Source: a virus. From it: a stretch of 63,433 nucleotides of DNA. Shown piece by piece: positions 1 through 63,433 of the stretch. Positions within the stretch are counted from its first letter, which is position 1. Every line of letters starts with the position of its first letter. Position numbers and translations under genes: made by a program. Location of the stretch: positions 1-63,433 of the IMG/VR virus record IMGVR_UViG_3300019860_000021; one strand, written 5' to 3'. A model generated the notes under the pieces. That model saw only the letters and a list, made by a program, of their open reading frames with translations. It did not search any database and was not told where the DNA came from.

Positions 1-127
1 TCGTTTTGCCAGATGGAGCTTCGTAGTTGGGCGTAGTTTCGGGCCACTGGTTCTCCCTTGCTGATGGTCATGGTTTGCTTTTGCAAATGGGGGTGGCTGT
101 CCCGTGGTGGGGTGGCCGTTTTTGTTA
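1..127. repeat. Terminal overlap, exact copy of 63307..63433
   Basis: nt 1-127 (tcgttttgccagatggagc...ggccgtttttgtta) are identical by eye to the last 127 nt. This implies a circular or circularly permuted assembly with a unique length of 63,306 bp. Confidence 0.9.
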
Positions 128-172
128 TTTGCCGGGCCACCCTGGTGGTTGTGAGACCCGCGGGGTGTGGGG

Positions 173-535
173 TTATCCCCATGCCACGTGGGATTTGTGT
201 TTTTTGGCCCATTCGGCCAGGTCATGGAGTTCGCGGAGCCGCATGGCCAGGTGGCCGGGCTCGCGAGCTCCAGTGACCACCTGGGCCTCGACAGTGATGC
301 CGCCGAGGTCCAGTCGGCTGTCTGTGACGGCCGGGATGCCGTTGGCATCGTCGGTGGCGATACCGAGCAGCGCCAGGGCCAGGAGGACCCGGCCGAGGAA
401 GTCCTCGGCGGGTGCGACCCCGCACATGTCGTACGGGTCGTAGCCGAGGAGGTCGAGGAGTGCTGCGCCGTTGGCGTTGTGCACGTTGACCTCCGGGCCG
501 TCGTAGCGACCGGCGGGGTGGAAGGTGACGGACAT
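173..535 (-). CDS. hypothetical protein (120 aa)
   Basis: ORF 173..739 trimmed to the ATG at 535 (MSVTFHPAGRYDG...), which follows a GAAGGGAGG SD. No recognisable domain. Confidence 0.5.
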   Translation of the reverse strand: MSVTFHPAGRYDGPEVNVHNANGAALLDLLGYDPYDMCGVAPAEDFLGRVLLALALLGIATDDANGIPAVTDSRLDLGGITVEAQVVTGAREPGHLAMRLRELHDLAEWAKKHKSHVAWG

Positions 536-686
536 TGGGGGCCTCCCTTCGGTGTGGGTGGTGATCAGTGGGAGGGGGCCCGTCACCGGACCACTGGGAC
601 CGTTGTGGAGTTGTGTGGAGGAGCGGGCTCTCGGTGCAGCCGACGAGAAGTGACCCCAAGCCCGCCTGGGCGTGGCGGGCTTACTG

Positions 687-1295
687 CTAGCCACGCTCCC
701 ACCCCTCCACCGGCAGCGGCCGCGCCCTAGGGTCATCAATCGTCCACGGCGTCCACGCCGCAGGCGGCAGATAGCCCCTTTTGCGTGCCCGAGCCTGCAC
801 CCACCGCCCAGTCTGGTCGGTACGGCACAGCCGAGCTAGCTGCAGGTAGACGCGGGCCACAGCATCCGCAGTAGCAGCGGCCACCTGACGCGGACTGTCA
901 CGCACCACCCGAGAGAGAGTGTTGGCATTAAGCCCAGCCAGCCGGGCAATGTCGACCTGGGACCAGCCCTGGCAAGCAAGGGCCTCCAACCGCCGTTTCG
1001 TGCCAGTGGCTGGCACCCAGGTTTTCCCGCGAGGACGATCAGCGCGGGTAAGCGCGAGCAGCCGATGCGCGTTATGGCGCGTAATCGTGGACTGTCCGGC
1101 GAGCAACCGGTGGATGGTGGCCTCAGGCACCCCAGTCGCCCGGGCAATCCACGTGCGGGACCGTCCAGCCCGGATGAGGGCACGCAGGTGCGCCGCCACG
1201 CCGTCTGCTGGGATGCGGGATGACTCCCACCGGCCCTCAGCCAGGAGAACCCTGCGGCGTTTGCCGTAGCGGCTGGCATAGGTCAGCCTGCTCAC
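687..1295 (-). CDS. multi-HTH DNA-binding protein, paralog of 1292..2083
   Basis: GTG at 1295 overlaps the upstream stop (GTGA). HTH-like segments are RTWIARATGVPEATIHRLL and QVDIARLAGLNANTLSRVV. The C-terminal ARARKRGYLPPAAW motif is shared with the neighbour (TRARKRGWLPPLAW). Confidence 0.6.
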   Translation of the reverse strand: MSRLTYASRYGKRRRVLLAEGRWESSRIPADGVAAHLRALIRAGRSRTWIARATGVPEATIHRLLAGQSTITRHNAHRLLALTRADRPRGKTWVPATGTKRRLEALACQGWSQVDIARLAGLNANTLSRVVRDSPRQVAAATADAVARVYLQLARLCRTDQTGRWVQARARKRGYLPPAAWTPWTIDDPRARPLPVEGWERG

Positions 1296-2083
1296 GCGGC
1301 TTTCCTTTCTTTTCTGCGGGCGCTGAGCCGCCGCCAGTGTGTACGGCACGCCGCCACGATGAGCGGGGATCGATCACCCGCCTGGTAGGCGCGCATACAG
1401 CGGATGAGCTCTGCATCTGTCATCAGTGCGGTGCGGCGTTCCAGCTCTGCCTCAAGCTCGTCTTCGGTGAGGTCGATCAGGTCGTCGTCCCAGGCCAGCG
1501 GAGGCAACCAGCCGCGCTTTCGTGCCCGAGTGCGAATCCCTCGGGATTCCCGCGTGTCTGGGGCTGGCTTGTCCCAGTAGGCGTCGTACAGCTCCCGGAT
1601 TTTCGCGGCGTGACAGGCCATGATGGAGCTGCTTTGCCCGTGGATGACCCGGCTGATGAGATTGCGGCTCACCCCGGAATGGGTGGCCTGCCAGGCGATG
1701 GAATACCCCAGCGTGTAGAGGGCCTGGGTGCGGCGGCGGGACCCGTCAGCGGGGATGGGCTTGGCTGTGGGCAGCGGTGATCGGGGGATGGGAATCTCGA
1801 GAATGCGGCGCGCGGTGACCGGGTTCACTCGCTTGATGGGCTGGTAGAGCAGGTAGTGAATGTTGATGCCGAGCATGGCGTTGATGTCCCGATAGGACAT
1901 GCCAGCACGCATGAGCTGCCGCAGGTGCTGTCGGACGGGGGTAGCGTCCACGAGGTTGGTGGTAGGCGCTCCGACGCGGCGGCGGCGTCCACGCTCGCGT
2001 TCATAGGCGCGCGCGTAGGTGTCGCAGTCCTCACAGCGGCATCCGTCGCGGTAGGTGGAGATGGTGCCGTGGTTGCGAGCCAT
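1292..2083 (-). CDS. multi-HTH DNA-binding protein with N-terminal Cys cluster
   Basis: 263-aa ORF. Contains HGTISTYRDGCRCEDC and HTH-like SYRDINAMLGINIHYLL and HSGVSRNLISRVI. Paralog of 687..1295. Confidence 0.6.
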   Translation of the reverse strand: MARNHGTISTYRDGCRCEDCDTYARAYERERGRRRRVGAPTTNLVDATPVRQHLRQLMRAGMSYRDINAMLGINIHYLLYQPIKRVNPVTARRILEIPIPRSPLPTAKPIPADGSRRRTQALYTLGYSIAWQATHSGVSRNLISRVIHGQSSSIMACHAAKIRELYDAYWDKPAPDTRESRGIRTRARKRGWLPPLAWDDDLIDLTEDELEAELERRTALMTDAELIRCMRAYQAGDRSPLIVAACRTHWRRLSARRKERKAA

Positions 2084-2085
2084 GG

Positions 2086-2532
2086 CTAGGCGGCCTCCTT
2101 TCGTGTGGGCGGGGGCGGAACAGTGGCAGGACGTCCGGCTTGGACCCAGCGGAAACGGCAGGCGGCGCAGAGGGGCTGCCCATCAGGGCCGCGGCCGTTG
2201 TGGGGTTTGGTGTTGTTGCAGCCGGCGCAGGTGATGAGCCTGTGGTAGTCGCTGCGGGGTGCGGGCTTGAGGCCGCGACGGCAGCGTTCAGCGACGAGCT
2301 CGTGTTCGTTGAGCCCTCCCCAGATGCCGTAGGCCTCGGGGTAGGTGAGGGCGTGGGTGAGGCACTGGGTGCGCACGGGGCAGGTGGCGCAGATGCGTTT
2401 CGCTGCCTGTTCGCGGGCCTTGCGGGCGTTGATGCTCTCGCTGTCCCAGCCAAACCACAGGTCGGGGTCGTGGCCTCGACAGGCAGCTTTGGGGTGCCAG
2501 TCGTTTTCAGGGGCGGGCTGTAGGTGGGTCAT
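2086..2532 (-). CDS. whiB: WhiB-family transcription factor with C-terminal Cys-rich extension
   Basis: CRGHDPDLWF...CATCPVRTQC...GIWGG is the WhiB 4-Cys Fe-S signature plus turn. There is an extra CAGC...CAAC tail. Confidence 0.85.
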   Translation of the reverse strand: MTHLQPAPENDWHPKAACRGHDPDLWFGWDSESINARKAREQAAKRICATCPVRTQCLTHALTYPEAYGIWGGLNEHELVAERCRRGLKPAPRSDYHRLITCAGCNNTKPHNGRGPDGQPLCAACRFRWVQAGRPATVPPPPTRKEAA

Positions 2533-3014
2533 GGTGTCTCCAGGGGGTGGATGCGGATGAGAGCCCCGGGCTGGTCCAGGGCATCAGGGTCGGAGCCGGG
2601 GTAGACCTTGGCGAGCCGCCGGTATTCGACGACGGCCGCGTCGTCTTTCCACACGCCAGCCTCAGTCAGAGCGTCTTCGGTGGCGCGGGCGAGTTTGGAC
2701 AGGTCAGGTGCGCCGGTGGGGCGCGCGGGTGCACTGTCGCGTAGCAGGTGGGCGTTACGTCCGGTCCGGTAGTGAGATTTCGGCCGAGCCAGGGTGAAGA
2801 TCATGTCTACGGCCAGCGGCCCGACAAGGGGGAAACGTCCCTGGTCATAGCGGGTGAGCAGCGCGGCCTGGGCGGCGCGCTGCACTTCAGCTCGCCACGG
2901 CCGAACGTATTTGGACATTTCCTGGGTGATGATCTTGCCTGTGGCCCGGTGCCGGAACGCCTTTTTCGAGCCCTGGGGGGCGGGCCGCCCGTAGACGGTG
3001 ATGATCGTGGTCAC
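2529..3014 (-). CDS. rusA: RusA-type Holliday junction resolvase
   Basis: N-terminal YGRPAPQGSKK and an acidic core PDLSKLARATEDALTEAGVWKDDAAV. 4-nt overlaps with both neighbours. Confidence 0.8.
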   Translation of the reverse strand: MTTIITVYGRPAPQGSKKAFRHRATGKIITQEMSKYVRPWRAEVQRAAQAALLTRYDQGRFPLVGPLAVDMIFTLARPKSHYRTGRNAHLLRDSAPARPTGAPDLSKLARATEDALTEAGVWKDDAAVVEYRRLAKVYPGSDPDALDQPGALIRIHPLETP

Positions 3015-3637
3015 GGCTGGCCTCCGATGTGCACGGTCTGGCGCACGAGTTCGGCGGCGATGGCGGGGTAGCCGTAAAGTTTGGCGAGACGGCGCAGCTC
3101 AGCCGCGAGTTCAACCCGGCGCGGATCATCGGTCCAGCGGGCGCCGTTGTCGGCGATGTGGGTGTCGTGGCCTGCCGGACGGGTGCAGGTGGCTTCTCCG
3201 CCTGAGTGGAGGGGTGCGGTGGCTCCGCAGGGCAGCGGCCCTTTGATGTGGGGGTGTTGCGTACGGCTTTGGGAAACCCGTTCAACGACGCGCACGTCAT
3301 CCACGGACAGGGCGGCGAGCATCTGGTCCGCGAACTGCTCGGCGTATCCCTCGGAGATACCGGCCTCGCACAGGGCGCGGTGGACGTGGCCCCACAGGGC
3401 GCCGCGCTGTTCGAGAGCGACGTCGACCAGGTGGCGCGGGTCGACGTACACATCGGCGTCGGGGTAGGTGACGACGGCGCCGCGGATCGCCCACGTGCCG
3501 CTGTCCTGGTCGTAGTGCAGGATGCCGGTTTCAACGGTGGTGGCGCCGTCGAGGGTGCGCTGGGTGACGCGCACCCTCTGGCCGGTGAGGTCAGCGAGAC
3601 GCTGACGGGCCTCGTTAGGCGGGATGGTGTCGGCCAT
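3011..3637 (-). CDS. hypothetical protein (208 aa)
   Basis: Long ORF in the operon, translationally coupled to its neighbours. No motif recognised. Confidence 0.6.
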   Translation of the reverse strand: MADTIPPNEARQRLADLTGQRVRVTQRTLDGATTVETGILHYDQDSGTWAIRGAVVTYPDADVYVDPRHLVDVALEQRGALWGHVHRALCEAGISEGYAEQFADQMLAALSVDDVRVVERVSQSRTQHPHIKGPLPCGATAPLHSGGEATCTRPAGHDTHIADNGARWTDDPRRVELAAELRRLAKLYGYPAIAAELVRQTVHIGGQP

Positions 3638-3798
3638 CAGGTGTCCTCTTCCTGGGTGGTGGCGTTGGCGGCTTTGGCGAGGGCTTCGGCGAGCAGCCAG
3701 TCACGGGGGTCGTGGATGCTGCCCTTGTCTGGGGTGATGTTGGCGAGCTGGTCGTAGAGGTTTTCCAGCCACTGCGCTGGGGTCTGTTGGGTGGTCAC
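3637..3798 (-). CDS. small hypothetical protein (53 aa)
   Basis: GTG at 3798 overlaps the stop of the upstream exonuclease gene (GTGA). ORF 3637..3831 trimmed. Confidence 0.4.
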   Translation of the reverse strand: MTTQQTPAQWLENLYDQLANITPDKGSIHDPRDWLLAEALAKAANATTQEEDT

Positions 3799-4547
3799 GT
3801 CTCCTCCTTCCTTGTGGGGATGAGGGGCCATTCGAGGTGCACATCGTCGACGGGTTTGCCCTGTTTACGCAGGTAGTCCGCGAAGCTGTGCGCCTGTTCG
3901 GCGGCGGCCTTGACCTGCGTCTCGTGCAGCTCGACCGGCCCCAGCGCGGCGAGCTTCGGGTTGCGGTTGGCGATCACCCACGCCACCCGCGCCGCCGCCA
4001 ACGCATCCGCCGCAGACCCATGCGCGTCCTCCTCGGCGAGGGCCACGCCGTAGTGAGCAGCGACGTCGATGAGTTTGCGTGAGCCCTTCCGGTACCGGTC
4101 GATCTGCTTGTCGAGGATGAACGGGTCCACGATGGGGCCTCGGACTGCGAACTGTTCCCACTCGGCGGCGAGATCCGCGTGGCCGTGGCGCACGAGTTCG
4201 CGGTGTATGAGGGTGATGTCGTAGCGGGCGTTGTAGACGATGACGGGTATCTGGTTGCGGTAGGCGTACAGCACCGCGGAGGCGATCTCCGCCACCGCGG
4301 CGGCGGCGGGCTGACCCTGCTTGCGGGCCTGCTCGGTGGTGATGCCGTGCACTTGGGCGGCCTCGGCGGGGATCTCCACGCCGGGGTTGACCAGCCATTC
4401 CCGGTGCTTTTTGTCGTGGCCTGGGGTGATGAGCCAGCAGGCGGCGGTGACGATACGTGCCTCGTTCGGGTTGGTGCCGGTGGTCTCGGTGTCGAAGCTG
4501 GCGAGCGGCCCGTTGTGCCAGCCCGTTGCCTGTTGCTGGTTGGTCAC
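3795..4547 (-). CDS. DnaQ-like DEDDh 3'-5' exonuclease
   Basis: Exo I SFDTETTG, Exo II VIVYNARYDITLI, Exo III HGSAADALAAARV. GTG at 4547 follows a GAAGGGA SD. Confidence 0.8.
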   Translation of the reverse strand: MTNQQQATGWHNGPLASFDTETTGTNPNEARIVTAACWLITPGHDKKHREWLVNPGVEIPAEAAQVHGITTEQARKQGQPAAAAVAEIASAVLYAYRNQIPVIVYNARYDITLIHRELVRHGHADLAAEWEQFAVRGPIVDPFILDKQIDRYRKGSRKLIDVAAHYGVALAEEDAHGSAADALAAARVAWVIANRNPKLAALGPVELHETQVKAAAEQAHSFADYLRKQGKPVDDVHLEWPLIPTRKEET

Positions 4548-4615
4548 TGAGGTCCCTTCTGTGGGTGGGCTGTCCCGTGTCCCGCGTGACGGGACAGCCC
4601 GAGAGGTATTGGCGT

Positions 4616-5377
4616 CTAGCCCTGGCTGGTGGCGGCCTCGGGTGTCTGTTCGCCCCACTGCTGATCAGCCCAGTCGACCTGGTCCTCTTCAGAGGGCTCG
4701 AATTCGTCGGGCTGCTCCTCGTGAGGGGCGGCCTGCTGGCCGCGGGCGTGGATTTCCTCGACTGTCACCCTGGGAGGCGCTTCCTCGACTGGCTTGTCCT
4801 GCAGCTCTTCAGTCGAGTAGGGCACAGCGAACAACACGTCGGATGCGATCAGCCGGCAGATCTCCGAGGTGGCGCGGGCCACCAACATGGATTGCGGCTG
4901 GCGTTTCCACTGCTCCTTGCTGGTCAACCCCAGCTTCTGGGCGCGCTCGATCGTCCAGACGACGGTCTGCCACTCCTCGTCGCCCTTGCGGCGGCCGCGC
5001 ATCCGGCACAGTTCCGGCGTGGACTCCACCAGTTGGATCTGGTGACCGGCACGCTGCACGAGCGCCCGCATGGCGTGGGCGCGCAGCGACGGGGTGCCCT
5101 GGATGATGTCCAGGCTCCGCAGCGCCGCCATGGGCTGCATGCCGAGCTCTTGTCCGGTGAGGATTGCCGCGGTGATGTCCGCTGGCCTGCCCTGCAGGCT
5201 CCGGGGGACGAAGCTCGTGCGGGCCAGTGACTCGGCGATTGCGTGGGCCTGGCGGGCGGCCAGCGCCCAGGTGATCAGCGGGTTGTCGGCGCCTGCGGGC
5301 GCCTGCTGGTGGGGGGTGAGTGTGCCTTCCTCGTGCAGCGGCTCGGGCTGGGTGGTGTCGTGGGGCTGGATGGTCAC
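4616..5377 (-). CDS. recT: RecT-like single-strand annealing protein
   Basis: Core ILTGQELGMQPMAALRSLDIIQGTPSLRAHAMRALVQRAGH...WKRQPQSMLVARATSEICR resembles the RecT family. Adjacent to an exonuclease partner. Confidence 0.75.
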   Translation of the reverse strand: MTIQPHDTTQPEPLHEEGTLTPHQQAPAGADNPLITWALAARQAHAIAESLARTSFVPRSLQGRPADITAAILTGQELGMQPMAALRSLDIIQGTPSLRAHAMRALVQRAGHQIQLVESTPELCRMRGRRKGDEEWQTVVWTIERAQKLGLTSKEQWKRQPQSMLVARATSEICRLIASDVLFAVPYSTEELQDKPVEEAPPRVTVEEIHARGQQAAPHEEQPDEFEPSEEDQVDWADQQWGEQTPEAATSQG

Positions 5378-6258
5378 AGGGACGCTCCTTCGTACTGTTG
5401 CGTGTAGTAGGAGGGGAGAGAGACGACGACCGGGGAGTCGTCGGAGTAGCCGGGCCAGTTGCCGGTGCGTCGGCAGGTGGCGTAGCGTTGGCGGGCCTCT
5501 CGTGCCAGGTAGGAGCCGATGGTCAGGGCTTCGTGGTCGAGTTCGACCACCGTCACCAGGTACGGGGCCTGTTTTTCTTGGAAGACGAAGAGGAACGCGA
5601 CGTCCTCAGCCAGGCCGAGGGCGCGCACCCCGTCGATGTACCAGGCGGCCTGTAGGTGGTAGCCGTGGTCGACGATCACCCGCGGCAGCTTGTTCGGGTC
5701 TGCGGTTGCGCAGGTTTTGTAGTCGGCGAGGATGAGCCGCCCCTGCTGGGTGGGGTGGGGCAGGTGGTCGATCCGTGCCCGGCACACCACTCGCGTGTCG
5801 CTGTCCTGCCAGAACAGGGACTGCTCAGCCCTGCCCGCGGACTCGGTGAAGATCGGCCCCGCCACCGGGTGGCTCTTGAGGGCTTCGGCCATGGCCTGGA
5901 TCTGCTCGTAGTCGCCTCGTTTGAGCGGGATCGCGCCGCGTTCGCGGGCCTCTCGCGCTGCTTCGCGGGCGGCCTTGGTGCGCCAGTCCGGGTAGTCGAG
6001 CACGGCGAGTTCGGGGCCGACGCCGAGCACGAGTTTGTGCGCGGCGGTGCCGAAGTCGAAGTGCGGCCTCGGCGCTGGCGGGTGGGATTGTTCGTAGCGG
6101 AAGCGGGCCGGGCACTCCAGCAGCCGCCGGGCGCCGGTCGATGACAGGCTTCCCCCGGGGACGGGGTCGGCGTGGTAGATGTGCTCGGGCAGGTCGTACA
6201 GGCCGGGGCGGCGGATGACGGTCCGCTCCTCGGCTTGTTCTGGTGTAGTGGCGGTCAT
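5374..6258 (-). CDS. PD-(D/E)XK (Cas4/RecB-like) exonuclease
   Basis: ARIDHL...LILADYKTCA...YHLQAAWY motifs. ATG at 6258 overlaps the upstream stop (ATGA). Paired with recT. Confidence 0.75.
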   Translation of the reverse strand: MTATTPEQAEERTVIRRPGLYDLPEHIYHADPVPGGSLSSTGARRLLECPARFRYEQSHPPAPRPHFDFGTAAHKLVLGVGPELAVLDYPDWRTKAAREAAREARERGAIPLKRGDYEQIQAMAEALKSHPVAGPIFTESAGRAEQSLFWQDSDTRVVCRARIDHLPHPTQQGRLILADYKTCATADPNKLPRVIVDHGYHLQAAWYIDGVRALGLAEDVAFLFVFQEKQAPYLVTVVELDHEALTIGSYLAREARQRYATCRRTGNWPGYSDDSPVVVSLPSYYTQQYEGASL

Positions 6259-6518
6259 GAGGGTTCCTCTCTGTGTTCGGCAGCCCACGAGTCGACCACC
6301 AGGTCAAGGTGGGTGAGGGTGTGGGCGGCCTCCTCGGCCGCGCGTATGTCCGACGCGATCTGCGCGTACAGCCTGTTGGCGAACCTCATGAGGTAAGTTG
6401 CGGCCTCAAGCGCTTTACGAGCGTCCTGAGGATCGCTGGTTTGACCCCACAGTTCACGGGCCACGACGGTGGTTTTGAGGGCGCGGCGGGTGTTGCGCGC
6501 GGTGTCACGCCATCCCAC
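6255..6518 (-). CDS. hypothetical protein (87 aa)
   Basis: ORF in the operon with a coupled stop/start. No motif. Confidence 0.5.
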   Translation of the reverse strand: MGWRDTARNTRRALKTTVVARELWGQTSDPQDARKALEAATYLMRFANRLYAQIASDIRAAEEAAHTLTHLDLVVDSWAAEHREEPS

Positions 6519-6538
6519 GAGGCACCTCCCCGTTACGG

Positions 6539-6838
6539 TCAGTCATTGGTGTCCTCCTGTGCGGCGTGTCGACCGGTGGAGGGGACGAGGGTGTTGAGGA
6601 GGCGCTGGGTGCCTTCGGCGTCCAGCTCCACCAGCCGTTCGATGAGGGCCCTGTTGACCCGGTCGAGCTGGCGGTTTTCCTCGCGCAGCCTCCGGGCCTC
6701 TTTGCGGTAGAGCACGTAGCGGGCGATCAGCGGTGCCTCAACGGCGGCGACGAGGGCGAGGATGAGGAGGGCGCCGGCCATCATGGTGGCGGCGGCGACG
6801 GCGCCCACGCCGATCATCGCGATGCTGCCAACGCTCAC
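6539..6838 (-). CDS. membrane-anchored coiled-coil protein (99 aa)
   Basis: N-terminal hydrophobic stretch IAMIGVGAVAAATMMAGALLILALVAAV, followed by a charged helical tail. Confidence 0.5.
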   Translation of the reverse strand: MSVGSIAMIGVGAVAAATMMAGALLILALVAAVEAPLIARYVLYRKEARRLREENRQLDRVNRALIERLVELDAEGTQRLLNTLVPSTGRHAAQEDTND

Positions 6839-6990
6839 CTGTTCTCCTTGAAGGTGAAGCCGGGGCGAGGCCGCTGCCCGCGTTTGGGGCGGGTGTCGGC
6901 CCAGCGGGTGAGGGGATCGGGTCCGCGCGGGTTGCGTGGGAGGGGCGGCAGCTCGACGGGTTTCCGCTGCTCTTTACGGTTGGTCACCAC
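6835..6990 (-). CDS. small basic protein (51 aa), tentative
   Basis: GTG at 6990 overlaps the stop of 6984..7412. Its own stop is coupled to 6838. Confidence 0.3.
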   Translation of the reverse strand: MVTNRKEQRKPVELPPLPRNPRGPDPLTRWADTRPKRGQRPRPGFTFKENR

Positions 6991-7412
6991 CAGCCCTCCT
7001 CCTCCGCCTTGTATCCGATCCCCGCCAGCCATTCATGGGCGTGGATTGCCGGAATGCCCTTGCTGATGAGCGCGCGGATTCCGCACTTGTACGTCATCTC
7101 GACACCGTCGATCTCGTAGGTCCACCGGCGCGACGACAGACGCGTGATGGCGTGCAACTGTTCGTGGATGCGAGCTGCCTCCGCGGCCCGCTGGGTGGCT
7201 CGTGCCTCGGTGGGCTGGACACCCCTGACGCGGCAGGTGGACATGGTGGGGTCGTTCAGGTGCCACTCCCAGACGGTGTAGCCGTGCCAGCGCAGGGGTT
7301 CGACCGTGTAGGTGATCTCGGGGGCCACGCGGCCGGTGGGGTCGAGGGTTTCGTCTCGGGTGGGCAGGTCCACGATGGTCGTGGTGTGCTGTTCGTGGTG
7401 CACAATGGTCAT
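6984..7412 (-). CDS. hypothetical protein (142 aa)
   Basis: ORF 6984..7655 trimmed to the ATG at 7412 (MTIVHHEQ...), which follows a GGAGAGG SD. Confidence 0.55.
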   Translation of the reverse strand: MTIVHHEQHTTTIVDLPTRDETLDPTGRVAPEITYTVEPLRWHGYTVWEWHLNDPTMSTCRVRGVQPTEARATQRAAEAARIHEQLHAITRLSSRRWTYEIDGVEMTYKCGIRALISKGIPAIHAHEWLAGIGYKAEEEGWW

Positions 7413-7489
7413 TGAGATACCTCTCCTGGAGCTGCTAGAGGTGTCGTGGCCTCCGCTCGGGTGTCGGCCGGGCGGGGGCGTTTGTGTTT

Positions 7490-7735
7490 TCAGGCCGCTT
7501 CTGCGGCAGTGGCTGCGGCGCGGGTGGCGGCGACTTGGCGGCGCAGCGCTTCGAGCTGCGCCGGGTTCCAGGCGGCGCCGTTGAGGATTCGGTTCCGTCC
7601 GGCCTGGCGCCACAGCTCGGGGTCGATGCCTGCGGGGGCGGGCTGGTTGGCCCATGCGGCGAGCGCGTCGTAGGGGATGCCGGTTTCGTCGGCGAGCCGG
7701 TGAAGGTGGGCTTGGATCTGGGGGTCGGCGGTCAT
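7490..7735 (-). CDS. hypothetical protein (81 aa)
   Basis: ATG at 7735 overlaps the stop of the Cro-like gene (ATGA): MTADPQIQAHLHRLADETGIPYD... Confidence 0.5.
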   Translation of the reverse strand: MTADPQIQAHLHRLADETGIPYDALAAWANQPAPAGIDPELWRQAGRNRILNGAAWNPAQLEALRRQVAATRAAATAAEAA

Positions 7736-7959
7736 GCCTTCTCCCCGGGTGTGACGAGGTCGTCGACCGGGACCTCGAGGGCGTTGGCGATGCGGTGCAT
7801 TGTGACGCGGGACGGGGTGCGCTGCCCGTTTTCCACGCGGGACAGGTAGGCCCGTGATCTTTTGGTTCTTTGGGCGAGGTCTTCGAGGGTCCATCCGCGC
7901 TGTTCGCGGAGGGCGCGGATGGTGTCTCCGCTGACGGTGACAGTGCTCATGCCAGCCAT
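7732..7959 (-). CDS. XRE-family (Cro/CI-type) HTH regulator
   Basis: QRGWTLEDLAQRTKRSRAYLSRVENGQRTPS is a canonical HTH_3-type motif. First gene of the leftward arm. Confidence 0.85.
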   Translation of the reverse strand: MAGMSTVTVSGDTIRALREQRGWTLEDLAQRTKRSRAYLSRVENGQRTPSRVTMHRIANALEVPVDDLVTPGEKA

Positions 7960-8131
7960 GTTGCCTGCTGTTGCCTATCGATGTCAACATTGTGCCGGCA
8001 TGAAGTTGGCACGATCCCTAATTTTGATGATGCAAATGTGACGTGGAGCACTGTGGTGAGTGCCATGCTTGCCCCGGCAGGCGAAGGGTAGAGTGTTGCC
8101 TACCGTTGCCTCACCCCGAGACGAGATACCG
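7960..8131. promoter_or_regulatory. divergent switch region with four GTTGCCT heptamers
   Basis: tGTTGCCTgctGTTGCCT at 7960-7976 and tGTTGCCTaccGTTGCCT at 8095-8111, with 10-bp phasing in each pair. Lower GC than the flanks. TTGACA on the minus strand at about 7984-7989. Confidence 0.6.
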
Positions 8132-8644
8132 ATGCACGCGAGTGAGAGATGGCAGCGACTAGCAGAACTCCTAGCCGCACGCCGGGCGCGGCTGAACCCT
8201 GAATGGGCAGACCGCACCAGGTTCTGCTCCGACACCGATCTCAGCTACCGGTCGCTGTCCGACCTCGAAAACGGGCGGCGCGACAACTACAGCCCGGCCT
8301 GGTTAGCGAAGGTGGAACGCGCCTACCAGCTCAAACCGGGAGCGATCAGAAGGTACGTCGACAATGAGGTCGACACGCTGGAAACCTGTGGCAGCGGCGC
8401 CCCCTCAGAGCCGCTGGCCTCAATGCAGCGTCCTGCTGAGGACTCCCCCTCCCCTCAGCAGGACGATTGGGTTGAGGGAGTGTCGTGGTGGCCGTCCCGA
8501 CGTGACCCGGCTCTGCGCGTCTACCGGATGCGGTGGCTGGATGCCAATGGCCGTCGGCATGAGTACATCACTGAAGCTGACCGTGAAGTGTCACCGTCTG
8601 TGATCGTTGAGTATCTGGAGCGTAGGAAAAGCGAAGCGATGTAG
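8132..8644 (+). CDS. HTH regulator (candidate repressor), first gene of the rightward arm
   Basis: ORF 8060.. trimmed to the ATG at 8132. HTH-like DLSYRSLSDLENGRRDNYSPAWLAKVERAY. Divergent from the Cro-like gene. Confidence 0.6.
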   Translation: MHASERWQRLAELLAARRARLNPEWADRTRFCSDTDLSYRSLSDLENGRRDNYSPAWLAKVERAYQLKPGAIRRYVDNEVDTLETCGSGAPSEPLASMQRPAEDSPSPQQDDWVEGVSWWPSRRDPALRVYRMRWLDANGRRHEYITEADREVSPSVIVEYLERRKSEAM

Positions 8645-8671
8645 AAGAGCCGGCCCCGCTACGTGTGAAAA

Positions 8672-8709
8672 CAGTCGCCGTGTCGCTCACGTACGGCGGC
8701 TGTTTTTTT
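8672..8709 (+). terminator. rho-independent terminator
   Basis: cagtcgccgt / acggcggctg stem followed by T7, 28 nt after the stop at 8644. Confidence 0.75.
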
Positions 8710-8823
8710 CATGCACATAAACATCACAAAAAAACACCAAAACAGGTAACGTGTCTCTACCCACCAAAAAAGGGCGCTGCTGCACCAGGTCAATGGCGAT
8801 CAGCTCGAGGGGGGAGGGATGCA

Positions 8824-9087
8824 TTGGCCACCCAGCAGGCACGAGCAGCCGTGCACGTCACCATTCACACCCGCGCCGAGGGAGCACCAGTAGAAGTGTC
8901 CCGCATAGTCGGGGCCGCCACCACACTCCATATTCGCGAAGGCACCACCTGCCAGGAGATCTCCCACGCCATAGGTGAACACCTCAACGGCGACGAGATC
9001 GCCTCATTAACCCGAATTTTTGCTGATCACGGACTCGTTCTAAACCGCACCCCAGAACGCGAAATTCTGCGAACAGATTTCACATAA
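8824..9087 (+). CDS. hypothetical protein (87 aa), start uncertain
   Basis: ORF 8665.. begins inside the terminator, so it was trimmed to the TTG at 8824 after GGGAGGG. Lower-GC 3' half (moron-like). Confidence 0.35.
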   Translation: MATQQARAAVHVTIHTRAEGAPVEVSRIVGAATTLHIREGTTCQEISHAIGEHLNGDEIASLTRIFADHGLVLNRTPEREILRTDFT

Positions 9088-9095
9088 CCCCCTGA

Positions 9096-9133
9096 ATGGA
9101 TTTCCCCAAGCCACAAGGCGCGGGGAAATCCAT
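9096..9133. terminator. 12-bp perfect hairpin between convergent genes
   Basis: atggatttcccc N14 ggggaaatccat. No U-tract. Confidence 0.5.
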
Positions 9134-9149
9134 CCCATCATCCTCGTTC

Positions 9150-9194
9150 TTCTGGCGCGGAGACCCCGGGCTTCAGCCCTGGGGAGGAAGTCAA
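9150..9194 (+). repeat. solo IS200/IS605-type end hairpin
   Basis: 9150-9190 is 41/41 identical to the reverse complement of 25413-25453 (left end of the tnpB element). It ends in GGGGAGGAAGTCAA like the element's right end. Confidence 0.75.
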
Positions 9195-10750
9195 CCCCCC
9201 ACAGGACCGAACACGATACGCACCATCTCCTCCACCGGCGGCCTCGTATTTCGCCCCGGAACCCGCGCAGGCAGCACCCGAATCTCCCTCGTCACTGCCC
9301 GCAGCGCAGCCCTACGCTGGTCCAACTCCCACTCCTGCCACCACGCCCACACATCACTGGCACCCACCAGCTGCCCCACCAGCGGATCCACCAGACGAGG
9401 CGTAGCCTCCTTACGAAGCTGCTCAAGACGACGCTGCAAAGCCCGCTCCCGAGCCGAGGCAATCCGCGGCGTCACCAGCCCCACCGCGACATCCTCCTCC
9501 AGCTGGCGCAGCTCCTCCTCAATTTTGAGGATCTCAGCACGCGCCCGCTCTATCACCCCAGGGTCCTCCTGCACCGCGAACGCCTCGACAACATCAGGCC
9601 GAGACAGCTCCCGGATGAGCAGCGCCTCTACCGCCTCATCCAGCCAGTCGGCACGCCGCGTCACATGCCCCATCGGCGCCCCCTTGTACACGCCGTTACA
9701 CCGGTACCGCCACCTGGCCGGATCATCCCCCGCAGGTCGGCCTCGTCGAGACCGGGGCACGGCTCTGATATCACCGCCGCACACGTCACAGATAGCGATC
9801 CCTGACAACAACCACCGCGCCGCCGCATCCCGAACGTACCGTTGCCCTGTCGCTGCGGACCGTTGTTTAGTGCGGTTGAGCGCGGCCTGCACCTCAGCCC
9901 ACTCCTCCACAGAAAGGATTGGCTCCCACTGGCCCTGGGCGACTTCCTTGCCCTTATAGGTGCGTATCCCCTTGAGTTCGGGGCGGCTCATCACACGGCG
10001 CAGGTTCGCCGGCACCCAGCCCAGCGACACGCGCTCCCTGCCCCTGGAGTCCACGTACTTCTCCCCCGCTACACGACCTTTATCAGTGGGGATACGGCGA
10101 CGGTTCAGCTCTTCTGCGATCCAGCTGAGAGACCTGCCCGCTCGGAGCCAGCGGGCGATCATGCGGATCACCTCGGCTTCATCCGGGTCCGGCTCTTGGC
10201 CGATCAGCCGACCGGTGGCAGGGTCGTAGCGGCGTCGATACCCGTAGCCGGGCACGCCTGCGGGCCTGCCTCGCTCGGCGTTGGCACGCTGGGAGCGGTG
10301 GATGCGTTCGGAGAGCTGATCGACTTCGAGGACGCCTTGGGTGGCCATCATGTCGAGGATGTGCATCTCGTGGGGGTTTTCGGCCCGGTAGACGCTGCTG
10401 CCCACGAGGATGCGGAGCCGACAGTCGATGGCGAGCTCTGCGAATTCTGCCCACTCGGTTCTTCTCCGGGTGGAGCGGGAGAGTTCCCAGAAACCGACGG
10501 CGTCCACCTCGCCGCGGCGGATGATCTGGAGGAGGCGCATCCAGTTGGGACGGTCCGCCTTTGAGTACCGGGATGCGGGGACGTCGTTGTCGGCGAGCTC
10601 GGCGACGATGTCCCAGCCGAGGCGGTCAACGGTGAGGCGGAGATCGGCCAGCTGTTCTTCTACGGATGCTTTTTCTCTGCGGTCGAGAGATACGCGCACG
10701 TAGAGGGCGACGCGGGTGCGCTGGTCTTCTATCAGGTCTGTGTTTTTCAC
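9191..10750 (-). CDS. int: large serine recombinase (integrase)
   Basis: Resolvase-type N-domain VALYVRVSLDRREKAS, recombinase domain, Zn ribbon CDVCGG...RYRCNG and a coiled-coil C-terminus. GTG at 10750 (the ORF track runs to 10969). Confidence 0.9.
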   Translation of the reverse strand: MKNTDLIEDQRTRVALYVRVSLDRREKASVEEQLADLRLTVDRLGWDIVAELADNDVPASRYSKADRPNWMRLLQIIRRGEVDAVGFWELSRSTRRRTEWAEFAELAIDCRLRILVGSSVYRAENPHEMHILDMMATQGVLEVDQLSERIHRSQRANAERGRPAGVPGYGYRRRYDPATGRLIGQEPDPDEAEVIRMIARWLRAGRSLSWIAEELNRRRIPTDKGRVAGEKYVDSRGRERVSLGWVPANLRRVMSRPELKGIRTYKGKEVAQGQWEPILSVEEWAEVQAALNRTKQRSAATGQRYVRDAAARWLLSGIAICDVCGGDIRAVPRSRRGRPAGDDPARWRYRCNGVYKGAPMGHVTRRADWLDEAVEALLIRELSRPDVVEAFAVQEDPGVIERARAEILKIEEELRQLEEDVAVGLVTPRIASARERALQRRLEQLRKEATPRLVDPLVGQLVGASDVWAWWQEWELDQRRAALRAVTREIRVLPARVPGRNTRPPVEEMVRIVFGPVGG

Positions 10751-10767
10751 ATCACTAATAGTGCCAT

Positions 10768-10823
10768 CTCTGGTGTGTCTATGTAATAATATGGTCGCAT
10801 ACTGATAGCTAGACACACCCGAG
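10768..10823. other. candidate attP
   Basis: ctcTGGTGTGTCTA N28 TAGACACACCcgag is a 14-nt inverted repeat with one mismatch (10/10 core). The AT-rich centre lies 18 bp upstream of the int start. Confidence 0.45.
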
Positions 10824-10900
10824 TGGGTGTGGCGGCCCCGAACTGGTGATGCGACCACCAGCCGGGACCTCACCCGATCCTGGAAGGAGCAGGATGGGCT

Positions 10901-11029
10901 ATGAAAAGCGTAGCCGTAGCAGCGGAGGACCGCTGCACCGACCCAGGCCACACGTGGGTCACCATCCAAACGGCGGGCGGCCCGATCGTCACCCGCTGTC
11001 AGACCTGCGGCCGAAAGTGGGAGGGCTGA
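10901..11029 (+). CDS. 42-aa Zn-ribbon-like protein, tentative
   Basis: ATG at 10901 lies 11 nt after AAGGAG: MKSVAVAAEDRCTDPGHTWVTIQTAGGPIVTRCQTCGRKWEG. The stop overlaps the next ATG (TGATG). Confidence 0.4.
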   Translation: MKSVAVAAEDRCTDPGHTWVTIQTAGGPIVTRCQTCGRKWEG

Positions 11030-11412
11030 TGTCCTCCATGCCGCGTTGCACCGTCGTCTCGTTCGGGTACGGGCACGGCCCGGCCCCCGAGGGGGACGTC
11101 ATCGTCGACCTGAGGGAGCTCCTGCACCGTCCCCTCCCTACCGCGTTGCGGACTATGGACGGTCACGACACCTGCATCAAGCACTGGGTGGAGAACACGC
11201 CTGGCGCGTGGGCGGTGATCAACGGCGTCGTGGACATGGTCCGCGCAATCCTCGCTGAAGCCCCGCACCGGAACGTGCAGATCGCGGTCGGCTGCACCGG
11301 CGGTCGGCACCGTTCTGTCGTGGTCGCCGAAAAGATCGGCCGGGGTCTGGAGCAGAGCGGATACCTGGTCGAGGTCGATCACCGGGACATGCACCGCGCG
11401 CTCGTGGCCTAA
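11029..11412 (+). CDS. RapZ C-terminal-domain-only protein
   Basis: SFGYGHGPAPEGDVIVDLRELLHRP...IAVGCTGGRHRSVVVAEKI...DHRDMH parallels the RapZ/YvcJ C-domain (recalled: SFGFKHG..DADYVFDVRFLPNP..AIGCTGGKHRSV). No P-loop N-domain. Confidence 0.7.
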   Translation: MSSMPRCTVVSFGYGHGPAPEGDVIVDLRELLHRPLPTALRTMDGHDTCIKHWVENTPGAWAVINGVVDMVRAILAEAPHRNVQIAVGCTGGRHRSVVVAEKIGRGLEQSGYLVEVDHRDMHRALVA

Positions 11413-11576
11413 TCGGCCACGTCCCGTGTCTGGATTTGACCCACATTTGTTCGTAGCGTCCCCTAGCCCACCTCGTGTGGTGGCTCTGGCACCCGCCCCC
11501 CTTCCCCAGTCGCGAGTCGCGTCCTGGCGGGTGCCGGGGCGGCCACACGGCCGACCCCTCACACAGAAAGGAACAC

Positions 11577-11645
11577 ATGGAAGCTCAGCTCCGCGACTAC
11601 GAGCGGACCCTCAGTCTCATGCGCCACCTGCAGAAGAAGAAGTAG
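11577..11645 (+). CDS. 22-codon micro-ORF, speculative
   Basis: CACAGAAAGGAACAC-ATG gives MEAQLRDYERTLSLMRHLQKKK, followed by a 10-bp GC hairpin. Confidence 0.2.
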   Translation: MEAQLRDYERTLSLMRHLQKKK

Positions 11646-11732
11646 TAGCCGAGGGCGGCCCGCCCGCAGCGTCCCCAAGTCCGGGCGGGCCACGTCCCCA
11701 CCGTTACGCGAACTAGTGAGGAGGTTTCCAGC

Positions 11733-11966
11733 ATGCCACGTCTGCGTCGAAGGGACCTTCTCGCCATGCGTTTGTTCATACTCGCCGCCTACACCGTTGC
11801 CGCTGCGCTGGTCGCGTGGACGGGCCGGGACTCGGCCTGGTGGTGGGTGCTGCACTTCACCGGCGCGCTCGCCGGGCTCTGCGCGGTGTGGATTGCTCTC
11901 GACTCGGTTCCCGCAGACGAGGGCACCCCAGACCAGGCAGAGCAGTACTTCAGGGAGGACAGGTGA
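11733..11966 (+). CDS. small membrane protein (77 aa)
   Basis: GAGGAGG SD. Two hydrophobic segments (LFILAAYTVAAALVAW, VLHFTGALAGLCAVWIAL). Confidence 0.55.
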   Translation: MPRLRRRDLLAMRLFILAAYTVAAALVAWTGRDSAWWWVLHFTGALAGLCAVWIALDSVPADEGTPDQAEQYFREDR

Positions 11967-13492
11967 CAGCAGAGACAGTGGAAGCTGCTGAGGCTGCGCC
12001 GCCGACACCGGGGCCTCCGGTGATCACGGTGACGGCCGAGCCTGTGGACGACGATCAGTCCACCGCCGACGCGACGAAGGAGAAGCAGGAGAAGGAAGAG
12101 GAGGCTCCGTTCCCGGCTGGCCAGGTGCTGTTGGGTGCCGGATCAGCGCTGACCCTCAGCTCGGTGGCGTTGGCGTCCGCGGTGGGCCCGTGGGGCCTGC
12201 TGTTGGCGCCGGGCGCAGTTGCTGTGGGTGGCGGGGTGTTTCTCGCTACCCGGGGCCGGAAGCGTTCAAAGCGCGGCCGTTCCTCCGAGCGCTTTGGTGG
12301 TGCCCGCAGTGGCGCAGGGGCGCGGCCTGTGGGTCGCGTCGGTGGCGCGCGGCTCGGCGGTGGTGGCCGCCGTAGCAGTGGCGGTGGTCGTGGCGGGGTT
12401 TCTCCCACGCATGGTGGGGGTCGTCCTGCTGCGGCCCGGTCGGTGGGGTTGGGTGCGCGGCCTGCTCCGACATCGCGCACTGCCCCGTGGGCTCGTGGTG
12501 GGACTCCTCGTCCCGGTGCTGGTGGGCGCGCGGTGGTAGCGCCGCCGCTGCGGCTGCGCCCTGCTGCGGGTGCTGGTGGCCGAGTGCCAGGTGGTGGCGC
12601 TGGCGTCCGCCCTGGTGGTGGGGCTTCCCGTCGCGTGGGTCGCGGCAGTGGTATGGGCCCGGCTCCCCGCAACCGGTGGGGTGCCTCCCAGCAGCCTTCG
12701 GCGCATCCTCGTGGTGGGCTGCGTCGGGCTGTGCGTGCTGCCGGCCGCAGGGCCGCTGATTGGGCAGATGACCGTAGCGGTCGGCGTCTGTCGACTGGGT
12801 GGCGGGCCGCTAAAGACCAGCCGGGATTCCGCGCGGCGCACAAGGCTGCTCGGGACACGCTCCGCAGCAAGAAGCGGGGGCCTGCTACCGAGGTGGCGGC
12901 GCTGTTGGTGGCGGTCGCGTCATGGCTGCGCAGCCTCTGGGCGCGTCGGCAGGACAGCGGTGGCGCCAAGGAAAAGGACAAAAAGAGCAAGAAGACTGCG
13001 ACTGCGTCGGCTGTGTCGCAGTCGGAAGTGGTATCCCCCGCGGGAGACGCCGACGTCGAGGAAACCCCGCCCAGGGAGACCACCCCTCCTCCCTCGGGTG
13101 AGGAGGACTCCCCCGAACACACATCAACCACCCACACGACTAGAGGAGGTCGAGTGAGCACGTTCCCGCTGCTGGAAATCGCCGCTGAGATGCAGAGCGC
13201 GGCAGCCAAATACAGCCCCGAGACAATGTGGCAAGTCATAGCGGACGCTGAACAGCTGCCCGGGGTGATCGACTCGGTCGCCTCCAGCATCCGCATCTAC
13301 CTGGAGCGGCTGGTGTCAGAACAGTACCCGGTCGACACCGCGGTGATTGACCAGCTCGGCGAGGTGTACCGGAGCCTCAAAACGGCGGCGGCGCAGGCCG
13401 AGGAAGTCGGTCCGATGATCCGCAACATTCACCAGCACGACGTGGACCGGCGTGAGGCGCCCCGCGGGGACGAGACCCGCTGGAACGTCTAA
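11963..13492 (+). CDS. membrane-associated Gly/Arg-rich low-complexity protein with structured C-terminal domain
   Basis: GTG at 11963 overlaps the upstream stop (GTGA). TM-like LLGAGSALTLSSVALASAVGPWGLLLAPGAVAVGGGVFLA, about 200 aa of R/G-rich sequence, then a helical C-domain. Confidence 0.6.
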   Translation: MTAETVEAAEAAPPTPGPPVITVTAEPVDDDQSTADATKEKQEKEEEAPFPAGQVLLGAGSALTLSSVALASAVGPWGLLLAPGAVAVGGGVFLATRGRKRSKRGRSSERFGGARSGAGARPVGRVGGARLGGGGRRSSGGGRGGVSPTHGGGRPAAARSVGLGARPAPTSRTAPWARGGTPRPGAGGRAVVAPPLRLRPAAGAGGRVPGGGAGVRPGGGASRRVGRGSGMGPAPRNRWGASQQPSAHPRGGLRRAVRAAGRRAADWADDRSGRRLSTGWRAAKDQPGFRAAHKAARDTLRSKKRGPATEVAALLVAVASWLRSLWARRQDSGGAKEKDKKSKKTATASAVSQSEVVSPAGDADVEETPPRETTPPPSGEEDSPEHTSTTHTTRGGRVSTFPLLEIAAEMQSAAAKYSPETMWQVIADAEQLPGVIDSVASSIRIYLERLVSEQYPVDTAVIDQLGEVYRSLKTAAAQAEEVGPMIRNIHQHDVDRREAPRGDETRWNV

Positions 13493-13508
13493 GGAGGAGT
13501 GGAGAGCA

Positions 13509-15494
13509 ATGGCGAAGAAGGTGGACTGGGGGCTGAAAAGTAACGGCCCCGTCGTCAACGGCCTCCAGGCCGCCTTGGGCCTGGGCGCGGTGACCGCTGT
13601 GGCCGACTATGCGGCCATCCACCCCATCTGGGCGTTGGGTGCGGCCGCGGTGGGTGCGGGAGGCACGCTGCTGGTGCGGGGCATGCAGTCCCCTAACCGG
13701 GTGATCGCTGACCTGGCCCGGTGGGCGGGTGCTGGGGGCTGGTCGTTCAGCCTGCTCTCGGGGCTCGCTGACTGGAGTGTGGGTTCGGTGGCCACGCTGG
13801 CTGGGGGTGCGGTGCTCGCATCGTGCCTGGGCCCCGCCATTGACCGGCGTGAGCAGGCCGCGGCGGCCGCGCTCGCGTCGGGTGGCATTTCTAGTGGCGG
13901 GTTGATGCTGGGGTCGACTGCGCGGGAGTGCGCGCAGTGGCAGCAGGCTTTGGTCCGCGTGTACGGGCAGGTGCTGCGTGGCGTGGTTGTGGAGAACGTG
14001 CGCGAGTGGCCCAACCGGTACGGAAAAGACGTAGATGTACTTCTGCCTGCGAACGGAGTCACCTCCGATGCGCTGCGCCGTGGCCTTCCCGGGTTGGCCA
14101 CGGTGATGGATTTGCCGCGTGGCTGCCCGATTGAGCTGGTGGAGCCGGAGGGAAGCCGACGGCGCGTGGTGCTGCGGGTGGCCACGGTCAACAGGTTGGA
14201 TGCTGACATTCCCTACCCGGTAGACGGGGCGGGGGTGGAGTCGATCCTGGAGGGCATCCCGTTTGGGGAGCACGCGGACGCGTCGATTGCGTCGGCGCCG
14301 ATCCGTGAGGACTCGTGGCTGATCGTCGGTAAACGCGGGTCGGGGAAGACGACGTTGTTGCACGGGTTGACTGCGACGATCGGCTCCTGTCGGGATGCTC
14401 TGGTGTGGCACATCGATCTTAATGGTGGCAGCCTGACGCAGCCGTGGATCGAGCCGTGGCTGCGGGGTGAGGTGGCTCGTCCTCCGGTGGACTGGGCGGC
14501 GCCCACGGTGGATGAGGCGATCCTGATGATGCGGGCTGCGGTGCGGATGGCTAAGCACCGCAAGGTCGCCTACCGGGGGTTGAAGCGCAAGCACAACGTG
14601 TCGCTGCTGCCTATCAGCCCGGAGCTGCCCGCGGTGGAGATCATCATCGACGAGGGTGCTGAGGCGTTGGCTGCTGCGGGCCGTGGCAAGGTCGCTGAGC
14701 TGGCCAATCTGCTGGCGGAGATCCAGCGGATCGCGCGGGATGCGGCGATTAATGAGGTGATCTCCGCGCTGCGGGGTACGTCGGACCTGATCCCGGCGGC
14801 GATGACGTCGCAGACCGGGGTGTCCATTTGCATGCGGGTGGAGCAGGACAAGGAGCTGGCCGCGGTGTTCGGCTGGCATTCGGGAGTGGACTACCGGGAC
14901 CTGCGCCGCAAGGGCAGTGGGTTCGTCGGCACCGACCGGGGGATCCAGCAGTTCCAGTCGTGGAACATTCTGCCCGCGCAGATTGAGGAGATCGGGGTGC
15001 GGATCTCTCGGCAGCGCCCCGATTTGGATGCGGCGACCGCGCGGGCGGGCGGGGAGGAGTATGCGACCCGCTATGAGCGCATGCGGGAGCTGTTTGAGGA
15101 CCCGGATGCGCTTATCGACCCCGCTGACAGTGACAGCAGTGCTGTGCTGGCGCGTGCGGCGGCTCCGGTGGAGTCTGGCAGATGGACGGTGACTGCTGGG
15201 TGGGATGACCCTGGTGTGCGGCGTGAGCAGGTGCGGGTCGCGCTCGTCCCTGCTCGGGAGGACGAGGACATTGTGGAGCGGATCATCGCGCTGATGGATG
15301 AGCGGGGTGAGGACCGTATCCCTCGTGAGGTGGCCGCCCGGGAGTTGACGGGTGGGGATGATGAGGAGCTGCGCCGCCGGGTGGCTGAGGCTGGTGGGCC
15401 TGCGCCGCGGTCGATTCGCTACCGGGGGTTGCCGGCGCGTGGCTGGTATCGGCGGGATTTGGAGGCGGTGCGGGAGGTGGTGTCACAGGCGTGA
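13509..15494 (+). CDS. FtsK/SpoIIIE-family (TraB-like) DNA translocase
   Basis: AAGGAGG SD before the ATG at 13509. N-terminal TM segments, Walker A IVGKRGSGKTT, Walker B VEIIIDEGAE. Confidence 0.85.
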   Translation: MAKKVDWGLKSNGPVVNGLQAALGLGAVTAVADYAAIHPIWALGAAAVGAGGTLLVRGMQSPNRVIADLARWAGAGGWSFSLLSGLADWSVGSVATLAGGAVLASCLGPAIDRREQAAAAALASGGISSGGLMLGSTARECAQWQQALVRVYGQVLRGVVVENVREWPNRYGKDVDVLLPANGVTSDALRRGLPGLATVMDLPRGCPIELVEPEGSRRRVVLRVATVNRLDADIPYPVDGAGVESILEGIPFGEHADASIASAPIREDSWLIVGKRGSGKTTLLHGLTATIGSCRDALVWHIDLNGGSLTQPWIEPWLRGEVARPPVDWAAPTVDEAILMMRAAVRMAKHRKVAYRGLKRKHNVSLLPISPELPAVEIIIDEGAEALAAAGRGKVAELANLLAEIQRIARDAAINEVISALRGTSDLIPAAMTSQTGVSICMRVEQDKELAAVFGWHSGVDYRDLRRKGSGFVGTDRGIQQFQSWNILPAQIEEIGVRISRQRPDLDAATARAGGEEYATRYERMRELFEDPDALIDPADSDSSAVLARAAAPVESGRWTVTAGWDDPGVRREQVRVALVPAREDEDIVERIIALMDERGEDRIPREVAARELTGGDDEELRRRVAEAGGPAPRSIRYRGLPARGWYRRDLEAVREVVSQA

Positions 15495-15720
15495 CGGGGG
15501 TTGTGTCACTCCCGTGACGCTGTCACACGAGTGTAGCGTTCTGACCTGCGGTAACGCCGTGACGGGGGTGTTGCTGTAGGGGGAGAAACAAGGGGTTTCT
15601 TCCAGGGGCCCTGCTCTTTGGGGTGGGGTGTCACACCGTCACATCGTCACAGAGAAGGAAAGGGTGGCCCGGGGCGACCAAACCGGCGGGCCACCACCCA
15701 CAGAAAGGGGCGACACCATC

Positions 15721-17190
15721 ATGGCATCCACGGTTCCTATGTCAGATGACGTGGCGTTGGAGGAGATCGCCGCGTTTGAGGGGCGGTTGGGTGTAGAGCC
15801 TGGCCGCAACCAGCTGATGTCTGAGTTCGGTTGGGGTGGGTCTCGGGCGTCTCGGCTGCTTCGGCTGTATCGGGAGCGGAAGCAGCGGTCTGGGGCGGAG
15901 GCGGTCCGGTTGCTGCCCGGGCTTGAGGCGGACCGGTCTGAGGTGGTGGTCCAGCAGTCTGGGTCGGAGGCGGTCCGGTCTGGTGCCGTGGACCGGTCCG
16001 GTGAGCAGTCTGGTGAGCAGTCGGGTGGACCGGTCCGGAAGGCTGACGGGGTGGACCGGTCTGTCTCGTCTGGTCTGGGGCGGTCCAGTGAGGCGGTCCA
16101 GTCTGGTGGACCGGTCCAGCAGTCCGGGTCGGAGGCGGTCCGGTCTGTCTCCTCGTCTGGTCCGGTGGTCCGGTCTGGTGGAGCAGTCCGGTCTGACGGG
16201 GCGGCTCGGGGTGAGCAGTCCACCGGTCCGGACCAGGATGCTGCTGTCGGTGTCGAGGCAGCCCAGGCTGGACTGGTCCGGGTAGAAGGGCTGGTCCCGT
16301 CGCTGGACCGGTGCGAGCCTGATCCCTGGGTTGAGGGGTGGACTGGTGGTCCGGCAGACCAGTCCGAGGTGGATGGCGTGGTGGACCGGTCCGGTGTGGT
16401 GGCGCAGGCCAGCATGAGCGGACCGAATACTGGTCCGGTGGACCGGGTCGAGGCTCGGACTGAGTCGGGTGGTCTGGTCCGGTCTACCGCCCGGACGGGT
16501 GTAGCGGACCGGTCCGGTCCGGGGTCCTCTGCTGGTGTGGTGGACCGGTCCGGTCCGGGTGGTGCGGCTGGCCTGGTGGACCGGTCCGGTGGGGTAGTCC
16601 GAGACGAGGTGGACCAGTCCGGTCCAGTGGAGGCCGCCAGTGAACCGGTCCGGTCTGGGTTGGGTGAAGCCGGTCCGGCAGTCCAGGCGCAGCGGACCGG
16701 GGATGCGGACCCGCGGTCCGGCGACGGACCGGACCGCAAGCCGTGGGGGCTCATCATCGCGATCCTTGCGATCAGCCTGTCTGCGTTCACCGCCGTGTGG
16801 GGCGGATGGGTCGGACTAGGCAGAATGGTTGGGTTCGGCAAGGTAAACCTGCTGCCTGGTTTCGTTGCCGATGGTGGGTGGGCCACGATTGACCTGGCGA
16901 TCACCCTGCCCATCGGGATTGAGGCGTATGCGGCGTCCGCGCTGTATGTGGCGGTGGCTGGTCTGGTGCGAGGCGGGAGCCGTTGGTTCGCGGGGAGCAG
17001 TGCTGGGCTCTCGCTGGCCTTGGGTGCGTTCGGTCAGGCTGCCTATCACGTGCTGGATGCGCAGGGCCGCACGGTTGCGCCGGAGTGGATCGTGGTGTTT
17101 GTCAGCGTGTTGCCGGTCGTGGTGCTGGGGATGGCTGGTGTGCTGCTGCACCTGGTGCTGGAGGAGCGTAAGCATCGGCGTCGCCGTTAG
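15721..17190 (+). CDS. repeat-rich protein with C-terminal DUF2637-like (SpdB-like) 4-TM domain
   Basis: ATG at 15721. About 300 aa of degenerate (V/A)(D/R)RSG repeats. C-terminal LIIAILAISLSAFTAVWGGWVGLGRM...LPVVVLGMAGVLLHLV resembles DUF2637 of actinomycete conjugative elements. Confidence 0.7.
   Translation: MASTVPMSDDVALEEIAAFEGRLGVEPGRNQLMSEFGWGGSRASRLLRLYRERKQRSGAEAVRLLPGLEADRSEVVVQQSGSEAVRSGAVDRSGEQSGEQSGGPVRKADGVDRSVSSGLGRSSEAVQSGGPVQQSGSEAVRSVSSSGPVVRSGGAVRSDGAARGEQSTGPDQDAAVGVEAAQAGLVRVEGLVPSLDRCEPDPWVEGWTGGPADQSEVDGVVDRSGVVAQASMSGPNTGPVDRVEARTESGGLVRSTARTGVADRSGPGSSAGVVDRSGPGGAAGLVDRSGGVVRDEVDQSGPVEAASEPVRSGLGEAGPAVQAQRTGDADPRSGDGPDRKPWGLIIAILAISLSAFTAVWGGWVGLGRMVGFGKVNLLPGFVADGGWATIDLAITLPIGIEAYAASALYVAVAGLVRGGSRWFAGSSAGLSLALGAFGQAAYHVLDAQGRTVAPEWIVVFVSVLPVVVLGMAGVLLHLVLEERKHRRRR
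15895..16740 (+). repeat. array of GGACCGGTCC palindromes and CGGTCCGG half-sites
   Basis: Perfect GGACCGGTCC at 15990, 16027, 16108, 16383, 16506, 16542 and 16578. GGTCCGGACC at 16225. Many partial copies. Confidence 0.8.
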
Positions 17191-17213
17191 GCCATGGCCT
17201 GGGAGAATGGAAT

Positions 17214-17249
17214 GGGGGGGGGAAGCTGGTGCTTCTCCCCCTTTTTTTT
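17214..17249 (+). terminator. rho-independent terminator
   Basis: G-run/gaagc tggt gcttctccccc followed by T8, 24 nt after the stop at 17190. Confidence 0.8.
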
Positions 17250-17317
17250 GGTTTCTTTTCGGGGGGTTGTGTGTGCCGTTGGAGGCGTCTGGCTGGCGGG
17301 TTTCTCCCCACCAACTA

Positions 17318-17347
17318 TTGTATAAACCCCATACACTCGTGTATGAT
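17318..17347 (+). promoter_or_regulatory. sigma70-like promoter with overlapping palindrome
   Basis: TTGTAT N18 TATGAT. CATACACtcGTGTATG (17330-17345) overlaps the -10. 30 nt upstream of the ATG at 17377. Confidence 0.5.
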
Positions 17348-17376
17348 GTTCATACAGACACAGAGAGGGGATACCG

Positions 17377-17997
17377 ATGGCCACCATCACCGCCGCCGAC
17401 GCCGCCGCCCGCGCGGGCCGCACCGTCGACACCATCCGCCACTGGTGCCGCATGGGCGCCGTCCGCGCCACCAAGGTAGCTGGCCGGTGGGCCATCGACG
17501 TCGCCTCCCTCGACTACCGCATCAGCCTCGACACGCAGGAGCCGACCATGCCCACACTGGTGTGCGAGCACACCACCGACCCCGACAACCCCTGCCGAGA
17601 CTGCCAGCGCAAGTTCCGCCCGATCATGTTCAAGCGGTACGTCGCCGCGCTCACCGAGGGCCTGGAGCTGCCGCCGCTGACCGGCACCCCCAAGCAGATC
17701 GCCTGGGCAGAGCAGCTGCGCGCCCGCAGCCTCGCGGGCAACTGGGAGGACGTAGAGCGCGGCCTGACCGACGAAGGCCGTGTCCTCAACGTGGTCTGGG
17801 AGGCCGGCTGGTGGGCGCCGGAGCCCGACGAGGAGGAGTTCGGGATCGAATACCCCAACTGGCAGCAGAAGCTCATCCCCCACGAGGAGCTGGCCCGCCT
17901 CCGCACCCTGGCGGAGGCCCGCGCGTGGATCGCCCGCGTTGTCGCGGAGCGCACCGACGCGGCCTGGTGGATCGACCCCTACCGCTACGGCTACTGA
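17377..17997 (+). CDS. MerR/excisionase-type HTH protein (206 aa)
   Basis: N-terminal ITAADAAARAGRTVDTIRHWCRMGAVRATKVAGRWAI is an HTH_17-like motif. Confidence 0.6.
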   Translation: MATITAADAAARAGRTVDTIRHWCRMGAVRATKVAGRWAIDVASLDYRISLDTQEPTMPTLVCEHTTDPDNPCRDCQRKFRPIMFKRYVAALTEGLELPPLTGTPKQIAWAEQLRARSLAGNWEDVERGLTDEGRVLNVVWEAGWWAPEPDEEEFGIEYPNWQQKLIPHEELARLRTLAEARAWIARVVAERTDAAWWIDPYRYGY

Positions 17998-18057
17998 CCC
18001 GACCGGGGCCACCTGACCGGCGGCCCCTCCACCCCTACCGATTCGAGAGGACACGAC

Positions 18058-18654
18058 ATGACCGTCAACGAGCGTCCCGCCTGGGAGCAGCGCATCCTCG
18101 ACACCCGCGAGGCGATCAACCGGGCGATCGCTGCCCACGACCAGGCCATCGCCGACGCGAAGATGGCCAACGCTCCGGTCTCCCAGATCGCCCGAGTCCT
18201 GGGCCGCCAGGACCGCACCGGCCTGTACAGGGCCATCCAGCGCGCCAGGGAGCGCACCATGCAGGCCGTGCCGCAGCCCCCGCACACGCCGGTCGCCTAC
18301 GTGCGCACCCGGCAGCGGGCCAGCGACCTGCGCCTGCGCGTTGAGATGGCGCTGCGCGCCCGCGGCATCGCCACCATGAGCGTGTGGCCCGACGTCTGGT
18401 ACCTGGGCATGGGCGGAGTGCCCCTCCTCCAGATCAACCTGGAGGAGACCACGCTCGCCGAGGGCCGTCCCGAGACGGCGCCGGGCGTGTACCGGGTCGT
18501 CGCCCGGGAGGAGCCCGAGGACGGCCTGCGGGTGCTGCGCACCGTGGAGTCCCGACGCCTGCCCACCCGCCGCAGCGAGGACGGCATCGGGTCCGTGACG
18601 GACGTCGACGCTCTCGCGGCGCTGTCCGTTGAACTCCTCGCCCCCTACTGCTGA
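18058..18654 (+). CDS. hypothetical protein with HTH-like segment
   Basis: 198-aa ORF. VSQIARVLGRQDRTGLYRAIQRA. Confidence 0.55.
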   Translation: MTVNERPAWEQRILDTREAINRAIAAHDQAIADAKMANAPVSQIARVLGRQDRTGLYRAIQRARERTMQAVPQPPHTPVAYVRTRQRASDLRLRVEMALRARGIATMSVWPDVWYLGMGGVPLLQINLEETTLAEGRPETAPGVYRVVAREEPEDGLRVLRTVESRRLPTRRSEDGIGSVTDVDALAALSVELLAPYC

Positions 18655-18706
18655 CATCGCCCCAGAACACGCCACGACAAGAAGGACAACCTGAAAGGAC
18701 AACCTG

Positions 18707-19312
18707 ATGCGCATCGAGAAGATCGTTAACTGCACCGGGATGCCCCTGCTGATCCCCCAGGGGGCGGGTGACGAGCACGAGTACGTCGAGTACCCGGCCG
18801 CGCGAGTGCCGGCGCGGGTTGTGACCGAGGAGGTCACCGTGGCCGGACTGGACGTGCGAGTCACCCGAGACCTCGGGGTGGAAGGGCTCCCCGACCCACA
18901 GGAGGGCGTCTACTACCTGGTTACCTCCCGGGTTGCGCTGGCCGCCCCGGACCGCACCGACCTGCTGGTCCCCTCGGACATCTACGAATGGGGGGACGGG
19001 CGGAAGGTGGCTGGGGCGCTGCTGCGCCCCGAGCCCACGCCCCGTGGGTGGGGCCGGGGTCTCCCCGACCTCTCCGCGGTCGCAATCACCCTGAGTGACC
19101 ACCACGGCACATGGGCGACCCAGGTCGTCGCCGAAAAGACCCGTGACGGGAGCTGGGTGGTCCACACCGACGCGTCCCCGGGGGACGGCAGCTTCCCCGG
19201 CCGCTACACAGGGCTCGACCAGGGCGCAGCCCTGGCGAAGCTCGCCGACCTGCTCCCTGCCGCCCAACAGCAGGGCCGGGTCTTCGAGGAGAAGCTCAAG
19301 AACCTCCTCTGA
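18707..19312 (+). CDS. hypothetical protein; N-domain paralogous to the middle of 28367..29365
   Basis: MRIEKIVNCTGMPLLIP...GLPDPQEGVYYLVTSRVALAAPDRTDLLVPSD aligns with MRIINLTPHDVTLVT...VLPPPQPGVVYVVARPVAERANRPDLVVPTN. Confidence 0.6.
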   Translation: MRIEKIVNCTGMPLLIPQGAGDEHEYVEYPAARVPARVVTEEVTVAGLDVRVTRDLGVEGLPDPQEGVYYLVTSRVALAAPDRTDLLVPSDIYEWGDGRKVAGALLRPEPTPRGWGRGLPDLSAVAITLSDHHGTWATQVVAEKTRDGSWVVHTDASPGDGSFPGRYTGLDQGAALAKLADLLPAAQQQGRVFEEKLKNLL

Positions 19313-19323
19313 CCGGCCGACGT

Positions 19324-19405
19324 GAGGGACTGCTCCCACCTGGAATGGGAGTGGTCCCTCCCCTATCACAGGCGTCCCCGTCTAAGCTTGGTGGGCGGGG
19401 ACGCC
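19324..19405 (+). terminator. two strong hairpins after the stop at 19312
   Basis: gagggactgctccca N7 tgggagtggtccctc (19324-19360) and ggcgtccccg N15 cggggacgcc (19371-19405). No U-tract. Confidence 0.5.
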
Positions 19406-19421
19406 TAACCATATGGTTTAC

Positions 19422-19633
19422 CGGTAGTTAGGCGGCGCAAGCCCCGGTCTTCAGGCCGGGGTAAGCCGCCAAGAACATTCTCGCCGCTGGACGGGCGGAG
19501 AGACTAAACGCCTGTGGAGGCGACGTAAGACCACCCTTTGGGGTGGCGGACGCCGGTGAAGCAGGAACCCACCGGAGCGCGGCGTGAGCCGCGCAGGAGG
19601 AATCTCCGGCATTCACGCCGGGGAGGACGTCAA
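19422..19633 (+). mobile_element. non-autonomous IS200/IS605-type MITE carrying an orphan omega-RNA scaffold
   Basis: Starts after TTAC (19418-19421). The LE-like hairpin ccccggtcttcaggccgggg is fused to the last codons of a tnpB (AKNILAAG..). Blockwise homology to the revcomp of 24128-24290. Ends ...GGGGAGGACGTCAA. Confidence 0.7.
19470..19633 (+). ncRNA. orphan omega-RNA (TnpB guide-RNA scaffold) candidate
   Basis: Conserved blocks ggcggagag..taaacgcctgtggag..gtaagacc..ggtgaagcaggaa..cccggc.ttca..ggggagga.gtcaa are shared with the tnpB-linked copy. The variable helices between them keep self-complementarity. Confidence 0.6.
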
Positions 19634-19738
19634 ACGGTAAACTAGCTGCAATAACCTCATAAAACGCGAGCCCGCCGGGTGCTGGGAACACCACGACGGG
19701 CTCTGACCCACCTACCTGACTACCCCAGGAGGCAGGCT

Positions 19739-19927
19739 ATGCATAAGCCTAACCCCATCGTGCCCAAGCTCGGGCACGACCCTCACTCTTTCCCCCAGCC
19801 GGGCACCCCCATCCCCGACTGGATCACCCTTCACCCCAAGATCACCCACTTCGACTTCGGCCACCGAAACCCAGCCCAGACCGTCGCAGCCAAGGCCGCC
19901 GAGTTCGTCCAGGGGGCGTCCAAGTGA
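19739..19927 (+). CDS. hypothetical protein (62 aa)
   Basis: ORF 19679.. trimmed to the ATG at 19739 after AGGAGG. The stop overlaps the GTG of the next gene. Confidence 0.45.
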   Translation: MHKPNPIVPKLGHDPHSFPQPGTPIPDWITLHPKITHFDFGHRNPAQTVAAKAAEFVQGASK

Positions 19928-21075
19928 GCGACGTCATCGAACTGGAAGCCCTCGACCAGCCCACCTTCACCCAGGTCGGACACTGGCTCATCTTCCGCCA
20001 CGACATCTCCCCCACAGCGCGGCACCTCTACACCGTCCTCGCCGCATTCGTGCACCAAGGACGCCGCAACACCGGTGACACCGAGGTGTGGCCCTCACTC
20101 AACCTGCTCGCCGTCATCCTCGGCCTCTCCAAGGGCGAATCCGTCACCCCCTATCTCGACGAACTCATCCAGGCCGACGTCATCCGCAAACGCTCCACCA
20201 CCATCGGCGGCATGAAGGCGCGGAACACCTACGCCATCCGGTTCAACCCGCCGCCCGGCACTCCGGAGGCGAACGGGCTCGGAGACCTCCTGGCCCCGCT
20301 CAAGGAGATCGCCAGCGACCCGAAGGCCATGAGCCGGGCAGCCAAGGAGGTGCGCGCGACGATCAACGAGCGGCGGGAGCGGGAGAAGCAGGCACGCGCC
20401 GGACAGTCCGGGAAAACCGCAGGTCGCGCCGTACCCCGGAAAAGCGGGGTACGTACCCCAGAATTCCGGGGTACGTACCCCCGAAAACCGGGGTGGAACA
20501 ATACGAAGGTCGAACAATACGAAGGTCGTCCTCTTCTTCCCGCGCGCGCGGAAGCTGCGGCGCCGCCTCGACCTCGGCGCAGCGAGGAGGAAGAGAAGAA
20601 CAACACCAAGGGTCAGAAGGGGTGTTCTTCTGACCAGCAAAGGTGCACCACGTGCACCATGGTTGACCAGCGAAAGTGCACGACGTGCACCAAGAGGGCG
20701 GAAACCCCGGAAACCCGCGCCATCCGCGTCGTCCTCGATCGCCTCGCCGACCATTCCCCTACCGAGGACGAAGCCCGCGCCGTCATCACCCACATCCGCA
20801 ACCAGGCCACCCAGCGCGGCACCACGATCGCCCGCATCGACAAGTGGCTCGACGGCCGCGACCCCGACACCCTCCGGCACGACCTCGCCCACATCCGCGC
20901 ACAAACCACCCACCAAGGCCCGGGATGCGGCATCCACCGCCGCAAAACCCTCCCCTGCCGCATGTGCGCCATCGCCGCGGCAACCGGCGACGTCGAGCCG
21001 CTTCTCGCCGAGCTCAAACGCGTAGGCCCCGATGAGCGGCCCGACCTCGCTGACCTCTGCGCCGGCCACTCCTAA
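19924..21075 (+). CDS. replisome organizer / initiator-like winged-helix protein
   Basis: N-terminal HWLIFRHDISPTARHLYTVLAAFV...WPSLNLLAVILGLSKGESVTPYLDELIQADVIRKR is DnaD/organizer-like. Sits upstream of dnaB. Has an internal repeat cluster. Confidence 0.6.
   Translation: MSDVIELEALDQPTFTQVGHWLIFRHDISPTARHLYTVLAAFVHQGRRNTGDTEVWPSLNLLAVILGLSKGESVTPYLDELIQADVIRKRSTTIGGMKARNTYAIRFNPPPGTPEANGLGDLLAPLKEIASDPKAMSRAAKEVRATINERREREKQARAGQSGKTAGRAVPRKSGVRTPEFRGTYPRKPGWNNTKVEQYEGRPLLPARAEAAAPPRPRRSEEEEKNNTKGQKGCSSDQQRCTTCTMVDQRKCTTCTKRAETPETRAIRVVLDRLADHSPTEDEARAVITHIRNQATQRGTTIARIDKWLDGRDPDTLRHDLAHIRAQTTHQGPGCGIHRRKTLPCRMCAIAAATGDVEPLLAELKRVGPDERPDLADLCAGHS
20431..20690. repeat. ori-like cluster of palindromes and direct repeats inside the organizer gene
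   Basis: GGGGTACGTACCCC at 20446-20459 and 20468-20481 (22-bp phasing). gaacaatacgaaggtc x2 in tandem (20496-20527). ggtcagaag N7 cttctgacc (20611-20635). GTGCAC-N3-GTGCAC at 20643-20657 and 20676-20690. Confidence 0.55.
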
Positions 21076-21159
21076 AACCCGAGAAACGAAGAAGGGGCGG
21101 CAGCCTGCCGCCAAACAGGTGCTGCCGCCCCATTCCACAGAAAGGAACGCTCTACCATT

Positions 21160-22533
21160 ATGACACTCACACCCATCGCCCCTGCACGCACCGAACCCCC
21201 ACATGACCTCGCCGCTGAACAGGCCGTGCTCGGCGCGATCCTCACCGCCCCCGACCGGCGGCGCGCTCATGAACTTCTTGGTGAGGTCCTCGAGCTCGCG
21301 CCCCCCGCCACCTGGTATCGGCCTGCCCATGCGGTTCTTCTCGATCACCTGACCGCTCTCGCGGACGCTGACCAACCGTTGGACGCGATCACCCTGCACG
21401 ACCGGCTCGCGAAGACCGGTGATCACACCCGTACCGGCGGCGCCCCCTACCTGCACACTCTGGTGGAGCAGGCCGCGGTCGGGGCGACGGTGGGCCACTA
21501 TGCGCGCATCATCGCGGAAAAGGCCGTGCTGCGCCGGCTGATCCAGGCTGGGGCGCGCATCACCCAGTTCGGCCAGCAGGCCATCCCGGGCGCGGACGTG
21601 GACGACCTGGTGGAGCGGGCCCGGGATGAGGTCGACAGCATCGCGCGGACTGGTAGCGCGCACGACCCCGAGGTCACCACCCTGGCGGATGGGCTCGCCG
21701 GGTTTTTGGACCGGCTGGAGCGCGGCGACGCCGTGGCTGACGTGATCCCTGTGCCGTATGCGGATCTCGCGGACAAGCTGGTGGGTGGGGGGTTCGCGCC
21801 GGGCCAGCTGGTGGTGATCGCGGGCCGTCCTGGGCACGGCAAGACCACGATCGCGTTGGACATCATGCGGCACGCCGCCAAGAAAGGGAAGCGGGTGCTG
21901 TTCCATTCGCTGGAGATGACCCGAGACGAGCTGGACATCAAGCTGGCGGCGGCGGAAACCGGTATCGCCACCACCCAGCTCACTCCTGGCCCGAACGGTG
22001 CTGACCTCACTGATGACCAGTGGCGGAGGCTCGCCGACTATGTGGGGCGTGCTGCTGACATGGACATCACGATTGATGAGGCCGCCGACTGTTCACTGGC
22101 TCGGATCAAGGCCCGGGTGAACGCGATGGAGCGGCAAGGCCGGCTGCCGCATTTGGTGGTGGTGGACTACATCCAGCTGATGGACACCGCTCCGGCGGAG
22201 CGGAGGGATCTGCGGATCGCGGCGCTGTCGCGGGGGCTGAAGATCCTCGCGAAGACGAAGAAGATCGTGGTGGTGGCGTTGGCGCAGGCGCGTAGGGAGT
22301 CCGCGGATCGGGAGAACGGGGTGCCGAGGTTGTCGGATCTGGCTGAGTCCAGCGCGTTGGAAAAAGACCCGAATATTGTGCTGACGGTGGCTACGCCGCA
22401 TGTGGATGACCTGGAGCATGAACGGTCCGGGGAAACGATCATCAATGTGGCGAAAAACCGTGGCGGGCCGTTGGGGGAGGTAAGTTTGGCCTGCCAGTTC
22501 CACTATTCGCGCTGCGCGAATCTGCACCGGTAG
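21160..22533 (+). CDS. dnaB: DnaB-family replicative helicase
   Basis: N-terminal PHDLAAEQAVLGAIL, Walker A GRPGHGKTT, SLEM, VVDYIQLM, ESSALEKDPN. Confidence 0.92.
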   Translation: MTLTPIAPARTEPPHDLAAEQAVLGAILTAPDRRRAHELLGEVLELAPPATWYRPAHAVLLDHLTALADADQPLDAITLHDRLAKTGDHTRTGGAPYLHTLVEQAAVGATVGHYARIIAEKAVLRRLIQAGARITQFGQQAIPGADVDDLVERARDEVDSIARTGSAHDPEVTTLADGLAGFLDRLERGDAVADVIPVPYADLADKLVGGGFAPGQLVVIAGRPGHGKTTIALDIMRHAAKKGKRVLFHSLEMTRDELDIKLAAAETGIATTQLTPGPNGADLTDDQWRRLADYVGRAADMDITIDEAADCSLARIKARVNAMERQGRLPHLVVVDYIQLMDTAPAERRDLRIAALSRGLKILAKTKKIVVVALAQARRESADRENGVPRLSDLAESSALEKDPNIVLTVATPHVDDLEHERSGETIINVAKNRGGPLGEVSLACQFHYSRCANLHR

Positions 22534-22575
22534 GGCGCGGTTAGAGCAGACAGAGAGGAAGAAAAGAAAAAAAGG

Positions 22576-22603
22576 GGGGTGGTGGACCGCGCACCACCAC
22601 CCC
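22576..22603 (-). terminator. hairpin with flanking A/T run (terminator in the leftward sense)
   Basis: ggggtggtgg N8 ccaccacccc preceded by gaaaagaaaaaaa on the plus strand, which is a U-tract on the minus strand. Confidence 0.4.
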
Positions 22604-22646
22604 GCCCGTGGAGTATGTCGCCAGACGGAAGGCGGATCTATTATCG

Positions 22647-22669
22647 CACCCCCCTTCGGGGGTGGTTTT
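22647..22669 (+). terminator. small terminator-like hairpin
   Basis: caccccc cttcg gggggtg followed by gtttt. Confidence 0.45.
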
Positions 22670-22772
22670 AACGGGGAATACTCGGCCGCCTACAAACCCC
22701 CGGCCAGGTGGGGTCCCTACGCGCGAGGACGACGGATACGCCATCATCCTCAAACCCGGCCATACGAAACGA

Positions 22773-22820
22773 GGCCCTGCCTATCCTGGTAACAACCACA
22801 CCCCCTGGAAAGGCAGGGCC
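22773..22820 (+). repeat. conserved stem-loop, copy 1
   Basis: GGCCCTGCCtatcctg...cacccc..ggaaaGGCAGGGCC. The second copy is at 28093-28139. Confidence 0.7.
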
Positions 22821-22826
22821 ATACTC

Positions 22827-24062
22827 ATGCAGCATATCGGAGACCGCATCCGCGAATACCGCATGCTCCACGGCTTCACCCAAGAAGACCTCGCCGAAAA
22901 GGCGGGCATGCACCCCAACACCATCAAAAAACTCGAGCAGGGCGGCACCGCGCGCATGGACACCCTCCACCGCATCGCCCGTGCCCTTAACACAACCACT
23001 GGCAGCCTCATCTCCAGCCGCCCCCGACTGCTGGAACACGGCGACGACGGCAAACTCGACCTGCTCGACCTGCGCCGCACCATCTCCCCACCCATCACCG
23101 TGGACGGAGACCCGCTGTGCGACGACACCGAACCCCCCGACCTGCCCGCCCTCAAAGACGCCCTCATCCGTCTAGACGCCGCCTACCACGGCGACCGGTA
23201 CACCGACCTCGCGGAAATCCTGCCAGGGCTGATCCGCAGCACTCACACTGCCGTAGCCCACCACACCCACACCCCACGCGAGGCTGAGGCGCGCCGACTG
23301 CGGTCTGTGGCACTGCAGATCGCCGCCCGCTACCTCACCCAGGTGCGTGCCTATGATCTGGCGCATCTGGCGCTGGCGGACGCGACACGGGACGCTGCCG
23401 CATCCGACGATGAGATGGTCTCCGTGTCCTGCGTGGTCGGTCAGGCCTGGGTGCTGATCCGCCAGGGCCGGTTCGACGAGGCCGAACGGCTGGCTGCGCT
23501 GACTGCAGACCGTGTTGAGCCGCGCCTGTCCACCGCGACCGTGGACCACTTGTCATCCTGGGGATACCTGCTTCTGCGGGTCTCTGCTGCGGCGGCCCGC
23601 AACAACCGGCCTGATGTGTCCGCTGAGGCGCTCGGGCTGGCGCGCGTGGCTGCGGCTCGGATTGGGCGTGACCGCTACCACGAGCTGCGGAGCTGGGGGG
23701 CGTTCGGTCCGCTCACCGTGGAGCTGCGGAGCATTGAGGCGGAGTTGGTTGCGGATCGGCCTGACCGGGTGTTGGAGATGGCTGGTCGGCTGCCGTTGGA
23801 GTCGAGGTTGACCTCGTCTGACTCGTGGCACCGGCATCGCCTGGATGTGGCGGAGGCGTATGCGCGGATGCGGCGGGATAGTGAGGCGATACGAGTTCTG
23901 GCTGAGCTGCGTCGGGAGGCGCCGACGTGGCTGCGGCATCAGCGGATGGCTCGGGAGACGTTGGAGAGGGTGGTGCGGCGTCGGAAACGTGCTCTCACCA
24001 CAGAGCAGCGTGCGTTGATCGAAATTCTTGGGCGCAGACCCCGGCTTCAGTCGTGGGGTTAG
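22827..24062 (+). CDS. XRE-family HTH regulator with large helical (TPR-like) C-terminal domain
   Basis: ATG at 22827. IREYRMLHGFTQEDLAEKAGMHPNTIKKLEQG is an HTH_3 motif. About 340 aa of helical repeat-like sequence follow. The last 11 codons lie in an IS-end hairpin. Confidence 0.8.
   Translation: MQHIGDRIREYRMLHGFTQEDLAEKAGMHPNTIKKLEQGGTARMDTLHRIARALNTTTGSLISSRPRLLEHGDDGKLDLLDLRRTISPPITVDGDPLCDDTEPPDLPALKDALIRLDAAYHGDRYTDLAEILPGLIRSTHTAVAHHTHTPREAEARRLRSVALQIAARYLTQVRAYDLAHLALADATRDAAASDDEMVSVSCVVGQAWVLIRQGRFDEAERLAALTADRVEPRLSTATVDHLSSWGYLLLRVSAAAARNNRPDVSAEALGLARVAAARIGRDRYHELRSWGAFGPLTVELRSIEAELVADRPDRVLEMAGRLPLESRLTSSDSWHRHRLDVAEAYARMRRDSEAIRVLAELRREAPTWLRHQRMARETLERVVRRRKRALTTEQRALIEILGRRPRLQSWG
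24020..24058 (+). repeat. solo LE-like IS-end hairpin
   Basis: TTGAT (24015-24019), then 19 nt (cgaaattcttgggcgcaga), then ccccggcttcagtcgtgggg. Same layout as the LE of the tnpB element. Confidence 0.55.
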
Positions 24063-24127
24063 CCCATCCCCCTCGATCCTCAGACATTGGACAAGAGAGC
24101 CAAGCGCACGCTCCCGACCCTCGTGTG

Positions 24128-24290
24128 TTGACTTCCTCCCCACGGCTGAAGCCGGGGGATTCCAACCCTCGCGGGTTGGGTTTCCTGCTTCACCGCCAGC
24201 CGCCCGCCGGGCTTACGCCGTTTGGGTCTTACGCCGGCTCCACAGGCGTTTTACCTCTCCGCCAGCCCGGCGGCGAGGATATTGCGTGCG
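24128..24290 (-). ncRNA. omega-RNA of the tnpB element (candidate)
   Basis: Overlaps the tnpB 3' end and extends to the RE terminus, as expected for TnpB guide RNAs. Homologous to 19470-19633. Confidence 0.6.
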
Positions 24291-25357
24291 GCGTTCACGT
24301 CGCGGTCATGGGCCGCACCGCAGGCACATACCCACTCCCGAACGTTGAGCGGCATCTTCTCTTGCAGGGTGCCGCATGCCGAGCACAGCTTGGAGGAAGG
24401 GAACCAGCGGTCCACGACCAGCAGTTCTCGGCCGTACCAGGCGCACTTGTACTCCAGCATCGAGCGGAATCCCCGCCAGGATGCGTCGGAAATGGCGCGG
24501 GCCAGCCGCCCGTTCTTGACCATGTTGCGGACGGTCAGGTCCTCGATCACGACCGTTTGGTTCTCACGGACGAGCCGAGTGGTGATTTTGTGCAGGAAAT
24601 CGCGGCGCCGGTCGGTGATCCGCGCGTGGATGCGGGCGACCTTGCGGCGGGCCTTCTCCCGGTTCGCCGACCCCTTGGCCTTGCGGGACAGGGCCCGCTG
24701 CGCACGGGCGAGCTTTCGCCGGTCGCGGCGTTCGTGCCGGGGGTTGGTGATCTTCTCCCCGGTGGAGAGGGTGGCCAGGGCGGTGATCCCAGCGTCCACC
24801 CCTACCGAGGACTCCACCGGGGGAAGCGGGCGGATCTTCTCCTCGACCAGGATGGACACGAACCAGCGTCCCGCGTTGTCGCGCGACACCGTCACCGTGG
24901 ACGGCTCTGCACCTTCTGGGAGGGGACGAGACCACACGATGCGCAAGGGCTCGCTCATCTTCGCCAACGTCAGCGTGCCGTCCCGGTAGCGGAACGCCGA
25001 GCGGGTGTACTCCGCCGACGCCCGCGACTTCTTCCGGGACTTGAACGTGGGGTACTTGGCCCGCTTGGCGAAGAAGTTCGCGAACGCCGCTTGCAGGTGC
25101 CGCAATGCTTGCTGGAGCGGAACCGACGACACCTCGTTCAGGAACGCGAGTTCGGGGGTTCTCTTCCATTGGGTGAGCGCGGCCGAGGTCTCCACGTAGG
25201 AGACGCGGCGGCCCTCTTGGGTGTAGGCGCGGGTCCGCTCCTCCAGGGCCTTGTTGTAGACGAGGCGGACGCAGCCGAACGTCCGGAGCAGTTCTTCGGC
25301 CTGCTCGGGGGTCGGGTAGAAGCGGTACTTGTAGGCCCGCTTCACAAGCTGCGCCAT
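24251..25357 (-). CDS. tnpB: TnpB RNA-guided nuclease
   Basis: MAQLVKRAYKYRFYPTPEQ..., RuvC motifs VGVDAGI, VIEDL and DRDVNAARNI, Zn finger CSACG...CACG. Confidence 0.92.
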   Translation of the reverse strand: MAQLVKRAYKYRFYPTPEQAEELLRTFGCVRLVYNKALEERTRAYTQEGRRVSYVETSAALTQWKRTPELAFLNEVSSVPLQQALRHLQAAFANFFAKRAKYPTFKSRKKSRASAEYTRSAFRYRDGTLTLAKMSEPLRIVWSRPLPEGAEPSTVTVSRDNAGRWFVSILVEEKIRPLPPVESSVGVDAGITALATLSTGEKITNPRHERRDRRKLARAQRALSRKAKGSANREKARRKVARIHARITDRRRDFLHKITTRLVRENQTVVIEDLTVRNMVKNGRLARAISDASWRGFRSMLEYKCAWYGRELLVVDRWFPSSKLCSACGTLQEKMPLNVREWVCACGAAHDRDVNAARNILAAGLAER

Positions 25358-25551
25358 GTCTCACATTTTACTAGAAGATCAGTTAAGAACGATCTGCGAT
25401 GGGAGGATGGCGCTTCCTCCCCAGGGCTGAAGCCCGGGGTCTCCGCGCCAGAACTCCGATAACGCGCCAACCGCCACGAAGGAGTAAAGTACCCACCACG
25501 TCCACCGCAAAGGACGCAAAGAAGCCCCGCGCTTCCGCAAGAGCCGGGGCT

Positions 25552-27495
25552 GTGGCCAGACAACCAGTGGGGGTTGCTGACGTGGTTGATTCTACGCCGC
25601 CTTCCCGCGGCGACGCCAACCGTTCCACGCGACGGCGCTTCAACACCGCCGAACGCGTCGCAATGTACCTCGCCTCCGGCGGACGCTGCTCCAACTGCGG
25701 CACCGAACTCGAACCCGGCTGGCACGGCGACCACATCACTCCCTGGTCCCGAGGAGGGGCCACCGACTCCATCAACGGACAGGCGCTCTGCCCGTCCTGC
25801 AACCTGCGGAAAGGGGATAAGCCTTCCATGAGCTGGAATGGTCCTGACCTGCGCGAGTGGCAGCGCAAAGCGCTCGACACTTACCTCGCCCACGACCCCG
25901 CGGACTTCCTCGCGGTCGCCACACCAGGCGCAGGAAAGACCACCTTCGCACTCCGCGTCGCCCACGAACTCCTCGAATCCGGGATCGTGCAGCGCGTCGT
26001 CGTCGTGGTCCCCACCGACCACCTGAAGATCCAGTGGGCTAACTCCGCCCACCGATGCGGCATCAGCCTCGACCCCAAGATCAGCAACGCCGACGGCCTG
26101 GAAAAAGCAGCCGACTACCAAGGCATGGCCATGACCTACGCCCAGGTGGCGTCCCAACCCGACCTGCACCGAATGGGAGCCGGACAACGCAGGACCCTGG
26201 TGATCCTCGACGAGATCCACCACGCCGGCGAGGACAAGGCGTGGGGGGACGCGGTCCGCCACGCCTTCCAGCCTGCCGAACGTCGCCTGTGCCTGTCCGG
26301 CACACCGTTCCGCTCCGACAACAACCCGATCCCGTTCGTCCGCTACGACGAGGCAGGGAAGTCCAAGGCGGATTTCACCTACGGGTACGGGCGTGCGATC
26401 CGCGACGACGTGTGCCGCCAGGTCGACTTCCACTTCTACGACGGGGAAATGAAGTGGATGGACTCCGGTGCGGTCACCGCCAGCGCCAACCTGTCCGCGG
26501 ACCTGGCTGCTGGTGACCGCTCCTCGGCGTTGGAGACCGCGCTCGACCCGGACACCGGATGGATGCGCGGGGTCCTCGAAGTCGCCGACACCGCGCTGGA
26601 CAACCTACGCACTGAAGTCCCCAACGCCGGCGGCCTCGTGATCGCGTACCGGGCCTACCATGCGCGCGCCTACGCCAAGATCCTCCAGGAGCTCACCGGC
26701 GAGGAGCCGACGGTGGTACTCAGCGAGGACGGGCCGACCGCGAACCAGGGCATCGAGGCGTTCTCGCGTGGCACCGGCAAGTGGCTGGTCGCGGTGCGCA
26801 TGGTGTCGGAAGGTGTGGACGTGCCGCGGCTGGCGGTGGGCGTGTACGCGACGAAGACCCGCACCGAGATGTTTTTCCGGCAGGCGGTGGGCCGGTTCGT
26901 GCGGAAGCAGAAGGGTGAGGAGCACTCCGCGTTGTTGTTCGCGCCTGCGTTGAAGGGGTTGCAGGCGATGGCGGCGACGATCGAACAGGAGATCCAGCAC
27001 GAGATCGACCTGGAGCGTCAGGAGTACGAGAAGGCACAGCGGGAAGGCGGCGTTCAGGGGATGTTGGCGTTTCCGGCTGTGCCGTTGAGCGCGTCTGACC
27101 CCACGTTCGACCGGGCGATTCACAGCGGGCGGGAGTACGTGGGGCAGCAGCTCCACGAGCGCACGATGGAGCGGATGAAGCAGTACAACTTCCCCAGCAG
27201 CGCTTTCCAGGCGGTGCGGGCGATGGTGCACGACGAGATGCTTAAAGAGGGCGCTGTTTCTGAGGCTGTGCCCGTAGCGGTCGCGGAGCCGGAGCCGAAG
27301 TTCCGGTTGGAGAAGCGACTGCGGGACACGTTGTACCGGTTGGCGAAGCGGATCGCGATTCGGGACGGGCGTGACCATTGCGAGGTGCAGCGAGAAGTCA
27401 ACCAGGTCATGGGGGTGCGTAAGCGCAGTGAGGCGAACCTTCAGCAGTTGGAGTTGGGGATTGCCTGGGCTCAGAAGTACTTGGGGGATCGGTGA
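25552..27495 (+). CDS. HNH endonuclease fused to SF2 (DEAD/DEAH, ResIII-type) helicase; start uncertain
   Basis: HNH: CSNCGTELEPGWHGDHITPWSRGGATDSINGQALCPSCNLRKG. Helicase: ATPGAGKTT, LDEIHHAG, LSGTPFRSD, VRMVSEGVDVPR, QAVGRFVR. GTG at 25552 or 25567. The ORF track start at 25399 lies inside the IS left end. Confidence 0.85.
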   Translation: MARQPVGVADVVDSTPPSRGDANRSTRRRFNTAERVAMYLASGGRCSNCGTELEPGWHGDHITPWSRGGATDSINGQALCPSCNLRKGDKPSMSWNGPDLREWQRKALDTYLAHDPADFLAVATPGAGKTTFALRVAHELLESGIVQRVVVVVPTDHLKIQWANSAHRCGISLDPKISNADGLEKAADYQGMAMTYAQVASQPDLHRMGAGQRRTLVILDEIHHAGEDKAWGDAVRHAFQPAERRLCLSGTPFRSDNNPIPFVRYDEAGKSKADFTYGYGRAIRDDVCRQVDFHFYDGEMKWMDSGAVTASANLSADLAAGDRSSALETALDPDTGWMRGVLEVADTALDNLRTEVPNAGGLVIAYRAYHARAYAKILQELTGEEPTVVLSEDGPTANQGIEAFSRGTGKWLVAVRMVSEGVDVPRLAVGVYATKTRTEMFFRQAVGRFVRKQKGEEHSALLFAPALKGLQAMAATIEQEIQHEIDLERQEYEKAQREGGVQGMLAFPAVPLSASDPTFDRAIHSGREYVGQQLHERTMERMKQYNFPSSAFQAVRAMVHDEMLKEGAVSEAVPVAVAEPEPKFRLEKRLRDTLYRLAKRIAIRDGRDHCEVQREVNQVMGVRKRSEANLQQLELGIAWAQKYLGDR

Positions 27496-28073
27496 GTCGT
27501 CTCCTGCGTGCCCGTGGGGGCTTGGTGGACGCGTTGTCGTCGGCGTTGGACAGTGGCGGGCACGGGTTGTCCAATGTTCCGGTGTTGTTGAAGCGGCTGC
27601 TGGCCGAGGAGGGGTGGCGGGAGTTCGAGACGGTGCGGGGGGAGGTTGTGCGGCATGAGCGGTTCGAGGAGTTCGTGACTCTGCCGCCGTTGAAGGGGTT
27701 GGGGACCAGTGTTGGTCTGATCAAGCGGATCGTGGCTGACGACCGCGAGGCGGTGGACCTGCTCGACCGAGTGCTTCAGAGACAGGTCGGTCGCCCCAGG
27801 GAAATTGTGTACAATGTACACAATTCCAAAGGGCGGCCTGCTGGAAATTCTCAGGCACGTGCTCTCCGCCGTCTCCGCAAGGACGCCCCAGAGCTGCACG
27901 CCGAAGTGATCGCCGGCCGCCTCTCCGCGCACGCCGCGATGGTCAAGGCCGGATTCCGGACACGCACCATCAGCGTGCCGGTGGAGCACCCTGACCGAGT
28001 CGCGGCAGCGCTCCGCAGACACATGACCCAGGAACAGCTCGAAGAACTCGTTCGCCACCTGACAGACGACTGA
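27492..28073 (+). CDS. putative DNA-binding protein (193 aa)
   Basis: Start overlaps the helicase stop. Basic C-half GRPAGNSQARALRRLRKDAPELHAEVIAGRLSAHAAMVKAGFR. Contains a 23-bp perfect palindrome. Confidence 0.6.
   Translation: MSRLLRARGGLVDALSSALDSGGHGLSNVPVLLKRLLAEEGWREFETVRGEVVRHERFEEFVTLPPLKGLGTSVGLIKRIVADDREAVDLLDRVLQRQVGRPREIVYNVHNSKGRPAGNSQARALRRLRKDAPELHAEVIAGRLSAHAAMVKAGFRTRTISVPVEHPDRVAAALRRHMTQEQLEELVRHLTDD
27803..27825. repeat. 23-bp perfect AT-rich palindrome inside a CDS
   Basis: AATTGTGTACA a TGTACACAATT. Confidence 0.9.
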
Positions 28074-28092
28074 ACCCCGCGCGCACGTGAAC

Positions 28093-28139
28093 GGCCCTGC
28101 CTATCCTGAAAGCAGCGGCACCCCAGGAAGGGCAGGGCC
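28093..28139 (+). repeat. conserved stem-loop, copy 2
   Basis: GGCCCTGCCtatcctg...cacccc.ggaagGGCAGGGCC, 20 nt after the stop at 28073. Confidence 0.7.
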
Positions 28140-28170
28140 TATGCCGGCAGAGTACCCCGAGTCGCTATGC

Positions 28171-28204
28171 CCCCACCACTCGACGTGGTGAGGGCTTTTG
28201 GTTT
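28171..28204 (+). terminator. terminator-like hairpin
   Basis: ccccaccac tcgac gtggtgaggg followed by cttttggttt. Confidence 0.5.
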
Positions 28205-28258
28205 CTGCTGGTGGGGTGGGGTGTTGGCGAAGGCGAGAGAAATTTTCCAACCCACCAC

Positions 28259-28366
28259 TTGACGCTTCCGGTTTAGGAAGCTAGGCTCGGTGTCACGAGG
28301 TTAGGGGAACGGCCCCAGACACCCGCCCCGGGGAGCAGCCCCAGGGCCCAACCGGAAGGACCGGAA
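28259..28366 (+). promoter_or_regulatory. promoter + palindromic operator + conserved leader, copy A
   Basis: TTGACG N17 TAGGCT. The spacer is GCTTCCggtttaGGAAGC. The leader carries GGGGAACGGCCCCAG (28304) and GGGGAGCAGCCCCAG (28330), then CCGGaaggaCCGG around the SD. Confidence 0.6.
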
Positions 28367-29365
28367 ATGGCTTTCGTCACCGCCGAGCACGTATACACCC
28401 TCGCCGAAGCCGACTTCTCCGACCTGCCTGTCCTCGCCGTCGATGTCGACGGCGAGATCGAGGTCTTCCCCCAGTCCACCGCGCAGGCCCGCGGCGCCCG
28501 CATCCTCACCGACGCCGCCGCCCTCGACGAGTACACCAACGGTGAGGACCTGGACGACGTCCTCGCCGAACAGTTCGCCCAGGAACTCAACCAGGCGCAC
28601 GACCTGGTCGACGACACCGAGGACACCGACGCCGCAACAGGAGCGGACATGCGAATCATCAACCTGACGCCCCACGATGTGACGCTCGTCACCACGGGCG
28701 GTGACGAGGTCGTGGTCCCGCCGGAGGAAGCCCCGGCGCGGATCCCCGCCACGACCACCCCCGTAGGGGATGTCAACGGCATCCCCCTGGTCGTGGAGCA
28801 GCTGGGAGACGCCAACAGTGTTCTCCCGCCCCCTCAGCCGGGAGTGGTCTACGTGGTCGCGCGCCCCGTGGCGGAGCGCGCCAACCGGCCGGACCTGGTC
28901 GTCCCCACTAACGTGGAGCGGGTCAACGGCCGCCCGGTGCGCGCCCGGGCTCTCGCCCGGGTGGCGACAGAATCCCCCCGCACCGCGGCTGCTAACGTGA
29001 TTATCCGGGTCGCCGAAGCGGCGATCACCGAAGACCGGGACCACCAGGTCGCGCTAGAGCTGCTGGAGGTCGCCGCCGGGATTCGCCGTGGCAGCGGCAC
29101 CACGCTCCGCGATGCGACGTACGTACTCACCGCCATTGAACAGGCGCGGTTCATCTCCGCCCAGCTCCGGCGGGAAGCCCGGGCCGCGCTCGAGACCCTG
29201 AGGGGACTGGAAGCGGCATACGCGGACGACGTACAGAACAACCCCCCGTCCTGCCGTCCGTGCGGCGGAACCGGGGAACTGCCGGTGGACGATGTCACCC
29301 CGCCGGTCGCGTGCAGTGAGTGCGGGGGAACAGGCCAGGAGCAGGTGGTCGTCCCGACCGCCTAG
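28367..29365 (+). CDS. three-part protein: acidic N-region, domain paralogous to 18707 gene, C-terminal 2x CxxCGGTG
   Basis: 332-aa ORF. An internal ATG at 28649 follows AGGAG. CRPCGGTG and CSECGGTG are DnaJ-type zinc motifs. Confidence 0.7.
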   Translation: MAFVTAEHVYTLAEADFSDLPVLAVDVDGEIEVFPQSTAQARGARILTDAAALDEYTNGEDLDDVLAEQFAQELNQAHDLVDDTEDTDAATGADMRIINLTPHDVTLVTTGGDEVVVPPEEAPARIPATTTPVGDVNGIPLVVEQLGDANSVLPPPQPGVVYVVARPVAERANRPDLVVPTNVERVNGRPVRARALARVATESPRTAAANVIIRVAEAAITEDRDHQVALELLEVAAGIRRGSGTTLRDATYVLTAIEQARFISAQLRREARAALETLRGLEAAYADDVQNNPPSCRPCGGTGELPVDDVTPPVACSECGGTGQEQVVVPTA

Positions 29366-29429
29366 CCAACTGGCGTCGCTAGCAGAACCGGTGCGGCCCC
29401 AGCGGCCGCACCACCCAAACAGGACAGTC

Positions 29430-29469
29430 GAGCCCCCGACCGCGATGGTCGGGGGCTCCCCCCGTTTTT
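29430..29469 (+). terminator. rho-independent terminator
   Basis: 12-bp perfect stem gagcccccgacc / ggtcgggggctc followed by ccccccgTTTTT. Ends 9 nt before the next ATG. Confidence 0.75.
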
Positions 29470-29477
29470 GAGGACTC

Positions 29478-29972
29478 ATGGAACACGGCTCTGAGCCCAC
29501 GCAGTACACAGACCCGCCCGGCATGCCCGAGGACGAGCGCATGACCCCCAGCCAGAATTTCGCGTGGTCCGCCGAGGCGGGGCTAACTGCCACGGAACAT
29601 GTCTGTACCGGAAAGGTACGGCTGTCTAGCGTGGGGGGTATGGCCGCAGATGACCCCCAGCAGATGCGTGAGCGCCTCGACCGCATCCGGTGCTCGTTCT
29701 ACCAGTGGCGGATCAGCTACGAACTCCACCGCCCGGAGGGGGGACGGTGGGTGGCGTGGCGAATCGACCCGCTGGAGGAGTGGGAGGCGGAGGCTGGCCT
29801 GACGTGTGTGGTCTCCGCATGGGACCACGATACGTTCCTGGCGAGGCTGGGCGCGGAGCAGAGGAGGCAGGATGAGCTGAGGGTCAGGCGGCGGCAGGAA
29901 GAGGAGGAGGGGAAGTCGCGCGGCCCCCTGTCCCCTATGCGGCAGCGCGGCGAGGGGTCCCGGGGTGGCTGA
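29478..29972 (+). CDS. hypothetical protein (164 aa)
   Basis: GAGGA SD. ORF with an Arg/Glu-rich C-terminus. No motif recognised. Confidence 0.55.
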   Translation: MEHGSEPTQYTDPPGMPEDERMTPSQNFAWSAEAGLTATEHVCTGKVRLSSVGGMAADDPQQMRERLDRIRCSFYQWRISYELHRPEGGRWVAWRIDPLEEWEAEAGLTCVVSAWDHDTFLARLGAEQRRQDELRVRRRQEEEEGKSRGPLSPMRQRGEGSRGG

Positions 29973-30034
29973 GGGGCGCCCCGGGGCTGTTTTCCCCGTC
30001 ACCGTGGTGGTGGCGGGGAATTTTTGTTGCACAC

Positions 30035-30136
30035 TTGTCGCTTCCGACTTAGGAAGCTATGGTGGTGTTAGTCGGGGAACAGCCCCAGACACCCGCCCCG
30101 GGGAACAGCCCCAGGGCCCGACCGGAAGGACCGGCT
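30035..30136 (+). promoter_or_regulatory. promoter + palindromic operator + conserved leader, copy B
   Basis: TTGTCG N17 TATGGT. The spacer is GCTTCCgacttaGGAAGC. GGGGAACAGCCCCAG occurs at 30074 and 30100. CCGGaaggaCCGG surrounds the SD. Near-identical to 28259-28366. Confidence 0.6.
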
Positions 30137-30439
30137 ATGCGCACGACTGCTGGGGACTACACCGTCTCGGTCGCGTTGACCGACGACGTCGCCGACAACG
30201 GTCGCAGCACCGTTGAAGTGCTGCGCCGCGAGCAGATCGGGGAGGTCGACGGCGAGACCTTCTACGCCCTCGGTGGCAAGATCACCGGATGGACGATCCC
30301 CGTGCCCACGGACGCCGACGACGTCATCGACCAGGCGCTGACCGCCGCCGAAGCCGTGCTCGCCGAGCACGGCTGGAAGACCGCCGGCCCCTGGGAGATC
30401 GCAGACAGCAACGCCCACGCCCCTGTCACCAGGGGCTGA
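30137..30439 (+). CDS. small acidic protein (100 aa), anti-defence candidate
   Basis: ORF 30059.. trimmed to the ATG at 30137 after GGAAGGA: MRTTAGDYTVSVALTDDVADNGRS... No known motif. Confidence 0.6.
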   Translation: MRTTAGDYTVSVALTDDVADNGRSTVEVLRREQIGEVDGETFYALGGKITGWTIPVPTDADDVIDQALTAAEAVLAEHGWKTAGPWEIADSNAHAPVTRG

Positions 30440-30449
30440 CGAATGGCTC

Positions 30450-30488
30450 GGGGAGGTCGGCGCCGCGGCTGGCCTCCCCCCTTTTTTT
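30450..30488 (+). terminator. rho-independent terminator / attenuator
   Basis: ggggagg N16 cctcccc followed by cT7. Ends 9 nt before the GAAGGAG SD of the next gene. Confidence 0.75.
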
Positions 30489-30509
30489 CCCTTTGTGAAG
30501 GAGAAAACA

Positions 30510-31355
30510 ATGCTGACAGCAGCAGAGTTCAAGACGCTCCGGGAGCACCTCGGCATCCCCGGGGAATGGCTCGCACGCCGATTCGGCGTCTCCGACAGAT
30601 CGGTGCGGCACTGGGACAGCGGGAAATACCCGGTTCCCGAACGCATCAGCCGCTGGCTGCGCTGGCTGGCCGAGGAAACCGAGGCCACGGTGGCCTGGAT
30701 CGCAGAACGCCTCGAGAACAGCCCTGAGAGGCTGCTGGTCACCTACCGAAACGATGAAGAACTCGACGCCGGCGCTGCGGACGACCCCTACCGGGGTCTG
30801 TATCCGGACGATGACTTGCCGTCCGCTTGGCACCGCAGGATGGCCGCCCGTGTTGCTGAGCGCGTGCCGGGGTTGCGCCTGGTCTACCCCGGCCAGACGG
30901 CAGCGGACATTCCCGCTGCGGTCACCAGCCTTCTGGACGTGACCGCAGACTGCGACGACCGCTCCGATCCCGAGGCGTGGATCGAGGCGTGGTCGTCGCA
31001 GTCTGCCAGCCACGGGTTCGAGACGGAGCGGGCCGGTGAGGCGTACAACGGCGCCCCGATTCTTGAGGACGCAGAGGGGGAGCTCTACGTCCTGTCGTGG
31101 TGGGAGGGGCGCGTGTACGCGTCTCGGATCACCACGTGGGTGCGGGAGGCCGAGGAGGAGGGGCTGGAGGCCGTGGAGCTCCGCGACAACGGCCGGGAGG
31201 TGTGGGCGTATGCCTACGCGTCCAACAGTGCCGGGTCTATGAGCCTGGTGGACGCTCGCGTTGTGGTCGGGTCCGAGGCCACGCCCGGCGAACGCGAGGA
31301 ATGGGTGCGCGATTACGTGAGAGGCCTGGAAGCGGGCGGGTACGAGCGGGGTTGA
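30510..31355 (+). CDS. Aca2/DUF1870-like HTH regulator with extra C-terminal domain
   Basis: MLTAAEFKTLREHLGIPGEWLARRFGVSDRSVRHWDSGKYPVPERI...LLVTYRNDEEL...AWHRRMAARVA parallels the recalled Aca2 pattern (ELQAIRKLL..VSARSWQYWESGRSAVPDDV..LRFYNKLDEY..GWRLSQSVAA). Confidence 0.55.
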   Translation: MLTAAEFKTLREHLGIPGEWLARRFGVSDRSVRHWDSGKYPVPERISRWLRWLAEETEATVAWIAERLENSPERLLVTYRNDEELDAGAADDPYRGLYPDDDLPSAWHRRMAARVAERVPGLRLVYPGQTAADIPAAVTSLLDVTADCDDRSDPEAWIEAWSSQSASHGFETERAGEAYNGAPILEDAEGELYVLSWWEGRVYASRITTWVREAEEEGLEAVELRDNGREVWAYAYASNSAGSMSLVDARVVVGSEATPGEREEWVRDYVRGLEAGGYERG

Positions 31356-31375
31356 GCTGAATATCCCGAACAGAA

Positions 31376-31408
31376 GGGGCCCCCACAATGCCGTGGGGGC
31401 CCTTTTTT
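31376..31408. terminator. bidirectional terminator at the convergence of the two arms
   Basis: ggggcccccac N6 gtgggggccc followed by T6, with an A-rich 5' flank. Confidence 0.8.
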
Positions 31409-31450
31409 GAGCGCGGAATGGACCTTCGTCCAGTACCAGGTTCGTCCGCA

Positions 31451-31483
31451 GCGCTCCGGTCTTCAGCCCGGGGAGCGCGTCAA
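31451..31483 (+). repeat. solo RE-like IS-end hairpin
   Basis: gcgctccggtcttcagcccggggagcgcGTCAA. The TCA is the stop codon (minus strand) of the holin-like gene. Confidence 0.5.
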
Positions 31484-31761
31484 TGCTGCGTGTACCGGGG
31501 CGTACCACCAATCCCAAGCCCCAGCAACACCCGCCCCCAAACCGGGGAAACCCACTCCTCCAACACGCGCGCCACCGCGTAGTAGACTCCCGCCACCACC
31601 ACGGTGACGACCTCCTCCAACGCGTCCACCGGCAGCTCCACGGCAAGATACCGAGAGCCGAGCGCCACCAGCACCCCCACGAGCAGCGGCACGAGGGTGC
31701 GGATGATTGACGCACCAATGTCGGGCACGGTCTCGTTCTGCGCAGGTTCTGTGGTAGTCAC
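31480..31761 (-). CDS. putative holin (93 aa)
   Basis: Hydrophobic segments IIRTLVPLLVGVLVALG, VVTVVVAGVYYAV and VWGRVLLGLGIGG. Last gene of the lysis cassette. Confidence 0.55.
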   Translation of the reverse strand: MTTTEPAQNETVPDIGASIIRTLVPLLVGVLVALGSRYLAVELPVDALEEVVTVVVAGVYYAVARVLEEWVSPVWGRVLLGLGIGGTPRYTQH

Positions 31762-31796
31762 GGTCTCCTCCCAACCTTAGATTCCCTGCCTGAATA

Positions 31797-31985
31797 TCAG
31801 CCAGTCGCGTAGACCACAGCCCGCCACACAATCCACACAACCAGCCCCAGCGGAACCAGCAAACCCGGTCCGATCGTGACCGCAAGCGCCACCCTGCCCG
31901 GGTCCCAATAGTCCCGCCATCTCTCCCTCACCGTGCGGCGGCCTGTCCCCTCCCCATGGCACACGCCTATCCCATCAACGGTCAA
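31797..31985 (-). CDS. small membrane protein (62 aa)
   Basis: TM VALAVTIGPGLLVPLGLVVWIVWRAVVY. Start coupled to the endolysin stop. Confidence 0.45.
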   Translation of the reverse strand: MTVDGIGVCHGEGTGRRTVRERWRDYWDPGRVALAVTIGPGLLVPLGLVVWIVWRAVVYATG

Positions 31986-32854
31986 CCCACGGTGAGCCTC
32001 TTCGCGGTCAGTGACTCGACTTCCAGGTGCCGAGGCACCCCACCCGTGCTGCTTCCGGAGACCTTTGTCGCCTGGTGTTTGGCGACGGCGGCGATGAGCT
32101 GGGCAAACGCGTGCCCGGTGACCTGGTCTCCGTAGCCGGGGAGGGCGCGACTGCCCACATCAGCCCGGCACAGCCGCAGCCCCTCAGCAGTGCCATCCCC
32201 ATACACGCCGTCCACGCCGGCGGGTCCGAGCGCCGTCCCGTGCCCCGCCAACCGGATGAGTTCTTGCAGGGCCTCGACGGCCTCGCCTCGATCGCCCTTT
32301 TTCAGCCCGATCAACATGTCCTCCCAACTGCTCGTTCCGCCCCACGTAGCGGGCTTGCTGAACACCCCGTCGCGGACCATCCGGTAAAGCGCATCCCCGG
32401 GACAGGACGTGGAGACGAAGTCGCGATGGCCTTTGACCGTCCCGGCGATCCCCGCGGTTTCCATGAGCCATGCGCGCAGCTGCCGGACCGCGTTGATCTG
32501 GACATCGGTGATCGTGTCGGTGGGCCCGCACATGAGCGTCACCGAGTAGTAGGTCGTGTTCCCCCCGGGCTGGGCGGCCTGGGTTTTGTACAGCCCGCGC
32601 CCCTCGAAAACATACGAATGCGGGCAAACTCCCCAGGAGTAGCCGATGTCCGCCCAGCCGCGCGCCGGTCCGGTGTGGAACGCGCGGGTGTTCTTCCAGT
32701 AGCTGATACAGGCGCTGTGGTCTTTGGCCGCGAGGTTTTGGTTTGATCCGTCGTAGTGGATGACTAGCCCCAGCTTCGGGTTGGCGGACGCGGCCGGGGA
32801 GCGCCCCCACCCGAGATCAGAACGTGACACATACCGGTCAGGGCGTGGCATCAT
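31982..32854 (-). CDS. endolysin: N-acetylmuramoyl-L-alanine amidase (Amidase_2/PGRP) + PG_binding_1
   Basis: GLVIHYDGS...GWADIGYSW...KGHRDFVSTSCPG, then C-terminal GDRGEAVEALQELIRLAGHG...VDGVYGDGTAEGL. Confidence 0.9.
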   Translation of the reverse strand: MMPRPDRYVSRSDLGWGRSPAASANPKLGLVIHYDGSNQNLAAKDHSACISYWKNTRAFHTGPARGWADIGYSWGVCPHSYVFEGRGLYKTQAAQPGGNTTYYSVTLMCGPTDTITDVQINAVRQLRAWLMETAGIAGTVKGHRDFVSTSCPGDALYRMVRDGVFSKPATWGGTSSWEDMLIGLKKGDRGEAVEALQELIRLAGHGTALGPAGVDGVYGDGTAEGLRLCRADVGSRALPGYGDQVTGHAFAQLIAAVAKHQATKVSGSSTGGVPRHLEVESLTAKRLTVG

Positions 32855-33294
32855 CCATCACCATCCCTACGTGGAGCAGGCCTAGGCAGATTGATCGTGC
32901 GGGCTTCGATCCGGTTCACGGCGTCCCTCAGGCTGCCCCCAGCGTTGGGGTGCAGCTCATGGACGATCTCGGCCACCTGCTCCTTGACCTCACAGATCTC
33001 CTCGCGCAGCCCTTTTACGGCGGTCTCGACCTTGCCGAGCCGTTCGGGGAACCCGGGGCGGCCAGGAACTCCTGGCCTGGGCGCTTCACCGAACCAGTCG
33101 TCAAAGAAATGCCCGATCTTGCGCGCCACCCGAAACAATGCGCGAAGCGCGCGCCACAGAGTCACCAGCGCGGCTGCTATCGCGCCAGCACCCACGATCC
33201 ACAGTCCGAGCGCCGTGGCGTCAGGGGGATGCATAAGCCTCTCCAATATCCATTTCGGCGATTCCCCCCTATGCGGCATGTCCCTTTTGTACAA
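32851..33294 (-). CDS. membrane-anchored coiled-coil protein upstream of endolysin
   Basis: TM ALGLWIVGAGAIAAALVTLW, then a helical KVETAVKGLREEICEVKEQVAEIV. 4-nt overlap with the endolysin start. Confidence 0.5.
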   Translation of the reverse strand: MYKRDMPHRGESPKWILERLMHPPDATALGLWIVGAGAIAAALVTLWRALRALFRVARKIGHFFDDWFGEAPRPGVPGRPGFPERLGKVETAVKGLREEICEVKEQVAEIVHELHPNAGGSLRDAVNRIEARTINLPRPAPRRDGDG

Positions 33295-33417
33295 TCAGTA
33301 TGCCAGCCTTGCGTCGCGCTGGCCTGCGCATGAGGACATGCTGATCTCAAGGGGTCCCGGCAGTACAAAGGCCCCGGGCGGTTGAAGGGGTTGCGCCCGG
33401 GGCCTACTCTTGCCCCG

Positions 33418-33585
33418 CTATCGGGCGCGCTGTGCCAGTCGGTCCAGGTCCTCCCTCCGGTACAGGTGGGTGCGGCCCCGCCGGTCCACCGGCTCCGGCC
33501 AGACGTCGGCGTACCGCTTCCGCCACGTCTGGGTGAGGGTGGACACCGCCAGGTCGTGTTCGGCCGCGTATTCGGCGAGCGTCAC
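33418..33585 (-). CDS. small excisionase/MerR-like HTH protein (55 aa)
   Basis: GTG at 33585: VTLAEYAAEHDLAVSTLTQTWRKRYADVWPEPVDRRGRTHLYRREDLDRLAQRAR. Not listed in the track (<60 aa). Confidence 0.5.
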   Translation of the reverse strand: MTLAEYAAEHDLAVSTLTQTWRKRYADVWPEPVDRRGRTHLYRREDLDRLAQRAR

Positions 33586-33775
33586 CCCCCTCGGTGGGGG
33601 TGGTGTCGGGCAGGGGCAGACCGCGGGCGAACTCGGCGAGGTCGGCTTCCCGGTACGTGTTGGACGGTTTGCCGCGTCTGCTGGGGCGGGTGCCGACCGG
33701 GCGCGGGAAGTTCTTGCGGCGCTGGTATCGGCGCAGGATGCCTGGAGGAGGGGGCGCCCGCCACCGCGCCCCCAC
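33586..33775 (-). CDS. possible upstream half-paralog or frameshifted N-part of the HTH gene
   Basis: ..ILRRYQRRKNFPRPVGTRPSRRGKPSNTYREADLAEFARGL repeats the pattern of the downstream ORF. The frames meet at a G6 run (plus-strand C6, 33585-33590). Confidence 0.25.
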
Positions 33776-33794
33776 TTATTGAGTCAAGCCGGTG

Positions 33795-34154
33795 TCACAG
33801 CACCCCGCCTGGGTGGACCTCACCCGCGCACGGCCCGCACATCGCCACCGGCTGCCACCCCCACGGCGCGGGGAACACCACCCGCGTGGTCGCCTCCCCA
33901 ACGCACAATCCCTGGCCATCCTCGTTGACCATGCGGTGGGCATGGGCGACCTGGCACAGGCAGCGGCAGGTCGGCAGCGAGAACCGCCGCCCCACCTCCG
34001 CCAGTGCCGCCTGACCCTCGGGAGTCTGCGCCCACTCCACCAGCGGACGGAACGCCTCGCTGACTTTCCTGAACGCCTCTCGGTAGCGGTCGAGGATCTG
34101 CTCCCAGACCTGCCGGACCGCCTCGTACTGCTGCTGTAGTTCCTGGTTGGTCAT
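33795..34154 (-). CDS. Cys-rich hypothetical protein (119 aa)
   Basis: ORF trimmed to the ATG at 34154 (MTNQELQQQYEAV...). CRCLC...C...CGPC cluster. Confidence 0.5.
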   Translation of the reverse strand: MTNQELQQQYEAVRQVWEQILDRYREAFRKVSEAFRPLVEWAQTPEGQAALAEVGRRFSLPTCRCLCQVAHAHRMVNEDGQGLCVGEATTRVVFPAPWGWQPVAMCGPCAGEVHPGGVL

Positions 34155-34168
34155 ACTTCCCCCTGGTC

Positions 34169-34453
34169 TCAGCACCCGGTGCAGGCGAACTGGTCGACTG
34201 CCGCGCCCACCGGGCGAATGAACGGCTCATAGCCGACGACACCGAACCCCTTGATGTCGTAGGCCATGACGTACTGCGGAAGCGTGAACGCCCCCATGTC
34301 AACGGAATTGTCGTCAGCGACCACCGGGACGATCACCTCCTTCAGGGGCTCCACCTCCGGCAGACGCGCAAGGCCGACAGCGAGGAGTTCGCCGCGGACC
34401 TCGGTGCCGCCTCGTTGAGGCGCGCGCAGGAACTCGACGATCGAGTCACTCAC
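34169..34453 (-). CDS. hypothetical protein (94 aa)
   Basis: GTG at 34453 overlaps the upstream stop (GTGAGTGA): VSDSIVEFLRAPQRGG... Confidence 0.5.
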   Translation of the reverse strand: MSDSIVEFLRAPQRGGTEVRGELLAVGLARLPEVEPLKEVIVPVVADDNSVDMGAFTLPQYVMAYDIKGFGVVGYEPFIRPVGAAVDQFACTGC

Positions 34454-34673
34454 CGGTGGTGGCCTTTCGCAGGTCGGTGCGGGCGCCCTGGCCGGGCCGC
34501 TGGAAGCGGATGATGGTCGCCGGCCGCCAGGCGGGTGAGCGGCCGAACACGGCGTCGGGTTCGGGGAGTTCCCCGCGTCCACGGGCTCGGTAGGTGCGGA
34601 CGGTGTTGTAGGAGACTCCCCAGTGGTCGGCGATGTCTCTCAGGGTCCAGTAGTCGGCGTTGGGATCAGGCAT
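34446..34673 (-). CDS. excisionase-like HTH protein (75 aa)
   Basis: YWTLRDIADHWGVSYNTVRTYRARGRGELPEPDAVFGRSPAWRPATI is an HTH_17/Xis-type pattern. Confidence 0.7.
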   Translation of the reverse strand: MPDPNADYWTLRDIADHWGVSYNTVRTYRARGRGELPEPDAVFGRSPAWRPATIIRFQRPGQGARTDLRKATTGE

Positions 34674-34696
34674 GGCTCCTCCTCTGTGTCTGCGTG

Positions 34697-34774
34697 ATGT
34701 TGACGTAGTGTAGTCGACCTTGACTCAACTCTATGTTGACAAGGTTCTCTCTCTTTGGCTAACATTGTCAACAT
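34697..34774. promoter_or_regulatory. divergent regulatory region with ATGTTGAC repeats
   Basis: ATGTTGACg at 34697-34705. ATGTTGACA (34733-34741) is inverted with TGTCAACAT (34766-34774). gacaaggtt occurs twice. Confidence 0.5.
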
Positions 34775-34800
34775 CAAGGCGACAAGGTTGGAGGAGGGCC

Positions 34801-35199
34801 ATGAACAACACCAAGACCACCGCCCGCTGCGCCCGCTGCGGCCGCGCGCTCACCAGCGCCCGCGCACTGCGCACCGGCTACGGCCCCCGCTGCTACACGA
34901 TGGTCCGCGCCGCCGCCCGCGAGGTCGCTGCCCAGCACAAGCCCCACCAGGTCGCCAAAGCCACCGAGCTCATCGAGGACGGCGGCGTAGTCCCCACCAC
35001 CCGCACCGGCGTCTACTACACCGTCGGCACCAACGGCGAGATCTACAAGACCGCCCGCACCGGCTGCACCTGCCCCGCCGGCCTGACCGGCCGCTACGTC
35101 TGCTACCACCGCATCGCCGTCGAGATCGTCGAGGCCACCTACCAGCCGGCCGCCTACCAACTGATCCGCACCCCGATCGCGCTCGGCCTCGCCGCCTAA
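34801..35199 (+). CDS. DUF6011-like N-terminus + SWIM zinc-finger protein
   Basis: CARCGRALTSARALRTGYGPRC (DUF6011-type) and CTCPAGLTGRYVCYH (SWIM CxCxnCxH). ATG at 34801 after GGAGGAGGG. Confidence 0.7.
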   Translation: MNNTKTTARCARCGRALTSARALRTGYGPRCYTMVRAAAREVAAQHKPHQVAKATELIEDGGVVPTTRTGVYYTVGTNGEIYKTARTGCTCPAGLTGRYVCYHRIAVEIVEATYQPAAYQLIRTPIALGLAA

Positions 35200-35307
35200 C
35201 CCCCAGCCAAACACAAACGAGGCCAAGGCCCGCCAGGCGGCGCGCCGCCCAGCCAACCTCACCCGCTAACCACACCCCACAGAAAGGAACACAGAAAGGA
35301 CACCGCC

Positions 35308-35463
35308 ATGAACTACCACTACTGGTACTACTGGCAGGACCCCTACTTCGACACCGACCCCGACGACTGGTGGGACGGCGAAGACCCCGACGACGACCCC
35401 GACGACGACGCCTACGACACCAACGACCCGCGTATGGCCATCCTCCTCACCCCAGGCGCCTAA
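35308..35463 (+). CDS. 51-aa hyper-acidic aromatic-rich protein
   Basis: AGAAAGGA SD 8 nt upstream: MNYHYWYYWQDPYFDTDPDDWWDGEDPDDDPDDDAYDTNDPRMAILLTPGA. Below the ORF-track cutoff. Confidence 0.45.
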   Translation: MNYHYWYYWQDPYFDTDPDDWWDGEDPDDDPDDDAYDTNDPRMAILLTPGA

Positions 35464-35517
35464 CCCCCCAAAAAAGGCCCCGCCACCACCACGGTGACGG
35501 GGCCTACTCTTATCCCC

Positions 35518-35790
35518 ATGAACGACGATCACATCATTCGCGCCCGAGCCCTAATCCACCACGACGACCCGAGAATTGCCCGCGAACTCGCCCGCACACG
35601 CCCCCGTACCGCCTCCCCCGACGAGGCGTACTGGCAGGCAGCCCTCCGCGTCGCCAAGCAGGACGAGCGCCGCGAACTCGCCCAGCGGCACCCCGCGGCC
35701 TACACCATCGGATACACGCTCGGCTGTCTCACCCTGCTAGCAGCCCCCGCGCTTCTCGGCGCCGCCATCACCTGGTGGATTCTCACCTAA
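35518..35790 (+). CDS. hypothetical protein with C-terminal TM (90 aa)
   Basis: ATG at 35518. C-terminal LGCLTLLAAPALLGAAITWWIL. Confidence 0.45.
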   Translation: MNDDHIIRARALIHHDDPRIARELARTRPRTASPDEAYWQAALRVAKQDERRELAQRHPAAYTIGYTLGCLTLLAAPALLGAAITWWILT

Positions 35791-35794
35791 CGAG

Positions 35795-36367
35795 CTACCA
35801 GTCCGGGCACACGTGCTCGTGCACAATCTCCATCAGCCGTTCAGCTTCCTCCCTCGTGGTTGGACGTCTCCCGAAGTCATAGTCCTCGTGCAGCCAGACC
35901 GCCTCGATGTAGTCGATCGCAGCCTGCTCACCCTCATCCCTGAGCGTCACGCACACGTCCTGGCCACGCGCGACCACAGAATCCTCATCCGGGAACACAA
36001 ACCCCCGGTCAAGGTCGCGCACATCAGCCAGGTAGGCGGCACGCTCCTCCCCTTCAAGAGCCGGGGGAAACCCAAGCTCCTCAAACGAGACCTCATCTTC
36101 AGGGGTTTCACTGGGCTCCGGGCTCGGCGACACAGACTCCTCAGGAGAGGCCGACCCTGCCGCGCTACTCTCCGCAGCAGGCGGGGCGGGATCCGCTGGT
36201 GCGACGATCGCGGCGACACACCCTGCCATCAACACCAGACCGATCAACGCGCCGCAACCGCCACACCCCGCCAACGCGACCTTCGCCCCCGCTGACATGC
36301 CCTGCTGACGCACAGGGGAAGAATGGGGCGGCTGCTGTTGATATGGGGGATGCATGAGGTCCTCCAA
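35795..36367 (-). CDS. membrane-anchored/secreted protein with two-Cys C-domain
   Basis: TM AKVALAGCGGCGALIGLVLMAGCVAAIV, an acidic Ser/Pro linker, then a C-domain with QDVCVTL...HEHVCPDW (DUF732-like layout). Confidence 0.55.
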   Translation of the reverse strand: MEDLMHPPYQQQPPHSSPVRQQGMSAGAKVALAGCGGCGALIGLVLMAGCVAAIVAPADPAPPAAESSAAGSASPEESVSPSPEPSETPEDEVSFEELGFPPALEGEERAAYLADVRDLDRGFVFPDEDSVVARGQDVCVTLRDEGEQAAIDYIEAVWLHEDYDFGRRPTTREEAERLMEIVHEHVCPDW

Positions 36368-36437
36368 CAGAAACTAGGGGTTGTCACCCCGTGAGATTAG
36401 CCGCCCCGCCACTAAGTTCGAGCTAAAAACGGTATTT

Positions 36438-37433
36438 TCACGCCACCCGGTAGCGCCACCGCGTCGACAGGTGACCCTCCTCCAACTCGGCTAGGAAACG
36501 CGCCCACTCACACCCGCCACGGCCCCGCAACTCGGGTGGGATGATCTGCGCGGCGAACTCGATCTCCGGCTGACGCATCCCCTCACCCGCAGCCCGTTCC
36601 ACCAACCCGGCGAGCTGATCGGGCGCATCCGCCTGATAACCCAGTCCTTCTTTGTACACGCGGGCTTCCAAGGTGCGACCCTGATCCCGAGTCTCATTAC
36701 GACGCCGAGTCAGCCACGCGGGCAACACCACAGGCTTCCCCAAACACCACGCCTCATAAATAGTGGACCCGCCGTCAGCGATGACCACATCCGCATCCAC
36801 ATACTGGGCGAACGTCGCCTGATGGCCAGGGGAGTGACGCGGATGCGGCGCCAACACCACCTCGAACTTCTCCTCATCCAACAGACCGGCCACCTGATCG
36901 CGGTGCCACCACGACGTCGCGCGAGCACCCGGCGCATCAGGATTACCGTTACGCCACCGCTCCGATCCGCCACCATGGGTAGGCGCATACAACACCTTGA
37001 TCCGGCCATCCCCTGACCAGAAACCCGCCCCGTCCACCTCGCCACGAAACAACGGATCCAGCTTCGGATAGCCCGCCACGTGCAGCTTCCGCAGCGGAAA
37101 CCCGTCCCGCAACAGCACCTCAGCAAACGCCGGACCAGGCAGCAACACGTGGTGGTGGAACCGATACCCCTGCCGATACCCCTTGTCCGCCAACCCGTGA
37201 GAAACCCCCACCGACACCCGGTCACGCCGATACGAACCGTGCACATAAGTGGGGCGCGTATTGGGATACACGTTGACCGCCCCCATCTCAGGTTGGCGGC
37301 CGACCGTGTAGGGCACACCCATCTCGGCAAGAGCGTCCCACACGGGCTGGAAGTAACGGTGCAGCTGCCCACCGACGATCATCTCGTCCCGGGCCTCATC
37401 CCAGGACGTAGAGTTCATACAAAAGTGAATCAC
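36438..37433 (-). CDS. GT-B fold, TagB/TagF (glycerophosphotransferase)-like enzyme
   Basis: VAGYPKLDPLF, KVLYAPTHGGG, VVLAPHPRH and ADVVIADGGSTIYEAWCLGKPVVL parallel the recalled TagF motifs (GYPRxD, ILYAPTWR, KxHP, ITDYSSxxFD..kPiif). Confidence 0.55.
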   Translation of the reverse strand: MIHFCMNSTSWDEARDEMIVGGQLHRYFQPVWDALAEMGVPYTVGRQPEMGAVNVYPNTRPTYVHGSYRRDRVSVGVSHGLADKGYRQGYRFHHHVLLPGPAFAEVLLRDGFPLRKLHVAGYPKLDPLFRGEVDGAGFWSGDGRIKVLYAPTHGGGSERWRNGNPDAPGARATSWWHRDQVAGLLDEEKFEVVLAPHPRHSPGHQATFAQYVDADVVIADGGSTIYEAWCLGKPVVLPAWLTRRRNETRDQGRTLEARVYKEGLGYQADAPDQLAGLVERAAGEGMRQPEIEFAAQIIPPELRGRGGCEWARFLAELEEGHLSTRWRYRVA

Positions 37434-37591
37434 CGGCGCACCACCCTCCGCTCTGCCGCATACAAGGCGCGCCGCTGCGCCTCAGCGGCCTGACGCGTGT
37501 CATGCACGCCCATGGTGCGCTCCGGTTGGCGGCCCTCAGCGAGCTTGACCACCACCCACTTGCTGCCACGCTTACGGATCCCATAGGGCAT
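37430..37591 (-). CDS. small basic protein (53 aa)
   Basis: ATG at 37591 overlaps the upstream stop (TAATG): MPYGIRKRGSKWVVVKLAEGRQPERTMGVHDTRQAAEAQRRALY. Confidence 0.4.
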   Translation of the reverse strand: MPYGIRKRGSKWVVVKLAEGRQPERTMGVHDTRQAAEAQRRALYAAERRVVRR

Positions 37592-38367
37592 TAGGCAGTC
37601 TCCTCTACCCGGGGCAGGCCGCCATCCTCGACATCCCCCACCACACCAGAAGGATCCTCCACAGCCTCCTCCTGCGGGCTGGTCTCCTCCACAAGACATC
37701 GGCGGGCGACGAGCATGCCGCGCCGCTGCGGGTTCTTCCGCCACCGAATCACCTGCGGCTCATCGTGCAGACGCCCGTCTTCGTCCTCAAACTGCCAACC
37801 GTCGCCGAGCACCCGCAGCGCACCCTCCACAACCCCATACTCGGGGTTCCCCGCATCATGCAGCACCACCACCGCACCCTCAGACAGGTGCGGCAGCCAC
37901 GCCTCCAAATCCCGGGCCACCGCATCCGCGCTGTGCTCCGCGTCATGCCACAACAGCCCCACCGGGCCACCCACCCACTTACGGCCGATCGTGTGCGCAT
38001 ACCCTCTCTTCACCGTCAACCGGTCCGGGGTCGCACCAATCGCATCCATATGCTGCTTAAACACCGCATAGGTCTCCGCGCGCCCATACAACACCGACAG
38101 CTCTTCCGGCGTGTCCTGCCGGGGCTTATACAGCGTCCACGGATCCACCGTCGTCACATGCGCCCCCTGCCCCTCGGAGGCGCCGAGCAGCAGCCACCCA
38201 GTCGCCCTGCCCTGGTAGGCGCCCAGCTCCACAATCGCCTCATCGGCGGGTACCTGCGCGGCAAGCGCACGCAGCCGCTGGCACACCGCCAACTCCACCA
38301 ACCCCGGATGCCGCAACCGGCGCGGCCACCACCGCGTCACTAACCCCGCATTAATCACCGTGCTCAT
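37591..38367 (-). CDS. class I SAM-dependent methyltransferase (Methyltransf_24-like)
   Basis: IVELGAYQGRATGWLLLGA...VTTVDPW...LLWHDAEHSADAVARDLEAWLPHLSEGAVVVLHD. Confidence 0.75.
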   Translation of the reverse strand: MSTVINAGLVTRWWPRRLRHPGLVELAVCQRLRALAAQVPADEAIVELGAYQGRATGWLLLGASEGQGAHVTTVDPWTLYKPRQDTPEELSVLYGRAETYAVFKQHMDAIGATPDRLTVKRGYAHTIGRKWVGGPVGLLWHDAEHSADAVARDLEAWLPHLSEGAVVVLHDAGNPEYGVVEGALRVLGDGWQFEDEDGRLHDEPQVIRWRKNPQRRGMLVARRCLVEETSPQEEAVEDPSGVVGDVEDGGLPRVEETA

Positions 38368-38624
38368 TCCCCCTCCTCATCCTGCGGCCACGGGTCGCCC
38401 TCCAACCGTCCCGTGTACATGCGAGACGCAACCACCCGCGCACTCGGATACTCCGCGTTCAGCCAGTTGATCACGTGCTCAGCCGCCATCTGCAGCGCCT
38501 CATCCACCACCTGCTTTGCTGCGCCACCCGGCAGGTCCGACTCAAAAATCCACGTCAGCCACGGCGCGTCATCCACCGTGGACACGTTATAGCGGACCCG
38601 ATAGGCGCCCTCAGGAACAGCCAT
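38364..38624 (-). CDS. hypothetical protein (86 aa)
   Basis: ORF coupled to the methyltransferase gene. No motif. Confidence 0.5.
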   Translation of the reverse strand: MAVPEGAYRVRYNVSTVDDAPWLTWIFESDLPGGAAKQVVDEALQMAAEHVINWLNAEYPSARVVASRMYTGRLEGDPWPQDEEGE

Positions 38625-38642
38625 CCCCCATTCCCCCTTCTC

Positions 38643-39185
38643 TTATTGGACACGCGTATAGAACACCCGGGTGCGGGTCGCACCCCGCAGCGTGGTCGGC
38701 GTAGAGTGCGCGTTCCACTGCGCAAACTGCAACACCGCCTCACCGGACAGCCCACCCACCTGGATAGACCCGTACTCAAGCACCGCGTGGAAATTGTCCG
38801 GCCCCGAACCCTCGGCACGCATCTCCGTCGTCGCCGCCGGAGAACGCAACAGAATCCTCCCGCCCGCGATGAGCGAAATCGCCTGGTTGTCGACCAGCGC
38901 ATAGCTCGCGGTCTGTCGAGGCATGCTCGTCCCCGTAGGCACATCCCACGCCCACCGGATCCCCCCGCCTCCCATACCACCGCCGGTGTTACTCGCCGTA
39001 TAGGTCAACACCAGCTGGTACCAGTAGGTAGCCCCCGACTCCAGCGGGATGATGATCTCTGTAGGCACCAGCGCCGTCGAGTTGACGACCTCCTGGTTTT
39101 CTGACTGGGCGACCATTTTCATGCGGGCCGCGTTCAACCGGTCCGCAGTGATGGTCTGCCCCGCAAACCATTGCGGAAAAGGCAT
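38643..39185 (-). CDS. putative minor tail / receptor-binding accessory protein (180 aa)
   Basis: Last ORF of the tail block. Gly-rich beta-type sequence. Call is by position only. Confidence 0.5.
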   Translation of the reverse strand: MPFPQWFAGQTITADRLNAARMKMVAQSENQEVVNSTALVPTEIIIPLESGATYWYQLVLTYTASNTGGGMGGGGIRWAWDVPTGTSMPRQTASYALVDNQAISLIAGGRILLRSPAATTEMRAEGSGPDNFHAVLEYGSIQVGGLSGEAVLQFAQWNAHSTPTTLRGATRTRVFYTRVQ

Positions 39186-39206
39186 GCTTCCCCCTTCACT
39201 CTCTAT

Positions 39207-42200
39207 TTAGAGGCCGATGATGGCTGGACGATTCAGCCCGACCCTGGTCCCCGCCCCATGGCTCTTCACCACCCCGTTCACGGACCGAACCACGGTCATC
39301 CGCTGCGGCGTCACAATCTCAACCAGCTGAAACCGCAGCTCCGGACTGGTGTTGGTGTTGCCAGCAAACGCTGAGGCAGCAAACCCAACCTGCCCCTCAG
39401 GGATCGGGTCTGTGGTGATCTCACGGTCGATCTGCCAGTGCTGCGGCTCCTGATACCGCAAGTCCAACCCGGCGTCGAGCCCACCCTCCCCGGTCAAATC
39501 GACCTGCTTCCACGCCCTAGCGAGAACCCTGTTACCGATCAGCCGGGTGCGCACCCAAATCCTGTCCTCAAACGCAGTCGATCCCGTATATGTGAGCATC
39601 GGCAGGTTCACCGTCGCACCGATTTGAGTGGTTCCCCGAGCCACAGACAGGCTGCATGTCCCATCCGTGTTCAAATGCAGCCGGCACCGGTAGTAGTTGG
39701 TGGCACTCTGGTGGCGCAACACCAGTGACGGCAGCAGCGCCGTGCCCGACGCCGTCGCATCCACACGCACCGTCCACAGGATCTCGCAGTCCTGCACAGG
39801 AAACCCCACGTCCAACGTTTGCAGTCGGACCGTCTGCGGGTTGTCAAGGAGCTGCACAAACCCGTACAAGTCGCGTGTGGACGTGCCCAGCCTGGTGTCC
39901 GGCACAGTCGTGTCCACCCACGCATGCCCTGAGGGAGACGTGCCCCACGAGTCGCTGGGACGCGGACTCCGAAAATCGTCCCACCCCGCAGGCTCACACG
40001 CGGTGACCTGCACAACCTCACCACCCAGGCGCAGGTTGAACGGGAACTCATAGGCGTGCGTCTCAGTGAGGCCACGCGAGTTAATCCACCGCGCACCTGA
40101 GTGCTCATCCTGCACCGTTGCGACGATGAACTCCGTATCCGAATCATCCACGGGCACCTGGAGAATGCTTCCTGAGGTGTCTGCCCGGTTCGGCGCATCC
40201 GCCCCTGGGGACACGCCCACCTCAGAAAAGATCACCTCATCCACGTACATCACGTCGCTGGACGACGGCGTGTTCCGCTGGTTGATGGACGGCCGTGCCC
40301 GGTAGGCGCCCTCCGGTGCGACCGCGCGCCCCACCAGACGCGTCCACACCCCGGCAGGGATCGGGGTTGAGGGCACCACGATCACAAACGCGATCTGCGT
40401 GTTGTTCACATCCAGCCACTGCACCGCCAGGTCCATCGCATACCCGGTCGGGGACAGCACCCACACGCTGACCTCGTACTCCACCCCCGCATACACCCGG
40501 GGAGCGTCCTCGATCCGGGCGATGACCCGGGTGGTCTCCGTCGTGCCGTCCGGGACGAGTTTCAGCGAAAACTCGCCCTGATACGCATAGTCCCGCGAAA
40601 TCCACAGGCTGGCCCCGCCAATAGACTGCCACCCGTAGGGGGTCACCTCCATGGAGTGGTTGCGGTTGAGCACCACCTGGGGGGCGACCGTCGCGACCTC
40701 AACAATCCGCGCAGGGGACGCGTTGTACTCGATGTGCCACTCGTGCGTGGACAGCTCCTCCTCATACCCCTCAGCGATCACCTCGATCGGCTCTGGGGGA
40801 AGCCACGCCGGAGGATTCGCAATAGTGATCTTGTCGCCTGGTTCCACACCCGCCACGCTGGTCCGCAGCTCCTCCATACGCGGGTTGGTGAGGTTGATAT
40901 GCAGGTTGGGGATACGCGCCTCATCCACCGTCCCTTTGTGCACCTGCCAGCCAGCGATCGACGGCAGATCGTCGTTGGAGTGCACGTTGAACTCGCCGGA
41001 GCCCGAGTACCGGCCCACCCCCTGTGGGGGCTCCTGCACGGACAGCGGCCCATCGGTTTTCTCGTAGCGGATCTCTGACCCGTCGGTGCGCTGCGCAGTG
41101 AAGTCGTTGAGCAGGTTCTGGTCGTCATCCGTTGGCTCCAACGGATCAAACGTCTGCCCTTTCGCATAGTCAAGGGCAAGCACCCGAGGCTCCACATGCG
41201 CATACGCGGTATAGGACCGCCACACGGTGTCCCCGATGTACCCGGTGCCATGCAGCGCGATCGTGTGACCGGAGTCGACCACGCGCAGCGTGCCATACCG
41301 GCCCCGGCCTGGTGACTGGCCTATGTCGTACTGGCCTTCGGGGTGATCAGAGTAGGAGGCGTCCAACGAGGCGAACATGAACAGCGGAAAACCGCCCCAC
41401 GGGTTGTTCGGGCCGCTAGACATAGACAAGGCGTGCTTGTCGGCCTGCAGCATCACCATGCGGTCCAGCCAGCCTAAATCGCCGAGTAGATCCACCAGCT
41501 CGGCGCGTTCCCTGCGGAAACGCCACCACGAGTCGTTGGAGTAGTCCGCACCCGAATACGAGATCCCCACGTTACGCACGTCCCCCTGGTCGGATAGCCA
41601 CTGGGACGGCATCACCCACACCAGCGCCTGGGCAGAAGAGTTACGCAGAATGCGCTCCAGCCAGCGCTTCTGCTGCTCACCCAGCATCGTTTTGGGGTTG
41701 GACGGATCGTTGTCCGGCAGCAGGTTCGGATCCCGCGCCCACCTGACGTCGCTAGCGACGAAAAGAACACGACCGATCTGCCAGGACTGGTAGATCGGCG
41801 CATCCCCACTCCCGGCAGGCAGCGGATAGTGGGGGACGATTTCCCGGTAGACGGTCGCCGCGGCAGCCCGGCCCACATGGGTGCGATCGGAGTTGTTCGG
41901 CCCGTAGTCGTGGTCATCCCACACATACGCGATCGGCACAGCCCGGTAGAAACGGCCCTGGCGGGCATCCGCGCCGAGCGTGCCGTTAAACGTGAGGACG
42001 TCGTGGTAGGCCTGCCGGTATGCGTCGGGATCGTTGATGGAAATGTCGCGATAGTGCAGGTCACCCAGGTGAATGAACTGCAGCCAGTCCTCGGCGAGCG
42101 CCCGCGCCCGCATCACATCGAACACCGGGTGGTTAGACACGGCGTTGGTGATATGGGAATCATCCCCTGTCCCGGTCAAACCGGCGTCCCCGGCCGCCCC

Positions 42201-42497
42201 CACGATGAAACTCGCTGGCTCCCCCGCGGGCGGGTGGGTGCGGAACGTTCCCATGAACGCCGTGTCGATAACGCTGTCGTCCTCGAGCGCATACCAGTAG
42301 CGGGTGTCCGGCTCCAACCCGGTGGCCTCGATCGACACCACGCCTTCGCTGGTCGGCGACACAGGGCCGAAAAACACCGGGTTCGACAGGTCCTCGGCTT
42401 CAGACACCACCAGCCGCGTCGAGGAACCCGTCACCTTGCCGCGCACCCACACGCTTGTCTCGGTACCGGCCCCAGCCCACACCCACTCCACACTCAT
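39207..42497 (-). CDS. 1096-aa minor tail protein with N-terminal PhoD-like metallophosphoesterase and a CBM-like module
   Basis: PDTRYWYAL..FRTHP..FIVGAAGDAG..FIHLGDLHYRD..YVWDDHDYGPNNSD is PhoD_N plus metallophos-like. Residues around 615-760 (NHSMEVTPYGWQ...MYVDEVIFSE) resemble CBM_4_9. Coupled to the tail genes. Confidence 0.75.
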   Translation of the reverse strand: MSVEWVWAGAGTETSVWVRGKVTGSSTRLVVSEAEDLSNPVFFGPVSPTSEGVVSIEATGLEPDTRYWYALEDDSVIDTAFMGTFRTHPPAGEPASFIVGAAGDAGLTGTGDDSHITNAVSNHPVFDVMRARALAEDWLQFIHLGDLHYRDISINDPDAYRQAYHDVLTFNGTLGADARQGRFYRAVPIAYVWDDHDYGPNNSDRTHVGRAAAATVYREIVPHYPLPAGSGDAPIYQSWQIGRVLFVASDVRWARDPNLLPDNDPSNPKTMLGEQQKRWLERILRNSSAQALVWVMPSQWLSDQGDVRNVGISYSGADYSNDSWWRFRRERAELVDLLGDLGWLDRMVMLQADKHALSMSSGPNNPWGGFPLFMFASLDASYSDHPEGQYDIGQSPGRGRYGTLRVVDSGHTIALHGTGYIGDTVWRSYTAYAHVEPRVLALDYAKGQTFDPLEPTDDDQNLLNDFTAQRTDGSEIRYEKTDGPLSVQEPPQGVGRYSGSGEFNVHSNDDLPSIAGWQVHKGTVDEARIPNLHINLTNPRMEELRTSVAGVEPGDKITIANPPAWLPPEPIEVIAEGYEEELSTHEWHIEYNASPARIVEVATVAPQVVLNRNHSMEVTPYGWQSIGGASLWISRDYAYQGEFSLKLVPDGTTETTRVIARIEDAPRVYAGVEYEVSVWVLSPTGYAMDLAVQWLDVNNTQIAFVIVVPSTPIPAGVWTRLVGRAVAPEGAYRARPSINQRNTPSSSDVMYVDEVIFSEVGVSPGADAPNRADTSGSILQVPVDDSDTEFIVATVQDEHSGARWINSRGLTETHAYEFPFNLRLGGEVVQVTACEPAGWDDFRSPRPSDSWGTSPSGHAWVDTTVPDTRLGTSTRDLYGFVQLLDNPQTVRLQTLDVGFPVQDCEILWTVRVDATASGTALLPSLVLRHQSATNYYRCRLHLNTDGTCSLSVARGTTQIGATVNLPMLTYTGSTAFEDRIWVRTRLIGNRVLARAWKQVDLTGEGGLDAGLDLRYQEPQHWQIDREITTDPIPEGQVGFAASAFAGNTNTSPELRFQLVEIVTPQRMTVVRSVNGVVKSHGAGTRVGLNRPAIIGL

Positions 42498-44467
42498 CCA
42501 CTCAACTCCTGGTTGTAACGCGACCTGTTCGTCCTGTACACGAGCGCGACTTCGTCCCGAGACTCATACAGCATCCCGTCATCCACCCGCTCAGCCTCCC
42601 GCATCACCTCCAGCGGGGTCTCCGCATACTGCGGACCCATCGGCGGCGTGGCCTCCAAATCCCCCACCACCTCCAACGGGATGCCTTCCTCGCGGGCGAT
42701 CCGATGGATGCGCACCCCCGCACGCTCACCCCGATGCCCGTACATCGCCTGAACCATCTCCAACGGGTTCGGGTACGCGGCTTCTTCTGAGGCGTCCCAC
42801 ACCGTGATGTGGCCCAGCGCTACATGCTCCGCGTCCTGCACACTGCTGTGATCCCACCAATACTGGGCAGACACCACCGGAAGCGGACGCCCCAACCCGT
42901 TCGTGGTGCCGGTGTCCATCAACTCCCCGTCGATGTACAACCACCAGTCCGACTCCACGCCCGTGTCCCGCACCTCCAGCCGCACATGCCGCAACTGGTC
43001 CGTGAAAAACCGGGGCTCCACAAGAGCGCTAGACACCTGAGTCCACGCAGACGGGGAGGCATCATCGAGAACGGTGCGCACAAACACCCTGATGTCGAGA
43101 GCCCCCGCGTCGAACCGCACCTGCCACTCCTGTGATGGCCCCGTATCACCGCGGCGGGCGACTGCGACCAGCCGGTCCACCCCGCCCACCCCGGCGCGCA
43201 CCATGTCCAACGCCCAGTCAGCAGAGCTGCTCTCCACCTGGCCAGCAATCCGCCCCACGGCCCGCCGAGTGCGCGCCACATCCTCCAACCACGGCGCCAG
43301 CTGACCCTCCCGCCAGTCCAGACGCGACTGGGTTACCCCAAGCGTGCCCGGTGGGGCGTCCACCACGATCCCCATGTCATACAGGCCCACATCCGGAGAA
43401 GCGACCAGCGCGGAGGCACCATCCGTCAGCGGCCAATAGGCGACCGGATTACGCGCAACGATGAAACGGCGCAACGCAGACCGGGCAGGGCCGCGCCCCT
43501 GAGAGAGCCGACGCAGCGGCCCGCTCGCCTCAATCGGCAGCCACACGTCGTTGCCGGACAAATCCCAACGCAACGGCCACTCAGACACCTCACCCGCAAA
43601 CCGGCCGATCCGCGTGTCCCCCACCATCACCGCCACCCGAAGCGGAATGTTGCGCCCCAACATCCCGTAGTAGGGAGAATTGGGGTTACGGGGCGAATAC
43701 TTGCCGTGCCGGTTGTTGAGCAGCAGCCTGCACGTGGACGCATCCGCTGTCGCCGATTCATCCGCCCGACCTCGACTGATCGTCACCGGGTCGGTGTCCC
43801 GCACATCCCCGCTGATGTTCACCCATTCCCCACCCAGCTTCAACTCGGTGCGGATCGTCAAAGGGAAGCGCGGCTGGGTGGTAGGCACGGTTTTCGGGGT
43901 AAGCAGAATCGCCGTGGCTGCCATGTGCCCAACCGTGCTCGTCACCAGCGTGTATGCGGGCGTGGGACCACCAGCCTGCACCTGGTAGGCAGAGATGATC
44001 CCCCGCGACAGATTCGTGATCGTCGTCAGCCCCGCCGGAGCCCAGGTCTTGGCTACCTCTCCCCAGTGGAAACCGTAGGCGAGCAGCACGTCCCCAGGCT
44101 GAGCATCCAGCACGGGCAGATCGATAGTGGCCGCAGAGTCAGTGGAGTTGACGGCATAGGAACGCACCGAGTCAACCCCGCGAAACACGACAAGGTTAAG
44201 GAAATGCCAATGCGAGCCCTCCCACGTCACCGTGTAGGAGGCAGGCTCACCATCGGCGACACGGGTCCACACGTAGGTAGCCACGTCCGTGCCGATGATG
44301 TCCTCGGTCATGACCGCCCACCCCGGTGGGCGAGCGGTAACCGTAGGGAAGTCATTGGCAGAGGCGAGCATGAACATCCGGTCCCCGTCCTGCACCCCGG
44401 CAGGAAGATTCACAGTCACCGAGGACACGAACCCGCCCGCTGAGGTGGCGCCCACCAGGGTGATCAC
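42494..44467 (-). CDS. minor tail protein (657 aa; distal-tail position)
   Basis: Immediately follows the tape measure with 4-nt overlaps on both sides. Typical actinophage minor-tail composition. Confidence 0.7.
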   Translation of the reverse strand: MITLVGATSAGGFVSSVTVNLPAGVQDGDRMFMLASANDFPTVTARPPGWAVMTEDIIGTDVATYVWTRVADGEPASYTVTWEGSHWHFLNLVVFRGVDSVRSYAVNSTDSAATIDLPVLDAQPGDVLLAYGFHWGEVAKTWAPAGLTTITNLSRGIISAYQVQAGGPTPAYTLVTSTVGHMAATAILLTPKTVPTTQPRFPLTIRTELKLGGEWVNISGDVRDTDPVTISRGRADESATADASTCRLLLNNRHGKYSPRNPNSPYYGMLGRNIPLRVAVMVGDTRIGRFAGEVSEWPLRWDLSGNDVWLPIEASGPLRRLSQGRGPARSALRRFIVARNPVAYWPLTDGASALVASPDVGLYDMGIVVDAPPGTLGVTQSRLDWREGQLAPWLEDVARTRRAVGRIAGQVESSSADWALDMVRAGVGGVDRLVAVARRGDTGPSQEWQVRFDAGALDIRVFVRTVLDDASPSAWTQVSSALVEPRFFTDQLRHVRLEVRDTGVESDWWLYIDGELMDTGTTNGLGRPLPVVSAQYWWDHSSVQDAEHVALGHITVWDASEEAAYPNPLEMVQAMYGHRGERAGVRIHRIAREEGIPLEVVGDLEATPPMGPQYAETPLEVMREAERVDDGMLYESRDEVALVYRTNRSRYNQELSG

Positions 44468-47400
44468 CGGCGCCCCCTCCCAGAACCGAAAGCAACCTGA
44501 ACGTCGCCGCCACCCTCGATGCGGACCATCCGCCGGATCCGACGCCGCAGCTCGTCATCGCCACCCTCAATGTCGAGGATGATCCGAATCGGCTCGGCGT
44601 TGACGGGTTCAGGCCGCCCGGTGCCGTTGTAGGCGAGCGTGTAGCCAGGCATGAGCCATCCGCCCTGGTCATACGATTTAGCGGGGAGCGCATCACCCAA
44701 GCTTGGGGCGAATCCGAACTGGTGGGGGAAGCTGCGGGTACCGCGCGCAGCCCGGCCGAGCACCACCCCCCGGGATCCACGGGACTCAAAGTTCACCCCG
44801 GCGAGGGTGCCAGCCATGTGCCCAACCCCCGCGTGGGTAACACCAACCGACAGCGGCGCGCGCAACCCTCGCACCCACCCAGGCGGGGGCGCGCCGAGGA
44901 ACGAGTGCGTGGTGTGACGCCTACGATACGGATACAAGCCGCGGAACACGTTCTCCGCCGCCGAGGTGAGGCCGGAACAGTCGTAGCCGCCTGGGCCGAC
45001 ACCGCCCCAAATGTAGGGTTTACCGCGCTGCGCAGTGAGGAACCGCGCGGTGCGACGGATCCGCTCCGAGGCTGTGGCGAGGTCCCCCCACGAGTCCAGG
45101 CCACCCCCCATCAGCGCCCTAAACGCCTCATCCGCTCGACGGAACGCAGCCAACACGCGGGGCTTGATCGTCCCCATCGCAGCGTGCGCTATCCCGTTGA
45201 ACGTGTCACCGCGGCCGAACAGCTTACCCAACCCGGTGTGCATCTCATCCAACGCCGGTTTGGCCTTGGCTTCAATCCGCCCCTCGATGTGCCGCCACGG
45301 CGTCGAGGTGAACTGCTGTGCACGGCCAACAATCCCACCCCTGGCCAGCCCAGGAACGCTGCCCGCATACTTGGACAGGCCCTCCATCGGTGCCTGGCCC
45401 AGGCCCGCCTGGTTCATCTCCTGGCTGACACGGCGCACCGCGGAGACACCGCCGCGGTTGCCGATCCGGTTCCAAAAATCGATGAACCCGGCGCCCAGGC
45501 CCTTGACGACCTCAGGCACGAGCACGCCCTCCCCAGAACGCATGCCCATGATCAGATCGTCCCGCTTCGACGGCTGGTAGCCGGGCACCACACCACCCTC
45601 GGCCAGACCGCTAGGCACACTCATCGCGCTCATCGGCGACAGGCCTGACACCCTGGCAGCCACCCGGTTCCACACCGGCCGCAGGCCCTTGTTGTAGACC
45701 GGTGAGATCACATATCGCACCGGCGCGGCCGCAGCCTGCCGCAGCTTCGCCCACGCCGACGCGACACCGCGAACAGTGTTCGTAAAACCCCGAACCGTGT
45801 TCGACCCGAACTGGGAGAACGCCCGGTTCAGCACCCGCACCAGATTCGACGTCTCCGCGACCAGACCAGCAGCCATCCCCCTAAACGACCGCAAAGCCTG
45901 CGCCCCCAACTGGGTGAACGCCGATGTGAACCCGCGCGCCAACAGGCCAATCAGCCGGGCCACACTCGCCTGCATGGCAGCCACCGCCGCCACCACCGCA
46001 GCCCGCAACTGCTGCACCTGCCGCGTCACCGTCTGCGCCATCGACGACGTCTCACCAGTGGTGCCCCTGCCCATCCCAGAGAACCTGTCGCCCACACCCT
46101 TAGACAGGCGCCCGGTCTCCCCGATGATCGCGTCGACCATGTCCGGCCAAATCGAGTTGCCGACCACCTCGTTGTACAGGTCCTTGACCCTGCCGACGGT
46201 GTTGTCGTACAACTCGTTGATCTTGTCCTTGACCCCGTCGACCAGCTCGCTGGCCTTCTCGATGATCTTTTGCTTGATCTGCTCCCACAAGCGCGCCGCC
46301 ACCCCCAACAGGTGACGGAACTTCTCCGCAGCCATCAAAGCCAGATCAAGCAGGATCCGCCCAAAACTACTCAGCAGCGCCCAGCCGATCTTCACCACCA
46401 TGCCGGGGATCTCCAGCGCCAAATTCAGCAGCGCGCGACCAAACGCAGCAATCAGACGAGGAGCCCAATCGTTTTCAACCTGCTCTTCGATCTTCCCCGG
46501 GCCATCAGCGTCTTCGAACGCGGTCGCGGTCTCCTCAGGAGCGCCCGTCGCCCAGTCCACGAATTTCTGCGTCAGTGTTTCGAGACGCTCCGGCAGGCTT
46601 TCAGCGAACTCCTCAATCCACCTAACAAACCGGTCCGTCCACTTTTCAAGACGACCCGGCAGCGACTCGGCGAACCCCTCAATCCACTCAACTATCCGGT
46701 TCGTCCACCCCTGCAAACGCGCTGGCAGCGACTCAGCGAACCCCTCAGCCCAGCCCGCGAACCTGGTACCGAACTCGTTGATCTTCCCCTTGACACTGCC
46801 CCACAGCCCACCAGCCCACTGGCGAACCTTCTCACTCCACGTTGAGAGCCTCCCAGGCATCGCCTGCGCCTGGGAAACAATCCACCTGCCGAACCTGGTG
46901 GCAAATTCTGTGAGCTTCCGCCGGACCTCACCCCACAGCCCACCAGCCCACTTGACAAACTCGGCAGTCCATTCAGGCAGGTTTTTCTCGATCTCATCCG
47001 GCACATCTTCGGTCAGCCACGTCGAGAAATCATCCAGCCACTCGCCCAGCTTCGCGGTGAACTTGCGGCCCATCTCCACTACCCAGTCAACGAACGCGGG
47101 AATCCACTCGTTCGTCGCCTTGTCCCAGATGACTGGGGCAACCTCGACGAGCCACTCACCGATCGCGCGCGGCAGTTCCCAAAACCAGGTTTTCAACGAG
47201 GTCCACAGCAGCTTCAACCCGGCCTTCGCGACCTCCACCATCGTGTCCCACACCGCAGCAAGGACTTCTTTCGCGCCTTCCCAGGCGCGCTCCCAGTCCC
47301 CTTCCAACAGGCCTGCGATGACGTCCACCCAGCCCTTAAACGCCTGAACCACGTTGGATGCCCACGTGGTGATGATGGTGCGAGCAGTACGGATCGGCGC

Positions 47401-49437
47401 TGTGATCGCATCCCACAGCCACCCCCAACGCTCCCCGAGCGAATCAGCGCCGTCCCGCAGGGTCTTCAACCAGGACACGATGCGTTTGATGTGCGGACCA
47501 GCGGCCTTCTTGATCTCCTCCCAACCCTCAACCAAAACCGGCCAGACTGTGTCCTTAAACCAGTCCACTACCGCGCCAACAGCATCGGCGATGTAATCCC
47601 AGGCGGCTGTGACGATGTCACGGAACGTCTCAGATTTCTGCCACAGCTTGACCAGGCCAGCGATCAGGAGCCCGATCGCTCCGATCACCAACCCAATCGG
47701 TGAGGTGACAACAGCAAAAACAGCGCCAACCCCAGCGATCGCTGCCTTTGCAGCAAGGAAGGCACCGACCACTGCGGCGATGCTCGCCACGAGCAGGCTG
47801 ACGAACCTGATGACAGGCCGGATCGTGTCTGCGTGCTTTTCCAGCCAGGTGGTGGCCGCGCTTACAGCCGCAGAGAAGGCGTCAACAATGCCTCTAGCCG
47901 TGTCAAGAATCCCAAGATCGGCGATAGCGATGAAGAAACCTTCGGCTGCGCTTTTCGCCTGATCCAGAGCACCAACAAAGCTATCCATGCGGATGGATGC
48001 CATACGGTCGGCCTCGCCTGAGGTGTTGTCCATCGCCTCGGCGAGCTTGCGGACCGCGCCCTCACCCTGCTGCAGCACTGAGACGAGCTTGGGCCCGTGT
48101 TCTTGCCCGAACGCCTCAATGAGCTGGGTGGAGGTGACCTCTGAGTCCATGAGGTCGATCAGCAGCTCATCGAAATCACGGACCGCGCCAGAAGAGTCCC
48201 GGATCTCGATACCCAGCTGCGCGAAAAGATCAGCGGCTTTGGAGGAGGAGTTTTGCAGCTGGTTGAGGATGTGGTTGAGCGCGGTGCCGGCCGTGCTTCC
48301 TTGGATGCCGACGTTGCCGAACAGGCCGGTGGCCAAGGCGAGCTGCTCGATCGACCAGCCCGCAGACGCTGCGGTACCAGCCGCATACGAGGCGGTCTCA
48401 CCCAACATCCTGACGTCAACGTTGGCGTTAGCTGCCGCCGTAGCGAGCGCGTCCGCAGCCCTGCCCACCTCGGACGCCTCCATCGACATGCCCGCCATGA
48501 TGTTGGAGGCGATATCCGCAGCCTCAGCCAAACCAAGCCCACCCGCCGCAGCGAGGTTCAGCACGTCAGGCAGGCCAGCCATGATCTGCGTGGTGTCCCA
48601 CCCGGCCATGCCCAAAAACTCCATGGCCTGCGCGGCCTCAGTCGCGCTGAACATGGTGGTAGCACCCATTTCTTTGGCCAGCGACTCCAGGCGAGCGAAC
48701 TCCTCACCCGTCGCACCGGTGACCGCGCGCACCGCCGCCATCGCATGATCGAAGTCGCCGGCCACCCTCAACACGGCGCCGCCCACCACGCTGCTCATCC
48801 CCACCGCGGCTGCCGCGACAGGCGCAAACGCGCCCGCCACCCCCGCAAGCCCGCCGCTCAACCCAGACGTAAACCCCTCCCCGCCACGCTGCCCAGCATC
48901 ACCCAGCTGGGCACTCAACGGGCGGGACGCGCTCTGGGCAGCCTGCTGCAGCCCCGAAGAAAGACCTGCACCAGCCTGAGCCGCCGCAGCCGCGAACCTC
49001 GGCCGAGCATCCCGAACCGTGCGGCCAACCTCATCCACCCATTTTTGGCCTGCCTGCACACCCCCCTCACCCAGACGCTTCACCGTCGCGGTCATCGTCG
49101 GATCCAACGCCTGGGAAACTTTGAGCGTCATCGTCTGCACCGGGCGGGTAAACCCGGACACAAACGACGACCCAGCCCTCCCACCGGAGGCCGCCGCGAC
49201 CCTCTGCGCCTCCTGAAGCGGCCGCTCCACGCTGCGCTGCACAACACGCTGTGTGCGCGCCGCCTGCTCAGCGAACCCCGTGATAAAACTCGTGCCGCCA
49301 CGCCGACCCGACCGGCTCGCCACCTCCGCGAACCGGGTGAACTCCCGCTGGGTAGCGCGGGTGGCCCGATCCAGCTCCCGCATCCACGGCCGCGTATCCG
49401 CATCCAGCACGACCGTGAGCTCTTCTAGCGTGGCCAC
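44464..49437 (-). CDS. tape measure protein with C-terminal NlpC/P60 motif
   Basis: 1657 aa. Central hydrophobic block, ~22-aa tandem repeats (FAESLPxRLxxWTxRxVxWIE), and GKPYIWGGVGPGGYDCSGL...HMAG near the C-terminus. Confidence 0.92.
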   Translation of the reverse strand: MATLEELTVVLDADTRPWMRELDRATRATQREFTRFAEVASRSGRRGGTSFITGFAEQAARTQRVVQRSVERPLQEAQRVAAASGGRAGSSFVSGFTRPVQTMTLKVSQALDPTMTATVKRLGEGGVQAGQKWVDEVGRTVRDARPRFAAAAAQAGAGLSSGLQQAAQSASRPLSAQLGDAGQRGGEGFTSGLSGGLAGVAGAFAPVAAAAVGMSSVVGGAVLRVAGDFDHAMAAVRAVTGATGEEFARLESLAKEMGATTMFSATEAAQAMEFLGMAGWDTTQIMAGLPDVLNLAAAGGLGLAEAADIASNIMAGMSMEASEVGRAADALATAAANANVDVRMLGETASYAAGTAASAGWSIEQLALATGLFGNVGIQGSTAGTALNHILNQLQNSSSKAADLFAQLGIEIRDSSGAVRDFDELLIDLMDSEVTSTQLIEAFGQEHGPKLVSVLQQGEGAVRKLAEAMDNTSGEADRMASIRMDSFVGALDQAKSAAEGFFIAIADLGILDTARGIVDAFSAAVSAATTWLEKHADTIRPVIRFVSLLVASIAAVVGAFLAAKAAIAGVGAVFAVVTSPIGLVIGAIGLLIAGLVKLWQKSETFRDIVTAAWDYIADAVGAVVDWFKDTVWPVLVEGWEEIKKAAGPHIKRIVSWLKTLRDGADSLGERWGWLWDAITAPIRTARTIITTWASNVVQAFKGWVDVIAGLLEGDWERAWEGAKEVLAAVWDTMVEVAKAGLKLLWTSLKTWFWELPRAIGEWLVEVAPVIWDKATNEWIPAFVDWVVEMGRKFTAKLGEWLDDFSTWLTEDVPDEIEKNLPEWTAEFVKWAGGLWGEVRRKLTEFATRFGRWIVSQAQAMPGRLSTWSEKVRQWAGGLWGSVKGKINEFGTRFAGWAEGFAESLPARLQGWTNRIVEWIEGFAESLPGRLEKWTDRFVRWIEEFAESLPERLETLTQKFVDWATGAPEETATAFEDADGPGKIEEQVENDWAPRLIAAFGRALLNLALEIPGMVVKIGWALLSSFGRILLDLALMAAEKFRHLLGVAARLWEQIKQKIIEKASELVDGVKDKINELYDNTVGRVKDLYNEVVGNSIWPDMVDAIIGETGRLSKGVGDRFSGMGRGTTGETSSMAQTVTRQVQQLRAAVVAAVAAMQASVARLIGLLARGFTSAFTQLGAQALRSFRGMAAGLVAETSNLVRVLNRAFSQFGSNTVRGFTNTVRGVASAWAKLRQAAAAPVRYVISPVYNKGLRPVWNRVAARVSGLSPMSAMSVPSGLAEGGVVPGYQPSKRDDLIMGMRSGEGVLVPEVVKGLGAGFIDFWNRIGNRGGVSAVRRVSQEMNQAGLGQAPMEGLSKYAGSVPGLARGGIVGRAQQFTSTPWRHIEGRIEAKAKPALDEMHTGLGKLFGRGDTFNGIAHAAMGTIKPRVLAAFRRADEAFRALMGGGLDSWGDLATASERIRRTARFLTAQRGKPYIWGGVGPGGYDCSGLTSAAENVFRGLYPYRRRHTTHSFLGAPPPGWVRGLRAPLSVGVTHAGVGHMAGTLAGVNFESRGSRGVVLGRAARGTRSFPHQFGFAPSLGDALPAKSYDQGGWLMPGYTLAYNGTGRPEPVNAEPIRIILDIEGGDDELRRRIRRMVRIEGGGDVQVAFGSGRGRR

Positions 49438-49448
49438 CCGTCACACCC

Positions 49449-49736
49449 CTATCGCTTTCGGATCGTCCCACCAAACCGGCGCGTCAACTCCAGCAGCAGA
49501 TTCCTCTGCTCCTGCGGGGTTTGAGCTGTGCGTTTCCTCCGCCCCCACTTGGGAACGAAGTCGTCTACCCGCCACCGCCGCCGCTTCTTGCCGCTCTGGA
49601 GCATGCTGGTGATCCGCTCCGCCAAAATCCCCACGAGAATGTCATCGCGAGGCTGACCGAGCGGGCCTGCCACCTGCTCATACGCTGCCCACGCCGTCAA
49701 CTCGCGGGCAGGCATGCGCTCCAACATCTCGTGCAC
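49449..49736 (-). CDS. tail assembly chaperone, -1 frame extension (gpT-like)
   Basis: Open in the -1 frame relative to 49757..50152 from at least 49799 onward. Canonical G/T position between the tail tube and tape measure genes. Confidence 0.5.
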   Translation of the reverse strand: MHEMLERMPARELTAWAAYEQVAGPLGQPRDDILVGILAERITSMLQSGKKRRRWRVDDFVPKWGRRKRTAQTPQEQRNLLLELTRRFGGTIRKR

Positions 49737-49756
49737 CGTGTAGCCGAGGTGAGCAG

Positions 49757-50152
49757 CTAGACGGTGGAGGAAGAGCCGGTGGGGGTTTCGGTGAAATCCT
49801 CAACCTCCTCCTCCACCGCGCCCTTGCTCATCCCGCTGAGCTCAAAAATCGCGTCCCTCAGACGCAGGATCGGCGCGGAGCTTTTCTCCCCGAGTGCCTT
49901 CACATCAGCCTCGGTGAAGAGGCGCTCACCCTGCTCGTCGACCACACACCAGGCAACGCACTGGATCGCGACCCTGCCAACCTTGTCGAACCGTTTGGTC
50001 TGGTTGGCCTCCAACATCGTCGACTCGATCAGCGACCGCTGCACAGCCGTCAACGGCCGCACCCGCACCGTGCCACCCCATTCGGGGCATTCCACGTCAC
50101 GGGTTTCGAAGTCGCTGGCACCGAGAATTTGGTCGCGACCAAGAAGAGCCAT
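49757..50152 (-). CDS. tail assembly chaperone (gpG-like)
   Basis: 131-aa acidic-tailed ORF directly downstream of the major tail gene. Confidence 0.65.
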   Translation of the reverse strand: MALLGRDQILGASDFETRDVECPEWGGTVRVRPLTAVQRSLIESTMLEANQTKRFDKVGRVAIQCVAWCVVDEQGERLFTEADVKALGEKSSAPILRLRDAIFELSGMSKGAVEEEVEDFTETPTGSSSTV

Positions 50153-50574
50153 TAACTTGCCTCCTCAAACTCCGGTTTTCCGGTGACCTTGAACGTGAAC
50201 GAGCAGCTCATCGCGTCCTCCATCGGGAACGCCATCCCCATGGCGGTGATGAACGCGCGGAAGTTCCAGATACCGCCGGGCGGGTCCGGCAGCACGATCC
50301 GGTAGTTACGCGGCTGCGGGTCAGCGAAGTCGTCCTGCAGCACGTTGTGCAGCGCAGGGTCGTAGCGGACCTCGAACGAGACCTCACCACCGTCGGAGAG
50401 GCCACCCACCCACTCGCGGAAACCATCCGGCGACTGGTGGGAGGTGACCTCGATGGTGTCCCGCTCCTGTTCGGGACCGGAAATGTCGGTGGCCTCACCG
50501 ATCAGGTCAAAAGTCTCCGGAGTGCCGCCGTCTCCGCGCTCGAACCGGGTCCCGAACCCCGAGTAGCCAGCCAT
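50152..50574 (-). CDS. major tail (tube) protein
   Basis: 140 aa: MAGYSGFGTRFERGDGGTPETFDLIGEATDISGPEQERDTIEVTSHQS... is a TTP-like pattern. Structured high-expression leader with GGAGG SD. Confidence 0.8.
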   Translation of the reverse strand: MAGYSGFGTRFERGDGGTPETFDLIGEATDISGPEQERDTIEVTSHQSPDGFREWVGGLSDGGEVSFEVRYDPALHNVLQDDFADPQPRNYRIVLPDPPGGIWNFRAFITAMGMAFPMEDAMSCSFTFKVTGKPEFEEAS

Positions 50575-50697
50575 TTTCGTGGACCTCCACTCACGATGTG
50601 CTGTGTGGACGTCCCAGGGATGGCGGACCCTCCCAGACCCTGGGACCCTGGGAGGGCCCTTCCTCCGGTGATCAGCCGGAGGCGTCTAAACCCCCAC

Positions 50698-51135
50698 CTA
50701 CGAGGGCGGGGGAAGCTGTTCAGTGTGGAAAGCAAAGCTGACCGGCACGTGCCGGATCAGCGGGTCAGGGTCACGCATCGGCCGCGCATCCACCAACCTG
50801 ACGGACCACAACCGGTGGCCCTCCAGTTCGATGTCGTTCTCCCTGTGGTCAAACAACGTGGTGAGCTCGGCTGCGATCTGCAGAGCCTCAGCGAACCCTC
50901 CACGGCCCCTGGTCCACACGTGCAGGGTGTGCACCACGCGACGCCCAAACCGGCCGTGCACGTTATCCGCAGTCTCGGTAGCCTCCCCCACTGTCACAAA
51001 CGGGTGCGGCTGGTCCTCAGGCACGTAGTCCCACACCGGCACCGACAAATACTCGTTGCACCGTTGCACCACGGCCTTTTGCACAGCAGCGAGCGCCGTG
51101 GCCGCGGTCGGGGTAATCCTGGTCACCGCCACCAC
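50698..51135 (-). CDS. tail terminator / completion protein (DUF3168-like)
   Basis: VPVWDYVPEDQPHPFVTVGEATETADN...HTLHVWTRG pattern plus position. Confidence 0.6.
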   Translation of the reverse strand: MVAVTRITPTAATALAAVQKAVVQRCNEYLSVPVWDYVPEDQPHPFVTVGEATETADNVHGRFGRRVVHTLHVWTRGRGGFAEALQIAAELTTLFDHRENDIELEGHRLWSVRLVDARPMRDPDPLIRHVPVSFAFHTEQLPPPS

Positions 51136-51515
51136 CTCCGCCCTCGCTTCTTCTGCTGAAGCGCCCGGTTCACGTGCTCGGCCACCAGGTCAGGCCAGAT
51201 ACGACGCATCGCCTCCACCGTCGGCCGCACATACGGCTGCGCAGCCATCCTCGATGTGCCGAACTCGACGAAAGCGGCGTAGTCGATCTCATCCCCCGGA
51301 CCGAACCGCACAGTGGGACCCCGCACCTCGTGCCGGATGCTGTCACGCAGCCGACCCGTGTCCACCGGAGCCAGGCCCTTCATCGTGGCCTCACCCATCC
51401 GGCCCGCCTCACGAGCCGCGGCCTCGGTGCCCTCCCTCACGTGCGAGCGCATCATCCGCAACCGGTCTCGCAGGCTATCGACACCGCGGATCTCCACCAC
51501 CATGCGGCCAGCCAC
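51123..51515 (-). CDS. HK97 gp10-family tail component
   Basis: LAPVDTGRLRDSIRHEV...YAAFVEFGTSRMAAQPYVRP. Confidence 0.75.
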   Translation of the reverse strand: MAGRMVVEIRGVDSLRDRLRMMRSHVREGTEAAAREAGRMGEATMKGLAPVDTGRLRDSIRHEVRGPTVRFGPGDEIDYAAFVEFGTSRMAAQPYVRPTVEAMRRIWPDLVAEHVNRALQQKKRGRRWWR

Positions 51516-51877
51516 TAGGACACCTCCCCCGCAGGCTCGGCCTGAAGGACCTCGGTGTCAAGCCGCAGGTAGACCGCCACCGAAGGCCGTATCGCGGCGA
51601 CAACACGAAACACCTCACCGGTCGTCTCGTCGACCAGCTCATCACCGCGCCGCACATCCTCACCCGGATCGCAGTACACCGGCTGGGTCAGCTCGGCCTG
51701 GCCCTGCTGCGGGCCCACCTGGGAACGCGCCATCACCCGCTCCAACGCTGTGGGCTGTGGGACGCGGGCAGCGATCACCCCGAGACGGATACGCTGCTCA
51801 TCCAACCCGCCCATGTCGTTGCGGACAGTTTCTGTCCGATAGTGGGCGAGGGCACGGTTCCACAGGTGGCCCAGCAT
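51515..51877 (-). CDS. head-tail adaptor / head closure protein
   Basis: ORF trimmed to the ATG at 51877 (MLGHLWNRALAHYR...). Size and position fit the SPP1 gp16 / Phage_H_T_join class. Confidence 0.6.
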   Translation of the reverse strand: MLGHLWNRALAHYRTETVRNDMGGLDEQRIRLGVIAARVPQPTALERVMARSQVGPQQGQAELTQPVYCDPGEDVRRGDELVDETTGEVFRVVAAIRPSVAVYLRLDTEVLQAEPAGEVS

Positions 51878-51893
51878 GCGGCAACGCCCCCCC

Positions 51894-52370
51894 TTATTCG
51901 GCGTGGGCCTTGTGGTAGGCATCCACCACATCCGACGGCAGACTGCCGCGCGCCGGAACCTCGAGCCCTTGCTCCTTGGCCCACGCGCGGATCTGCGCTG
52001 TCGACGCCCTCGAATGCTTCACACTTTCCTCAACTGGCTCCGGCTGCTCAGAGCTGGTAGCAGCCGACTCGCTCACAGGGGACCGTTTAGCGAGCTCCAC
52101 CTCAAGCTGACGCTCATACTCGGCGCGCAGCTTCGCCTCAATCTGGCGTCGCTCCCGTTCCCGACGCTCATGCTCCAGCTGCCGCAGGGTCTTACGTGTC
52201 ACCGGCTTATCTGTGGGCACCCACCGCTTAGAGCGGCGCAACCGGTCCAACAGGCGCCGCCGTGCGGCCGCCTCATGCTCCGCAACCGCCTTCTCCTCAC
52301 GCGACCCCCACACCTTGTGCGGCGGGGCGATCTCCTCCGGTGTCGCGTACTCCACGACCCTGCCGGTCAT
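51894..52370 (-). CDS. lsr2: protein with Lsr2-type C-terminal DNA-binding domain
   Basis: C-terminal STAQIRAWAKEQGLEVPARGSLPSDVVDAYHKAHAE compared with the recalled Mtb Lsr2 [30 protein letters not shown]. ATG at 52370. Charged coiled-coil N-part. Confidence 0.7.
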   Translation of the reverse strand: MTGRVVEYATPEEIAPPHKVWGSREEKAVAEHEAAARRRLLDRLRRSKRWVPTDKPVTRKTLRQLEHERRERERRQIEAKLRAEYERQLEVELAKRSPVSESAATSSEQPEPVEESVKHSRASTAQIRAWAKEQGLEVPARGSLPSDVVDAYHKAHAE

Positions 52371-52395
52371 GGTGTTCTCAAATCGGACAGGCAAG

Positions 52396-52821
52396 CTAAT
52401 CGTCTCCCAGGTAGTAGCCGACGTAGGGGGCGGCCGCAGCATCATCCAGCAACCGTTGCGGCATGTCCCCTACGAGCGTGATCGTGCGCACTGACGGGAT
52501 GTCCATCTCATCCCTGATCAGGTCCTGTTCTTCGTCGGTGGGGTAGAGGGGGCGCGCCCCCGAGTACTGGTAGTCAGCGATCCGCTCCGAGTTGACCCCG
52601 GCCGGGTTACGCACCGCCCGAGTCACCATCGAAAAGATCACCATGCGGATCGGGCCGGGCACATCCTCGCTAGTCGCCTCATCCAGGCGGCCCTGCGCGA
52701 TCCGACGCACCACGTCGGAAGCGTCCGCAAGAAGTGCCTCAGCCTGGGCGCGCTCGGCGCCGGTCAGGGTGCGGCCGAGCCGGGCCTCATACTGCTCGAC
52801 CGTCATCAAAGACTCGGCCAT
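52396..52821 (-). CDS. head-tail connector (gp6-like)
   Basis: 141 aa directly downstream of the capsid gene: EQYEARLGRTLTGAERAQAEALLADASDVVRR is a typical connector N-terminus. Confidence 0.7.
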   Translation of the reverse strand: MAESLMTVEQYEARLGRTLTGAERAQAEALLADASDVVRRIAQGRLDEATSEDVPGPIRMVIFSMVTRAVRNPAGVNSERIADYQYSGARPLYPTDEEQDLIRDEMDIPSVRTITLVGDMPQRLLDDAAAAPYVGYYLGDD

Positions 52822-52851
52822 GGCCGCACCTCCCCTCCTCGCACCAGATGG

Positions 52852-53718
52852 TCAGGATTCGTCCTCCACGCCGAGGACGACGACACGGTCGGCGTCCACC
52901 AGCTCAGCGCCCGCATAGATCGACAGCAGCGACAGGGTGGATGCGGTGGCCGGGTCGACCATGAACACATGCCGCACCGACAGTCCTTCTTCGGTGATCA
53001 CGGCTGAGTCGATCGTGCCGGGGATCATCGGCGGGGTGAGCGTGCCGAACGCGAACGCGCTGGAGTGGTAGGCCAACGCCTTGATGCCGGTCAGCCGCGG
53101 GCTTTTGACCACGATGAACCCGCGGTACTCGCCGAGGATGCCCTGCCGCAGCGCCTCCGTGGCGACCTCACCCTGAAAGTCGGTGAGGGTGACACCATCC
53201 GGCGAGGTGAGCCGGGCCGCGAACCGCGGAGACACGGCCAACCACCGGTTCTCCATTGGGTTCTCAGCCTCGTCCAGCAGCGCGTTGGCGTCGGCAATGA
53301 CGTTGTCGAAATCGCTGCCGTCGGGGGTGACTTCCTCGTCGATCGGCAGCGCGTTCATCACGCTCGCGAGCTGCCGCTCGGCTCCGGCGACCACGGCCCG
53401 CACCTGGTTGCGGGTGACCTGCCTGCCGAAGTCGACGATGTCCAGCGACCGCTGGTGTTCGGTCACCCGCGCACCGTCGTAAATGTGGTCGATGCTGAAG
53501 TCTACGGACACCTCGTCGATCTCGGTGTAGTCAAGGCTCGCACCCCGAGGCTGGATCTTCGCCTCACGGGGCACGGGCACGCGCAGCGTGGTCTCCCCAC
53601 CCGTGGGCGGCGCCACATCACCGGAGGGCACCTGCGACACGGTTTGGGTCAGCGACAGCTCAGCCGACAGCAGGTCCACGGCGAGCGTCGAAATCGACTC
53701 ACTGGTAACAAACGTCAC
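52852..53718 (-). CDS. major capsid protein
   Basis: 288 aa, follows the scaffold gene: ...NRWLAVSPRFAARL...GEYRGFIVVKSPRL...AYHSSAFAF pattern. Confidence 0.85.
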   Translation of the reverse strand: MTFVTSESISTLAVDLLSAELSLTQTVSQVPSGDVAPPTGGETTLRVPVPREAKIQPRGASLDYTEIDEVSVDFSIDHIYDGARVTEHQRSLDIVDFGRQVTRNQVRAVVAGAERQLASVMNALPIDEEVTPDGSDFDNVIADANALLDEAENPMENRWLAVSPRFAARLTSPDGVTLTDFQGEVATEALRQGILGEYRGFIVVKSPRLTGIKALAYHSSAFAFGTLTPPMIPGTIDSAVITEEGLSVRHVFMVDPATASTLSLLSIYAGAELVDADRVVVLGVEDES

Positions 53719-53758
53719 TGGTTACTCCCTGTTACTCGTGGAGACCACGCCTAGCAGC

Positions 53759-54496
53759 TCACCGCCGCCGCCTGCCCGTAGAGGTGACAGCCTCGAGAAT
53801 CTCTCTCCTGCTGCGACCCCCGAACAGTCTCTCCTCGTCGCTGTCGTTGGTCGCACCCCCTCGGAGAGGCTTTTTCTCGCGCGGCTTCGGCTTGGGCGCA
53901 GGCTCCCGCCTACGGTTGAGACCGAACAAGGCGACCAGCTCATCAGCGTCAGCCTCCAGCTCCTCCCGGGTCTCCCCCTGGAGGCGTCGCGCCTGGTCCA
54001 GCGTGAGCCCCTTGGCTGCTGCCACCTCAGCGATGAGCTGCTGGCGTTTAGCCCTCGCGGTTTCCTCGGCCAGCCGCTTGCTGGTCTCCCGCACCTCGGC
54101 GAGCTCGGCCGACAGCTGTTTGATCTGCGCAACGATCGGGTCCTCGCCCTCGGTGGTGGGCTCACCGCTGGTCTTCGCGCTCTTGCCCTTGGTGCCCTCG
54201 GCGAGCTGGGTGCGGAGGGTTTCCAGTTCTTTGAGCAGCCGCTGGTTTTCGGCGTAGTTGGCCTTGGCGCGCTGTTCATTCTTGCGCATCTGCGCCTTGT
54301 ACAGCTCCGCTTTGGCCCGCCAATCGACGTCCTCGCCGTCACCACTAGTGGGGGTGCTGCTGTCAGCGGTTTCAGCAGCGTCCTCGCTGTTGTCGTCGGC
54401 GTGCTCGGTGTCGGTGCCCGTTTCGGGTTCCTCGGTGGGCTCTACGTCGTCGCGCTCGGGTTCGGTCTCGTTGGTCTCTGTTGTGTTGTCGGTCAT
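53759..54496 (-). CDS. scaffolding protein
   Basis: ATG at 54496. Acidic N-terminus, long coiled coil (AELYKAQMRKNEQRAKANYAENQRLLKELETLRTQL), basic C-terminus. Confidence 0.7.
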   Translation of the reverse strand: MTDNTTETNETEPERDDVEPTEEPETGTDTEHADDNSEDAAETADSSTPTSGDGEDVDWRAKAELYKAQMRKNEQRAKANYAENQRLLKELETLRTQLAEGTKGKSAKTSGEPTTEGEDPIVAQIKQLSAELAEVRETSKRLAEETARAKRQQLIAEVAAAKGLTLDQARRLQGETREELEADADELVALFGLNRRREPAPKPKPREKKPLRGGATNDSDEERLFGGRSRREILEAVTSTGRRRR

Positions 54497-54667
54497 GTGC
54501 TCCCATTCCGGGATGCTGTGTGTGCCTTTGCGGCACAAAAATCTCCTGTTAACAGTGTCACCACCATTCCGGCAGTGTCACTCTCTATCAGGGATGATAG
54601 CCCAAAGAGCATTGTCAGCCGCTTGACGATAGCTTCAGAGAATCAACAGGGGTGTGGGAGGACAACG
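54497..54667. promoter_or_regulatory. divergent scaffold/portal intergenic region with direct repeats
   Basis: CAGTGTCAC at 54553 and 54573. CCATTCCGG at 54503 and 54564. ctgttaacag palindrome. TTGACG at 54623. Lower GC. Confidence 0.45.
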
Positions 54668-56041
54668 ATGCTCAACCCAACCGAGGCCGCCGAAAAAGCC
54701 TCAGAGCTCTACGAAATCCGCAACAGAGAACGCAAACGCCTAGACACCATCCGCCTCTACCTGCAAGGACGACCCGAGCTCACCTATCTGCCCCCCGACA
54801 CCCCCCGCGAGCTGCAGGCACTCGCGAAAATGGCGCGTGTCCCCCTCATGAAACTGATCGTCAACGCCACCACCCAGCAAATGTTCGTGGACGGCTACCA
54901 ATCCGCCGACACCGAAGCCGCCGATACCATCTGGCGGGAAATCTGGCAGTCCAACCGGTGGGACAAGAAACAGATCCCCCTCCACAAGTCGACCGCCGCC
55001 TACGGAGTCGCCTACGGAGCCATCCTCCCCGCAGCCGACGACGACGCGCCTCCCGTCATCCGGCCCCTGTCAGCCCGAAAGATGACTGCCGCATACGGCG
55101 ACGACGACGAATGGCCGGAATACGCCCTAGAACAGCGCAAGGACGGCACCTGGTGGCTGTATGACGACACCGGCGTCTACGAGCTGCGTAGGCTCGACAA
55201 ACCCGTGCGCCGCCCCGGCAAAACCACAATCGTGTTCGAACAGGTCGGATTTACCGAACACGAACAGGACGTGTGCCCAGTAGTCCGCTACCTCGCTGAC
55301 GAAGACCTCGACGACCCCGTGCAGGGCGACATCGAGCCGAACATGACCCTGCAGGACCAGATCAACCTGTGCACCCTGCACCTGTTGGTCGCCCAGCACT
55401 ACGGCGCGCACGGCCGCAAGATCCTCATCGGCAAGATGATGGAAGCAGTGGAAAAACAACTGAAAGCTTCAGCGTCAACCCTGCTCACCATCACCGCCAA
55501 ACCCGAAGACTTCAAAGTCGAAGAACTATCCCAAACCCAACTGGATGGGTTTATTGCCGCGCGTGAATCCGCTGCCCGGTTCGCCGCAGCCATCTCCCAA
55601 ACCCCCACCCACGAACTGCTCGGCACCCTGTCCAACCTGGCCGCAGCCAGCCTGGTGGAGGTACGCGAATCCACAGCCCGCAAAGTCGCTGAACGCAAAG
55701 TCATGATCGGCGAGTCACACGAACAGCTGCTCGGCCAGGCCGGAACCCTGCTCGGCATCCCCGTTGACCCGGCGGCCCGGGTGCGGTGGAAGCGTCTGAT
55801 TGATGCGCGCGCCGTCCAGTTCGTAGAGCTGCTCGGCCTGCTCGCCGAGAAACTCGGCGTCCCCGAGGAGGCGCTGTGGCAGGAGACCCCGTTCTCGGAT
55901 GCAACCGTGGCCGAATGGCGCGCTATGGCAGCCGAACAGCAACCCGCCAGCGTCACCCCGGTAGAAACCCCGACACTGGTGCCGCTCACCGACGTCACAG
56001 CCCCCACCGACGACGACGACACAGAGTTGACTACCAGTTAA
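54668..56041 (+). CDS. portal protein (SPP1 Gp6-like), inverted relative to the module
   Basis: ORF 53588.. trimmed to the ATG at 54668 after GGGAGG: MLNPTEAAEKASELYEIRNRERKRLDTIRLYLQG...KSTAAYGVAYGAILP... 457 aa. Confidence 0.9.
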   Translation: MLNPTEAAEKASELYEIRNRERKRLDTIRLYLQGRPELTYLPPDTPRELQALAKMARVPLMKLIVNATTQQMFVDGYQSADTEAADTIWREIWQSNRWDKKQIPLHKSTAAYGVAYGAILPAADDDAPPVIRPLSARKMTAAYGDDDEWPEYALEQRKDGTWWLYDDTGVYELRRLDKPVRRPGKTTIVFEQVGFTEHEQDVCPVVRYLADEDLDDPVQGDIEPNMTLQDQINLCTLHLLVAQHYGAHGRKILIGKMMEAVEKQLKASASTLLTITAKPEDFKVEELSQTQLDGFIAARESAARFAAAISQTPTHELLGTLSNLAAASLVEVRESTARKVAERKVMIGESHEQLLGQAGTLLGIPVDPAARVRWKRLIDARAVQFVELLGLLAEKLGVPEEALWQETPFSDATVAEWRAMAAEQQPASVTPVETPTLVPLTDVTAPTDDDDTELTTS

Positions 56042-57374
56042 ACCCGGCTACCGCGATGACCTCCCGCTGCTCGGCGAGGTCACGGTGCGCCACCATGTAC
56101 CGCATCGCATCCATGCCGTGGTCATCGTCCTTGACCGGCTGGTCTTTTTCCCTGCCATCCCGGGAGCGTGACCAAATGTAGCCAGGGATCTCCTCCACCG
56201 TGCAGGTGGGACGCCGCGCCCCCTCCAGCTCTGGGTCGCGCTCCACCAGCGCACCCCGCACGAAAAACAGGCGGGGTTTACCGTCCTCGGATACCCGCAG
56301 CCGGGCCTGCACTGCCTGAATCCCATCAAGCACGCTCTTGTGCGCGGGCGTGGTTTCCACGCCGAGTTCACGCTCCAACACGGCACGCCCCTCAGCGTCA
56401 TGATCACACACGACCGCGGCCGGGCGGGGCTCCAACCAGCGGCCATCCGGTGTGGTGACCTGGTCGAGAATGTCACGGGCATGCTGGTCAACAGTGCGCC
56501 GAGTCCGGTAGATCTCCCGGTACAGGTAGAGACGCCCATCCTCGTCCTCAGCCCACCACTGGGCAACGAACGGGTTGGTGAACCCGAAGTCCACGCTCAG
56601 GTAGCGGGGCCAATGCTCAGGAATCGAAAACGGGTCGACGACGTGCACGGCCTCCTGGAACTGGTCGTAGACCATGCCCTCAGCCGCAGCCCACAAACCA
56701 AGCCGCAACCTGGCATGCCGCACCCCGGTGAGCCTGTCGAGTTTGCCAATATAGTCGCGGCCTCGTTCCGTGAGCGTCCCATCAGAGTTGTAGTAGACAG
56801 GGTTGTCCTCATGCCGGCTGTTGATCAGCCGGGTCAGCCCCTTATCACAGCGTTGCTTCAACCAGTGGGTAGGCGCGTCCGGGTTACATGCGGCCAACAA
56901 CTGCTGGAAGCTCAACCGGCCGTGCCGCAACCGAGAGGTGATCGCCTCCCAGTCGTTGAGAGTGAGCTCAGTAGCCTCATCGGCGAACACCAGGTCGTAC
57001 TCGCTCGACATGATCTTCGTGGCCTTGTCCATCCCGCCGACGACGATCACCGACCCGTTGTCGTACCGGTAAGAGGCAGCCTCCTGCGGGGAGCCGCCAT
57101 AAAAGTGCACCGTGCCCGTGGCCAGGGCTTCCTTGATGACCTGCTCGCGCCACGTCACCAACGTCGTCGACCCCAGCGACACCGAGGTTTTACGGACGAT
57201 CAACCCGCGCATCCCCGGGTTCAACAGGGCAACCAGGTGCAACTTCTCCAAACACACGCGGGACTTTCCCGTACCAGCGGGGCCGCAGACCAACACCTCA
57301 TCCTCGCGGGCCTCCATCACCTGCACCGCAGTCCCACGCGGCCGATAGGTGTGCACCAGCTCAGCGGAGCGCAT
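56031..57374 (-). CDS. terL: terminase large subunit
   Basis: Walker A VCGPAGTGKS, Walker B/acidic LVFADEATE, C-terminal nuclease DDDHGMDAMRYM. Confidence 0.92.
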   Translation of the reverse strand: MRSAELVHTYRPRGTAVQVMEAREDEVLVCGPAGTGKSRVCLEKLHLVALLNPGMRGLIVRKTSVSLGSTTLVTWREQVIKEALATGTVHFYGGSPQEAASYRYDNGSVIVVGGMDKATKIMSSEYDLVFADEATELTLNDWEAITSRLRHGRLSFQQLLAACNPDAPTHWLKQRCDKGLTRLINSRHEDNPVYYNSDGTLTERGRDYIGKLDRLTGVRHARLRLGLWAAAEGMVYDQFQEAVHVVDPFSIPEHWPRYLSVDFGFTNPFVAQWWAEDEDGRLYLYREIYRTRRTVDQHARDILDQVTTPDGRWLEPRPAAVVCDHDAEGRAVLERELGVETTPAHKSVLDGIQAVQARLRVSEDGKPRLFFVRGALVERDPELEGARRPTCTVEEIPGYIWSRSRDGREKDQPVKDDDHGMDAMRYMVAHRDLAEQREVIAVAGFNW

Positions 57375-57849
57375 CCAAATCCACGCCCTCCACCCGATAG
57401 GTGGCGACCCTGCCCGTGATCTGCTGCTTCACCGGAGCATCCAAACCCAACAGGCGCGCGCGCCGCTCCTGGATCCTCAGCAACCGGTCGATCGCCTCCA
57501 GCACGGGCTTGGTGTCTTCTAACGGCTGCCCAGCCTCGTCATACACGATCTCCCCGCCCGCCACCTTGACGTGGTGGGCCTCCAACACTTCCTCAGCGGC
57601 GCGCGCCAACCGGTCCAACCGCTCCAACTCCAATGCGAGCAGTTCCTCACCCGGTTCCCTGATCGCGGCTTTCAACGCGCGCTGCACAGCCCGGTATGCT
57701 GCGATTTTGTCCGGGTAGCCGAGCTCATCTGCGATCTGCTGATACGTCCAGTGCTGGGCGCGCAGCCGAGCAGCCTGAGCATCCCGTTCTGCTGACGCCA
57801 GCGTCCGCTCGTACCGCCCACTGTGTTTGCTGCGATGTGAGAGTGTCAC
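57361..57849 (-). CDS. terS: terminase small subunit (HTH)
   Basis: WTYQQIADELGYPDKIAAYRAVQRALK is a sigma-r4-like HTH, followed by a coiled coil. Overlaps the terL start. Confidence 0.65.
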   Translation of the reverse strand: MTLSHRSKHSGRYERTLASAERDAQAARLRAQHWTYQQIADELGYPDKIAAYRAVQRALKAAIREPGEELLALELERLDRLARAAEEVLEAHHVKVAGGEIVYDEAGQPLEDTKPVLEAIDRLLRIQERRARLLGLDAPVKQQITGRVATYRVEGVDLDALR

Positions 57850-57855
57850 TACTGG

Positions 57856-58593
57856 TCACCCCTCCCCTCCAAACAGGCGGCGACGCACTACCTCCGTGTA
57901 GCAGCGGCACCGGAAATGCAGCGGCGGCAGCCCGTCAAACCCCTCCCAATCAGGCTCCCGCAGACTGAACCGCTCTTTGGACGCGATCACCCTGCCGTGC
58001 ATAGGACGGCAACGCGGACACGTGCGCTCATCAATCCTGGTGAACCATTTCAGGTCATAGGCGAACAGAGCGGCATACCACTGCCGTCCCCGGTTATAGG
58101 CCCGGTGAATCCCTGTCGTAGTCACGTTGTGGATCCGGGCCAGTGTCTGCTCCACCACCTCGAGGGCTTCTTCACGCCGCCGCCCAGGCGGGTTGATCTC
58201 CACACGCAACCCCTGGGAGCTGATGATGAAGCTCACGTCATTGCGCAGGTCAATGTCGTCGGTGGCCCGGTGCACGTCCACATCGTCGGGCACATACCGC
58301 ACCTCGGTGCCTGCTGGCGGTGGTGCTTCCCGGGCCGCATCCCGAGCCCCCAACGGCACAGCACGCCGCACCGCTCCCATTGCCGTGTCTATGATCGCCG
58401 CACGCGCCTGCCGCAGCCGGTCCATCAGTCTGCTGTTGCGGCGGGTCACCTCGACAGGGCTGGCCACCGTGGTGGCAGCGACGTCGCGGACGTCATCAAG
58501 GTGCCGGTCGATCAGGGTGCGGGTTTCGGTTTCGAGCGCGTCCAGTTCCGGGGTGGTCGTGTCTGGGACGGGCTCAGGCAGCGGTGTCGTCAC
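57856..58593 (-). CDS. head morphogenesis protein (Mu F / SPP1 gp7 family)
   Basis: DERTCPRCRPMHGRV...LPPLHFRCRCY. Confidence 0.8.
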   Translation of the reverse strand: MTTPLPEPVPDTTTPELDALETETRTLIDRHLDDVRDVAATTVASPVEVTRRNSRLMDRLRQARAAIIDTAMGAVRRAVPLGARDAAREAPPPAGTEVRYVPDDVDVHRATDDIDLRNDVSFIISSQGLRVEINPPGRRREEALEVVEQTLARIHNVTTTGIHRAYNRGRQWYAALFAYDLKWFTRIDERTCPRCRPMHGRVIASKERFSLREPDWEGFDGLPPLHFRCRCYTEVVRRRLFGGEG

Positions 58594-58749
58594 GAGTCTC
58601 CCCCCACAGCGGCCGTGGCGTCCGGCAGCGCGGCCAGGGACTCGAACGGGTTGGGTCCGACGATGAAGGTCACTGGGTCTCCTCGATGAGTTTGTAGGTC
58701 AGTTCGAAAGACTCGGGGTGGCGGACGGAGAAGCGGTATCGGCGCGGGA

Positions 58750-59172
58750 TCACGGCTCGCTCCTCTCGCCCGGCCCGGTTCTCTGGGCGGCGCGCTCGCG
58801 GAGGGCATCCCGCCACTGGGCCGTCTTGATGGCAATGACCACCAGCATGCACAGGCCAGCCAGGACGACGAAACCGCTCAGGCCCTCCCGGGCTGCGATG
58901 ACCACGACGCCGAGGCTTCCGGCGGCCAAGAACAGCACGTCCAGCACAGTCCTCGCGGTGCGCGCCCACGGCCAGGGGGCGCGGTCGACCCCGTAGGAGA
59001 CCGCCATCCCGCCTGCGATCACGCTGAGCGCGGCGGCAGTGTAGGCCAGGCCACGGGCATGCGCGAGGTTCACGACGGCCTCTGTGAGGGAGATCAGTGC
59101 GGCGGCGGCGAGGGCGAGCATGGAGGCGAGGAATGCGAACGCGGCGGCGGCGAGGAGGAGTTCTCGTTTCAC
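58750..59172 (-). CDS. 4-TM membrane protein (140 aa)
   Basis: GTG at 59172 overlaps the upstream stop. Hydrophobic LLLAAAAFAFLASMLALAAAALI, AYTAAALSVIAGGMAV, VLDVLFLAAGSLGVVVIAA and FVVLAGLCMLVVIAI. Confidence 0.55.
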   Translation of the reverse strand: MKRELLLAAAAFAFLASMLALAAAALISLTEAVVNLAHARGLAYTAAALSVIAGGMAVSYGVDRAPWPWARTARTVLDVLFLAAGSLGVVVIAAREGLSGFVVLAGLCMLVVIAIKTAQWRDALRERAAQRTGPGERSEP

Positions 59173-59948
59173 CGGGCGGCCTTCCGGCTGGTCTGCCGGT
59201 GGATGCGGGTGAGCGCGGTGACGTACACGGCGTACCGCTGGCACAGCTCACGCCACTCGGCGAACGCTGCAGGGTCGGAGAGTTCTTCGGTGAGCCGGGT
59301 GACCTCTTCCGCTGTCTCCCGAGACAGCGCCCAGGTGATCTGGAGTTTGCGGGCGGTGGCGGAGACGACCTCAGAAAAGCGTGTCCCCGTTGCCGCTCCC
59401 GTCTCCAACGCGGTCTGCGCCCGGTCCCACCAGTTGGATGTGCCGATCAGGTCCACGTCCGCGCTGTCGAGCATCGCCGACTGGAACCGCACCGCCTGTT
59501 GCAGGGGCAGCGGCAGAGAGCTGAGGTCCAGGCGCAGGGTAGCGGTTGAGGTACTCATCCAGGTGCTCCTTATTCGGTAGGAAAGCAGCGAGATGCATGA
59601 GCGAGGAGGATCGCCACGGCGCGAGCGCTTCCGCGTGATGCTGCCATACGGCCAGATCGTGGCCGGTTTTGATCCGGCCGAAGCGGAGAACCCGCGGGCA
59701 CGTAGTGCGCACACGTGGGCGAACGCGTGCCGGAAATCCTCAGGGGTGGCATCGACGTCGAGAGCGTCCATACGCACCCGCCGCCGGGCACGTCCCCGGT
59801 TCACCACGGCGTAGGGCAGGGAGTGTTTCTGCCCCGACTCGGCGACACTGACCACCCACTCTCCCTCAGGGGGATCAGCGAGGATGTCGACCACCACGCG
59901 CATGTCCGCCCGGCTAGTGAAGTGCAGGTGTGTGGGGCATACCCGCAT
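59169..59948 (-). CDS. hypothetical protein (259 aa); possible internal start at 59558
   Basis: Single open frame. A strong AAGGAG lies 7 nt before the internal ATG at 59558 (MSTSTATLRLD...). Confidence 0.45.
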   Translation of the reverse strand: MRVCPTHLHFTSRADMRVVVDILADPPEGEWVVSVAESGQKHSLPYAVVNRGRARRRVRMDALDVDATPEDFRHAFAHVCALRARGFSASAGSKPATIWPYGSITRKRSRRGDPPRSCISLLSYRIRSTWMSTSTATLRLDLSSLPLPLQQAVRFQSAMLDSADVDLIGTSNWWDRAQTALETGAATGTRFSEVVSATARKLQITWALSRETAEEVTRLTEELSDPAAFAEWRELCQRYAVYVTALTRIHRQTSRKAAR

Positions 59949-59958
59949 GGTAGCCCAC

Positions 59959-59985
59959 GCTTAAGTAACAAACTTTTTGTTAAGC
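59959..59985. promoter_or_regulatory. AT-rich imperfect palindrome upstream of the morphogenesis/packaging operon
   Basis: gcttaagtaacaaa ct ttttgttaagc. Confidence 0.4.
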
Positions 59986-60094
59986 GCTGGTTTATGATGG
60001 GGGTGCCCCGAGCCAACCCGGCACCGGGGTACGGGAGAGTTTGCTGAGGGGAACCTGCGGAGTGTGGACCCGCAGGCTCCCCTATCTCCACTGG

Positions 60095-60433
60095 CTACGT
60101 CACCGACCGCACCGGAATCCCCGCAGCGCGGGCACGCCGCACCATGTCTGCGGTCCCCCGCCCGCCAGGAAACGCGATGCACAGGTCAGCCCCCGCATCA
60201 GCCATCTCCTGGTTGCGGATCGGCCCCGCAGCGCGGCCATGGCGACGCCAGTCCGCTGGATACGCCACCACATGCCAGCCCAACTCACGCGCCACGTAGG
60301 CAGCAATCCGGTCAGCGCCGCGCGCACCACCATGCACGAGGATGGGGCGAGGCTCCTGGTGGTATTCGGAGAGCACCTTGCGGACCGTCACAAGGTCCTG
60401 GTAGTCCCGCCCTCCGGTCACGATGATCTTCAC
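60095..60433 (-). CDS. DUF2493 / SLOG-family protein
   Basis: GTG at 60433: VKIIVTGGRDYQD...VHGGARGADRIAAYVA...YPADWRRHGRAAGPIRNQEM...AFPGGRGTADM. Confidence 0.7.
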   Translation of the reverse strand: MKIIVTGGRDYQDLVTVRKVLSEYHQEPRPILVHGGARGADRIAAYVARELGWHVVAYPADWRRHGRAAGPIRNQEMADAGADLCIAFPGGRGTADMVRRARAAGIPVRSVT

Positions 60434-60686
60434 GTGGAACTCCCTTACGGCAGGTCTTTGCGGGGGCGAATGGTTTTGAGTGGGCGCAGCCGACGCCGAC
60501 CGAGGAGAACTGCGGGTGCCCACCCCGGCACGGGAGGAGCAGCTTCTGGGGTCTGGGTGGGGCGCGCACTCGACCCCAGCGGCGCGCAGGGTTCGGGCTC
60601 TCTGACCACAACACCCCCCAAACGGCTCTGAAACAAACCACAAACGACTTTCACCCCAACCCACGCAAAAAGAGTTAGGGGCAGAG

Positions 60687-60722
60687 AAAAAACCCGCCAG
60701 CGTCGACGCTAGCGGGCTTTTT
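60687..60722 (-). terminator. rho-independent terminator (leftward)
   Basis: Minus strand: cccgctagcg tcga cgctggcggg followed by T6. Starts 4 nt after the stop at 60726. Confidence 0.8.
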
Positions 60723-60725
60723 CAG

Positions 60726-61061
60726 CTAATCCGTGTTAGCGACCGCCAACAACACATCCGCATGGCACGGCACCCCAGGCGCACACCAGCACGCCAAATC
60801 ACAGCCCGCCAACCGGGCACGCGCCTGGTCGACAAACCCAGACTGGTGCACCGCCCACACGCGGTACCGATCCACCGCCACCTGATGCGCCTCGACCCGA
60901 CTCTCGTGCGACGAGCACCAGTCGGGCCCCTCCACCACATAGCCGCCACCAACACGAGCAACCCGGTACGGGTTACCCCATCGACTCCCCCGACCGACAT
61001 AGACAGCCCCTGACGGCATGCGCCAACCGCGGGTCCGACGACGCTGGATACGAGTAGGCAT
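60726..61061 (-). CDS. DUF4326-family protein
   Basis: YVGRGSRWGNPY...LACWCAPGVPCHADVL. AGGAGG SD. Confidence 0.7.
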   Translation of the reverse strand: MPTRIQRRRTRGWRMPSGAVYVGRGSRWGNPYRVARVGGGYVVEGPDWCSSHESRVEAHQVAVDRYRVWAVHQSGFVDQARARLAGCDLACWCAPGVPCHADVLLAVANTD

Positions 61062-61129
61062 CCTGAGCCTCCTAATGGTTCACTGGAAAGCGAGGCCCGC
61101 CCCACTACGCCTGGGGCGGGCCCCCTCAT

Positions 61130-61345
61130 TCACTGGGGGCGACACTCATAGCAGTACGACGACTCCTGGTCGTTCCACTGCTGCCGCCCACACCGCCGGC
61201 AACGGATCCTCCACCCCGGATGCCACCGATCGAGGTGGGCGAGCGCACTGCCCACCACCATGCGTTCCGACAGCCCTTCAACGCTGTCGGGCACCTCGGG
61301 ATGGTGGGGGTGTGCACACTCCCACCCGGTGCGGGTGATCCGCAT
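61130..61345 (-). CDS. small Cys/His-rich protein (71 aa), start uncertain
   Basis: MRITRTGWECAHPHH...CRRCGRQQW...YCYEC. GC3 rises sharply after 61345. The ORF track gives 61130..61432. Confidence 0.4.
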   Translation of the reverse strand: MRITRTGWECAHPHHPEVPDSVEGLSERMVVGSALAHLDRWHPGWRIRCRRCGRQQWNDQESSYCYECRPQ

Positions 61346-61556
61346 CCACGCAGGCCACGGGCGGCTTCCTCGCGGCGGGACCACCGACCGTCGCCGTCTG
61401 GTGATTCCGCGTTGTTCTGGCCTGGGTTTCACCCTTTCCTCCTTTCTGCTGAGCCTCGGCCCACCACGACGTAGGGCCGGGCGGGTACGGGTCTATGGGC
61501 GGCGGCACCGGCCGCAGCGCCTCCTCCAACAGCCGGGCGAGGTCAGGACTGTCCAC
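61278..61556 (-). CDS. possible ORF overlapping neighbours, doubtful 3' part
   Basis: VDSPDLARLLEEALRPVPPPIDPYPPGPTSWWAEAQQKGG.. is plausible for its first ~45 codons. It then overlaps 61130..61345. Confidence 0.25.
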   Translation of the reverse strand: MDSPDLARLLEEALRPVPPPIDPYPPGPTSWWAEAQQKGGKGETQARTTRNHQTATVGGPAARKPPVACVDADHPHRVGVCTPPPSRGARQR

Positions 61557-62211
61557 GGCGGGCCTCTTTCAGCACGGTTTGGATCTCGGCCACGCTCAAC
61601 GTTTTCGGGTCGCCTTTGCGTGGCGGGCGAGGTTGAGCGCGCAGACGGGCTGCTTGCTCGCGGGCCTGTTTTTCGGTTTCGGAAAGCCCCTCGCTGTTGG
61701 TGCGGAGCCGTGCGCTTGCGGCGGCGCATTTGCGGCGGGCTTCAGCGAGGGCTTGGCGTGCGGTGTGGGAGCGCCGGTCGGTGTCGGGTTTGGTGGTTGC
61801 GGGGTCGACCATGCGTGGGCTTCCAGCGCGGAGGTGTTCTCGGCGTGTTTTAGTGACCGGGTCCAGGCCGGATTCGAGGGAGAGCGGGCTGGTGGCTGCG
61901 GCGCGTAGCGCGGCGCGGGGTGCGGCGCGTAGCGCGTGCAGGTAGCCGACGACGTCGTCCGGGTTGGGGGGTGGGGGAACGACGTAGTGCTTGAGTTTTT
62001 CGGCGCGCATGGCTCGGACTTCGTCTTGGATCACGGCGGGGGTGATCCATGGGGTTTTGCGGATGGCGTTGAGGAGCGCGGCGTGGGCTTCGTCCCAGTC
62101 GATGTCGGCGAGGGCTGCTGCCCAGGCCTTGGGGGTGTCCCATTCGAAGTTGATGTGGGGTGCGGCGGCCTTCATTTTTTCGACGAAGGCGACGGCTTGG
62201 GTTGGGGTCAT
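61543..62211 (-). CDS. hypothetical protein (222 aa), replication-module accessory
   Basis: Coupled (4-nt overlap) to the initiator-like gene. Basic C-half. Confidence 0.55.
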   Translation of the reverse strand: MTPTQAVAFVEKMKAAAPHINFEWDTPKAWAAALADIDWDEAHAALLNAIRKTPWITPAVIQDEVRAMRAEKLKHYVVPPPPNPDDVVGYLHALRAAPRAALRAAATSPLSLESGLDPVTKTRREHLRAGSPRMVDPATTKPDTDRRSHTARQALAEARRKCAAASARLRTNSEGLSETEKQAREQAARLRAQPRPPRKGDPKTLSVAEIQTVLKEARRGQS

Positions 62212-63392
62212 GCGGTTCCCTCCTGCATGGCGCGTTCGAGTTGTTCGGCTTCGGCGAGTGCGTCGGCGAACATCGCCTGGGTGTTTTGTTGCCGGTAGGT
62301 GAGTGGTCGGGCGTCGGGGAAGGCCACGACGTTGCTGCCGTTGGGGGTGTTCATGACCTCGTTGACGACGCTGGGCAGGGTTGAGGGGTGGAGCCCCTTG
62401 GTCATCCAGTGGGCGAGGCCGCGTCGGATGTCGTCGGGGTGGATGCCGTCGTTGAGGAGGGTCTTGATTTCTTTAGCGACGTGTCCGATGACGCGGCTGG
62501 GGGGTCGTTTGGGGCAGCGGTCGAGCCATTCGCCGATGAGGGTTTGGGTGGTGGGGGGTGGGGTGTGCGGCGCTGTTGCGCCCGAAGACGTAGTCTTCGG
62601 TTCTCTTTCCTGTACCAGAAGACTCCCGGAACCTTTTACACCTACACCTACACCGGACCCTTCCGGGAAGGGTTTCGGGAACCCTTCCGGGAACCCTTCC
62701 GGGAACCCTTCCCGCGTGGTCTGTTGGGGTTCGTTGACCTGCTGTTTTGTGGTTTTGGGGTGCAAGGGTTGGCTGTCACCTCCTCTGTGGTTGGGGTTGG
62801 GGTCGGAAATGGGCTGGTGGAAAGGGTTGGGAGACCCTTCCTGGAAGGGTTCCTGGAAGGGTTCCGGGAACCCTTCGGGAAGGGTTTCGGGAAGGGTTCC
62901 AGCAACCTTTTCGATGAGAGCGCGGGTGCGCTCAGCGCGCTCGGTCGGCAGTTCGTCGATGGGGAGCCGAGACAACTCGTAGCGGAGTACAGCGCGCAGG
63001 GTGGGGGACACGGTGGACTGGACGTGGCCGAGCGCGGACTTGAGTACGTTCGGCTGTTTCCACAGTCCGTCGTGGCGGATGAAAGTGCGCACGAGGACTT
63101 CTTCGGTGTCCTCGTCTACGACCACGTACCAGTACGCGTTGAGGCGTTCCAGGGCGGCGGTGACCCGGGGGCCGGTCATGCCGTGGGCGAAGCGTGCCCA
63201 GCGGCGTTCTTGGAGGGGGAGGACACCCGCGGTGTTGATGTTGGGTTGGGAGAGCAGGACGAAGTACAGCCATTGAGCGTCGACGTCCAGTTCGGTTTTG
63301 AACTTCTCGTTTTGCCAGATGGAGCTTCGTAGTTGGGCGTAGTTTCGGGCCACTGGTTCTCCCTTGCTGATGGTCATGGTTTGCTTTTGCAA
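62208..63392 (-). CDS. initiator-like winged-helix protein with internal iterons
   Basis: N-terminal YAQLRSSIWQNEKFKTELDVDAQWLYFVLLSQPNINTAGVLPLQERRWARF (organizer/Rep-like). Central EGFPEGFPEGFP linker is encoded by the iterons. Start at 63392 (TTG) or 63377 (ATG), inside the terminal overlap. Confidence 0.6.
   Translation of the reverse strand: MQKQTMTISKGEPVARNYAQLRSSIWQNEKFKTELDVDAQWLYFVLLSQPNINTAGVLPLQERRWARFAHGMTGPRVTAALERLNAYWYVVVDEDTEEVLVRTFIRHDGLWKQPNVLKSALGHVQSTVSPTLRAVLRYELSRLPIDELPTERAERTRALIEKVAGTLPETLPEGFPEPFQEPFQEGSPNPFHQPISDPNPNHRGGDSQPLHPKTTKQQVNEPQQTTREGFPEGFPEGFPKPFPEGSGVGVGVKGSGSLLVQEREPKTTSSGATAPHTPPPTTQTLIGEWLDRCPKRPPSRVIGHVAKEIKTLLNDGIHPDDIRRGLAHWMTKGLHPSTLPSVVNEVMNTPNGSNVVAFPDARPLTYRQQNTQAMFADALAEAEQLERAMQEGTA
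62653..62900. repeat. two clusters of 12-bp-phased GGAA-N3-TTCC iterons
   Basis: Cluster A 62653-62712, including cgggaacccttc x3 in tandem (62676-62711). Cluster B 62831-62900 (tggaagggttcc x2, gggaacccttc, gggaagggtttc, gggaagggttcc). Nearby are ccgaagac gta gtcttcgg (62582-62600) and tacacc x3 (62637-62654). Confidence 0.8.
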
Positions 63393-63433
63393 ATGGGGGT
63401 GGCTGTCCCGTGGTGGGGTGGCCGTTTTTGTTA
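63307..63433. repeat. Terminal overlap, exact copy of 1..127
   Basis: See feature 1..127. Confidence 0.9.

Follow-up and report, generated by a model that had tools for sequence, protein, structure and literature searches.

Gene content and operon structure

The window, meaning the entire 63,433-nucleotide stretch of viral DNA that was analysed, is a complete, circular genome that shares about 96% identity with Thermobifida phage P1312, which has been published, and its 63 kb carry a full virion gene set. Thermobifida, the host of this tailed phage, is a mycelial bacterium. The initial annotation had described four consecutive rightward genes between positions 11733 and 17190, and all four were found there with intact reading frames (Table 1). 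Gene starts were refined using ribosome-binding sites and homologues, such that ORF2 probably begins at GTG 11963 (509 aa) and not at 11816 (558 aa), ORF3 probably begins at ATG 13509, directly after AAGGAGGAG, and ORF4 probably begins at ATG 15721. The GTG start of ORF2 overlaps the ORF1 stop as GTGA. We conclude that ORF1 to ORF4 form one operon with coupled starts and a strong terminator.

Flanking genes were also as first described, namely a serine integrase on one side and a replication module on the other. The integrase scored above the Pfam cutoffs for all three expected models (Resolvase, Recombinase and Zn_ribbon_recom), and both an organiser and DnaB are present. A RapZ_C-like gene sits between the integrase and ORF1, and three more genes separate ORF4 from the organiser, inside which five iteron-like GGGGTAC repeats occur at about 20431.

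Table 1. Features of the operon and its surroundings
Feature	Position	Strand	Description
Large serine integrase	9191-10969	-	Divergent from the ORF1-ORF4 operon
ORF1	11733-11966	+	Small membrane protein, 77 aa; first operon gene
ORF2	11963-13492	+	509 aa; probable GTG start, GGGAGGA ribosome-binding site
ORF3	13509-15494	+	Predicted TraB-like FtsK/SpoIIIE-fold dsDNA translocase, 661 aa
GTCAC/GTGAC array	15482-15650		9 copies; candidate clt/sps-like cis site
ORF4	15721-17190	+	489 aa
Array of palindrome GGACCGGTCC and variants	15930-16700		Inside the ORF4 linker coding sequence
Intrinsic terminator	17214-17243	+	13-bp stem, 8 GC pairs, then T-run; closes the ORF1-ORF4 operon
Replication organiser	19924-21075	+	383 aa; PHROG replication initiation and DNA-binding matches
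DnaB helicase	21160-22533	+	Context gene downstream of the organiser

Hydropathy indicated two hydrophobic helices in ORF1, which is preceded by a GAGGAGG ribosome-binding site. Family profile searches gave no match to ORF1, and a 74-aa homologue (42% identity, E 8e-12) occupies the equivalent place in a Nocardiopsis prophage, L012. ORF2 has an acidic N terminus with a hydrophobic membrane segment, some 200 aa with a combined Gly and Arg content of 44%, and, at the C terminus, a conserved domain of about 110 aa that ends in RWNV. The two products were thus correctly described at the outset as a small membrane protein and a Gly/Arg-rich membrane protein. The architecture of ORF2 matches that of a 594-aa protein encoded upstream of tra in a Streptosporangium AICE (actinomycete integrative and conjugative element), and its C-terminal domain adjoins tra in 31 of 34 loci, including those of pTH1, pSQ10, Galactica (gp98) and pZL12 (pZL12.72c). 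Judged by gene order, we take ORF2 to be an obligate neighbour of the ORF3 translocase family.

From its N terminus onwards, ORF3 has membrane helices, a motor in which Walker A reads GKRGSGKT and Walker B reads IIIDE, a disordered linker and, at the C terminus, a winged helix. Pfam FtsK_SpoIIIE gave no match to ORF3 even at E≤10, and the best NCBIfam match, the plasmid_TraB equivalog, scored 27 bits against a cutoff of 800. Consistent with the FtsK/SpoIIIE-type translocase originally proposed, however, a Foldseek search with the AlphaFold model of ORF3 (pLDDT 85.8) matched the motor domains of TcpA and FtsK (E 6e-17 to 1e-15). The initial annotation had also suggested looking for a winged helix-turn-helix at the C terminus of the translocase, and one was found: the domain was modelled with a pLDDT of 90 in the order H-b-H-H-b-b-H, and its best fold matches were winged-helix proteins, the matches being weak (best E 0.036). 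Relative to P1312, ORF3 has 40 synonymous and 9 nonsynonymous changes and a dN/dS of 0.077, equal to the DnaB value. We conclude that ORF3 is under strong purifying selection and that its predicted FtsK/TraB fold rests on structure evidence, not on Pfam.

Alignment of the ORF4 family indicated a small N-terminal HTH-like domain, a low-complexity linker that is hypervariable, and a membrane domain of four helices at the C terminus. The family has 1591 representatives at E≤1e-3. Its C-terminal domain had been called DUF2637-like. Pfam DUF2637 itself gave no match to ORF4 even at E≤10, but hhalign against a DUF2637 subfamily profile gave 98.7% (E 2.6e-16), and reciprocal HMM matches were obtained at 1.3e-10 and 2.4e-11. 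These profile-profile comparisons support assignment of the ORF4 C terminus as a putative, divergent DUF2637-like domain. The accompanying comparison of ORF4 with SpdB-type spread proteins was not supported: pIJ101 SpdB gave no match to the profile of ORF4 or to that of DUF2637, and no link from ORF4 to any characterised SpdB was found. An ORF4 homologue lies directly upstream of a TraB-like tra gene in a Kibdelosporangium AICE, L013.

Repeat arrays in the operon

The GTCAC/GTGAC array overlaps the final 13 nt of ORF3 and takes up the spacer between ORF3 and ORF4. It consists of two GTGTCAC-N4-GTGAC inverted pairs, single copies, and three 8-bp direct repeats, GTCACANC. The array is the genome-wide maximum of the motif, with 9 copies in 220 bp, compared with 4 at the next best site and at most 6 in shuffled sequences. 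The Poisson probability of the clustering was 8.4e-9 (7012 k-mers tested), for a motif that was picked after the region had been inspected and whose core is short (5 bp). Every copy is retained in P1312, and the GTCAC core is arrayed at the equivalent 3′ position of tra both in the AICE L005, as 9 to 10 copies of GGGTCACA, and in prophage L012, as 14 copies; many viral loci that are more distant lacked any repeat in this position. Published clt and sps sites share either the position or the half-site of the array (PMC3583192; PMC4170104): it resembles the clt repeat TGACACC of pWTY27 (PMC3583192) and the sps sequence CGTCACGTGACG of pIJ101, with which the GTCAC half-site is common (PMC4170104).

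The palindrome array within ORF4 ranks second in strength among the k-mer clusters of the genome and holds all seven genomic copies of GGACCGGTCC and all nine of GACCGGTC. The GGACCGGTCC motif is read in two frames, as VDRSG and as GGPV, and the palindrome core is also clustered in the linker of the ORF4 homologue of L012.

Relatives in AICEs, plasmids and phages

The ORF3 family constitutes the translocase (tra) of tRNA-integrated AICEs, including L005 and L006, and of 34 actinomycete plasmids, including pTH1, where GntR and NUDIX genes lie near tra, and pSQ10, with a Tra that scores above the cutoff of Pfam FtsK_SpoIIIE; the plasmid L004 likewise has a tra of this family. In L005 the gene order is GntR-WhiB-...-DUF2637-like-ORF2 homologue-tra-DUF3631 Rep-Xis-Int-tRNA-Ser. 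The block is kept in relatives in which the ORF3 protein is only 47 to 50% identical. The translocase tree is intermixed, and the nearest outgroup of P1312-like translocases is a plasmid/AICE clade. Thus, the idea of an AICE-like transfer block was supported, as ORF3 belongs to an AICE/plasmid translocase family and the ORF2 and ORF4 domains accompany tra there. We conclude that homology and synteny between ORF1 to ORF4 and the transfer blocks of AICEs and plasmids in actinomycetes are supported at the sequence level.

Resemblance to the TraB/clt/Spd system (pSVH1, pIJ101 and pWTY27, and AICEs of the pSAM2 and pMEA types) extends to an FtsK-like pump that is anchored in the membrane and ends in a winged helix, to repeats arrayed at the tra 3′ end, and to membrane accessory genes within one operon. 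Here, however, the setting is a 63-kb virion-forming phage. Searches of its genome found no GntR Kor/TraR or NUDIX Pif regulator, no RepSA/RepAM/Prim-Pol and no tyrosine integrase, and no homology to pIJ101 SpdB or SpdA2 was detectable. Because these genes were not found and a full virion set is present in 63 kb, we reject AICE identity for the element as a whole. The initially proposed AICE/plasmid architecture is supported in that the replication module is shared with plasmid pTH1, to whose HTH protein and helicase the organiser and DnaB are 30% and 50% identical, respectively.

Among phages, P1312 (KT021004) is of the same type, sharing gene order and about 96% nucleotide identity over the block. 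It differs in genome length (60.3 kb versus 63.4 kb, the window having extra DNA at about 25.5 to 29.5 kb) and in the length of the ORF4 linker. Its ORF63 is annotated "DNA segregation ATPase FtsK/SpoIII" and its ORF62 and ORF64 as hypothetical; the P1312 paper describes lytic behaviour, proposes only "DNA segregation," and has no mention of conjugation in its text (PMC4569894). The ORF3 family also occurs in the conjugative plasmid-phage pZL12 (locus pZL12.73c-72c-71c), likewise a tailed-phage genome with a TraB-like translocase. The pZL12 translocase is a distant homologue of ORF3 (25.5% identity, E 5e-20). Immediately upstream of it is a gene with the ORF2 C-terminal domain (E 3e-6), and beyond that one for a membrane protein, although pZL12.73c gave no match to either of the two profiles, ORF4 and DUF2637. 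Whereas pZL12 is an extrachromosomal plasmid-prophage of 90 kb with ParAB, the window phage encodes a serine integrase and lacks ParAB. The published phage pZL12 shows conjugal transfer, which reportedly requires tra and two adjacent genes (PMC3583192, citing Zhong et al. 2010). Hiyaavirus phages of Streptomyces (Hiyaa, Galactica, Spocter and Keanu) encode ORF3 homologues (33 to 34% identity) that form a separate clade and are named FtsK-like DNA translocase, a name with no stated function in the literature searched. The Galactica "membrane protein" gp98, directly upstream of gp99, carries the ORF2 C-terminal domain, and no ORF4/DUF2637-like match was found at that locus. Spd-like and FtsK-like actinophage genes are already published (PMC3583192; PMC4447253; bioRxiv 10.1101/2024.02.16.580700), and together with pZL12 they lower the novelty that the initial annotation had implied.

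Possible roles of the module

What was observed at this locus is the homology, the fold, the synteny, the purifying selection and a repeat array whose position is conserved. We favour, with a probability of roughly 0.55, the explanation that ORF1 to ORF4 are an intact, selected TraB-type dsDNA translocation module that would drive virion-independent spread of a P1312-like tailed temperate phage. Weighing against it are the lytic behaviour of P1312, the lack of matches to the curated models, the Kor and Pif regulators that were not found, the lack of detectable kinship between ORF4 and pIJ101 SpdB, the short motif chosen after inspection, and the weak winged-helix matches. ORF3 would assemble into a membrane-anchored, FtsK-like hexameric pump, and its C-terminal winged helix, the N-terminal HTH of ORF4, or both would recognise the GTCAC array on circular phage DNA or excised prophage DNA. 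The pump would then move array-bearing DNA through the cross-walls of hyphae or into other hyphae in contact, with ORF2 as the obligate partner and ORF4, the DUF2637-like membrane protein, and ORF1 as further envelope-spanning, Spd-like accessory components. Array binding, pumping direction, expression timing and transfer itself are what we infer.

One alternative is that the pump and its membrane partners act on the host, disturbing or exploiting its chromosome segregation and its septation as hyphae develop or sporulate, with no intercellular DNA movement. Placement of phage DNA into spores would be an example. Actinophage papers group FtsK-like genes with WhiB-like and Lsr2-like regulators of host development (bioRxiv 10.1101/2024.02.16.580700; PMC13587820), the PHROGs class of the ORF3 family is "moron, auxiliary metabolic gene and host takeover," and DNA segregation was the suggestion of the P1312 authors. 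We nevertheless consider this role unlikely, as the closest relatives of ORF3 are plasmid and AICE tra genes and not chromosomal ftsK; moreover, the conserved ORF2 and DUF2637-like partners, together with a cis array carried by the phage itself, indicate that the substrate is the DNA of the element. Quite improbable is a module that aids entry, partitioning or retention of phage DNA inside a single compartment, either by uptake after injection or by segregation of the prophage or replicon, with no transfer between cells. Its position between integrase and replication genes would suit such a role, and pIJ101 SpdA2/sps, with the GTCAC half-site in common, affects segregational stability and not transfer (PMC4170104). 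Against it, neither a ParA/ParB partner nor a SpdA homologue was found, membrane-anchored TraB-family pumps have been characterised as transfer and spreading motors (PMC4447253), and small AICEs such as L005 have no candidate transfer genes other than those of this module.

That the membrane ATPase module blocks incoming DNA of other phages or plasmids is very unlikely. ORF3 weakly matches PADLOC mad8 (E 6e-9, ATPase core only) and a downstream 206-aa gene matches mad1 (E 9e-4, 24 residues), but these matches span only generic P-loop and HTH segments, and no other MADS components are present. HerA/FtsK-fold ATPases of defence systems appear lower in the fold search and the locus adjoins the integrase, a typical moron position, whereas full-length homologues and synteny lead to tra loci. 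Least credible, and already disfavoured, is an inert recombination relic of a plasmid or AICE. Plasmid exchange is evident from the DnaB, organiser and tra genes in common with pTH1, and from the intermixed tree, but the low dN/dS with its excess of synonymous changes, retention of the block in divergent relatives, intact frames, coupled starts and the terminator all argue against loss of function.

Under the favoured explanation of a TraB-type translocation module, the outcome would be virion-independent spread of the phage genome through the Thermobifida mycelium. Modules of this type power the conjugation of actinomycete plasmids and AICEs as well as their spread within the mycelium. Since an intact operon of the transfer type is carried by a phage of a mycelial host, we conclude that the phage may spread its DNA between hyphae without virions.

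The putative transfer operon and its genome

Four rightward ORFs lie at 11733-17190, as the initial annotation had described, and their starts were set from the positions of ribosome-binding sites and the N termini of homologues. The starts are coupled and a strong terminator follows ORF4, so the block constitutes a single operon. The products, a small membrane protein (ORF1), its Gly/Arg-rich neighbor (ORF2), a translocase (ORF3) and a second membrane protein (ORF4), bear out the hydrophobic segments, the Gly/Arg-rich stretch and the Walker motifs reported from the sequence.

Start sites and terminator of the ORF1-ORF4 operon
Feature	Position	Strand	Context
ORF1 start	11733	+	after GAGGAGG
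ORF2 start (GTG)	11963	+	GTGA overlap with ORF1 stop; GGGAGGA ribosome-binding site
ORF3 start (ATG)	13509	+	directly 3′ of AAGGAGGAG and ORF2 stop
ORF4 start (ATG)	15721	+	
Strong terminator	17214-17243	+	closes ORF1-ORF4

Across the operon, identity with Thermobifida phage P1312 (KT021004, 60,284 bp; host T. fusca) is 96.1%, and the alignment to P1312 spans the whole window in reverse orientation at 83-98% identity. The first 127 bases of the window are identical to the last 127 bases, indicating that the window is a complete, circularly closed assembly. The interval at 35.5-58.8 kb aligns with P1312 positions 1-23,319 at 98% identity and, by match to the annotated P1312 genes, encodes terminase, portal, capsid, adaptor, tail and tape-measure proteins, with an amidase in the adjacent aligned block. 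The operon corresponds in P1312 to ORF64 (hypothetical), ORF63 ("DNA segregation ATPase FtsK/SpoIII") and ORF62 (hypothetical), and the counterpart of ORF1 is unannotated. ORF63 was taken only as a hint of DNA segregation in the P1312 paper, and the phage behaved lytically (PMC4569894).

Several neighboring features were also recorded. A RapZ C-terminal-domain protein (Pfam PapZ_C, E 7e-27; "ABC-ATPase" in P1312) is encoded at 10846-11412 between the integrase and the operon, overlapping the integrase start. Right after the operon, a 206-aa protein (17377-17997) has a sub-threshold N-terminal HTH_17/MerR-like (excisionase-type) helix-turn-helix and could be a recombination directionality factor or a regulator. 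A 201-aa protein (18707-19312) matches PADLOC Unk_01 ("unknown small protein, sometimes fused to CARF"; E 4.6e-12) and two PHROGs of unknown function. Relative to P1312, about 3 kb is extra or rearranged at 25463-29541, adjoining P1312's annotated IS605 OrfB transposase region, and 28235-29455 is a second copy, 83% identical, of P1312 30687-31899.

The translocase and its putative partner proteins

ORF3 carries the Walker A motif GKRGSGKT and the Walker B motif IIIDE and is classed by PHROGs as FtsK/SpoIIIE-like. It gave no match to Pfam FtsK_SpoIIIE (PF01580), a model passed by its homologue pSQ10 Tra (25.8 versus 24 bits), and a sequence search of the PDB returned only TcpA (E 0.07). The best NCBIfam match was plasmid_TraB (NF041214; 27.2 bits, E 1.3e-6), below the 800-bit cutoff, and ORF3, judged by its sequence, is a member of a different, divergent subfamily from that equivalog. 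An AlphaFold model built from 39 homologues (pLDDT 85.8) predicted four long N-terminal helices (residues 33-142 of the 680-aa reading; pLDDT about 85-94), followed by an ATPase core and, beyond a disordered linker, a small C-terminal domain. Hydropathy of the N-terminal region is only moderate because the helices are Ala/Gly rich; the modelled helices supply the membrane anchor of a TraB-type translocase. Foldseek returned TcpA, the conjugation coupling protein of pCW3, and FtsK motor domains (E 6e-17 to 1e-15; target TM score, 0.60 to 0.72), with EccC/EssC and HerA further down the list. The C-terminal domain modelled alone (pLDDT 90; H-b-H-H-b-b-H order) gave only winged-helix DNA binders as top fold matches, yet the best of these was weak (E 0.036). 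We conclude that the predicted structure settles the fold of ORF3 as an FtsK/SpoIIIE motor.

A search of 5.8 billion proteins placed ORF3 homologues in 82 clusters, all of them actinobacterial and mostly from Streptosporangiales. One homologue (40% identity) lies in an island of roughly 11 kb in a Streptosporangium chromosome, where the genes run GntR, WhiB, small genes, a 317-aa DUF2637-like protein, a 594-aa ORF2 homologue, the translocase gene tra, a 119-aa gene, a DUF3631 Rep, an HTH_17 Xis, a tyrosine integrase and tRNA-Ser. That order is the textbook architecture of an actinomycete integrative and conjugative element, or AICE (PMC2440964), and two AICEs with an ORF3-family tra adjoin tRNA-Ser. 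By tblastn, the family was also found in 34 actinomycete plasmids, including a 23-kb Microtetraspora plasmid, Nocardiopsis pSQ10 and Thermobifida halotolerans pTH1. On pTH1 the neighbors of tra are GntR, NUDIX and ParA genes, and the plasmid has DnaB (50% identity) and a replication organizer (30%) in common with the phage. Separately, pTH1 (NZ_CP063197; 30937-51770 and 18574-26090) carries a T4SS-type conjugation set of MobF relaxase, coupling protein and SCO6880-family protein plus a TraB-type module with GntR and NUDIX, and PLSDB types it as non-mobilizable despite both.

Phage members of the family comprise P1312, four Hiyaaviruses ("FtsK-like DNA translocase") and the plasmid-phage ZL12; further members lie on a metagenomic contig with terminase and portal genes, in a Nocardiopsis prophage and at at least 23 IMG/VR loci. 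No paper on phage Hiyaa turned up in the searched literature. In a neighbor-joining tree without bootstrap, the P1312-like clade was sister to the plasmid/AICE clade, and most other viral sequences fell in a separate clade. Clustering with phage-specific proteins of proven non-transfer role, one of the results that the initial annotation had named as fatal to its AICE-like transfer block, did not appear in that tree. We conclude that members of the ORF3 family are, by sequence, the tra gene of plasmids and AICEs, elements whose transfer is itself putative.

Searches of Pfam, NCBIfam and PHROGs returned nothing for ORF1, ORF2 or ORF4. ORF2 has a conserved domain in its last ~110 aa, ending in RWNV, and an HMM of this domain matched a translocase-adjacent ORF in 31 of 34 loci, upstream of the translocase in 30. 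The matched loci include pSQ10, pTH1, Galactica gp98, pZL12.72c and nearly all of the IMG/VR loci, and the AICE homologue has the same architecture of acidic N terminus, membrane segment, G/R-rich region and C-terminal domain. No described function was found for the domain. From this distribution, ORF2 looks like an obligate partner of this TraB subfamily.

ORF4 begins with a small HTH-like domain and ends in a four-helix membrane domain, and the low-complexity linker between the two is hypervariable. Proteins closely related to ORF4 are 411 to 598 aa long. Its membrane domain belongs to a large family (1591 representatives at an E of ≤1e-3) and is located at either end of the protein. The initial annotation had likened it to DUF2637 and to SpdB-type spread proteins. 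Pfam DUF2637 (PF10935) matched neither ORF4 nor its C-terminal 176 aa at an E of ≤10, and none of 24 ORF4-family members at an E of ≤1. The 317-aa AICE protein belongs to a family in which six of eight retrieved homologues carry PF10935, and hhalign aligned the ORF4-domain profile with the profile of that family over 127 columns and all four helices (98.7%, E 2.6e-16). Reciprocal HMM-sequence matches between the ORF4 domain and this DUF2637 subfamily gave 1.3e-10 and 2.4e-11, and these ORF4/DUF2637 scores are possibly inflated by the biased composition that membrane helices have. With one bona fide DUF2637 protein, from pTH1, as the target, the ORF4 profile was negative and the subfamily profile itself scored weakly (18.6%), which restricts the link to one DUF2637 subfamily. 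The DUF2637 likeness thus stands as four membrane helices related by profile to one subfamily, but not as membership by the Pfam model.

The comparison with SpdB fared differently at the levels of sequence and position. pIJ101 SpdB matched neither the ORF4 nor the DUF2637 profile (probability <1%) and gave no Pfam DUF2637 match; neither it nor SpdA2 had a detectable counterpart in the phage, and Galactica gp96 and pZL12.73c likewise matched neither membrane-domain profile. By position, ORF4 directly follows ORF3 in the same operon, a four-helix membrane protein encoded with tra as Spd proteins are. Related arrangements were found elsewhere: the DUF2637-like protein of the Streptosporangium AICE is encoded upstream of tra, a phage contig has a Pfam-positive DUF2637 gene two genes upstream of tra, and a Kibdelosporangium AICE (GntR ... 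ORF4 homologue, tra, DUF3631 Rep, Xis, Int, tRNA-Pro) has an ORF4 homologue directly upstream of a TraB-like gene. The 724-aa product of that gene is FtsK/TraB-like and falls outside the ORF3 subfamily. The same exclusion holds for a 684-aa protein without detectable family that follows an ORF4 homologue in Micromonospora sp. WMMA2032 (locus positions 10001-13005), in an apparent prophage with a Sipho_Gp37 tail gene upstream and tRNA-His nearby; it may be a further, unrecognized type of translocase.

Candidate cis-acting arrays

Nine copies of GTCAC/GTGAC occupy 15482-15650, in the final 13 nt of ORF3 and the spacer that separates it from ORF4; among them are two inverted pairs, GTGTCAC-N4-GTGAC, and three direct repeats of 8 bp. 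Nowhere else in the genome is the motif as dense: 9 copies in 220 bp compare with 4 in the second-best place and no more than 6 in shuffled sequence, and every copy is kept in P1312. The clustering had a Poisson p of 8.4e-9 among 7012 k-mers tested, for a short core that was chosen after inspection. The majority of distant loci have no repeat at the tra 3′ end. GTGTCAC alone is not enriched genome-wide, only its clustering being unusual, and an exact 7-mer test for repeats at the tra 3′ end was not significant for the window and reached significance at only some 6 of 33 loci. In the Streptosporangium AICE (GGGTCACA, 9 to 10 copies) and in the Nocardiopsis prophage (14 copies, with GTGACACC five times), the GTCAC core again makes up the densest array of the locus and lies at the same position. 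Published parallels are the clt of pWTY27, which takes in 16 bp of traA and 159 bp beyond it and contains TGACACC repeats footprinted by TraA (PMC3583192), and the conserved sps palindrome bound by SpdA2, whose pIJ101 version is CGTCACGTGACG (PMC4170104).

A second array lies within the ORF4 linker (15930-16700), where the palindrome GGACCGGTCC and its variants cluster; all seven genomic copies of GGACCGGTCC are here, in two reading frames. Its core is also clustered in the linker of the Nocardiopsis prophage ORF4 homologue (locus positions 10171-10695). The placement recalls sps sites embedded in the spdA coding sequence.

Other repeats were seen in these loci. The Streptosporangium AICE has the palindrome CCGTACGG seven times inside its ORF2 homologue (locus positions 8486-8911). 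At 62650-62900 of the window, two inverted arrays of a 12-bp unit (CGGGAACCCTTC / GGAAGGGTTCC, 10 to 11 copies) surround a ~100-bp spacer and rank first in significance among the k-mer clusters of the genome (Poisson 1.7e-21); they may serve in regulator binding, as an origin or in packaging. Inside the 383-aa replication-organizer gene (19924-21075), a 220-bp stretch at ~20431 contains five copies of GGGGTAC and looks like an iteron-type origin nested in its own initiator gene.

Classification and possible function of the module

The initial annotation proposed a phage-AICE chimera with two horizontal routes. AICEs are compact (9-24 kb) and encode Int (usually a tyrosine integrase with a tRNA target), Xis, RepSA/RepAM/Prim-Pol, Tra and Spd, together with GntR Kor and NUDIX Pif, and have no virion genes. 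In contrast, the window is circular and 63.4 kb long, carries genes for terminase, portal, capsid, tail and lysis proteins, and combines a serine integrase with DnaB-type replication; neither GntR nor NUDIX was found among the neighboring genes or in the P1312 annotation. We therefore reject its classification as an AICE. With the phage-plasmid pZL12 the window shares homology of the tra locus; however, pZL12 is an extrachromosomal prophage with ParAB, whereas the window has an integrase and no annotated ParAB, and its relatives sit in chromosomes. FtsK-like genes are said to occur in many actinophages (bioRxiv 10.1101/2024.02.16.580700), and pZL12 is reported to be a phage that depends on tra plus two neighboring genes for its conjugal transfer (PMC3583192). 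Phage FtsK-like genes and pZL12 transfer are thus known precedents. What is new is synteny at the AICE level in a Thermobifida and Nocardiopsis siphophage lineage that bears an integrase and, at the level of sequence, the apparently obligate ORF2 partner domain, the ORF4-DUF2637 relation and the candidate cis arrays.

The best-supported reading is that ORF1 to ORF4 are a functional TraB-type pump for double-stranded DNA and its accessory envelope proteins, with the DNA of the phage itself as substrate. A role for ORF3 as packaging ATPase was rejected, as the phage has a normal terminase. ORF3 differs from its P1312 counterpart by 40 synonymous and 9 non-synonymous changes, and the resulting dN/dS of 0.077, equal to that of DnaB, rules out a decaying relic; an inert relic is likewise less consistent with the synteny, cis array or selection data than a working pump. 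The same data sit less well with a module that takes over host development or one that aids intracellular segregation or entry. A defence system, for which PADLOC gave weak mad8/mad1 matches, is considered unlikely and also agrees less with synteny, array or selection.

A bolder and less likely reading, at a probability of roughly 0.3, gives P1312-like tailed phages a second infection route that needs no capsid. Once a cell is infected or a prophage induced, circular phage double-stranded DNA would be loaded onto the ORF3 pump at the GTCAC array, and ORF3 would push it through hyphal cross-walls or contacts into neighboring compartments or mycelia. ORF2, ORF4 and ORF1 would form the envelope conduit, and the palindrome array within the ORF4 coding sequence would be a further protein-binding site.

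For the large uncharacterized TraB subfamily, the analysis defines parts: the ORF2 C terminus, a DUF2637-like membrane protein with a putative DNA-binding head and a candidate cis site. Good genetic tools are lacking for Thermobifida fusca, where an integrase/tra/clt cassette able to transfer itself might be of use. Should the module function as such modules do in plasmids, a tailed phage that looks virulent could spread or lysogenize within or between mycelia without particles, which would alter the reading of plaques, the assessment of host range and the view of how Streptomyces-like development contains phages. The distinction between phages, plasmids and AICEs in genome mining would change as well, since screens for Int, Rep and Tra would call such prophages AICEs. 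Moreover, since related modules occur in Hiyaaviruses, in Micromonospora and Nocardiopsis prophages and on at least 23 IMG/VR contigs, a capsid-free route, if true, would mean that phages of mycelial actinomycetes routinely use TraB-type conjugation.

What the first reader, a model, noticed from the sequence alone, without database searches (positions are those of the whole stretch)
15895..16740. clt-like array: at least 7 perfect GGACCGGTCC palindromes immediately downstream of the translocase gene
Within about 850 bp there are seven exact copies of the 10-bp palindrome GGACCGGTCC (15990, 16027, 16108, 16383, 16506, 16542, 16578). There is also one GGTCCGGACC (16225) and many CGGTCCGG half-sites. 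As I recall, plasmid TraB proteins recognise 8-bp repeats (pSVH1 TRS GACCCGGA, reverse complement TCCGGGTC) clustered in a clt locus at or just after traB, often inside spd genes. TCCGGTC/GACCGGA here differs by one base. The array could be the cis-acting recognition locus for the adjacent translocase. Alternative explanation: the DNA repeat is only a by-product of tandem VDRSG codon repeats (gtg gac cgg tcc ggt).
Basis: partly seen in the sequence, partly recalled or inferred. Interest (0 to 1): 0.7.

Follow-up and report, generated by a model that had tools for sequence, protein, structure and literature searches.

The report
Phage DNA-motif array beside a DNA pump
A complete Thermobifida phage genome carries 21 same-direction copies of the 7-base motif GGTCCGG, written across all three reading frames of a membrane-protein gene next to a plasmid-type DNA pump; it is probably a protein docking site on the DNA, which would suggest the phage can move its genome the way conjugative plasmids do.

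Summary
There are seven exact GGACCGGTCC copies, against 0.35 expected.

The basic unit is the oriented heptamer GGTCCGG. It occurs 21 times on the + strand and twice on the - strand in 15903-16721.

The array lies inside gene 15721-17190. This gene encodes an N-terminal helix-turn-helix (HTH) domain, a roughly 270-aa linker and four transmembrane helices. It starts 227 bp after an FtsK/TraB-like translocase gene.

The array is not a by-product of VDRSG codons:
- The motif is read in all three frames (8/7/6).
- With the peptide held fixed, 2.6 copies are expected (maximum 10).
- Substitutions among three close phages show no codon-position bias in the array, unlike the flanking domains.
- An unrelated metagenomic member of the same gene family (L337) carries 22 copies in the opposite orientation, encoding a different peptide.

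The window is a complete circular relative of Thermobifida phage P1312. The gene family otherwise sits beside traB-like genes in integrative conjugative elements of actinomycetes (AICEs).

Best reading: a cis-acting protein-binding array for an AICE-like DNA-translocation module, similar to a clt locus. The protein that reads it is unresolved. It could be the translocase winged helix or the membrane protein's own HTH. Neutral expansion of a DNA repeat is not excluded.

The parts
15903..16721 (+). Array of 21 oriented GGTCCGG heptamers (CGGTCCGG x15, GGTCCGGT x13). Spacings are 5-105 bp. It is embedded in linker-coding sequence and read in frames 8/7/6.
15990..15999 (.). GGACCGGTCC palindrome 1 (read as V-DRS-G)
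16027..16036 (.). GGACCGGTCC palindrome 2 (read in another frame, G-GPV-R)
16108..16117 (.). GGACCGGTCC palindrome 3 (G-GPV-Q; followed by AG, so it carries no full heptamer)
16383..16392 (.). GGACCGGTCC palindrome 4
16506..16515 (.). GGACCGGTCC palindrome 5, followed by an overlapping GGTCCGGTCCGG
16542..16551 (.). GGACCGGTCC palindrome 6, followed by an overlapping GGTCCGGTCCGG. Part of a 36-bp tandem unit.
16578..16587 (.). GGACCGGTCC palindrome 7
15721..17190 (+). Gene for a 489-aa membrane HTH protein: N-terminal three-helix HTH, a roughly 270-aa unconstrained linker that holds the array, and a C-terminal domain of four hydrophobic helices. Family members are normally 230-260 aa.
15745..15894 (+). 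N-terminal HTH-like domain (aa 9-58). Helix 3 reads GSRASRLLRLY. It is one candidate reader of the palindromes.
16753..17187 (+). C-terminal membrane domain, with homologues beside traB-like genes in AICEs
13452..15494 (+). FtsK/SpoIIIE/TraB-like translocase gene (680 aa from the GTG start; 661 aa from the ATG at 13509)
15267..15491 (+). [quoted passage not shown] It is the other candidate reader of the array.
11816..13492 (+). Upstream module gene: hydrophobic N-terminus, Gly/Arg-rich disordered region and a conserved helical C-terminal domain. This C-terminal domain lies directly upstream of the translocase gene in nearly all of the 77 related loci that encode it. There is no significant motif array here.
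17214..17243 (+). Intrinsic terminator (13-bp stem followed by a T run), 24 nt after the stop codon of the array gene

Best explanation
The array is a cis-acting protein-binding DNA locus written into the coding sequence of a dispensable protein linker. It belongs to a dsDNA-translocation module of the AICE or plasmid type carried by a P1312-like Thermobifida siphophage that encodes a serine integrase (P1312 itself behaved lytically in the laboratory).

The module has three genes:
- an upstream membrane protein with a disordered region;
- an FtsK/TraB-like pump with a C-terminal winged helix;
- a membrane-anchored HTH protein, whose linker holds the array.

Proposed mechanism (inferred): hexamers of the translocase, possibly helped by the membrane HTH protein, load on the cluster of same-direction GGTCCGG sites. 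This is how Streptomyces TraB loads on 8-bp repeats in clt. The pump then moves the circular double-stranded phage or prophage genome across a septum or a cell contact.

Shown here: the array is real, unique in the genome, oriented, and maintained at the DNA level. The neighbouring proteins have the required domains. The gene family is a conjugation-module family.

Inferred only: that a protein binds the array, which protein does, and any transfer function.
For: 1. Enrichment and orientation. GGTCCGG occurs 21 times on + and twice on - within 819 bp. There is no other cluster in a complete 63.3-kb genome.

2. DNA-level constraint.
- The motif is read in all three frames (8/7/6), as AVR, RSG and GP.
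- With the peptide fixed and codons redrawn from phage usage, 2.6 copies are expected (maximum 10 of 5000).
- The best count for any 7-mer under that null averages 5.4 (maximum 8), against 21 observed.
- Even when the region's own synonymous codons are permuted, the maximum is 18 for this heptamer and 17 for any 7-mer.
- Codon use is skewed: Arg CGG 92% against 37% in the phage, Gly GGT 56% against 18%.

3. The peptide is not constrained. Substitutions among the window, P1312 and L055 fall 13/10/10 by codon position inside the array, and 1/2/16 in the flanking domains.

4. Independent recurrence.
- L337 carries the same HTH-linker-membrane gene family downstream of a large P-loop, TM and wHTH-like protein. 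Its linker holds 22 copies of CCGGACC, the reverse complement, in frames 9/4/9. These encode GPDRT/RTGP, and the peptide null reaches a maximum of 14.
- L269 and L254 are members of the same family. Each has two GGACCGGTCC palindromes 27 bp apart just before the first membrane helix.
- GGTCCGG arrays, in either orientation, also sit in the disordered part of the gene upstream of distant phage ftsK-like genes: L064/L065, L059, L198 and, more weakly, L060 (peptide-null P=0.09) and L086 (not tested).

5. Internal control. The roughly 300-aa disordered region of the upstream gene has no such array (P=0.14).

6. Context.
- The translocase profile matches the FtsK motor 2IUU (E=6e-11) and the conjugative coupling protein TcpA.
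- Its C-terminal winged helix is modelled with pLDDT above 90.
- The membrane-HTH family sits directly upstream of a 707-727-aa gene in AICEs. In L108 that protein matches FtsK-family models only weakly. These AICEs also carry GntR, DUF3631 Rep, Xis and Int genes.
- The array gene ends at a strong terminator.

7. Precedent.
- TraB binds clustered 8-bp direct repeats (PMC4447253, PMC5133688).
- The pWTY27 clt has 4 copies of TGACACC and overlaps traA (PMC3583192).
- The pJV1 clt has nine 9-bp repeats (PMC3583192).
- The plasmid-phage pZL12 both conjugates and forms particles (cited in PMC4170104 and PMC3583192).
- In this same genome, the replication-initiator gene also carries a 12-bp repeat array in its linker.
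Against: 1. There is no binding or transfer data, and the P1312 paper reports none.

2. The closest divergent relative, L106 (translocase 79% identical), has a different 175-aa gene downstream. It shows no array on its 5-kb contig.

3. Relatives at about 50% identity have only weak arrays (P from 0.002 to 0.27).

4. In the distant clade, the winged-helix segment aligned at the putative recognition helix is identical (PHAATIGRWL) in elements whose arrays use three different motifs: CGGGGCG, GTAGCGG and CGCCACG. Motif and winged helix therefore do not clearly co-vary.

5. The window and L337 translocases show no detectable sequence similarity, yet the motif is the same.

6. Core heptamer columns are only non-significantly more conserved than the spacers (2.1% against 4.3% variable, P=0.34).

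7. Copy number is polymorphic through 36-39-bp unit insertions and deletions. This also fits a slippage-prone neutral repeat.

8. Twenty-one sites over 820 bp is much larger than the characterised clt loci, which have 4-9 repeats in 50-180 bp.
Confidence: 0.45

Rival explanations
1. The array is read by the N-terminal HTH of the very protein whose gene contains it. The palindromes GGACCGGTCC would be operator-like or tethering sites for a dimeric, membrane-anchored HTH protein. The precedent is SpdA2 of pIJ101, which binds the palindromic sps sites inside spdA2. The function would be autoregulation, membrane tethering or segregational stability rather than loading of the translocase.
For: - There are seven perfect 10-bp palindromes.
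- Family members L269 and L254 carry exactly two such palindromes 27 bp apart inside the same gene.
- The N-terminal domain is modelled as a three-helix HTH with pLDDT about 92.
- The window and L337 share an HTH helix 3 of the form (S/T)RAxRLL and share the motif. AICE members with helix PKARAIL (L108, L351, L353) lack the motif.
- The HTH-membrane family is what the window and L337 share. Their translocases are not detectably similar.
- SpdA2/sps precedent: PMC4170104.
Against: - Only 7 of the 21 heptamers are part of a palindrome, and the array is strongly oriented (21:2). A symmetric dimer site does not explain this.
- GGTCCGG arrays occur next to ftsK-like genes in loci where this family is not detected within 8 kb.
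- The helix-to-motif correlation rests on 2 loci against 3.
- The Foldseek matches to HTH domains are not significant.
Confidence: 0.2
2. The array is a neutral, DNA-level repeat with no sequence-specific function. Slippage and unequal recombination would expand short GC-rich units in a linker whose peptide is unconstrained. Only motifs survive that are free of stop codons and encode disorder-friendly residues in every frame, and GGTCCGG/CCGGACC is such a motif. That filter could also explain why the motif recurs.
For: - The peptide is unconstrained.
- Copy number differs among near-identical phages (21, 22 and 24) through 36/39-bp units, and among metagenomic protein fragments.
- Many degenerate copies are present: GGTCCAG x5, GGTCTGG x5, AGTCCGG x3.
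- Other lineages have other motifs in equivalent linkers. Motifs that contain a stop codon in one frame, such as GTAGCGG, are confined to one frame.
- Motif and winged helix do not co-vary in the distant clade.
- The 79%-identical relative does without the gene.
Against: - Most copies sit in unique flanks rather than in long duplicated units.
- The same heptamer recurs in both orientations, in unrelated linkers, and specifically beside translocase-module genes.
- The neighbouring disordered region of similar length has no array.
- The exact 10-bp palindrome pair is conserved in the short-linker relatives L269 and L254.
- The strong 21:2 polarity has no obvious neutral cause beyond coding-strand composition.
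Confidence: 0.2
3. The repeat exists for the peptide (VDRSG/AVRSG units), and the DNA motif is only its codon shadow.
For: Some units are in-frame tandem copies of 36 bp. The D-R-S reading recurs in L269 and L254.
Against: - The motif is read in three frames, giving three different peptides.
- The peptide-preserving null gives 2.6 copies (maximum 10) against 21 observed.
- There is no codon-position bias among substitutions.
- L337 encodes the reverse-complement peptides.
Confidence: 0.03
4. The array is a different kind of cis site: a replication origin built of iterons, a partition centromere, or a cluster of host restriction/modification sites (it contains RsrII CGGWCCG and AvaII GGWCC sites).
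For: Iterons and centromeres are also arrays of short repeats and can lie inside genes. CGGWCCG occurs 21 times in the region.
Against: - A better origin candidate exists. Two inverted clusters of 12-bp repeats lie inside the replication-initiator gene at 62620-62915.
- No ParA/ParB-type gene was found in the genes searched (8060-21075). The only nearby P-loop protein is RapZ-like.
- There is no AT-rich unwinding element (GC 0.69).
- No precedent was found for arrays acting as restriction-site decoys.
Confidence: 0.05

Closest known systems
[quoted passage not shown]
   Same: A cluster of short (7-9 bp), same-direction repeats beside or overlapping the gene of an FtsK-like translocase that has a C-terminal winged helix. 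There is a single locus per replicon. The motif is GC-rich and shares the core TCCGG with the reverse complement of the pSVH1 sequence GACCCGGA.
   Different: The host replicon is a tailed phage. There are 21 copies over 820 bp rather than 4-9 copies over 50-180 bp. The array lies entirely inside a coding linker and is read in three frames. The translocase scores 27 bits against the NCBIfam plasmid_TraB cut-off of 800. Binding is untested.
SpdA2 and its sps site in pIJ101 (PMC4170104)
   Same: Short palindromic sites lie inside the coding sequence of the gene for the DNA-binding protein that reads them. Both are in a transfer/spread gene neighbourhood. Synonymous recoding is the decisive experiment in both cases.
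   Different: sps is two palindromes, whereas here there are 7 palindromes within 21 oriented heptamers. The protein here is membrane-anchored. Homology to SpdA2 was not tested.
Streptomyces plasmid-phage pZL12 (as cited in PMC4170104 and PMC3583192)
   Same: A single element that makes phage particles and also carries tra-type DNA-transfer genes.
   Different: As cited, pZL12 is a theta-replicating plasmid-prophage whose homologue pSLE1 carries ParAB; here there is a 63-kb phage with a serine integrase and no ParAB found in the genes searched. No sequence comparison was possible, because the pZL12 paper is not held. No cis site of this kind is known to me for pZL12.
Origin iterons inside the phage lambda O gene (from my own knowledge)
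   Same: Cis-acting repeats are overprinted on the linker-coding part of a gene. This genome appears to do the same in its initiator gene at 62620-62915.
   Different: Lambda has four 19-bp iterons beside an AT-rich region, read by the O protein. Here the gene is not a replication gene and there is no AT-rich element.

Membership tests
clt locus of actinomycete conjugative plasmids and AICEs | Cluster of several same-direction 7-9-bp repeats within a few hundred bp | tested here: met
   21 GGTCCGG on + against 2 on - in 819 bp; 0.35 palindromes expected by chance
clt locus of actinomycete conjugative plasmids and AICEs | Lies next to or overlapping the tra (FtsK-like) gene of the same element | tested here: met
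   The first heptamer is 409 nt after the translocase stop, in the next gene. A terminator follows at 17214.
clt locus of actinomycete conjugative plasmids and AICEs | Specifically bound by the cognate translocase through its C-terminal winged helix | not testable with these tools
   Needs EMSA or footprinting. The indirect covariation test is mixed.
clt locus of actinomycete conjugative plasmids and AICEs | Required in cis for conjugal transfer | not testable with these tools
   Needs genetics in Thermobifida
clt locus of actinomycete conjugative plasmids and AICEs | Carried by a conjugative plasmid or AICE | tested here: not met
   The window is a complete circular tailed-phage genome, 96-98% identical to P1312. 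P1312 is annotated with tail, portal and terminase genes.
TraB (Streptomyces plasmid transfer translocase) | FtsK/SpoIIIE-type P-loop motor domain | tested here: met
   Profile A1 against PDB: FtsK 2IUU E=6e-11, TcpA 6O1W E=1e-8. phrog_31069 FtsK/SpoIIIE-like, 1217 bits.
TraB (Streptomyces plasmid transfer translocase) | Reaches the curated NCBIfam plasmid_TraB (NF041214) score | tested here: not met
   27.2 bits against a cut-off of 800. Pfam FtsK_SpoIIIE was not detected at E<0.01.
TraB (Streptomyces plasmid transfer translocase) | [quoted passage not shown] | tested here: met
   AF2 model of aa 606-680 has pLDDT above 90, with H-b-H-H-b-b-H topology. All top Foldseek hits are winged-helix domains, though with weak E values of 0.04-1.
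TraB (Streptomyces plasmid transfer translocase) | N-terminal membrane anchor | tested here: inconclusive
   Hydrophobic stretches at about aa 36-75 and 90-130 are visible in the translation. No transmembrane predictor was run.
SpdA2/sps-type self-gene palindrome site | Palindromic sites inside the coding region of the gene for a DNA-binding protein of the transfer/spread region | tested here: met
   Seven palindromes in a gene whose product has a predicted HTH. Two palindromes in relatives L269 and L254.
SpdA2/sps-type self-gene palindrome site | Sequence homology of the protein to SpdA/SpdA2 | not tested
Pfam, NCBIfam and PHROGs gave no hit for this protein.
KOPS/SRS-type chromosome-wide polar motifs | The motif is spread over the whole replicon with strand skew | tested here: not met
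   Outside the array there are 6 copies on + and 9 on - in 62.6 kb

The most novel reading that the evidence does not exclude
Tailed phages of mycelial actinomycetes carry a TraB/Spd-like dsDNA pump together with its own cis-acting loading array. They use it to move the phage genome between hyphal compartments, between cells or into spores without a capsid, as a 'conjugative' or 'spreading' phage. The loading sites are overprinted on protein linkers in any frame and either orientation.
Probability: 0.2. Interest if true: 0.85.

Novelty: new variant of a known kind. Interest (0 to 1): 0.62.

Why it matters
If the array is a loading site for the adjacent pump, a sequenced and cultivable phage (P1312 and its relatives) would give a direct test of whether phages have adopted the conjugation and spreading machinery of actinomycete plasmids. 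That would be a capsid-independent route of phage spread in multicellular bacteria.

FtsK-like genes are common in actinophage genomes, and PHROGs files them among moron and host-takeover genes. No study of their function in phages was found in the searches made here.

The locus is also a clean example of a cis element encoded in all three frames of a gene. That matters for annotation and for synonymous-recoding designs.

Tried and rejected
- Plasmid database (PLSDB) megablast of 13-18 kb: no match.
- Pfam, NCBIfam and PHROGs on the array protein: no family.
- Rfam on 15.0-17.6 kb: only a sub-threshold miRNA match, treated as spurious.
- Viral-contig scan for three GGTCCGG within 30 bp: at least 120 loci, many apparently collagen-like Gly-Pro-Gly repeats (judged from repeat spacing and giant-virus contig names, not analysed locus by locus). 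It was uninformative apart from L198.
- Viral-contig scan for the palindrome pair: only the same phage lineage, plus L229. In L229 the two palindromes flank a TTGACA in an unrelated contig.
- Metagenome scan for the palindrome pair: most of the 120 or more loci are unrelated to the module. By my rough estimate the count is near chance for a database of that size. Only L278, L337, L269, L254 and L318 were informative.
- Test of core against spacer conservation among three 96-99% identical phages: too few substitutions.
- Search for a motif shared across the PHAATIGRWL clade: only generic GC-rich triplet repeats.
- AICE members of the gene family (L108, L351-L353): no GGACCGGTCC in their linkers.
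- Vogelmann 2011 and Zhong 2010 are not held in the library. Their content is cited only through papers that quote them.
- The antisense ORF 15639-16913 (annotated in P1312 as ORF61) was rejected as the gene. The + strand ORF has two conserved domains with homologues.
Full report
**1. The observation**

Shuffles expect 0.35, with a maximum of 2.

K-mer counting shows that the palindrome is not the basic unit. The most enriched word is the heptamer GGTCCGG. It occurs 21 times on the + strand and twice on the - strand between 15903 and 16721. CGGTCCGG occurs 15 times and GGTCCGGT 13 times. The rest of the genome holds 6 (+) and 9 (-) copies, so this is one polar cluster and not a genome-wide skewed motif. 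Seven heptamers follow GGACC, or a variant of it, and so form the palindromes. Some overlap with a 5-bp period, as in GGTCCGGTCCGG.

**2. What the array sits in**

The array is not intergenic. It fills the middle of ORF 15721-17190 (+), which has a good ribosome-binding site and encodes 489 aa. A strong intrinsic terminator follows at 17214-17243. The gene starts 227 bp after the stop codon of a 680-aa protein encoded at 13452-15494.

That protein is an FtsK/SpoIIIE-type ATPase:
- It matches phrog_31069 over its full length at 1217 bits.
- A profile of 31 homologues matches the FtsK motor 2IUU at E=6e-11, the conjugative coupling protein TcpA, and EssC/YukB.
- It scores only 27 bits against NCBIfam plasmid_TraB, whose cut-off is 800.
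- Its last 75 residues are modelled with pLDDT above 90 as a winged helix-turn-helix. All top Foldseek matches are winged-helix DNA-binding domains, though with weak E values.

**3. The replicon**

The window is 96-98% identical to Thermobifida fusca phage P1312 (60,284 bp) along its length. Its last 127 nt repeat its first 127 nt, so it is a complete circular assembly of about 63.3 kb.

The P1312 paper mentions ORF63 (FtsK-like) only as possibly involved in DNA segregation. It says nothing about the repeat. A serine integrase gene lies at 9191-10969.

**4. The array gene family**

The N-terminal 60 residues are modelled as a three-helix HTH-like domain with pLDDT about 92. Foldseek matches sigma region 4, LexA, BrxR and IdeR, none significantly. 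The C-terminal 150 residues contain four hydrophobic helices.

Homologues of the C-terminal domain are normally 230-260 aa long. They have the same N-terminal PSRNRIMxEF..G..KAR.IL motif and a linker of only 50-70 residues.

In Amycolatopsis, Labedaea and a metagenomic actinomycete, this gene lies directly upstream of a 707-727-aa gene. The L108 product matches FtsK-family and TraB models only weakly. These elements also carry GntR, DUF3631 Rep, Xis and tyrosine integrase genes, which makes them classical AICEs.

The phage protein is therefore a conjugation-module membrane HTH protein whose linker has been expanded by about 270 residues. That expansion is the array.

**5. DNA repeat or peptide repeat?**

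(a) The heptamer is read in all three frames, 8, 7 and 6 times, as A-V-R, R-S-G and G-P. The same 14-mer GGTGGACCGGTCCGG is read both as V-D-R-S-G and as G-G-P-V-R.

(b) With the peptide held fixed and codons redrawn from this phage's usage:
- 2.6 copies are expected, with a maximum of 10 in 5000 draws.
- The best count for any 7-mer averages 5.4, with a maximum of 8, against 21 observed.
- Even permuting the region's own synonymous codons gives a maximum of 18 for this heptamer and 17 for any 7-mer.
- Arg is CGG in 92% of cases (37% in the phage), and Gly is GGT in 56% (18% in the phage).

(c) Among the window, P1312 and L055, substitutions inside the array fall 13/10/10 on codon positions 1/2/3. 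In the two flanking domains they fall 1/2/16. The linker peptide is therefore not under purifying selection. Core heptamer columns vary half as often as spacer columns (2.1% against 4.3%), but with so few changes this is not significant (P=0.34).

(d) The roughly 300-aa disordered region of the upstream gene has no comparable array (P=0.14). A disordered region does not produce such an array by itself.

**6. Recurrence elsewhere**

A metagenome scan for the palindrome pair returned many unrelated loci, plus several informative ones.

- L337 encodes a 781-aa protein with transmembrane segments, a Walker A motif and a wHTH-like C-terminus. Next comes a member of the same HTH-linker-membrane family. 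Its expanded linker holds 22 CCGGACC, the reverse complement of the window's motif, in frames 9/4/9. These encode GPDRT/RTGP, and the peptide-preserving null reaches a maximum of 14.
- L269 and L254 are family members with short N-termini. Each has exactly two GGACCGGTCC palindromes 27 bp apart, just before the first membrane helix.
- L318 has 16+9 heptamers and 7 palindromes in the disordered N-terminus of a different membrane protein.

Starting instead from the translocase gave 104 related loci. Many of them carry dense arrays of a lineage-specific heptamer in the disordered part of the gene just upstream of the ftsK-like gene. Several are significant against the peptide-preserving null and use more than one frame. 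GGTCCGG itself recurs in L064/L065, and more weakly in L060 (P=0.09) and L086 (not tested). It recurs in inverted form in L059 and L198.

The motif is therefore tied to this gene neighbourhood, not to any peptide.

**7. Who reads it?**

This is not resolved.

Points favouring the translocase:
- The array is adjacent to its gene.
- It has a winged helix.
- The array is polar.
- GGTCCGG arrays occur in loci that lack the HTH-membrane family.
- Documented TraB/clt systems provide precedent (PMC4447253, PMC5133688, PMC3583192).

Points against the translocase:
- The relative whose translocase is 79% identical (L106) has a different downstream gene. It shows no array on its 5-kb contig.
- Relatives at about 50% identity have only weak arrays.
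- One winged-helix helix, PHAATIGRWL, goes with three different array motifs.
- The window and L337 translocases are not detectably similar.

Points favouring the membrane protein's own HTH:
- The palindromes themselves.
- The conserved two-palindrome arrangement in L269 and L254.
- Helix 3 of the form (S/T)RAxRLL is shared by the window and L337, whereas motif-free AICE members have PKARAIL.
- The SpdA2/sps precedent in pIJ101 (PMC4170104).

A neutral, slippage-driven repeat remains possible. The peptide is unconstrained, and copy number is polymorphic (21, 22 and 24 copies; 36/39-bp units). GGTCCGG is also free of stop codons and encodes disorder-friendly residues in all six frames. However, most copies sit in unique flanks. 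The motif recurs in both orientations, specifically beside module genes. An exact palindrome pair is conserved in short-linker relatives. These points argue for selection on the DNA.

**8. Other cis functions**

A better candidate for the replication origin exists. Two inverted clusters of 12-bp GGGAACCCTTCC repeats lie at 62620-62915, inside the linker-coding part of the replication-initiator gene (phrog_8064, E=2e-214). This is also an in-genome precedent for cis repeats written into protein linkers.

No ParA/ParB-type gene was found in the genes searched. No Rfam family matches.

**9. Verdict**

The codon by-product explanation is refuted.

The most likely reading is a protein-binding cis locus of an AICE-like DNA-translocation module carried by a tailed phage. 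It works like a clt locus. It cannot be filed as a clt member, because binding and transfer are untested and the replicon is a phage.

I give 0.45 to the clt-like loading-site model, 0.2 to self-binding by the membrane HTH protein, and 0.2 to a neutral DNA-level repeat. The remainder goes to other cis functions or to the peptide.

It is a new variant of a known kind, and P1312 makes it directly testable.

Noticed in passing
window 1-127 and 63307-63433: The last 127 nt are identical to the first 127 nt. The window is therefore a circular assembly of a complete phage genome of about 63.3 kb, 96-98% identical to Thermobifida phage P1312 (60,284 bp).
   Followed up: yes
window 62620-62915 (inside gene 62208-63431, - strand): Two clusters of 12-bp repeats (GGGAACCCTTCC / GGAAGGGTTCC), in inverted orientation about 130 bp apart, lie in the linker-coding part (EGFPEGFPEGFP) of the replication-initiator gene (phrog_8064, E=2e-214). 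This is probably the origin iterons, arranged as in the lambda O gene.
   Followed up: partly
L046, L048, L049, L052, L072, L081; L041, L050, L071, L075-L077, L084; L074; L083: Related prophages and viral contigs carry dense arrays of other heptamers in the disordered part of the gene just upstream of the ftsK-like gene. Examples: CGGGGCG up to 27 copies, with an inverted CGCCCCG array about 1 kb further upstream; GTAGCGG; CGCCACG; CGCAACG. Close relatives with the same translocase winged-helix helix carry different motifs.
   Followed up: partly
window 11816-13492; 77 related loci: The C-terminal 110 aa or so of the upstream gene is conserved, and lies immediately upstream of the translocase gene in nearly all of the 77 related loci that encode it. 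No family database has it. In L337 the equivalent gene has a weak WXG100-like match.
   Followed up: partly
window 10846-11412 and 16 related loci: A RapZ-C-terminal-like P-loop protein (phrog_18111) recurs within a few kb of the ftsK-like gene in 16 loci.
   Followed up: no
L106 (Logan contig, 4975 bp): A relative whose translocase is 79% identical has a 175-aa gene in place of the 489-aa array gene. This slot downstream of the translocase gene is therefore variable.
   Followed up: partly
L001 14747-16456 (P1312_061), equivalent to window 15639-16913 on the - strand: GenBank annotates an antisense 'hypothetical protein' across the array in P1312. It is most likely a spurious ORF in repeat DNA that is stop-free in all frames.
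   Followed up: partly
L229 264-300: In an unrelated viral contig, two GGACCGGTCC palindromes flank a TTGACA in inverted arrangement (GGACCGGTCCGGGGGTTGACATCCCCCGGACCGGTCC). It looks like an operator or a hairpin.
   Followed up: no
L108 1-600: A repeat array with the look of a CRISPR array (units containing GTCTTCCCCGCGCCTGCGGGGGTGTTCC, 10-11 copies) lies about 8 kb from the Amycolatopsis AICE.
   Followed up: no
L003 2913-3677, L022 12476-13357, L002 12889-13662, L337 6603-7298: By eye, the gene for a membrane protein with an HRxLTHT motif follows the module in several loci. I take it to be a DUF457/YdjM-like metal-dependent hydrolase; no alignment or family search was run.
   Followed up: no

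Follow-up and report, generated by a model that had tools for sequence, protein, structure and literature searches.

The closest described relatives of the element reported here are the PATEs of Geobacillus stearothermophilus (ISGst-type), which are short and protein-less, carry both hairpins, left-end (LE) as well as right-end (RE), of a full-length relative, lie 3' of a short motif without target duplication and often encode omega-RNAs that need TnpB in trans (Meers et al. 2023, PMC10055086). A homing role has been established for the TnpB of IS605-type elements (PMC10055086). The omega-RNA (reRNA) of ISDra2-type elements overlaps the 3' end of tnpB, stops at the transposon boundary, receives its guide from the flank and has a multi-helix fold. 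Actinomycete elements that carry both a Y1-type tnpA and tnpB, such as those of a metagenome contig (L157), of Saccharomonospora phage PIS136 and of a T. fusca MAG contig (L214), have a tail in which the tnpB frame extends into the scaffold.

Here we describe a 212-bp element of this general type in the genome of a Thermobifida phage. Like the PATEs, it is protein-less, is bounded by the hairpins of a full-length relative, appears to have been inserted 3' of a short motif without target duplication and carries a predicted omega-RNA that would need TnpB in trans. It differs from them in residing in a phage rather than a chromosome, in being found as a single copy so far, in lying at a motif one base off that of its lineage (TTAC vs TGAC), in being accompanied by an adjacent deletion and in having a tnpB of another lineage as its nearest neighbour. 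With the actinomycete elements it shares the tail, but it lacks tnpA and keeps only 40 codons of tnpB; with the ISDra2-type omega-RNA it shares the overlap with the tnpB 3' end, the stop at the boundary, the flank-supplied guide and the multi-helix fold, but its RNA gene is uncoupled from the tnpB mRNA that is the usual precursor. The kind of element is already described (PATEs with omega-RNA), while this instance is itself new. We read it as a protein-less deletion derivative of a foreign tnpA+tnpB IS605-type lineage, with its scaffold intact and most probably a silent selfish passenger (probability about 0.82).

Results

Structure and boundaries of the element

The window, by which we mean the whole stretch of 63,433 nucleotides that was analysed, represents a complete genome, assembled as a circle, that is related to Thermobifida phage P1312 (KT021004, which infects T. 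fusca): the opening 127 nt recur as the final 127 nt, and a blastn comparison with P1312 covered nearly the whole genome at 94–98% identity. The element (Table 1) lies inside a 612-bp intergenic gap between the + strand ORFs 18707–19312 and 19924–21075, upstream of a DnaB-helicase/XRE block. Its limits, directly behind TTAC on the left and at TCAA on the right, fit the ends seen across the family, in agreement with a sequence-only reading of this DNA that had called it a MITE-like IS605 derivative with a scaffold and without tnpB; the TTAC, LE hairpin, shared scaffold blocks and TCAA end that this reading had picked out were all recovered at the same positions.

Table 1. Coordinates of the element, its flanks and other IS200/IS605-type features of the window
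Feature	Position	Strand	Sequence or size	Basis
Target/TAM-like tetranucleotide adjoining the left end on its 5' side	19418–19421	+	TTAC	sequence reading
Protein-less IS605-type derivative	19422–19633	+	212 bp	
Left end (LE)	19422–19470	+	CGGTAGTTAGGCGGCGCAAG, hairpin, then TAAGCCGCC	identity to L157 LE, DNA fold
LE hairpin, TnpA-type	19442–19461	+	CCCCGGTCTTCAGGCCGGGG	folds as DNA hairpin
Deletion-junction microhomology	19465–19470	+	GCCGCC	comparison with L157 LE and tnpB of relatives
Remnant of tnpB frame, last 40 codons and stop	19465–19587	+	AAKNILAAGRAERLNACGGDVRPPFGVADAGEAGTHRSAA, then stop	translation
Complete omega-RNA scaffold (predicted), overlapping tnpB tail and right end	19477–19633	+		covariance model R1
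Right end (RE)	19604–19633	+	hairpin CTCCGGCATTCACGCCGGGG (19604–19623), then AGGACGTCAA	sequence, DNA fold
Cleavage motif closing the RE	19630–19633	+	TCAA	sequence reading
20-nt flank, candidate guide if transcription passed the RE	19634–19653	+	ACGGTAAACTAGCTGCAATA	position only
Resident tnpB-only IS605-family element	24128–25458	-		ends by comparison with P1312 copy at a different site
Resident omega-RNA scaffold	24128–24280	-		covariance model R1, 125.7 bits
Resident tnpB	24251–25357	-	uninterrupted, 368 codons	Pfam OrfB_IS605, Cas12f1-like_TNB, HTH_OrfB_IS605
Motif preceding the resident element	25459–25462	-	TTAT	sequence
Single-hairpin element, derivative of the resident lineage	9142–9194		53 bp	
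Single-hairpin element	31437–31483		47 bp	

The two ends carry subterminal hairpins that are alike, each 20 nt long with a TTCA loop, and lack terminal inverted repeats, as expected of a PATE or MITE, and the element's flanks show no target duplication. Two substitutions private to the orphan lie in its RE hairpin, where one of them puts an A.C mismatch at the stem's top, and the (G)TCAA terminus about 10 nt beyond this hairpin is common to nearly all aligned related TnpB-linked elements. The LE contains CGGTAGTTRGGCGGCGCAAGCCCCGG. The only protein-coding content is the tnpB tail, which is in frame from 19465 (..AAKNILAAGRAER..; codons 19465–19584, stop 19585–19587) and parallels the C-termini of the PIS136 and L157 TnpB proteins; the database peptides nearest to it are, without exception, short tnpB tails. 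Although only some ten tnpB codons had at first been thought to be kept, the number is 40, since the tnpB frame of this lineage extends into the scaffold. Two minus-strand ORFs (19428–19694 and 19451–19612) were considered as coding and rejected, as neither had a credible or significant Pfam match. The features above support, at the level of sequence, the identification of 19422–19633 as a MITE-like (PATE) IS200/IS605 derivative with a complete putative omega-RNA scaffold and without tnpB.

A full-length guide-RNA scaffold

Alignment of the element with the reverse complement of 24128–24290, which comprises the 3' end of the resident tnpB and the region downstream of it, revealed the common blocks GGCGGAGAG, AAACGCCTGTGGAG, GTAAGACC, GGTGAAGCAGGAA and GGGGAGGA.GTCAA; both blocks of 13–14 nt have exact matches at only these two places within the window. 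Between the blocks the orphan's helices are unlike those of the resident scaffold in sequence, yet self-complementary, and the folds of the two scaffolds thereby bear out the earlier remark that the intervening helices had been replaced with pairing retained.

When the 3' ends of 80 TnpB loci from IMG/VR were aligned, a family-wide omega-RNA skeleton emerged, consisting of GCCTGTGGAG, GTAAGACC, GAAGCAGGAA, GGAATC, a hairpin and GAGGA.GTCAA, with variable helices in between. A covariance model (R1) was then made from 18 TnpB-linked scaffolds, leaving the orphan out, with an RNAalifold structure of 28 pairs. The orphan matched this model from position 1 to 147 of 147 with 95.8 bits (E 3.6e-30), inside the 89.9–102.7-bit range of the TnpB-linked scaffolds of its subfamily, and forms standard pairs at 26 of the 28 positions, the other two being non-standard. 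The resident scaffold matched the same model (Table 1), and the third match in the window was small and partial (9140–9194). This full-length match rules out a chance resemblance, as well as a likeness confined to the terminal hairpin.

The consensus structure itself shows compensatory or both-side changes in 18/28 pairs (RNAalifold; covariation test). In a 25-sequence alignment, standard pairs filled 95.8% of the pair cells, compared with at most 54.5% when the partners were slid by 1–3 columns, and the covariation score was 0.398 compared with at most 0.099 for slid partners, although the alignment was model-guided and fitted to the model, which favours it. A search of the whole window against Rfam gave no match at gathering score. 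The best match below threshold was to HgcC (RF00062; 25.8 bits, E 3.7e-4, gathering threshold 50), which we take to be a tnpB-associated family, and Transposase-2 (RF03015) was also matched below threshold.

Relationship to full-length elements

The sequence-only reading had implied that the orphan stems from, or works with, the tnpB element 4.6 kb away. The comparisons argue against this: orphan and resident element are identical at 31/45 positions of the LE and 121/181 of the 3' part, and the TnpB of the parental type is 46% identical to the resident TnpB. Derivation from the resident element was rejected on these grounds, that is, 67% identity compared with 87–94% to other lineages, a different TAM (TGAC vs TCAT/TTAT) and the divergence of the TnpB proteins. 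The phage window contains no tnpA and a single copy of tnpB. The region 24020–28234 was also considered as one large IS605-type composite with an HNH-helicase gene and rejected, there being no right end near 28234.

Far closer counterparts were found elsewhere. A complete element of 1723 bp, with ORFs for a Y1-type tnpA and for tnpB, is present on the metagenome contig L157. It is preceded by TGAC and closes with GTCAA, its LE is identical to that of the orphan at 43/44 positions and its last 168 nt match the orphan's 3' part at 146/168. A second TnpB-linked scaffold (L190) is 93.6% identical to the orphan. Among phages, Saccharomonospora phage PIS136 gave the closest match, at the 3' end of its tnpB (78.5% over 163 nt); its element (PIS_088/PIS_090) carries a divergent Y1 tnpA. 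The ends of the orphan are homologous to those of a full-length Y1-TnpA element, as in non-autonomous members of IS200/IS605. The deletion junction can be read from the same comparison: the L157 LE runs ..GGGGTAAGCCGCC and then ATCT, the tnpB of relatives runs AACGCCGCC and then AAGAACAT, and about 1.5 kb, comprising tnpA and most of tnpB, was lost between two GCCGCC hexamers.

A metagenome scan with a 31-mer from an orphan-specific helix returned 116 contigs, chiefly from soils and peat, most of which have a full-length tnpB with a product only ~42–46% identical to the phage TnpB. Together, these comparisons show the putative parent to be a tnpA+tnpB IS605-type lineage that is common in soil and compost actinomycetes and unlike the resident element.

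Loss of tnpB is not rare in this subfamily. Among 52 non-redundant metagenomic scaffold copies with at least 1.3 kb of upstream sequence, a full-length tnpB was present in 33, a partial one in 15 and none in 4, leaving 19/52 without an intact gene. Orphan copies with other truncations (L090, L092, L129, in which the LE is present, and L216) do not have this junction; L216 is another viral contig, from a metagenome shared with a P1312-like phage. A 19-mer spanning the junction (GGTAAGCCGCCAAGAACAT) had 0 matches in IMG/VR and none in 216 fetched loci, and its 2 matches in GTDB genomes were to unrelated Alphaproteobacteria, with ~4 expected by chance (estimate, 596 Gb). A multi-copy MITE was rejected because IMG/VR, the GTDB genomes and the fetched loci gave no second copy with the junction. 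For this derivative neither multiple copies of the same structure nor an exact empty site was found, which leaves its own mobility putative.

Target motifs

Boundaries in these lineages were set by identical IS copies at different sites, both between the window and P1312 and within IMG/VR groups. Left ends of the family sit directly behind a motif of 4–5 nt. The resident lineage begins with CGGAGTTCTGGCGCGG directly after TTAT (window) or TCAT (P1312, L004) and closes with GTCAA, and the orphan's lineage has TGAC before 6/6 distinct left ends. The orphan's own TTAC is one base off this consensus, with the last base right. Across lineages, the final base of the TAM varies together with the base immediately 5' of the LE hairpin, C occurring with G and T with A, and the orphan, which reads ..GCAAG up to the hairpin, is placed after TTAC. 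This correlation agrees with the IS608 rule of base pairing between the cleavage site and a 'guide' tetranucleotide in the LE. The motifs are unremarkable, because the published TAMs of characterised TnpBs are similar: TGAC for ISAba30, TTAT for ISDge10 and TGAT for ISTfu1, the characterised TnpB of T. fusca, which is compared here by TAM alone (PMC10787141, PMC12923547).

The insertion site

P1312 and four related viral contigs are without the element at this site. P1312 and L085 have a common left flank up to GGTTTAC and a common right flank from (A/G)CGGTAAACTAGC, and L084, L086 and L087 have the right flank and the motif TG(T/G)TGGCAC(A/G)GCCTCAC in common. Between the flanks the relatives carry a native segment. 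It starts with CTCTTCTCGGAAATG.., the leader of a module of variable genes that measures 2.7 kb in L085 and is reduced to a 150-bp remnant in P1312, and it closes with the conserved TG(T/G)TGGCAC(A/G)GCCTCAC. In the window, the stretch from just past TTAC to just past TCAC is swapped for the element. A simple insertion is inadequate for this locus, because the relatives hold other sequence there. A true empty site or donor joint would read GGTTTAC joined directly to ACGGTAAAC; no such clean site was found among the IMG/VR sequences searched with both flanks, and relatives carry 150 bp–2.7 kb instead. Both breakpoints lie directly behind a TYAC tetranucleotide, and a random right breakpoint would fall behind TNAC about once in 64 (estimate). 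This arrangement suggests a TnpA-mediated insertion with an adjacent deletion. Its place in this Thermobifida phage is a mosaic hotspot.

Transcription, guide and candidate nucleases

A scan of 19200–19950 for sigma-70-like consensus sequences found no promoter, which is weak evidence in an actinomycete phage. By eye, TGTTGGCAC...TAAACT of the relatives was considered as a -35/-10 pair and rejected for unfit spacings. Directly upstream of the element, two hairpins with 15-bp stems (19324–19407; z = -6.2) lie in a region, 19313–19425, with a folding energy of -65 kcal/mol, and in the predicted fold they look like terminators of the preceding gene. Any tnpB promoter borne by the LE would be gone, because the retained LE ends 9 nt past its hairpin. 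Given the missing consensus promoter and the strong upstream hairpins, expression of the orphan RNA appears doubtful.

If transcription did pass the RE, the flank would serve as guide (Table 1). Within the window this 20-nt sequence has no second occurrence, even when up to 3 mismatches are tolerated, and it is present behind TCAC in P1312, L084, L085, L086 and L087, perfectly in L085 and with 1 mismatch, at position 1, in the other four; in this phage it follows the RE terminus TCAA. The motif before it in these five related phages is TCAC and not the TGAC of the lineage. With TCAA here and TCAC in the relatives, the flank has the 'empty-site' targeting geometry of IS605 (PMC10055086). It is no special programming, as every IS605 copy has a guide derived from its flank.

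Two sources of protein can be considered. The sequence-only reading had the intact phage TnpB load this RNA and so acquire a second nuclease specificity, at a TAM followed by ACGGTAAACTAGCTGCAATA, which we consider very unlikely. The resident frame is unbroken over 368 codons and encodes three Pfam domains, and the family-conserved blocks (GCCTGTGGAG, GTAAGACC, GAAGCAGGAA, GGAATC and GGGGAGGA.GTCAA) occur in both scaffolds, which makes cross-loading by the resident TnpB conceivable. The flank is kept in related phages behind TCAC, which differs from the resident TCAT at its last base only, and one report describes at least one TnpB that tolerates weak TAM variants (PMC11043419); candidate substrates for the phage TnpB would be TCAT, TTAT, TCAC or TTAC followed by ACGGTAAACTAGCTGC. 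Set against this, the TnpB of the orphan's lineage is only 46% identical to the resident one, the variable helices of the two scaffolds are unlike, the resident motif TCAT/TTAT departs from TTAC, TCAC and TGAC, P1312 has the same TnpB element without the orphan scaffold, no promoter was detected, two strong hairpins separate the upstream gene from the element, and an LE-borne tnpB promoter, if there was one, is deleted. Lineage, TAM and transcriptional context thus disfavour the idea that the phage commands two differently programmed specificities.

T. fusca itself is the likelier source. MAG contigs of this host encode TnpBs with 78% and 74% identity to the parental type, and a Y1_Tnp gene lies beside one of these, so that host TnpBs are the likeliest candidate partners, ahead of the phage TnpB. 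A search of the literature on TnpB/omega-RNA cross-compatibility yielded nothing directly usable.

One could picture a host-TnpB homing or competition device, a reading that we rate as very unlikely: co-infecting P1312-like phages would be cut at ..TCAC followed by (A/G)CGGTAAACTAGCTGCAATA, and repair by recombination would carry the element, along with its flanking markers, into the rival genome. The 74–78% identity of the host proteins speaks for it, as do the protospacer in 5/5 relatives examined and the TCAA before the target in this phage, an arrangement that separates occupied from empty sites. Yet the target of the relatives is preceded by TCAC and not TGAC, the consensus scan gave no promoter and the element lies behind strong hairpins, the similarity of host TnpB scaffolds to the orphan is only roughly 70% (a rough reading of local alignments), and the element has been found in one genome so far, the reverse of what would be expected if homing were efficient.

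Discussion

The evidence is best accounted for by the protein-less deletion derivative named at the outset, and its history may be pictured as follows. The element would have entered the genome of a P1312-like Thermobifida phage by TnpA-catalysed single-strand 'peel-and-paste' insertion 3' of TTAC, with the cognate Y1 transposase supplied by the host during phage replication, as T. fusca carries such elements. Insertion would have been coupled to loss of the native segment from TTAC to the downstream TCAC. Having no promoter of its own and lying behind two strong hairpins, the element is probably a selfish passenger that is currently silent. Read-through transcripts, if any, would be bona fide omega-RNAs guiding to the sequence 3' of the element, with a host TnpB of the orphan's lineage, and not that of the phage, as the likeliest protein to bind them. 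The expected effect would be the standard one for IS605, in which element-less alleles are cut and recombination restores or spreads the element.

In its most far-reaching form, an expressed phage-borne orphan omega-RNA, loaded in trans by a host or phage TnpB, would cut TCAC-(A/G)CGGTAAACTAGCTGCAATA at the head of the replication module in co-infecting P1312-like phages. We judge this very unlikely. If it were true, the element would be an RNA-guided marker-exclusion or homing weapon in phage–phage competition, and the precise swap of the native segment between two TYAC motifs would have been left behind by such activity or by TnpA-mediated adjacent deletion. That the element has been exapted in cis, replacing the leader- or promoter-like region of the replication module as terminator, insulator or promoter, is highly improbable: although the replaced segment ends TG(T/G)TGGCAC(A/G)GCCTCAC in relatives, directly upstream of the shared CGGTAAACTAGCTGCAATAACC, and the element is flanked by convergently organised gene blocks of the + strand, the scan detected neither a promoter-like nor a + strand terminator-like site within it, transposon ancestry fully explains its sequence without extra conserved features, and no related phage has the element, so that there is no conservation behind a recruited role.

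As a deletion derivative of a foreign lineage, the element is a record of IS200/IS605 elements passing between Thermobifida and its phages, supplies clean boundary and TAM information for these IS lineages and is a naturally occurring case in which to try the published proposal that omega-RNAs and TnpBs are modular and can act in trans. It would be of interest only if the RNA proved to be made and loaded, since the target is conserved among phages that compete with this one; failing that, it is ordinary transposon debris.

Two further elements of the window, of 53 bp and 47 bp, are likewise IS200/IS605-derived and protein-less, end in GTCAA and lie behind a 4-nt motif; they differ from the orphan in having one hybrid LE/RE hairpin each and no omega scaffold. 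The 53-bp element stems from the resident IS type and the 47-bp one from the L214 type of T. fusca, both of them lineages other than the orphan's. The 53-bp element has an exact empty site in P1312, where CCCATCAT is joined to CCCCCC, which confirms the cleavage points, directly after TCAT and at TCAA, and shows that TnpA-type mobility acts on this phage lineage. The IS200/IS605 complement of the 63-kb genome comprises a tnpB element, an omega-RNA PATE from another lineage, the two mini-elements with a single hairpin and the remnant of a left end.

The orphan's site is a mosaic hotspot

The site held by the orphan element, a protein-less IS605-type derivative with an omega-RNA scaffold (19422-19633, + strand), is a mosaic hotspot. 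The modules that occupy it vary among relatives (L085, reverse complement, about 75-2780; L001, 2117-2268; and the related viral contigs L084, L086 and L087), with the P1312-like contig L085 carrying a 2.7-kb module in which a CxxC-repeat protein comes first and Thermobifida phage P1312 (KT021004) a 150-bp remnant. A conserved motif, TG(T/G)TGGCAC(A/G)GCCTCAC, closes the modules of all relatives at this site and has been lost from the window. The two hairpins upstream of the element (see table) are kept in P1312 and L085, and are probably factor-independent terminators that lack a U-tract.

Features of the window at and beyond the orphan's site
Feature	Position	Strand	Sequence or context
53-bp single-hairpin mini-element	9142-9194	+	CCTCGTTCTTCTGGCGCGGAGACCCCGGGCTTCAGCCCTGGGGAGGAAGTCAA; TAM (target motif) TCAT at 9138-9141
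Two successive perfect hairpins, 15-bp stems	19324-19407	+	directly 3' of the stop of ORF 18707-19312
Left-end-like module, third lineage	24015-24065	+	TTGAT, then CGAAATTCTTGGGCGCAGACCCCGGCTTCAGTCGTGGGGTTAGCCC
HNH endonuclease fused to ResIII/DEAD helicase	25399-27495		encoded by the P1312-absent region 25464-28234
47-bp single-hairpin element	31437-31483	+	CAGGTTCGTCCGCAGCGCTCCGGTCTTCAGCCCGGGGAGCGCGTCAA; preceded by GTAC

Single-hairpin elements and the resident IS

Two shorter elements in the window each carry a single hairpin. The 53-bp mini-element is made up of a left end of the type found in the resident IS (the tnpB-only IS605-family element of the window) fused straight to the right-end terminus TCAA. 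P1312 holds the exact empty site, CCCATCAT joined to CCCCCCACAGG; the mini-element is thus an insertion polymorphism, precise and with no duplication of its target. The 47-bp element is common to both phages (P1312, about 27341-27392, with 21 additional bp immediately upstream), and its left-end portion and AGCGCGTCAA tail match the ends of a tnpA+tnpB element on L214, a contig from a T. fusca metagenome-assembled genome.

The tnpB-only IS occupies different sites in the two phages (window 24128-25458 vs P1312 29332-30667), and the two copies share only 90.9% identity, compared with 95-98% for adjacent DNA. The window position equivalent to the P1312 insertion site does not form a clean empty site. 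The third-lineage left-end-like module directly adjoins the resident IS at the latter's right end, and homology to P1312 ends exactly behind the module's TTGAT, at window position 24019; a right end matching this module was looked for near 28234 and was not found. Directly adjoining the IS left end is a 2.77-kb stretch (25464-28234) that is missing from P1312.

Orphan scaffolds in other contigs

Four soil metagenome contigs (L160, L167, L199 and L210) carry scaffolds of the orphan's subfamily and have no tnpB within 1.5 kb of them. A region of about 250 nt upstream of the scaffold, including TTGTGCTATCTTTATATCG, is conserved among the four contigs, and these scaffolds may be stand-alone omega-RNA-like genes or the partners of another protein. 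A further orphan scaffold, with 94.4% identity to that of the window, lies at 1750-1906 of viral contig L216 (IMGVR_UViG_3300009852_000184), where it comes with a 5'-truncated tnpB tail and lacks a left end; L216 and L085 share one source metagenome.

Genome closure

Window positions 1-127 and 63307-63433 both align to one stretch of P1312 (about 56210-56336). The assembly therefore closes into a circle of about 63.3 kb. The window carries a single tRNA-Ile (GAT) gene at 50625-50707 on the minus strand.
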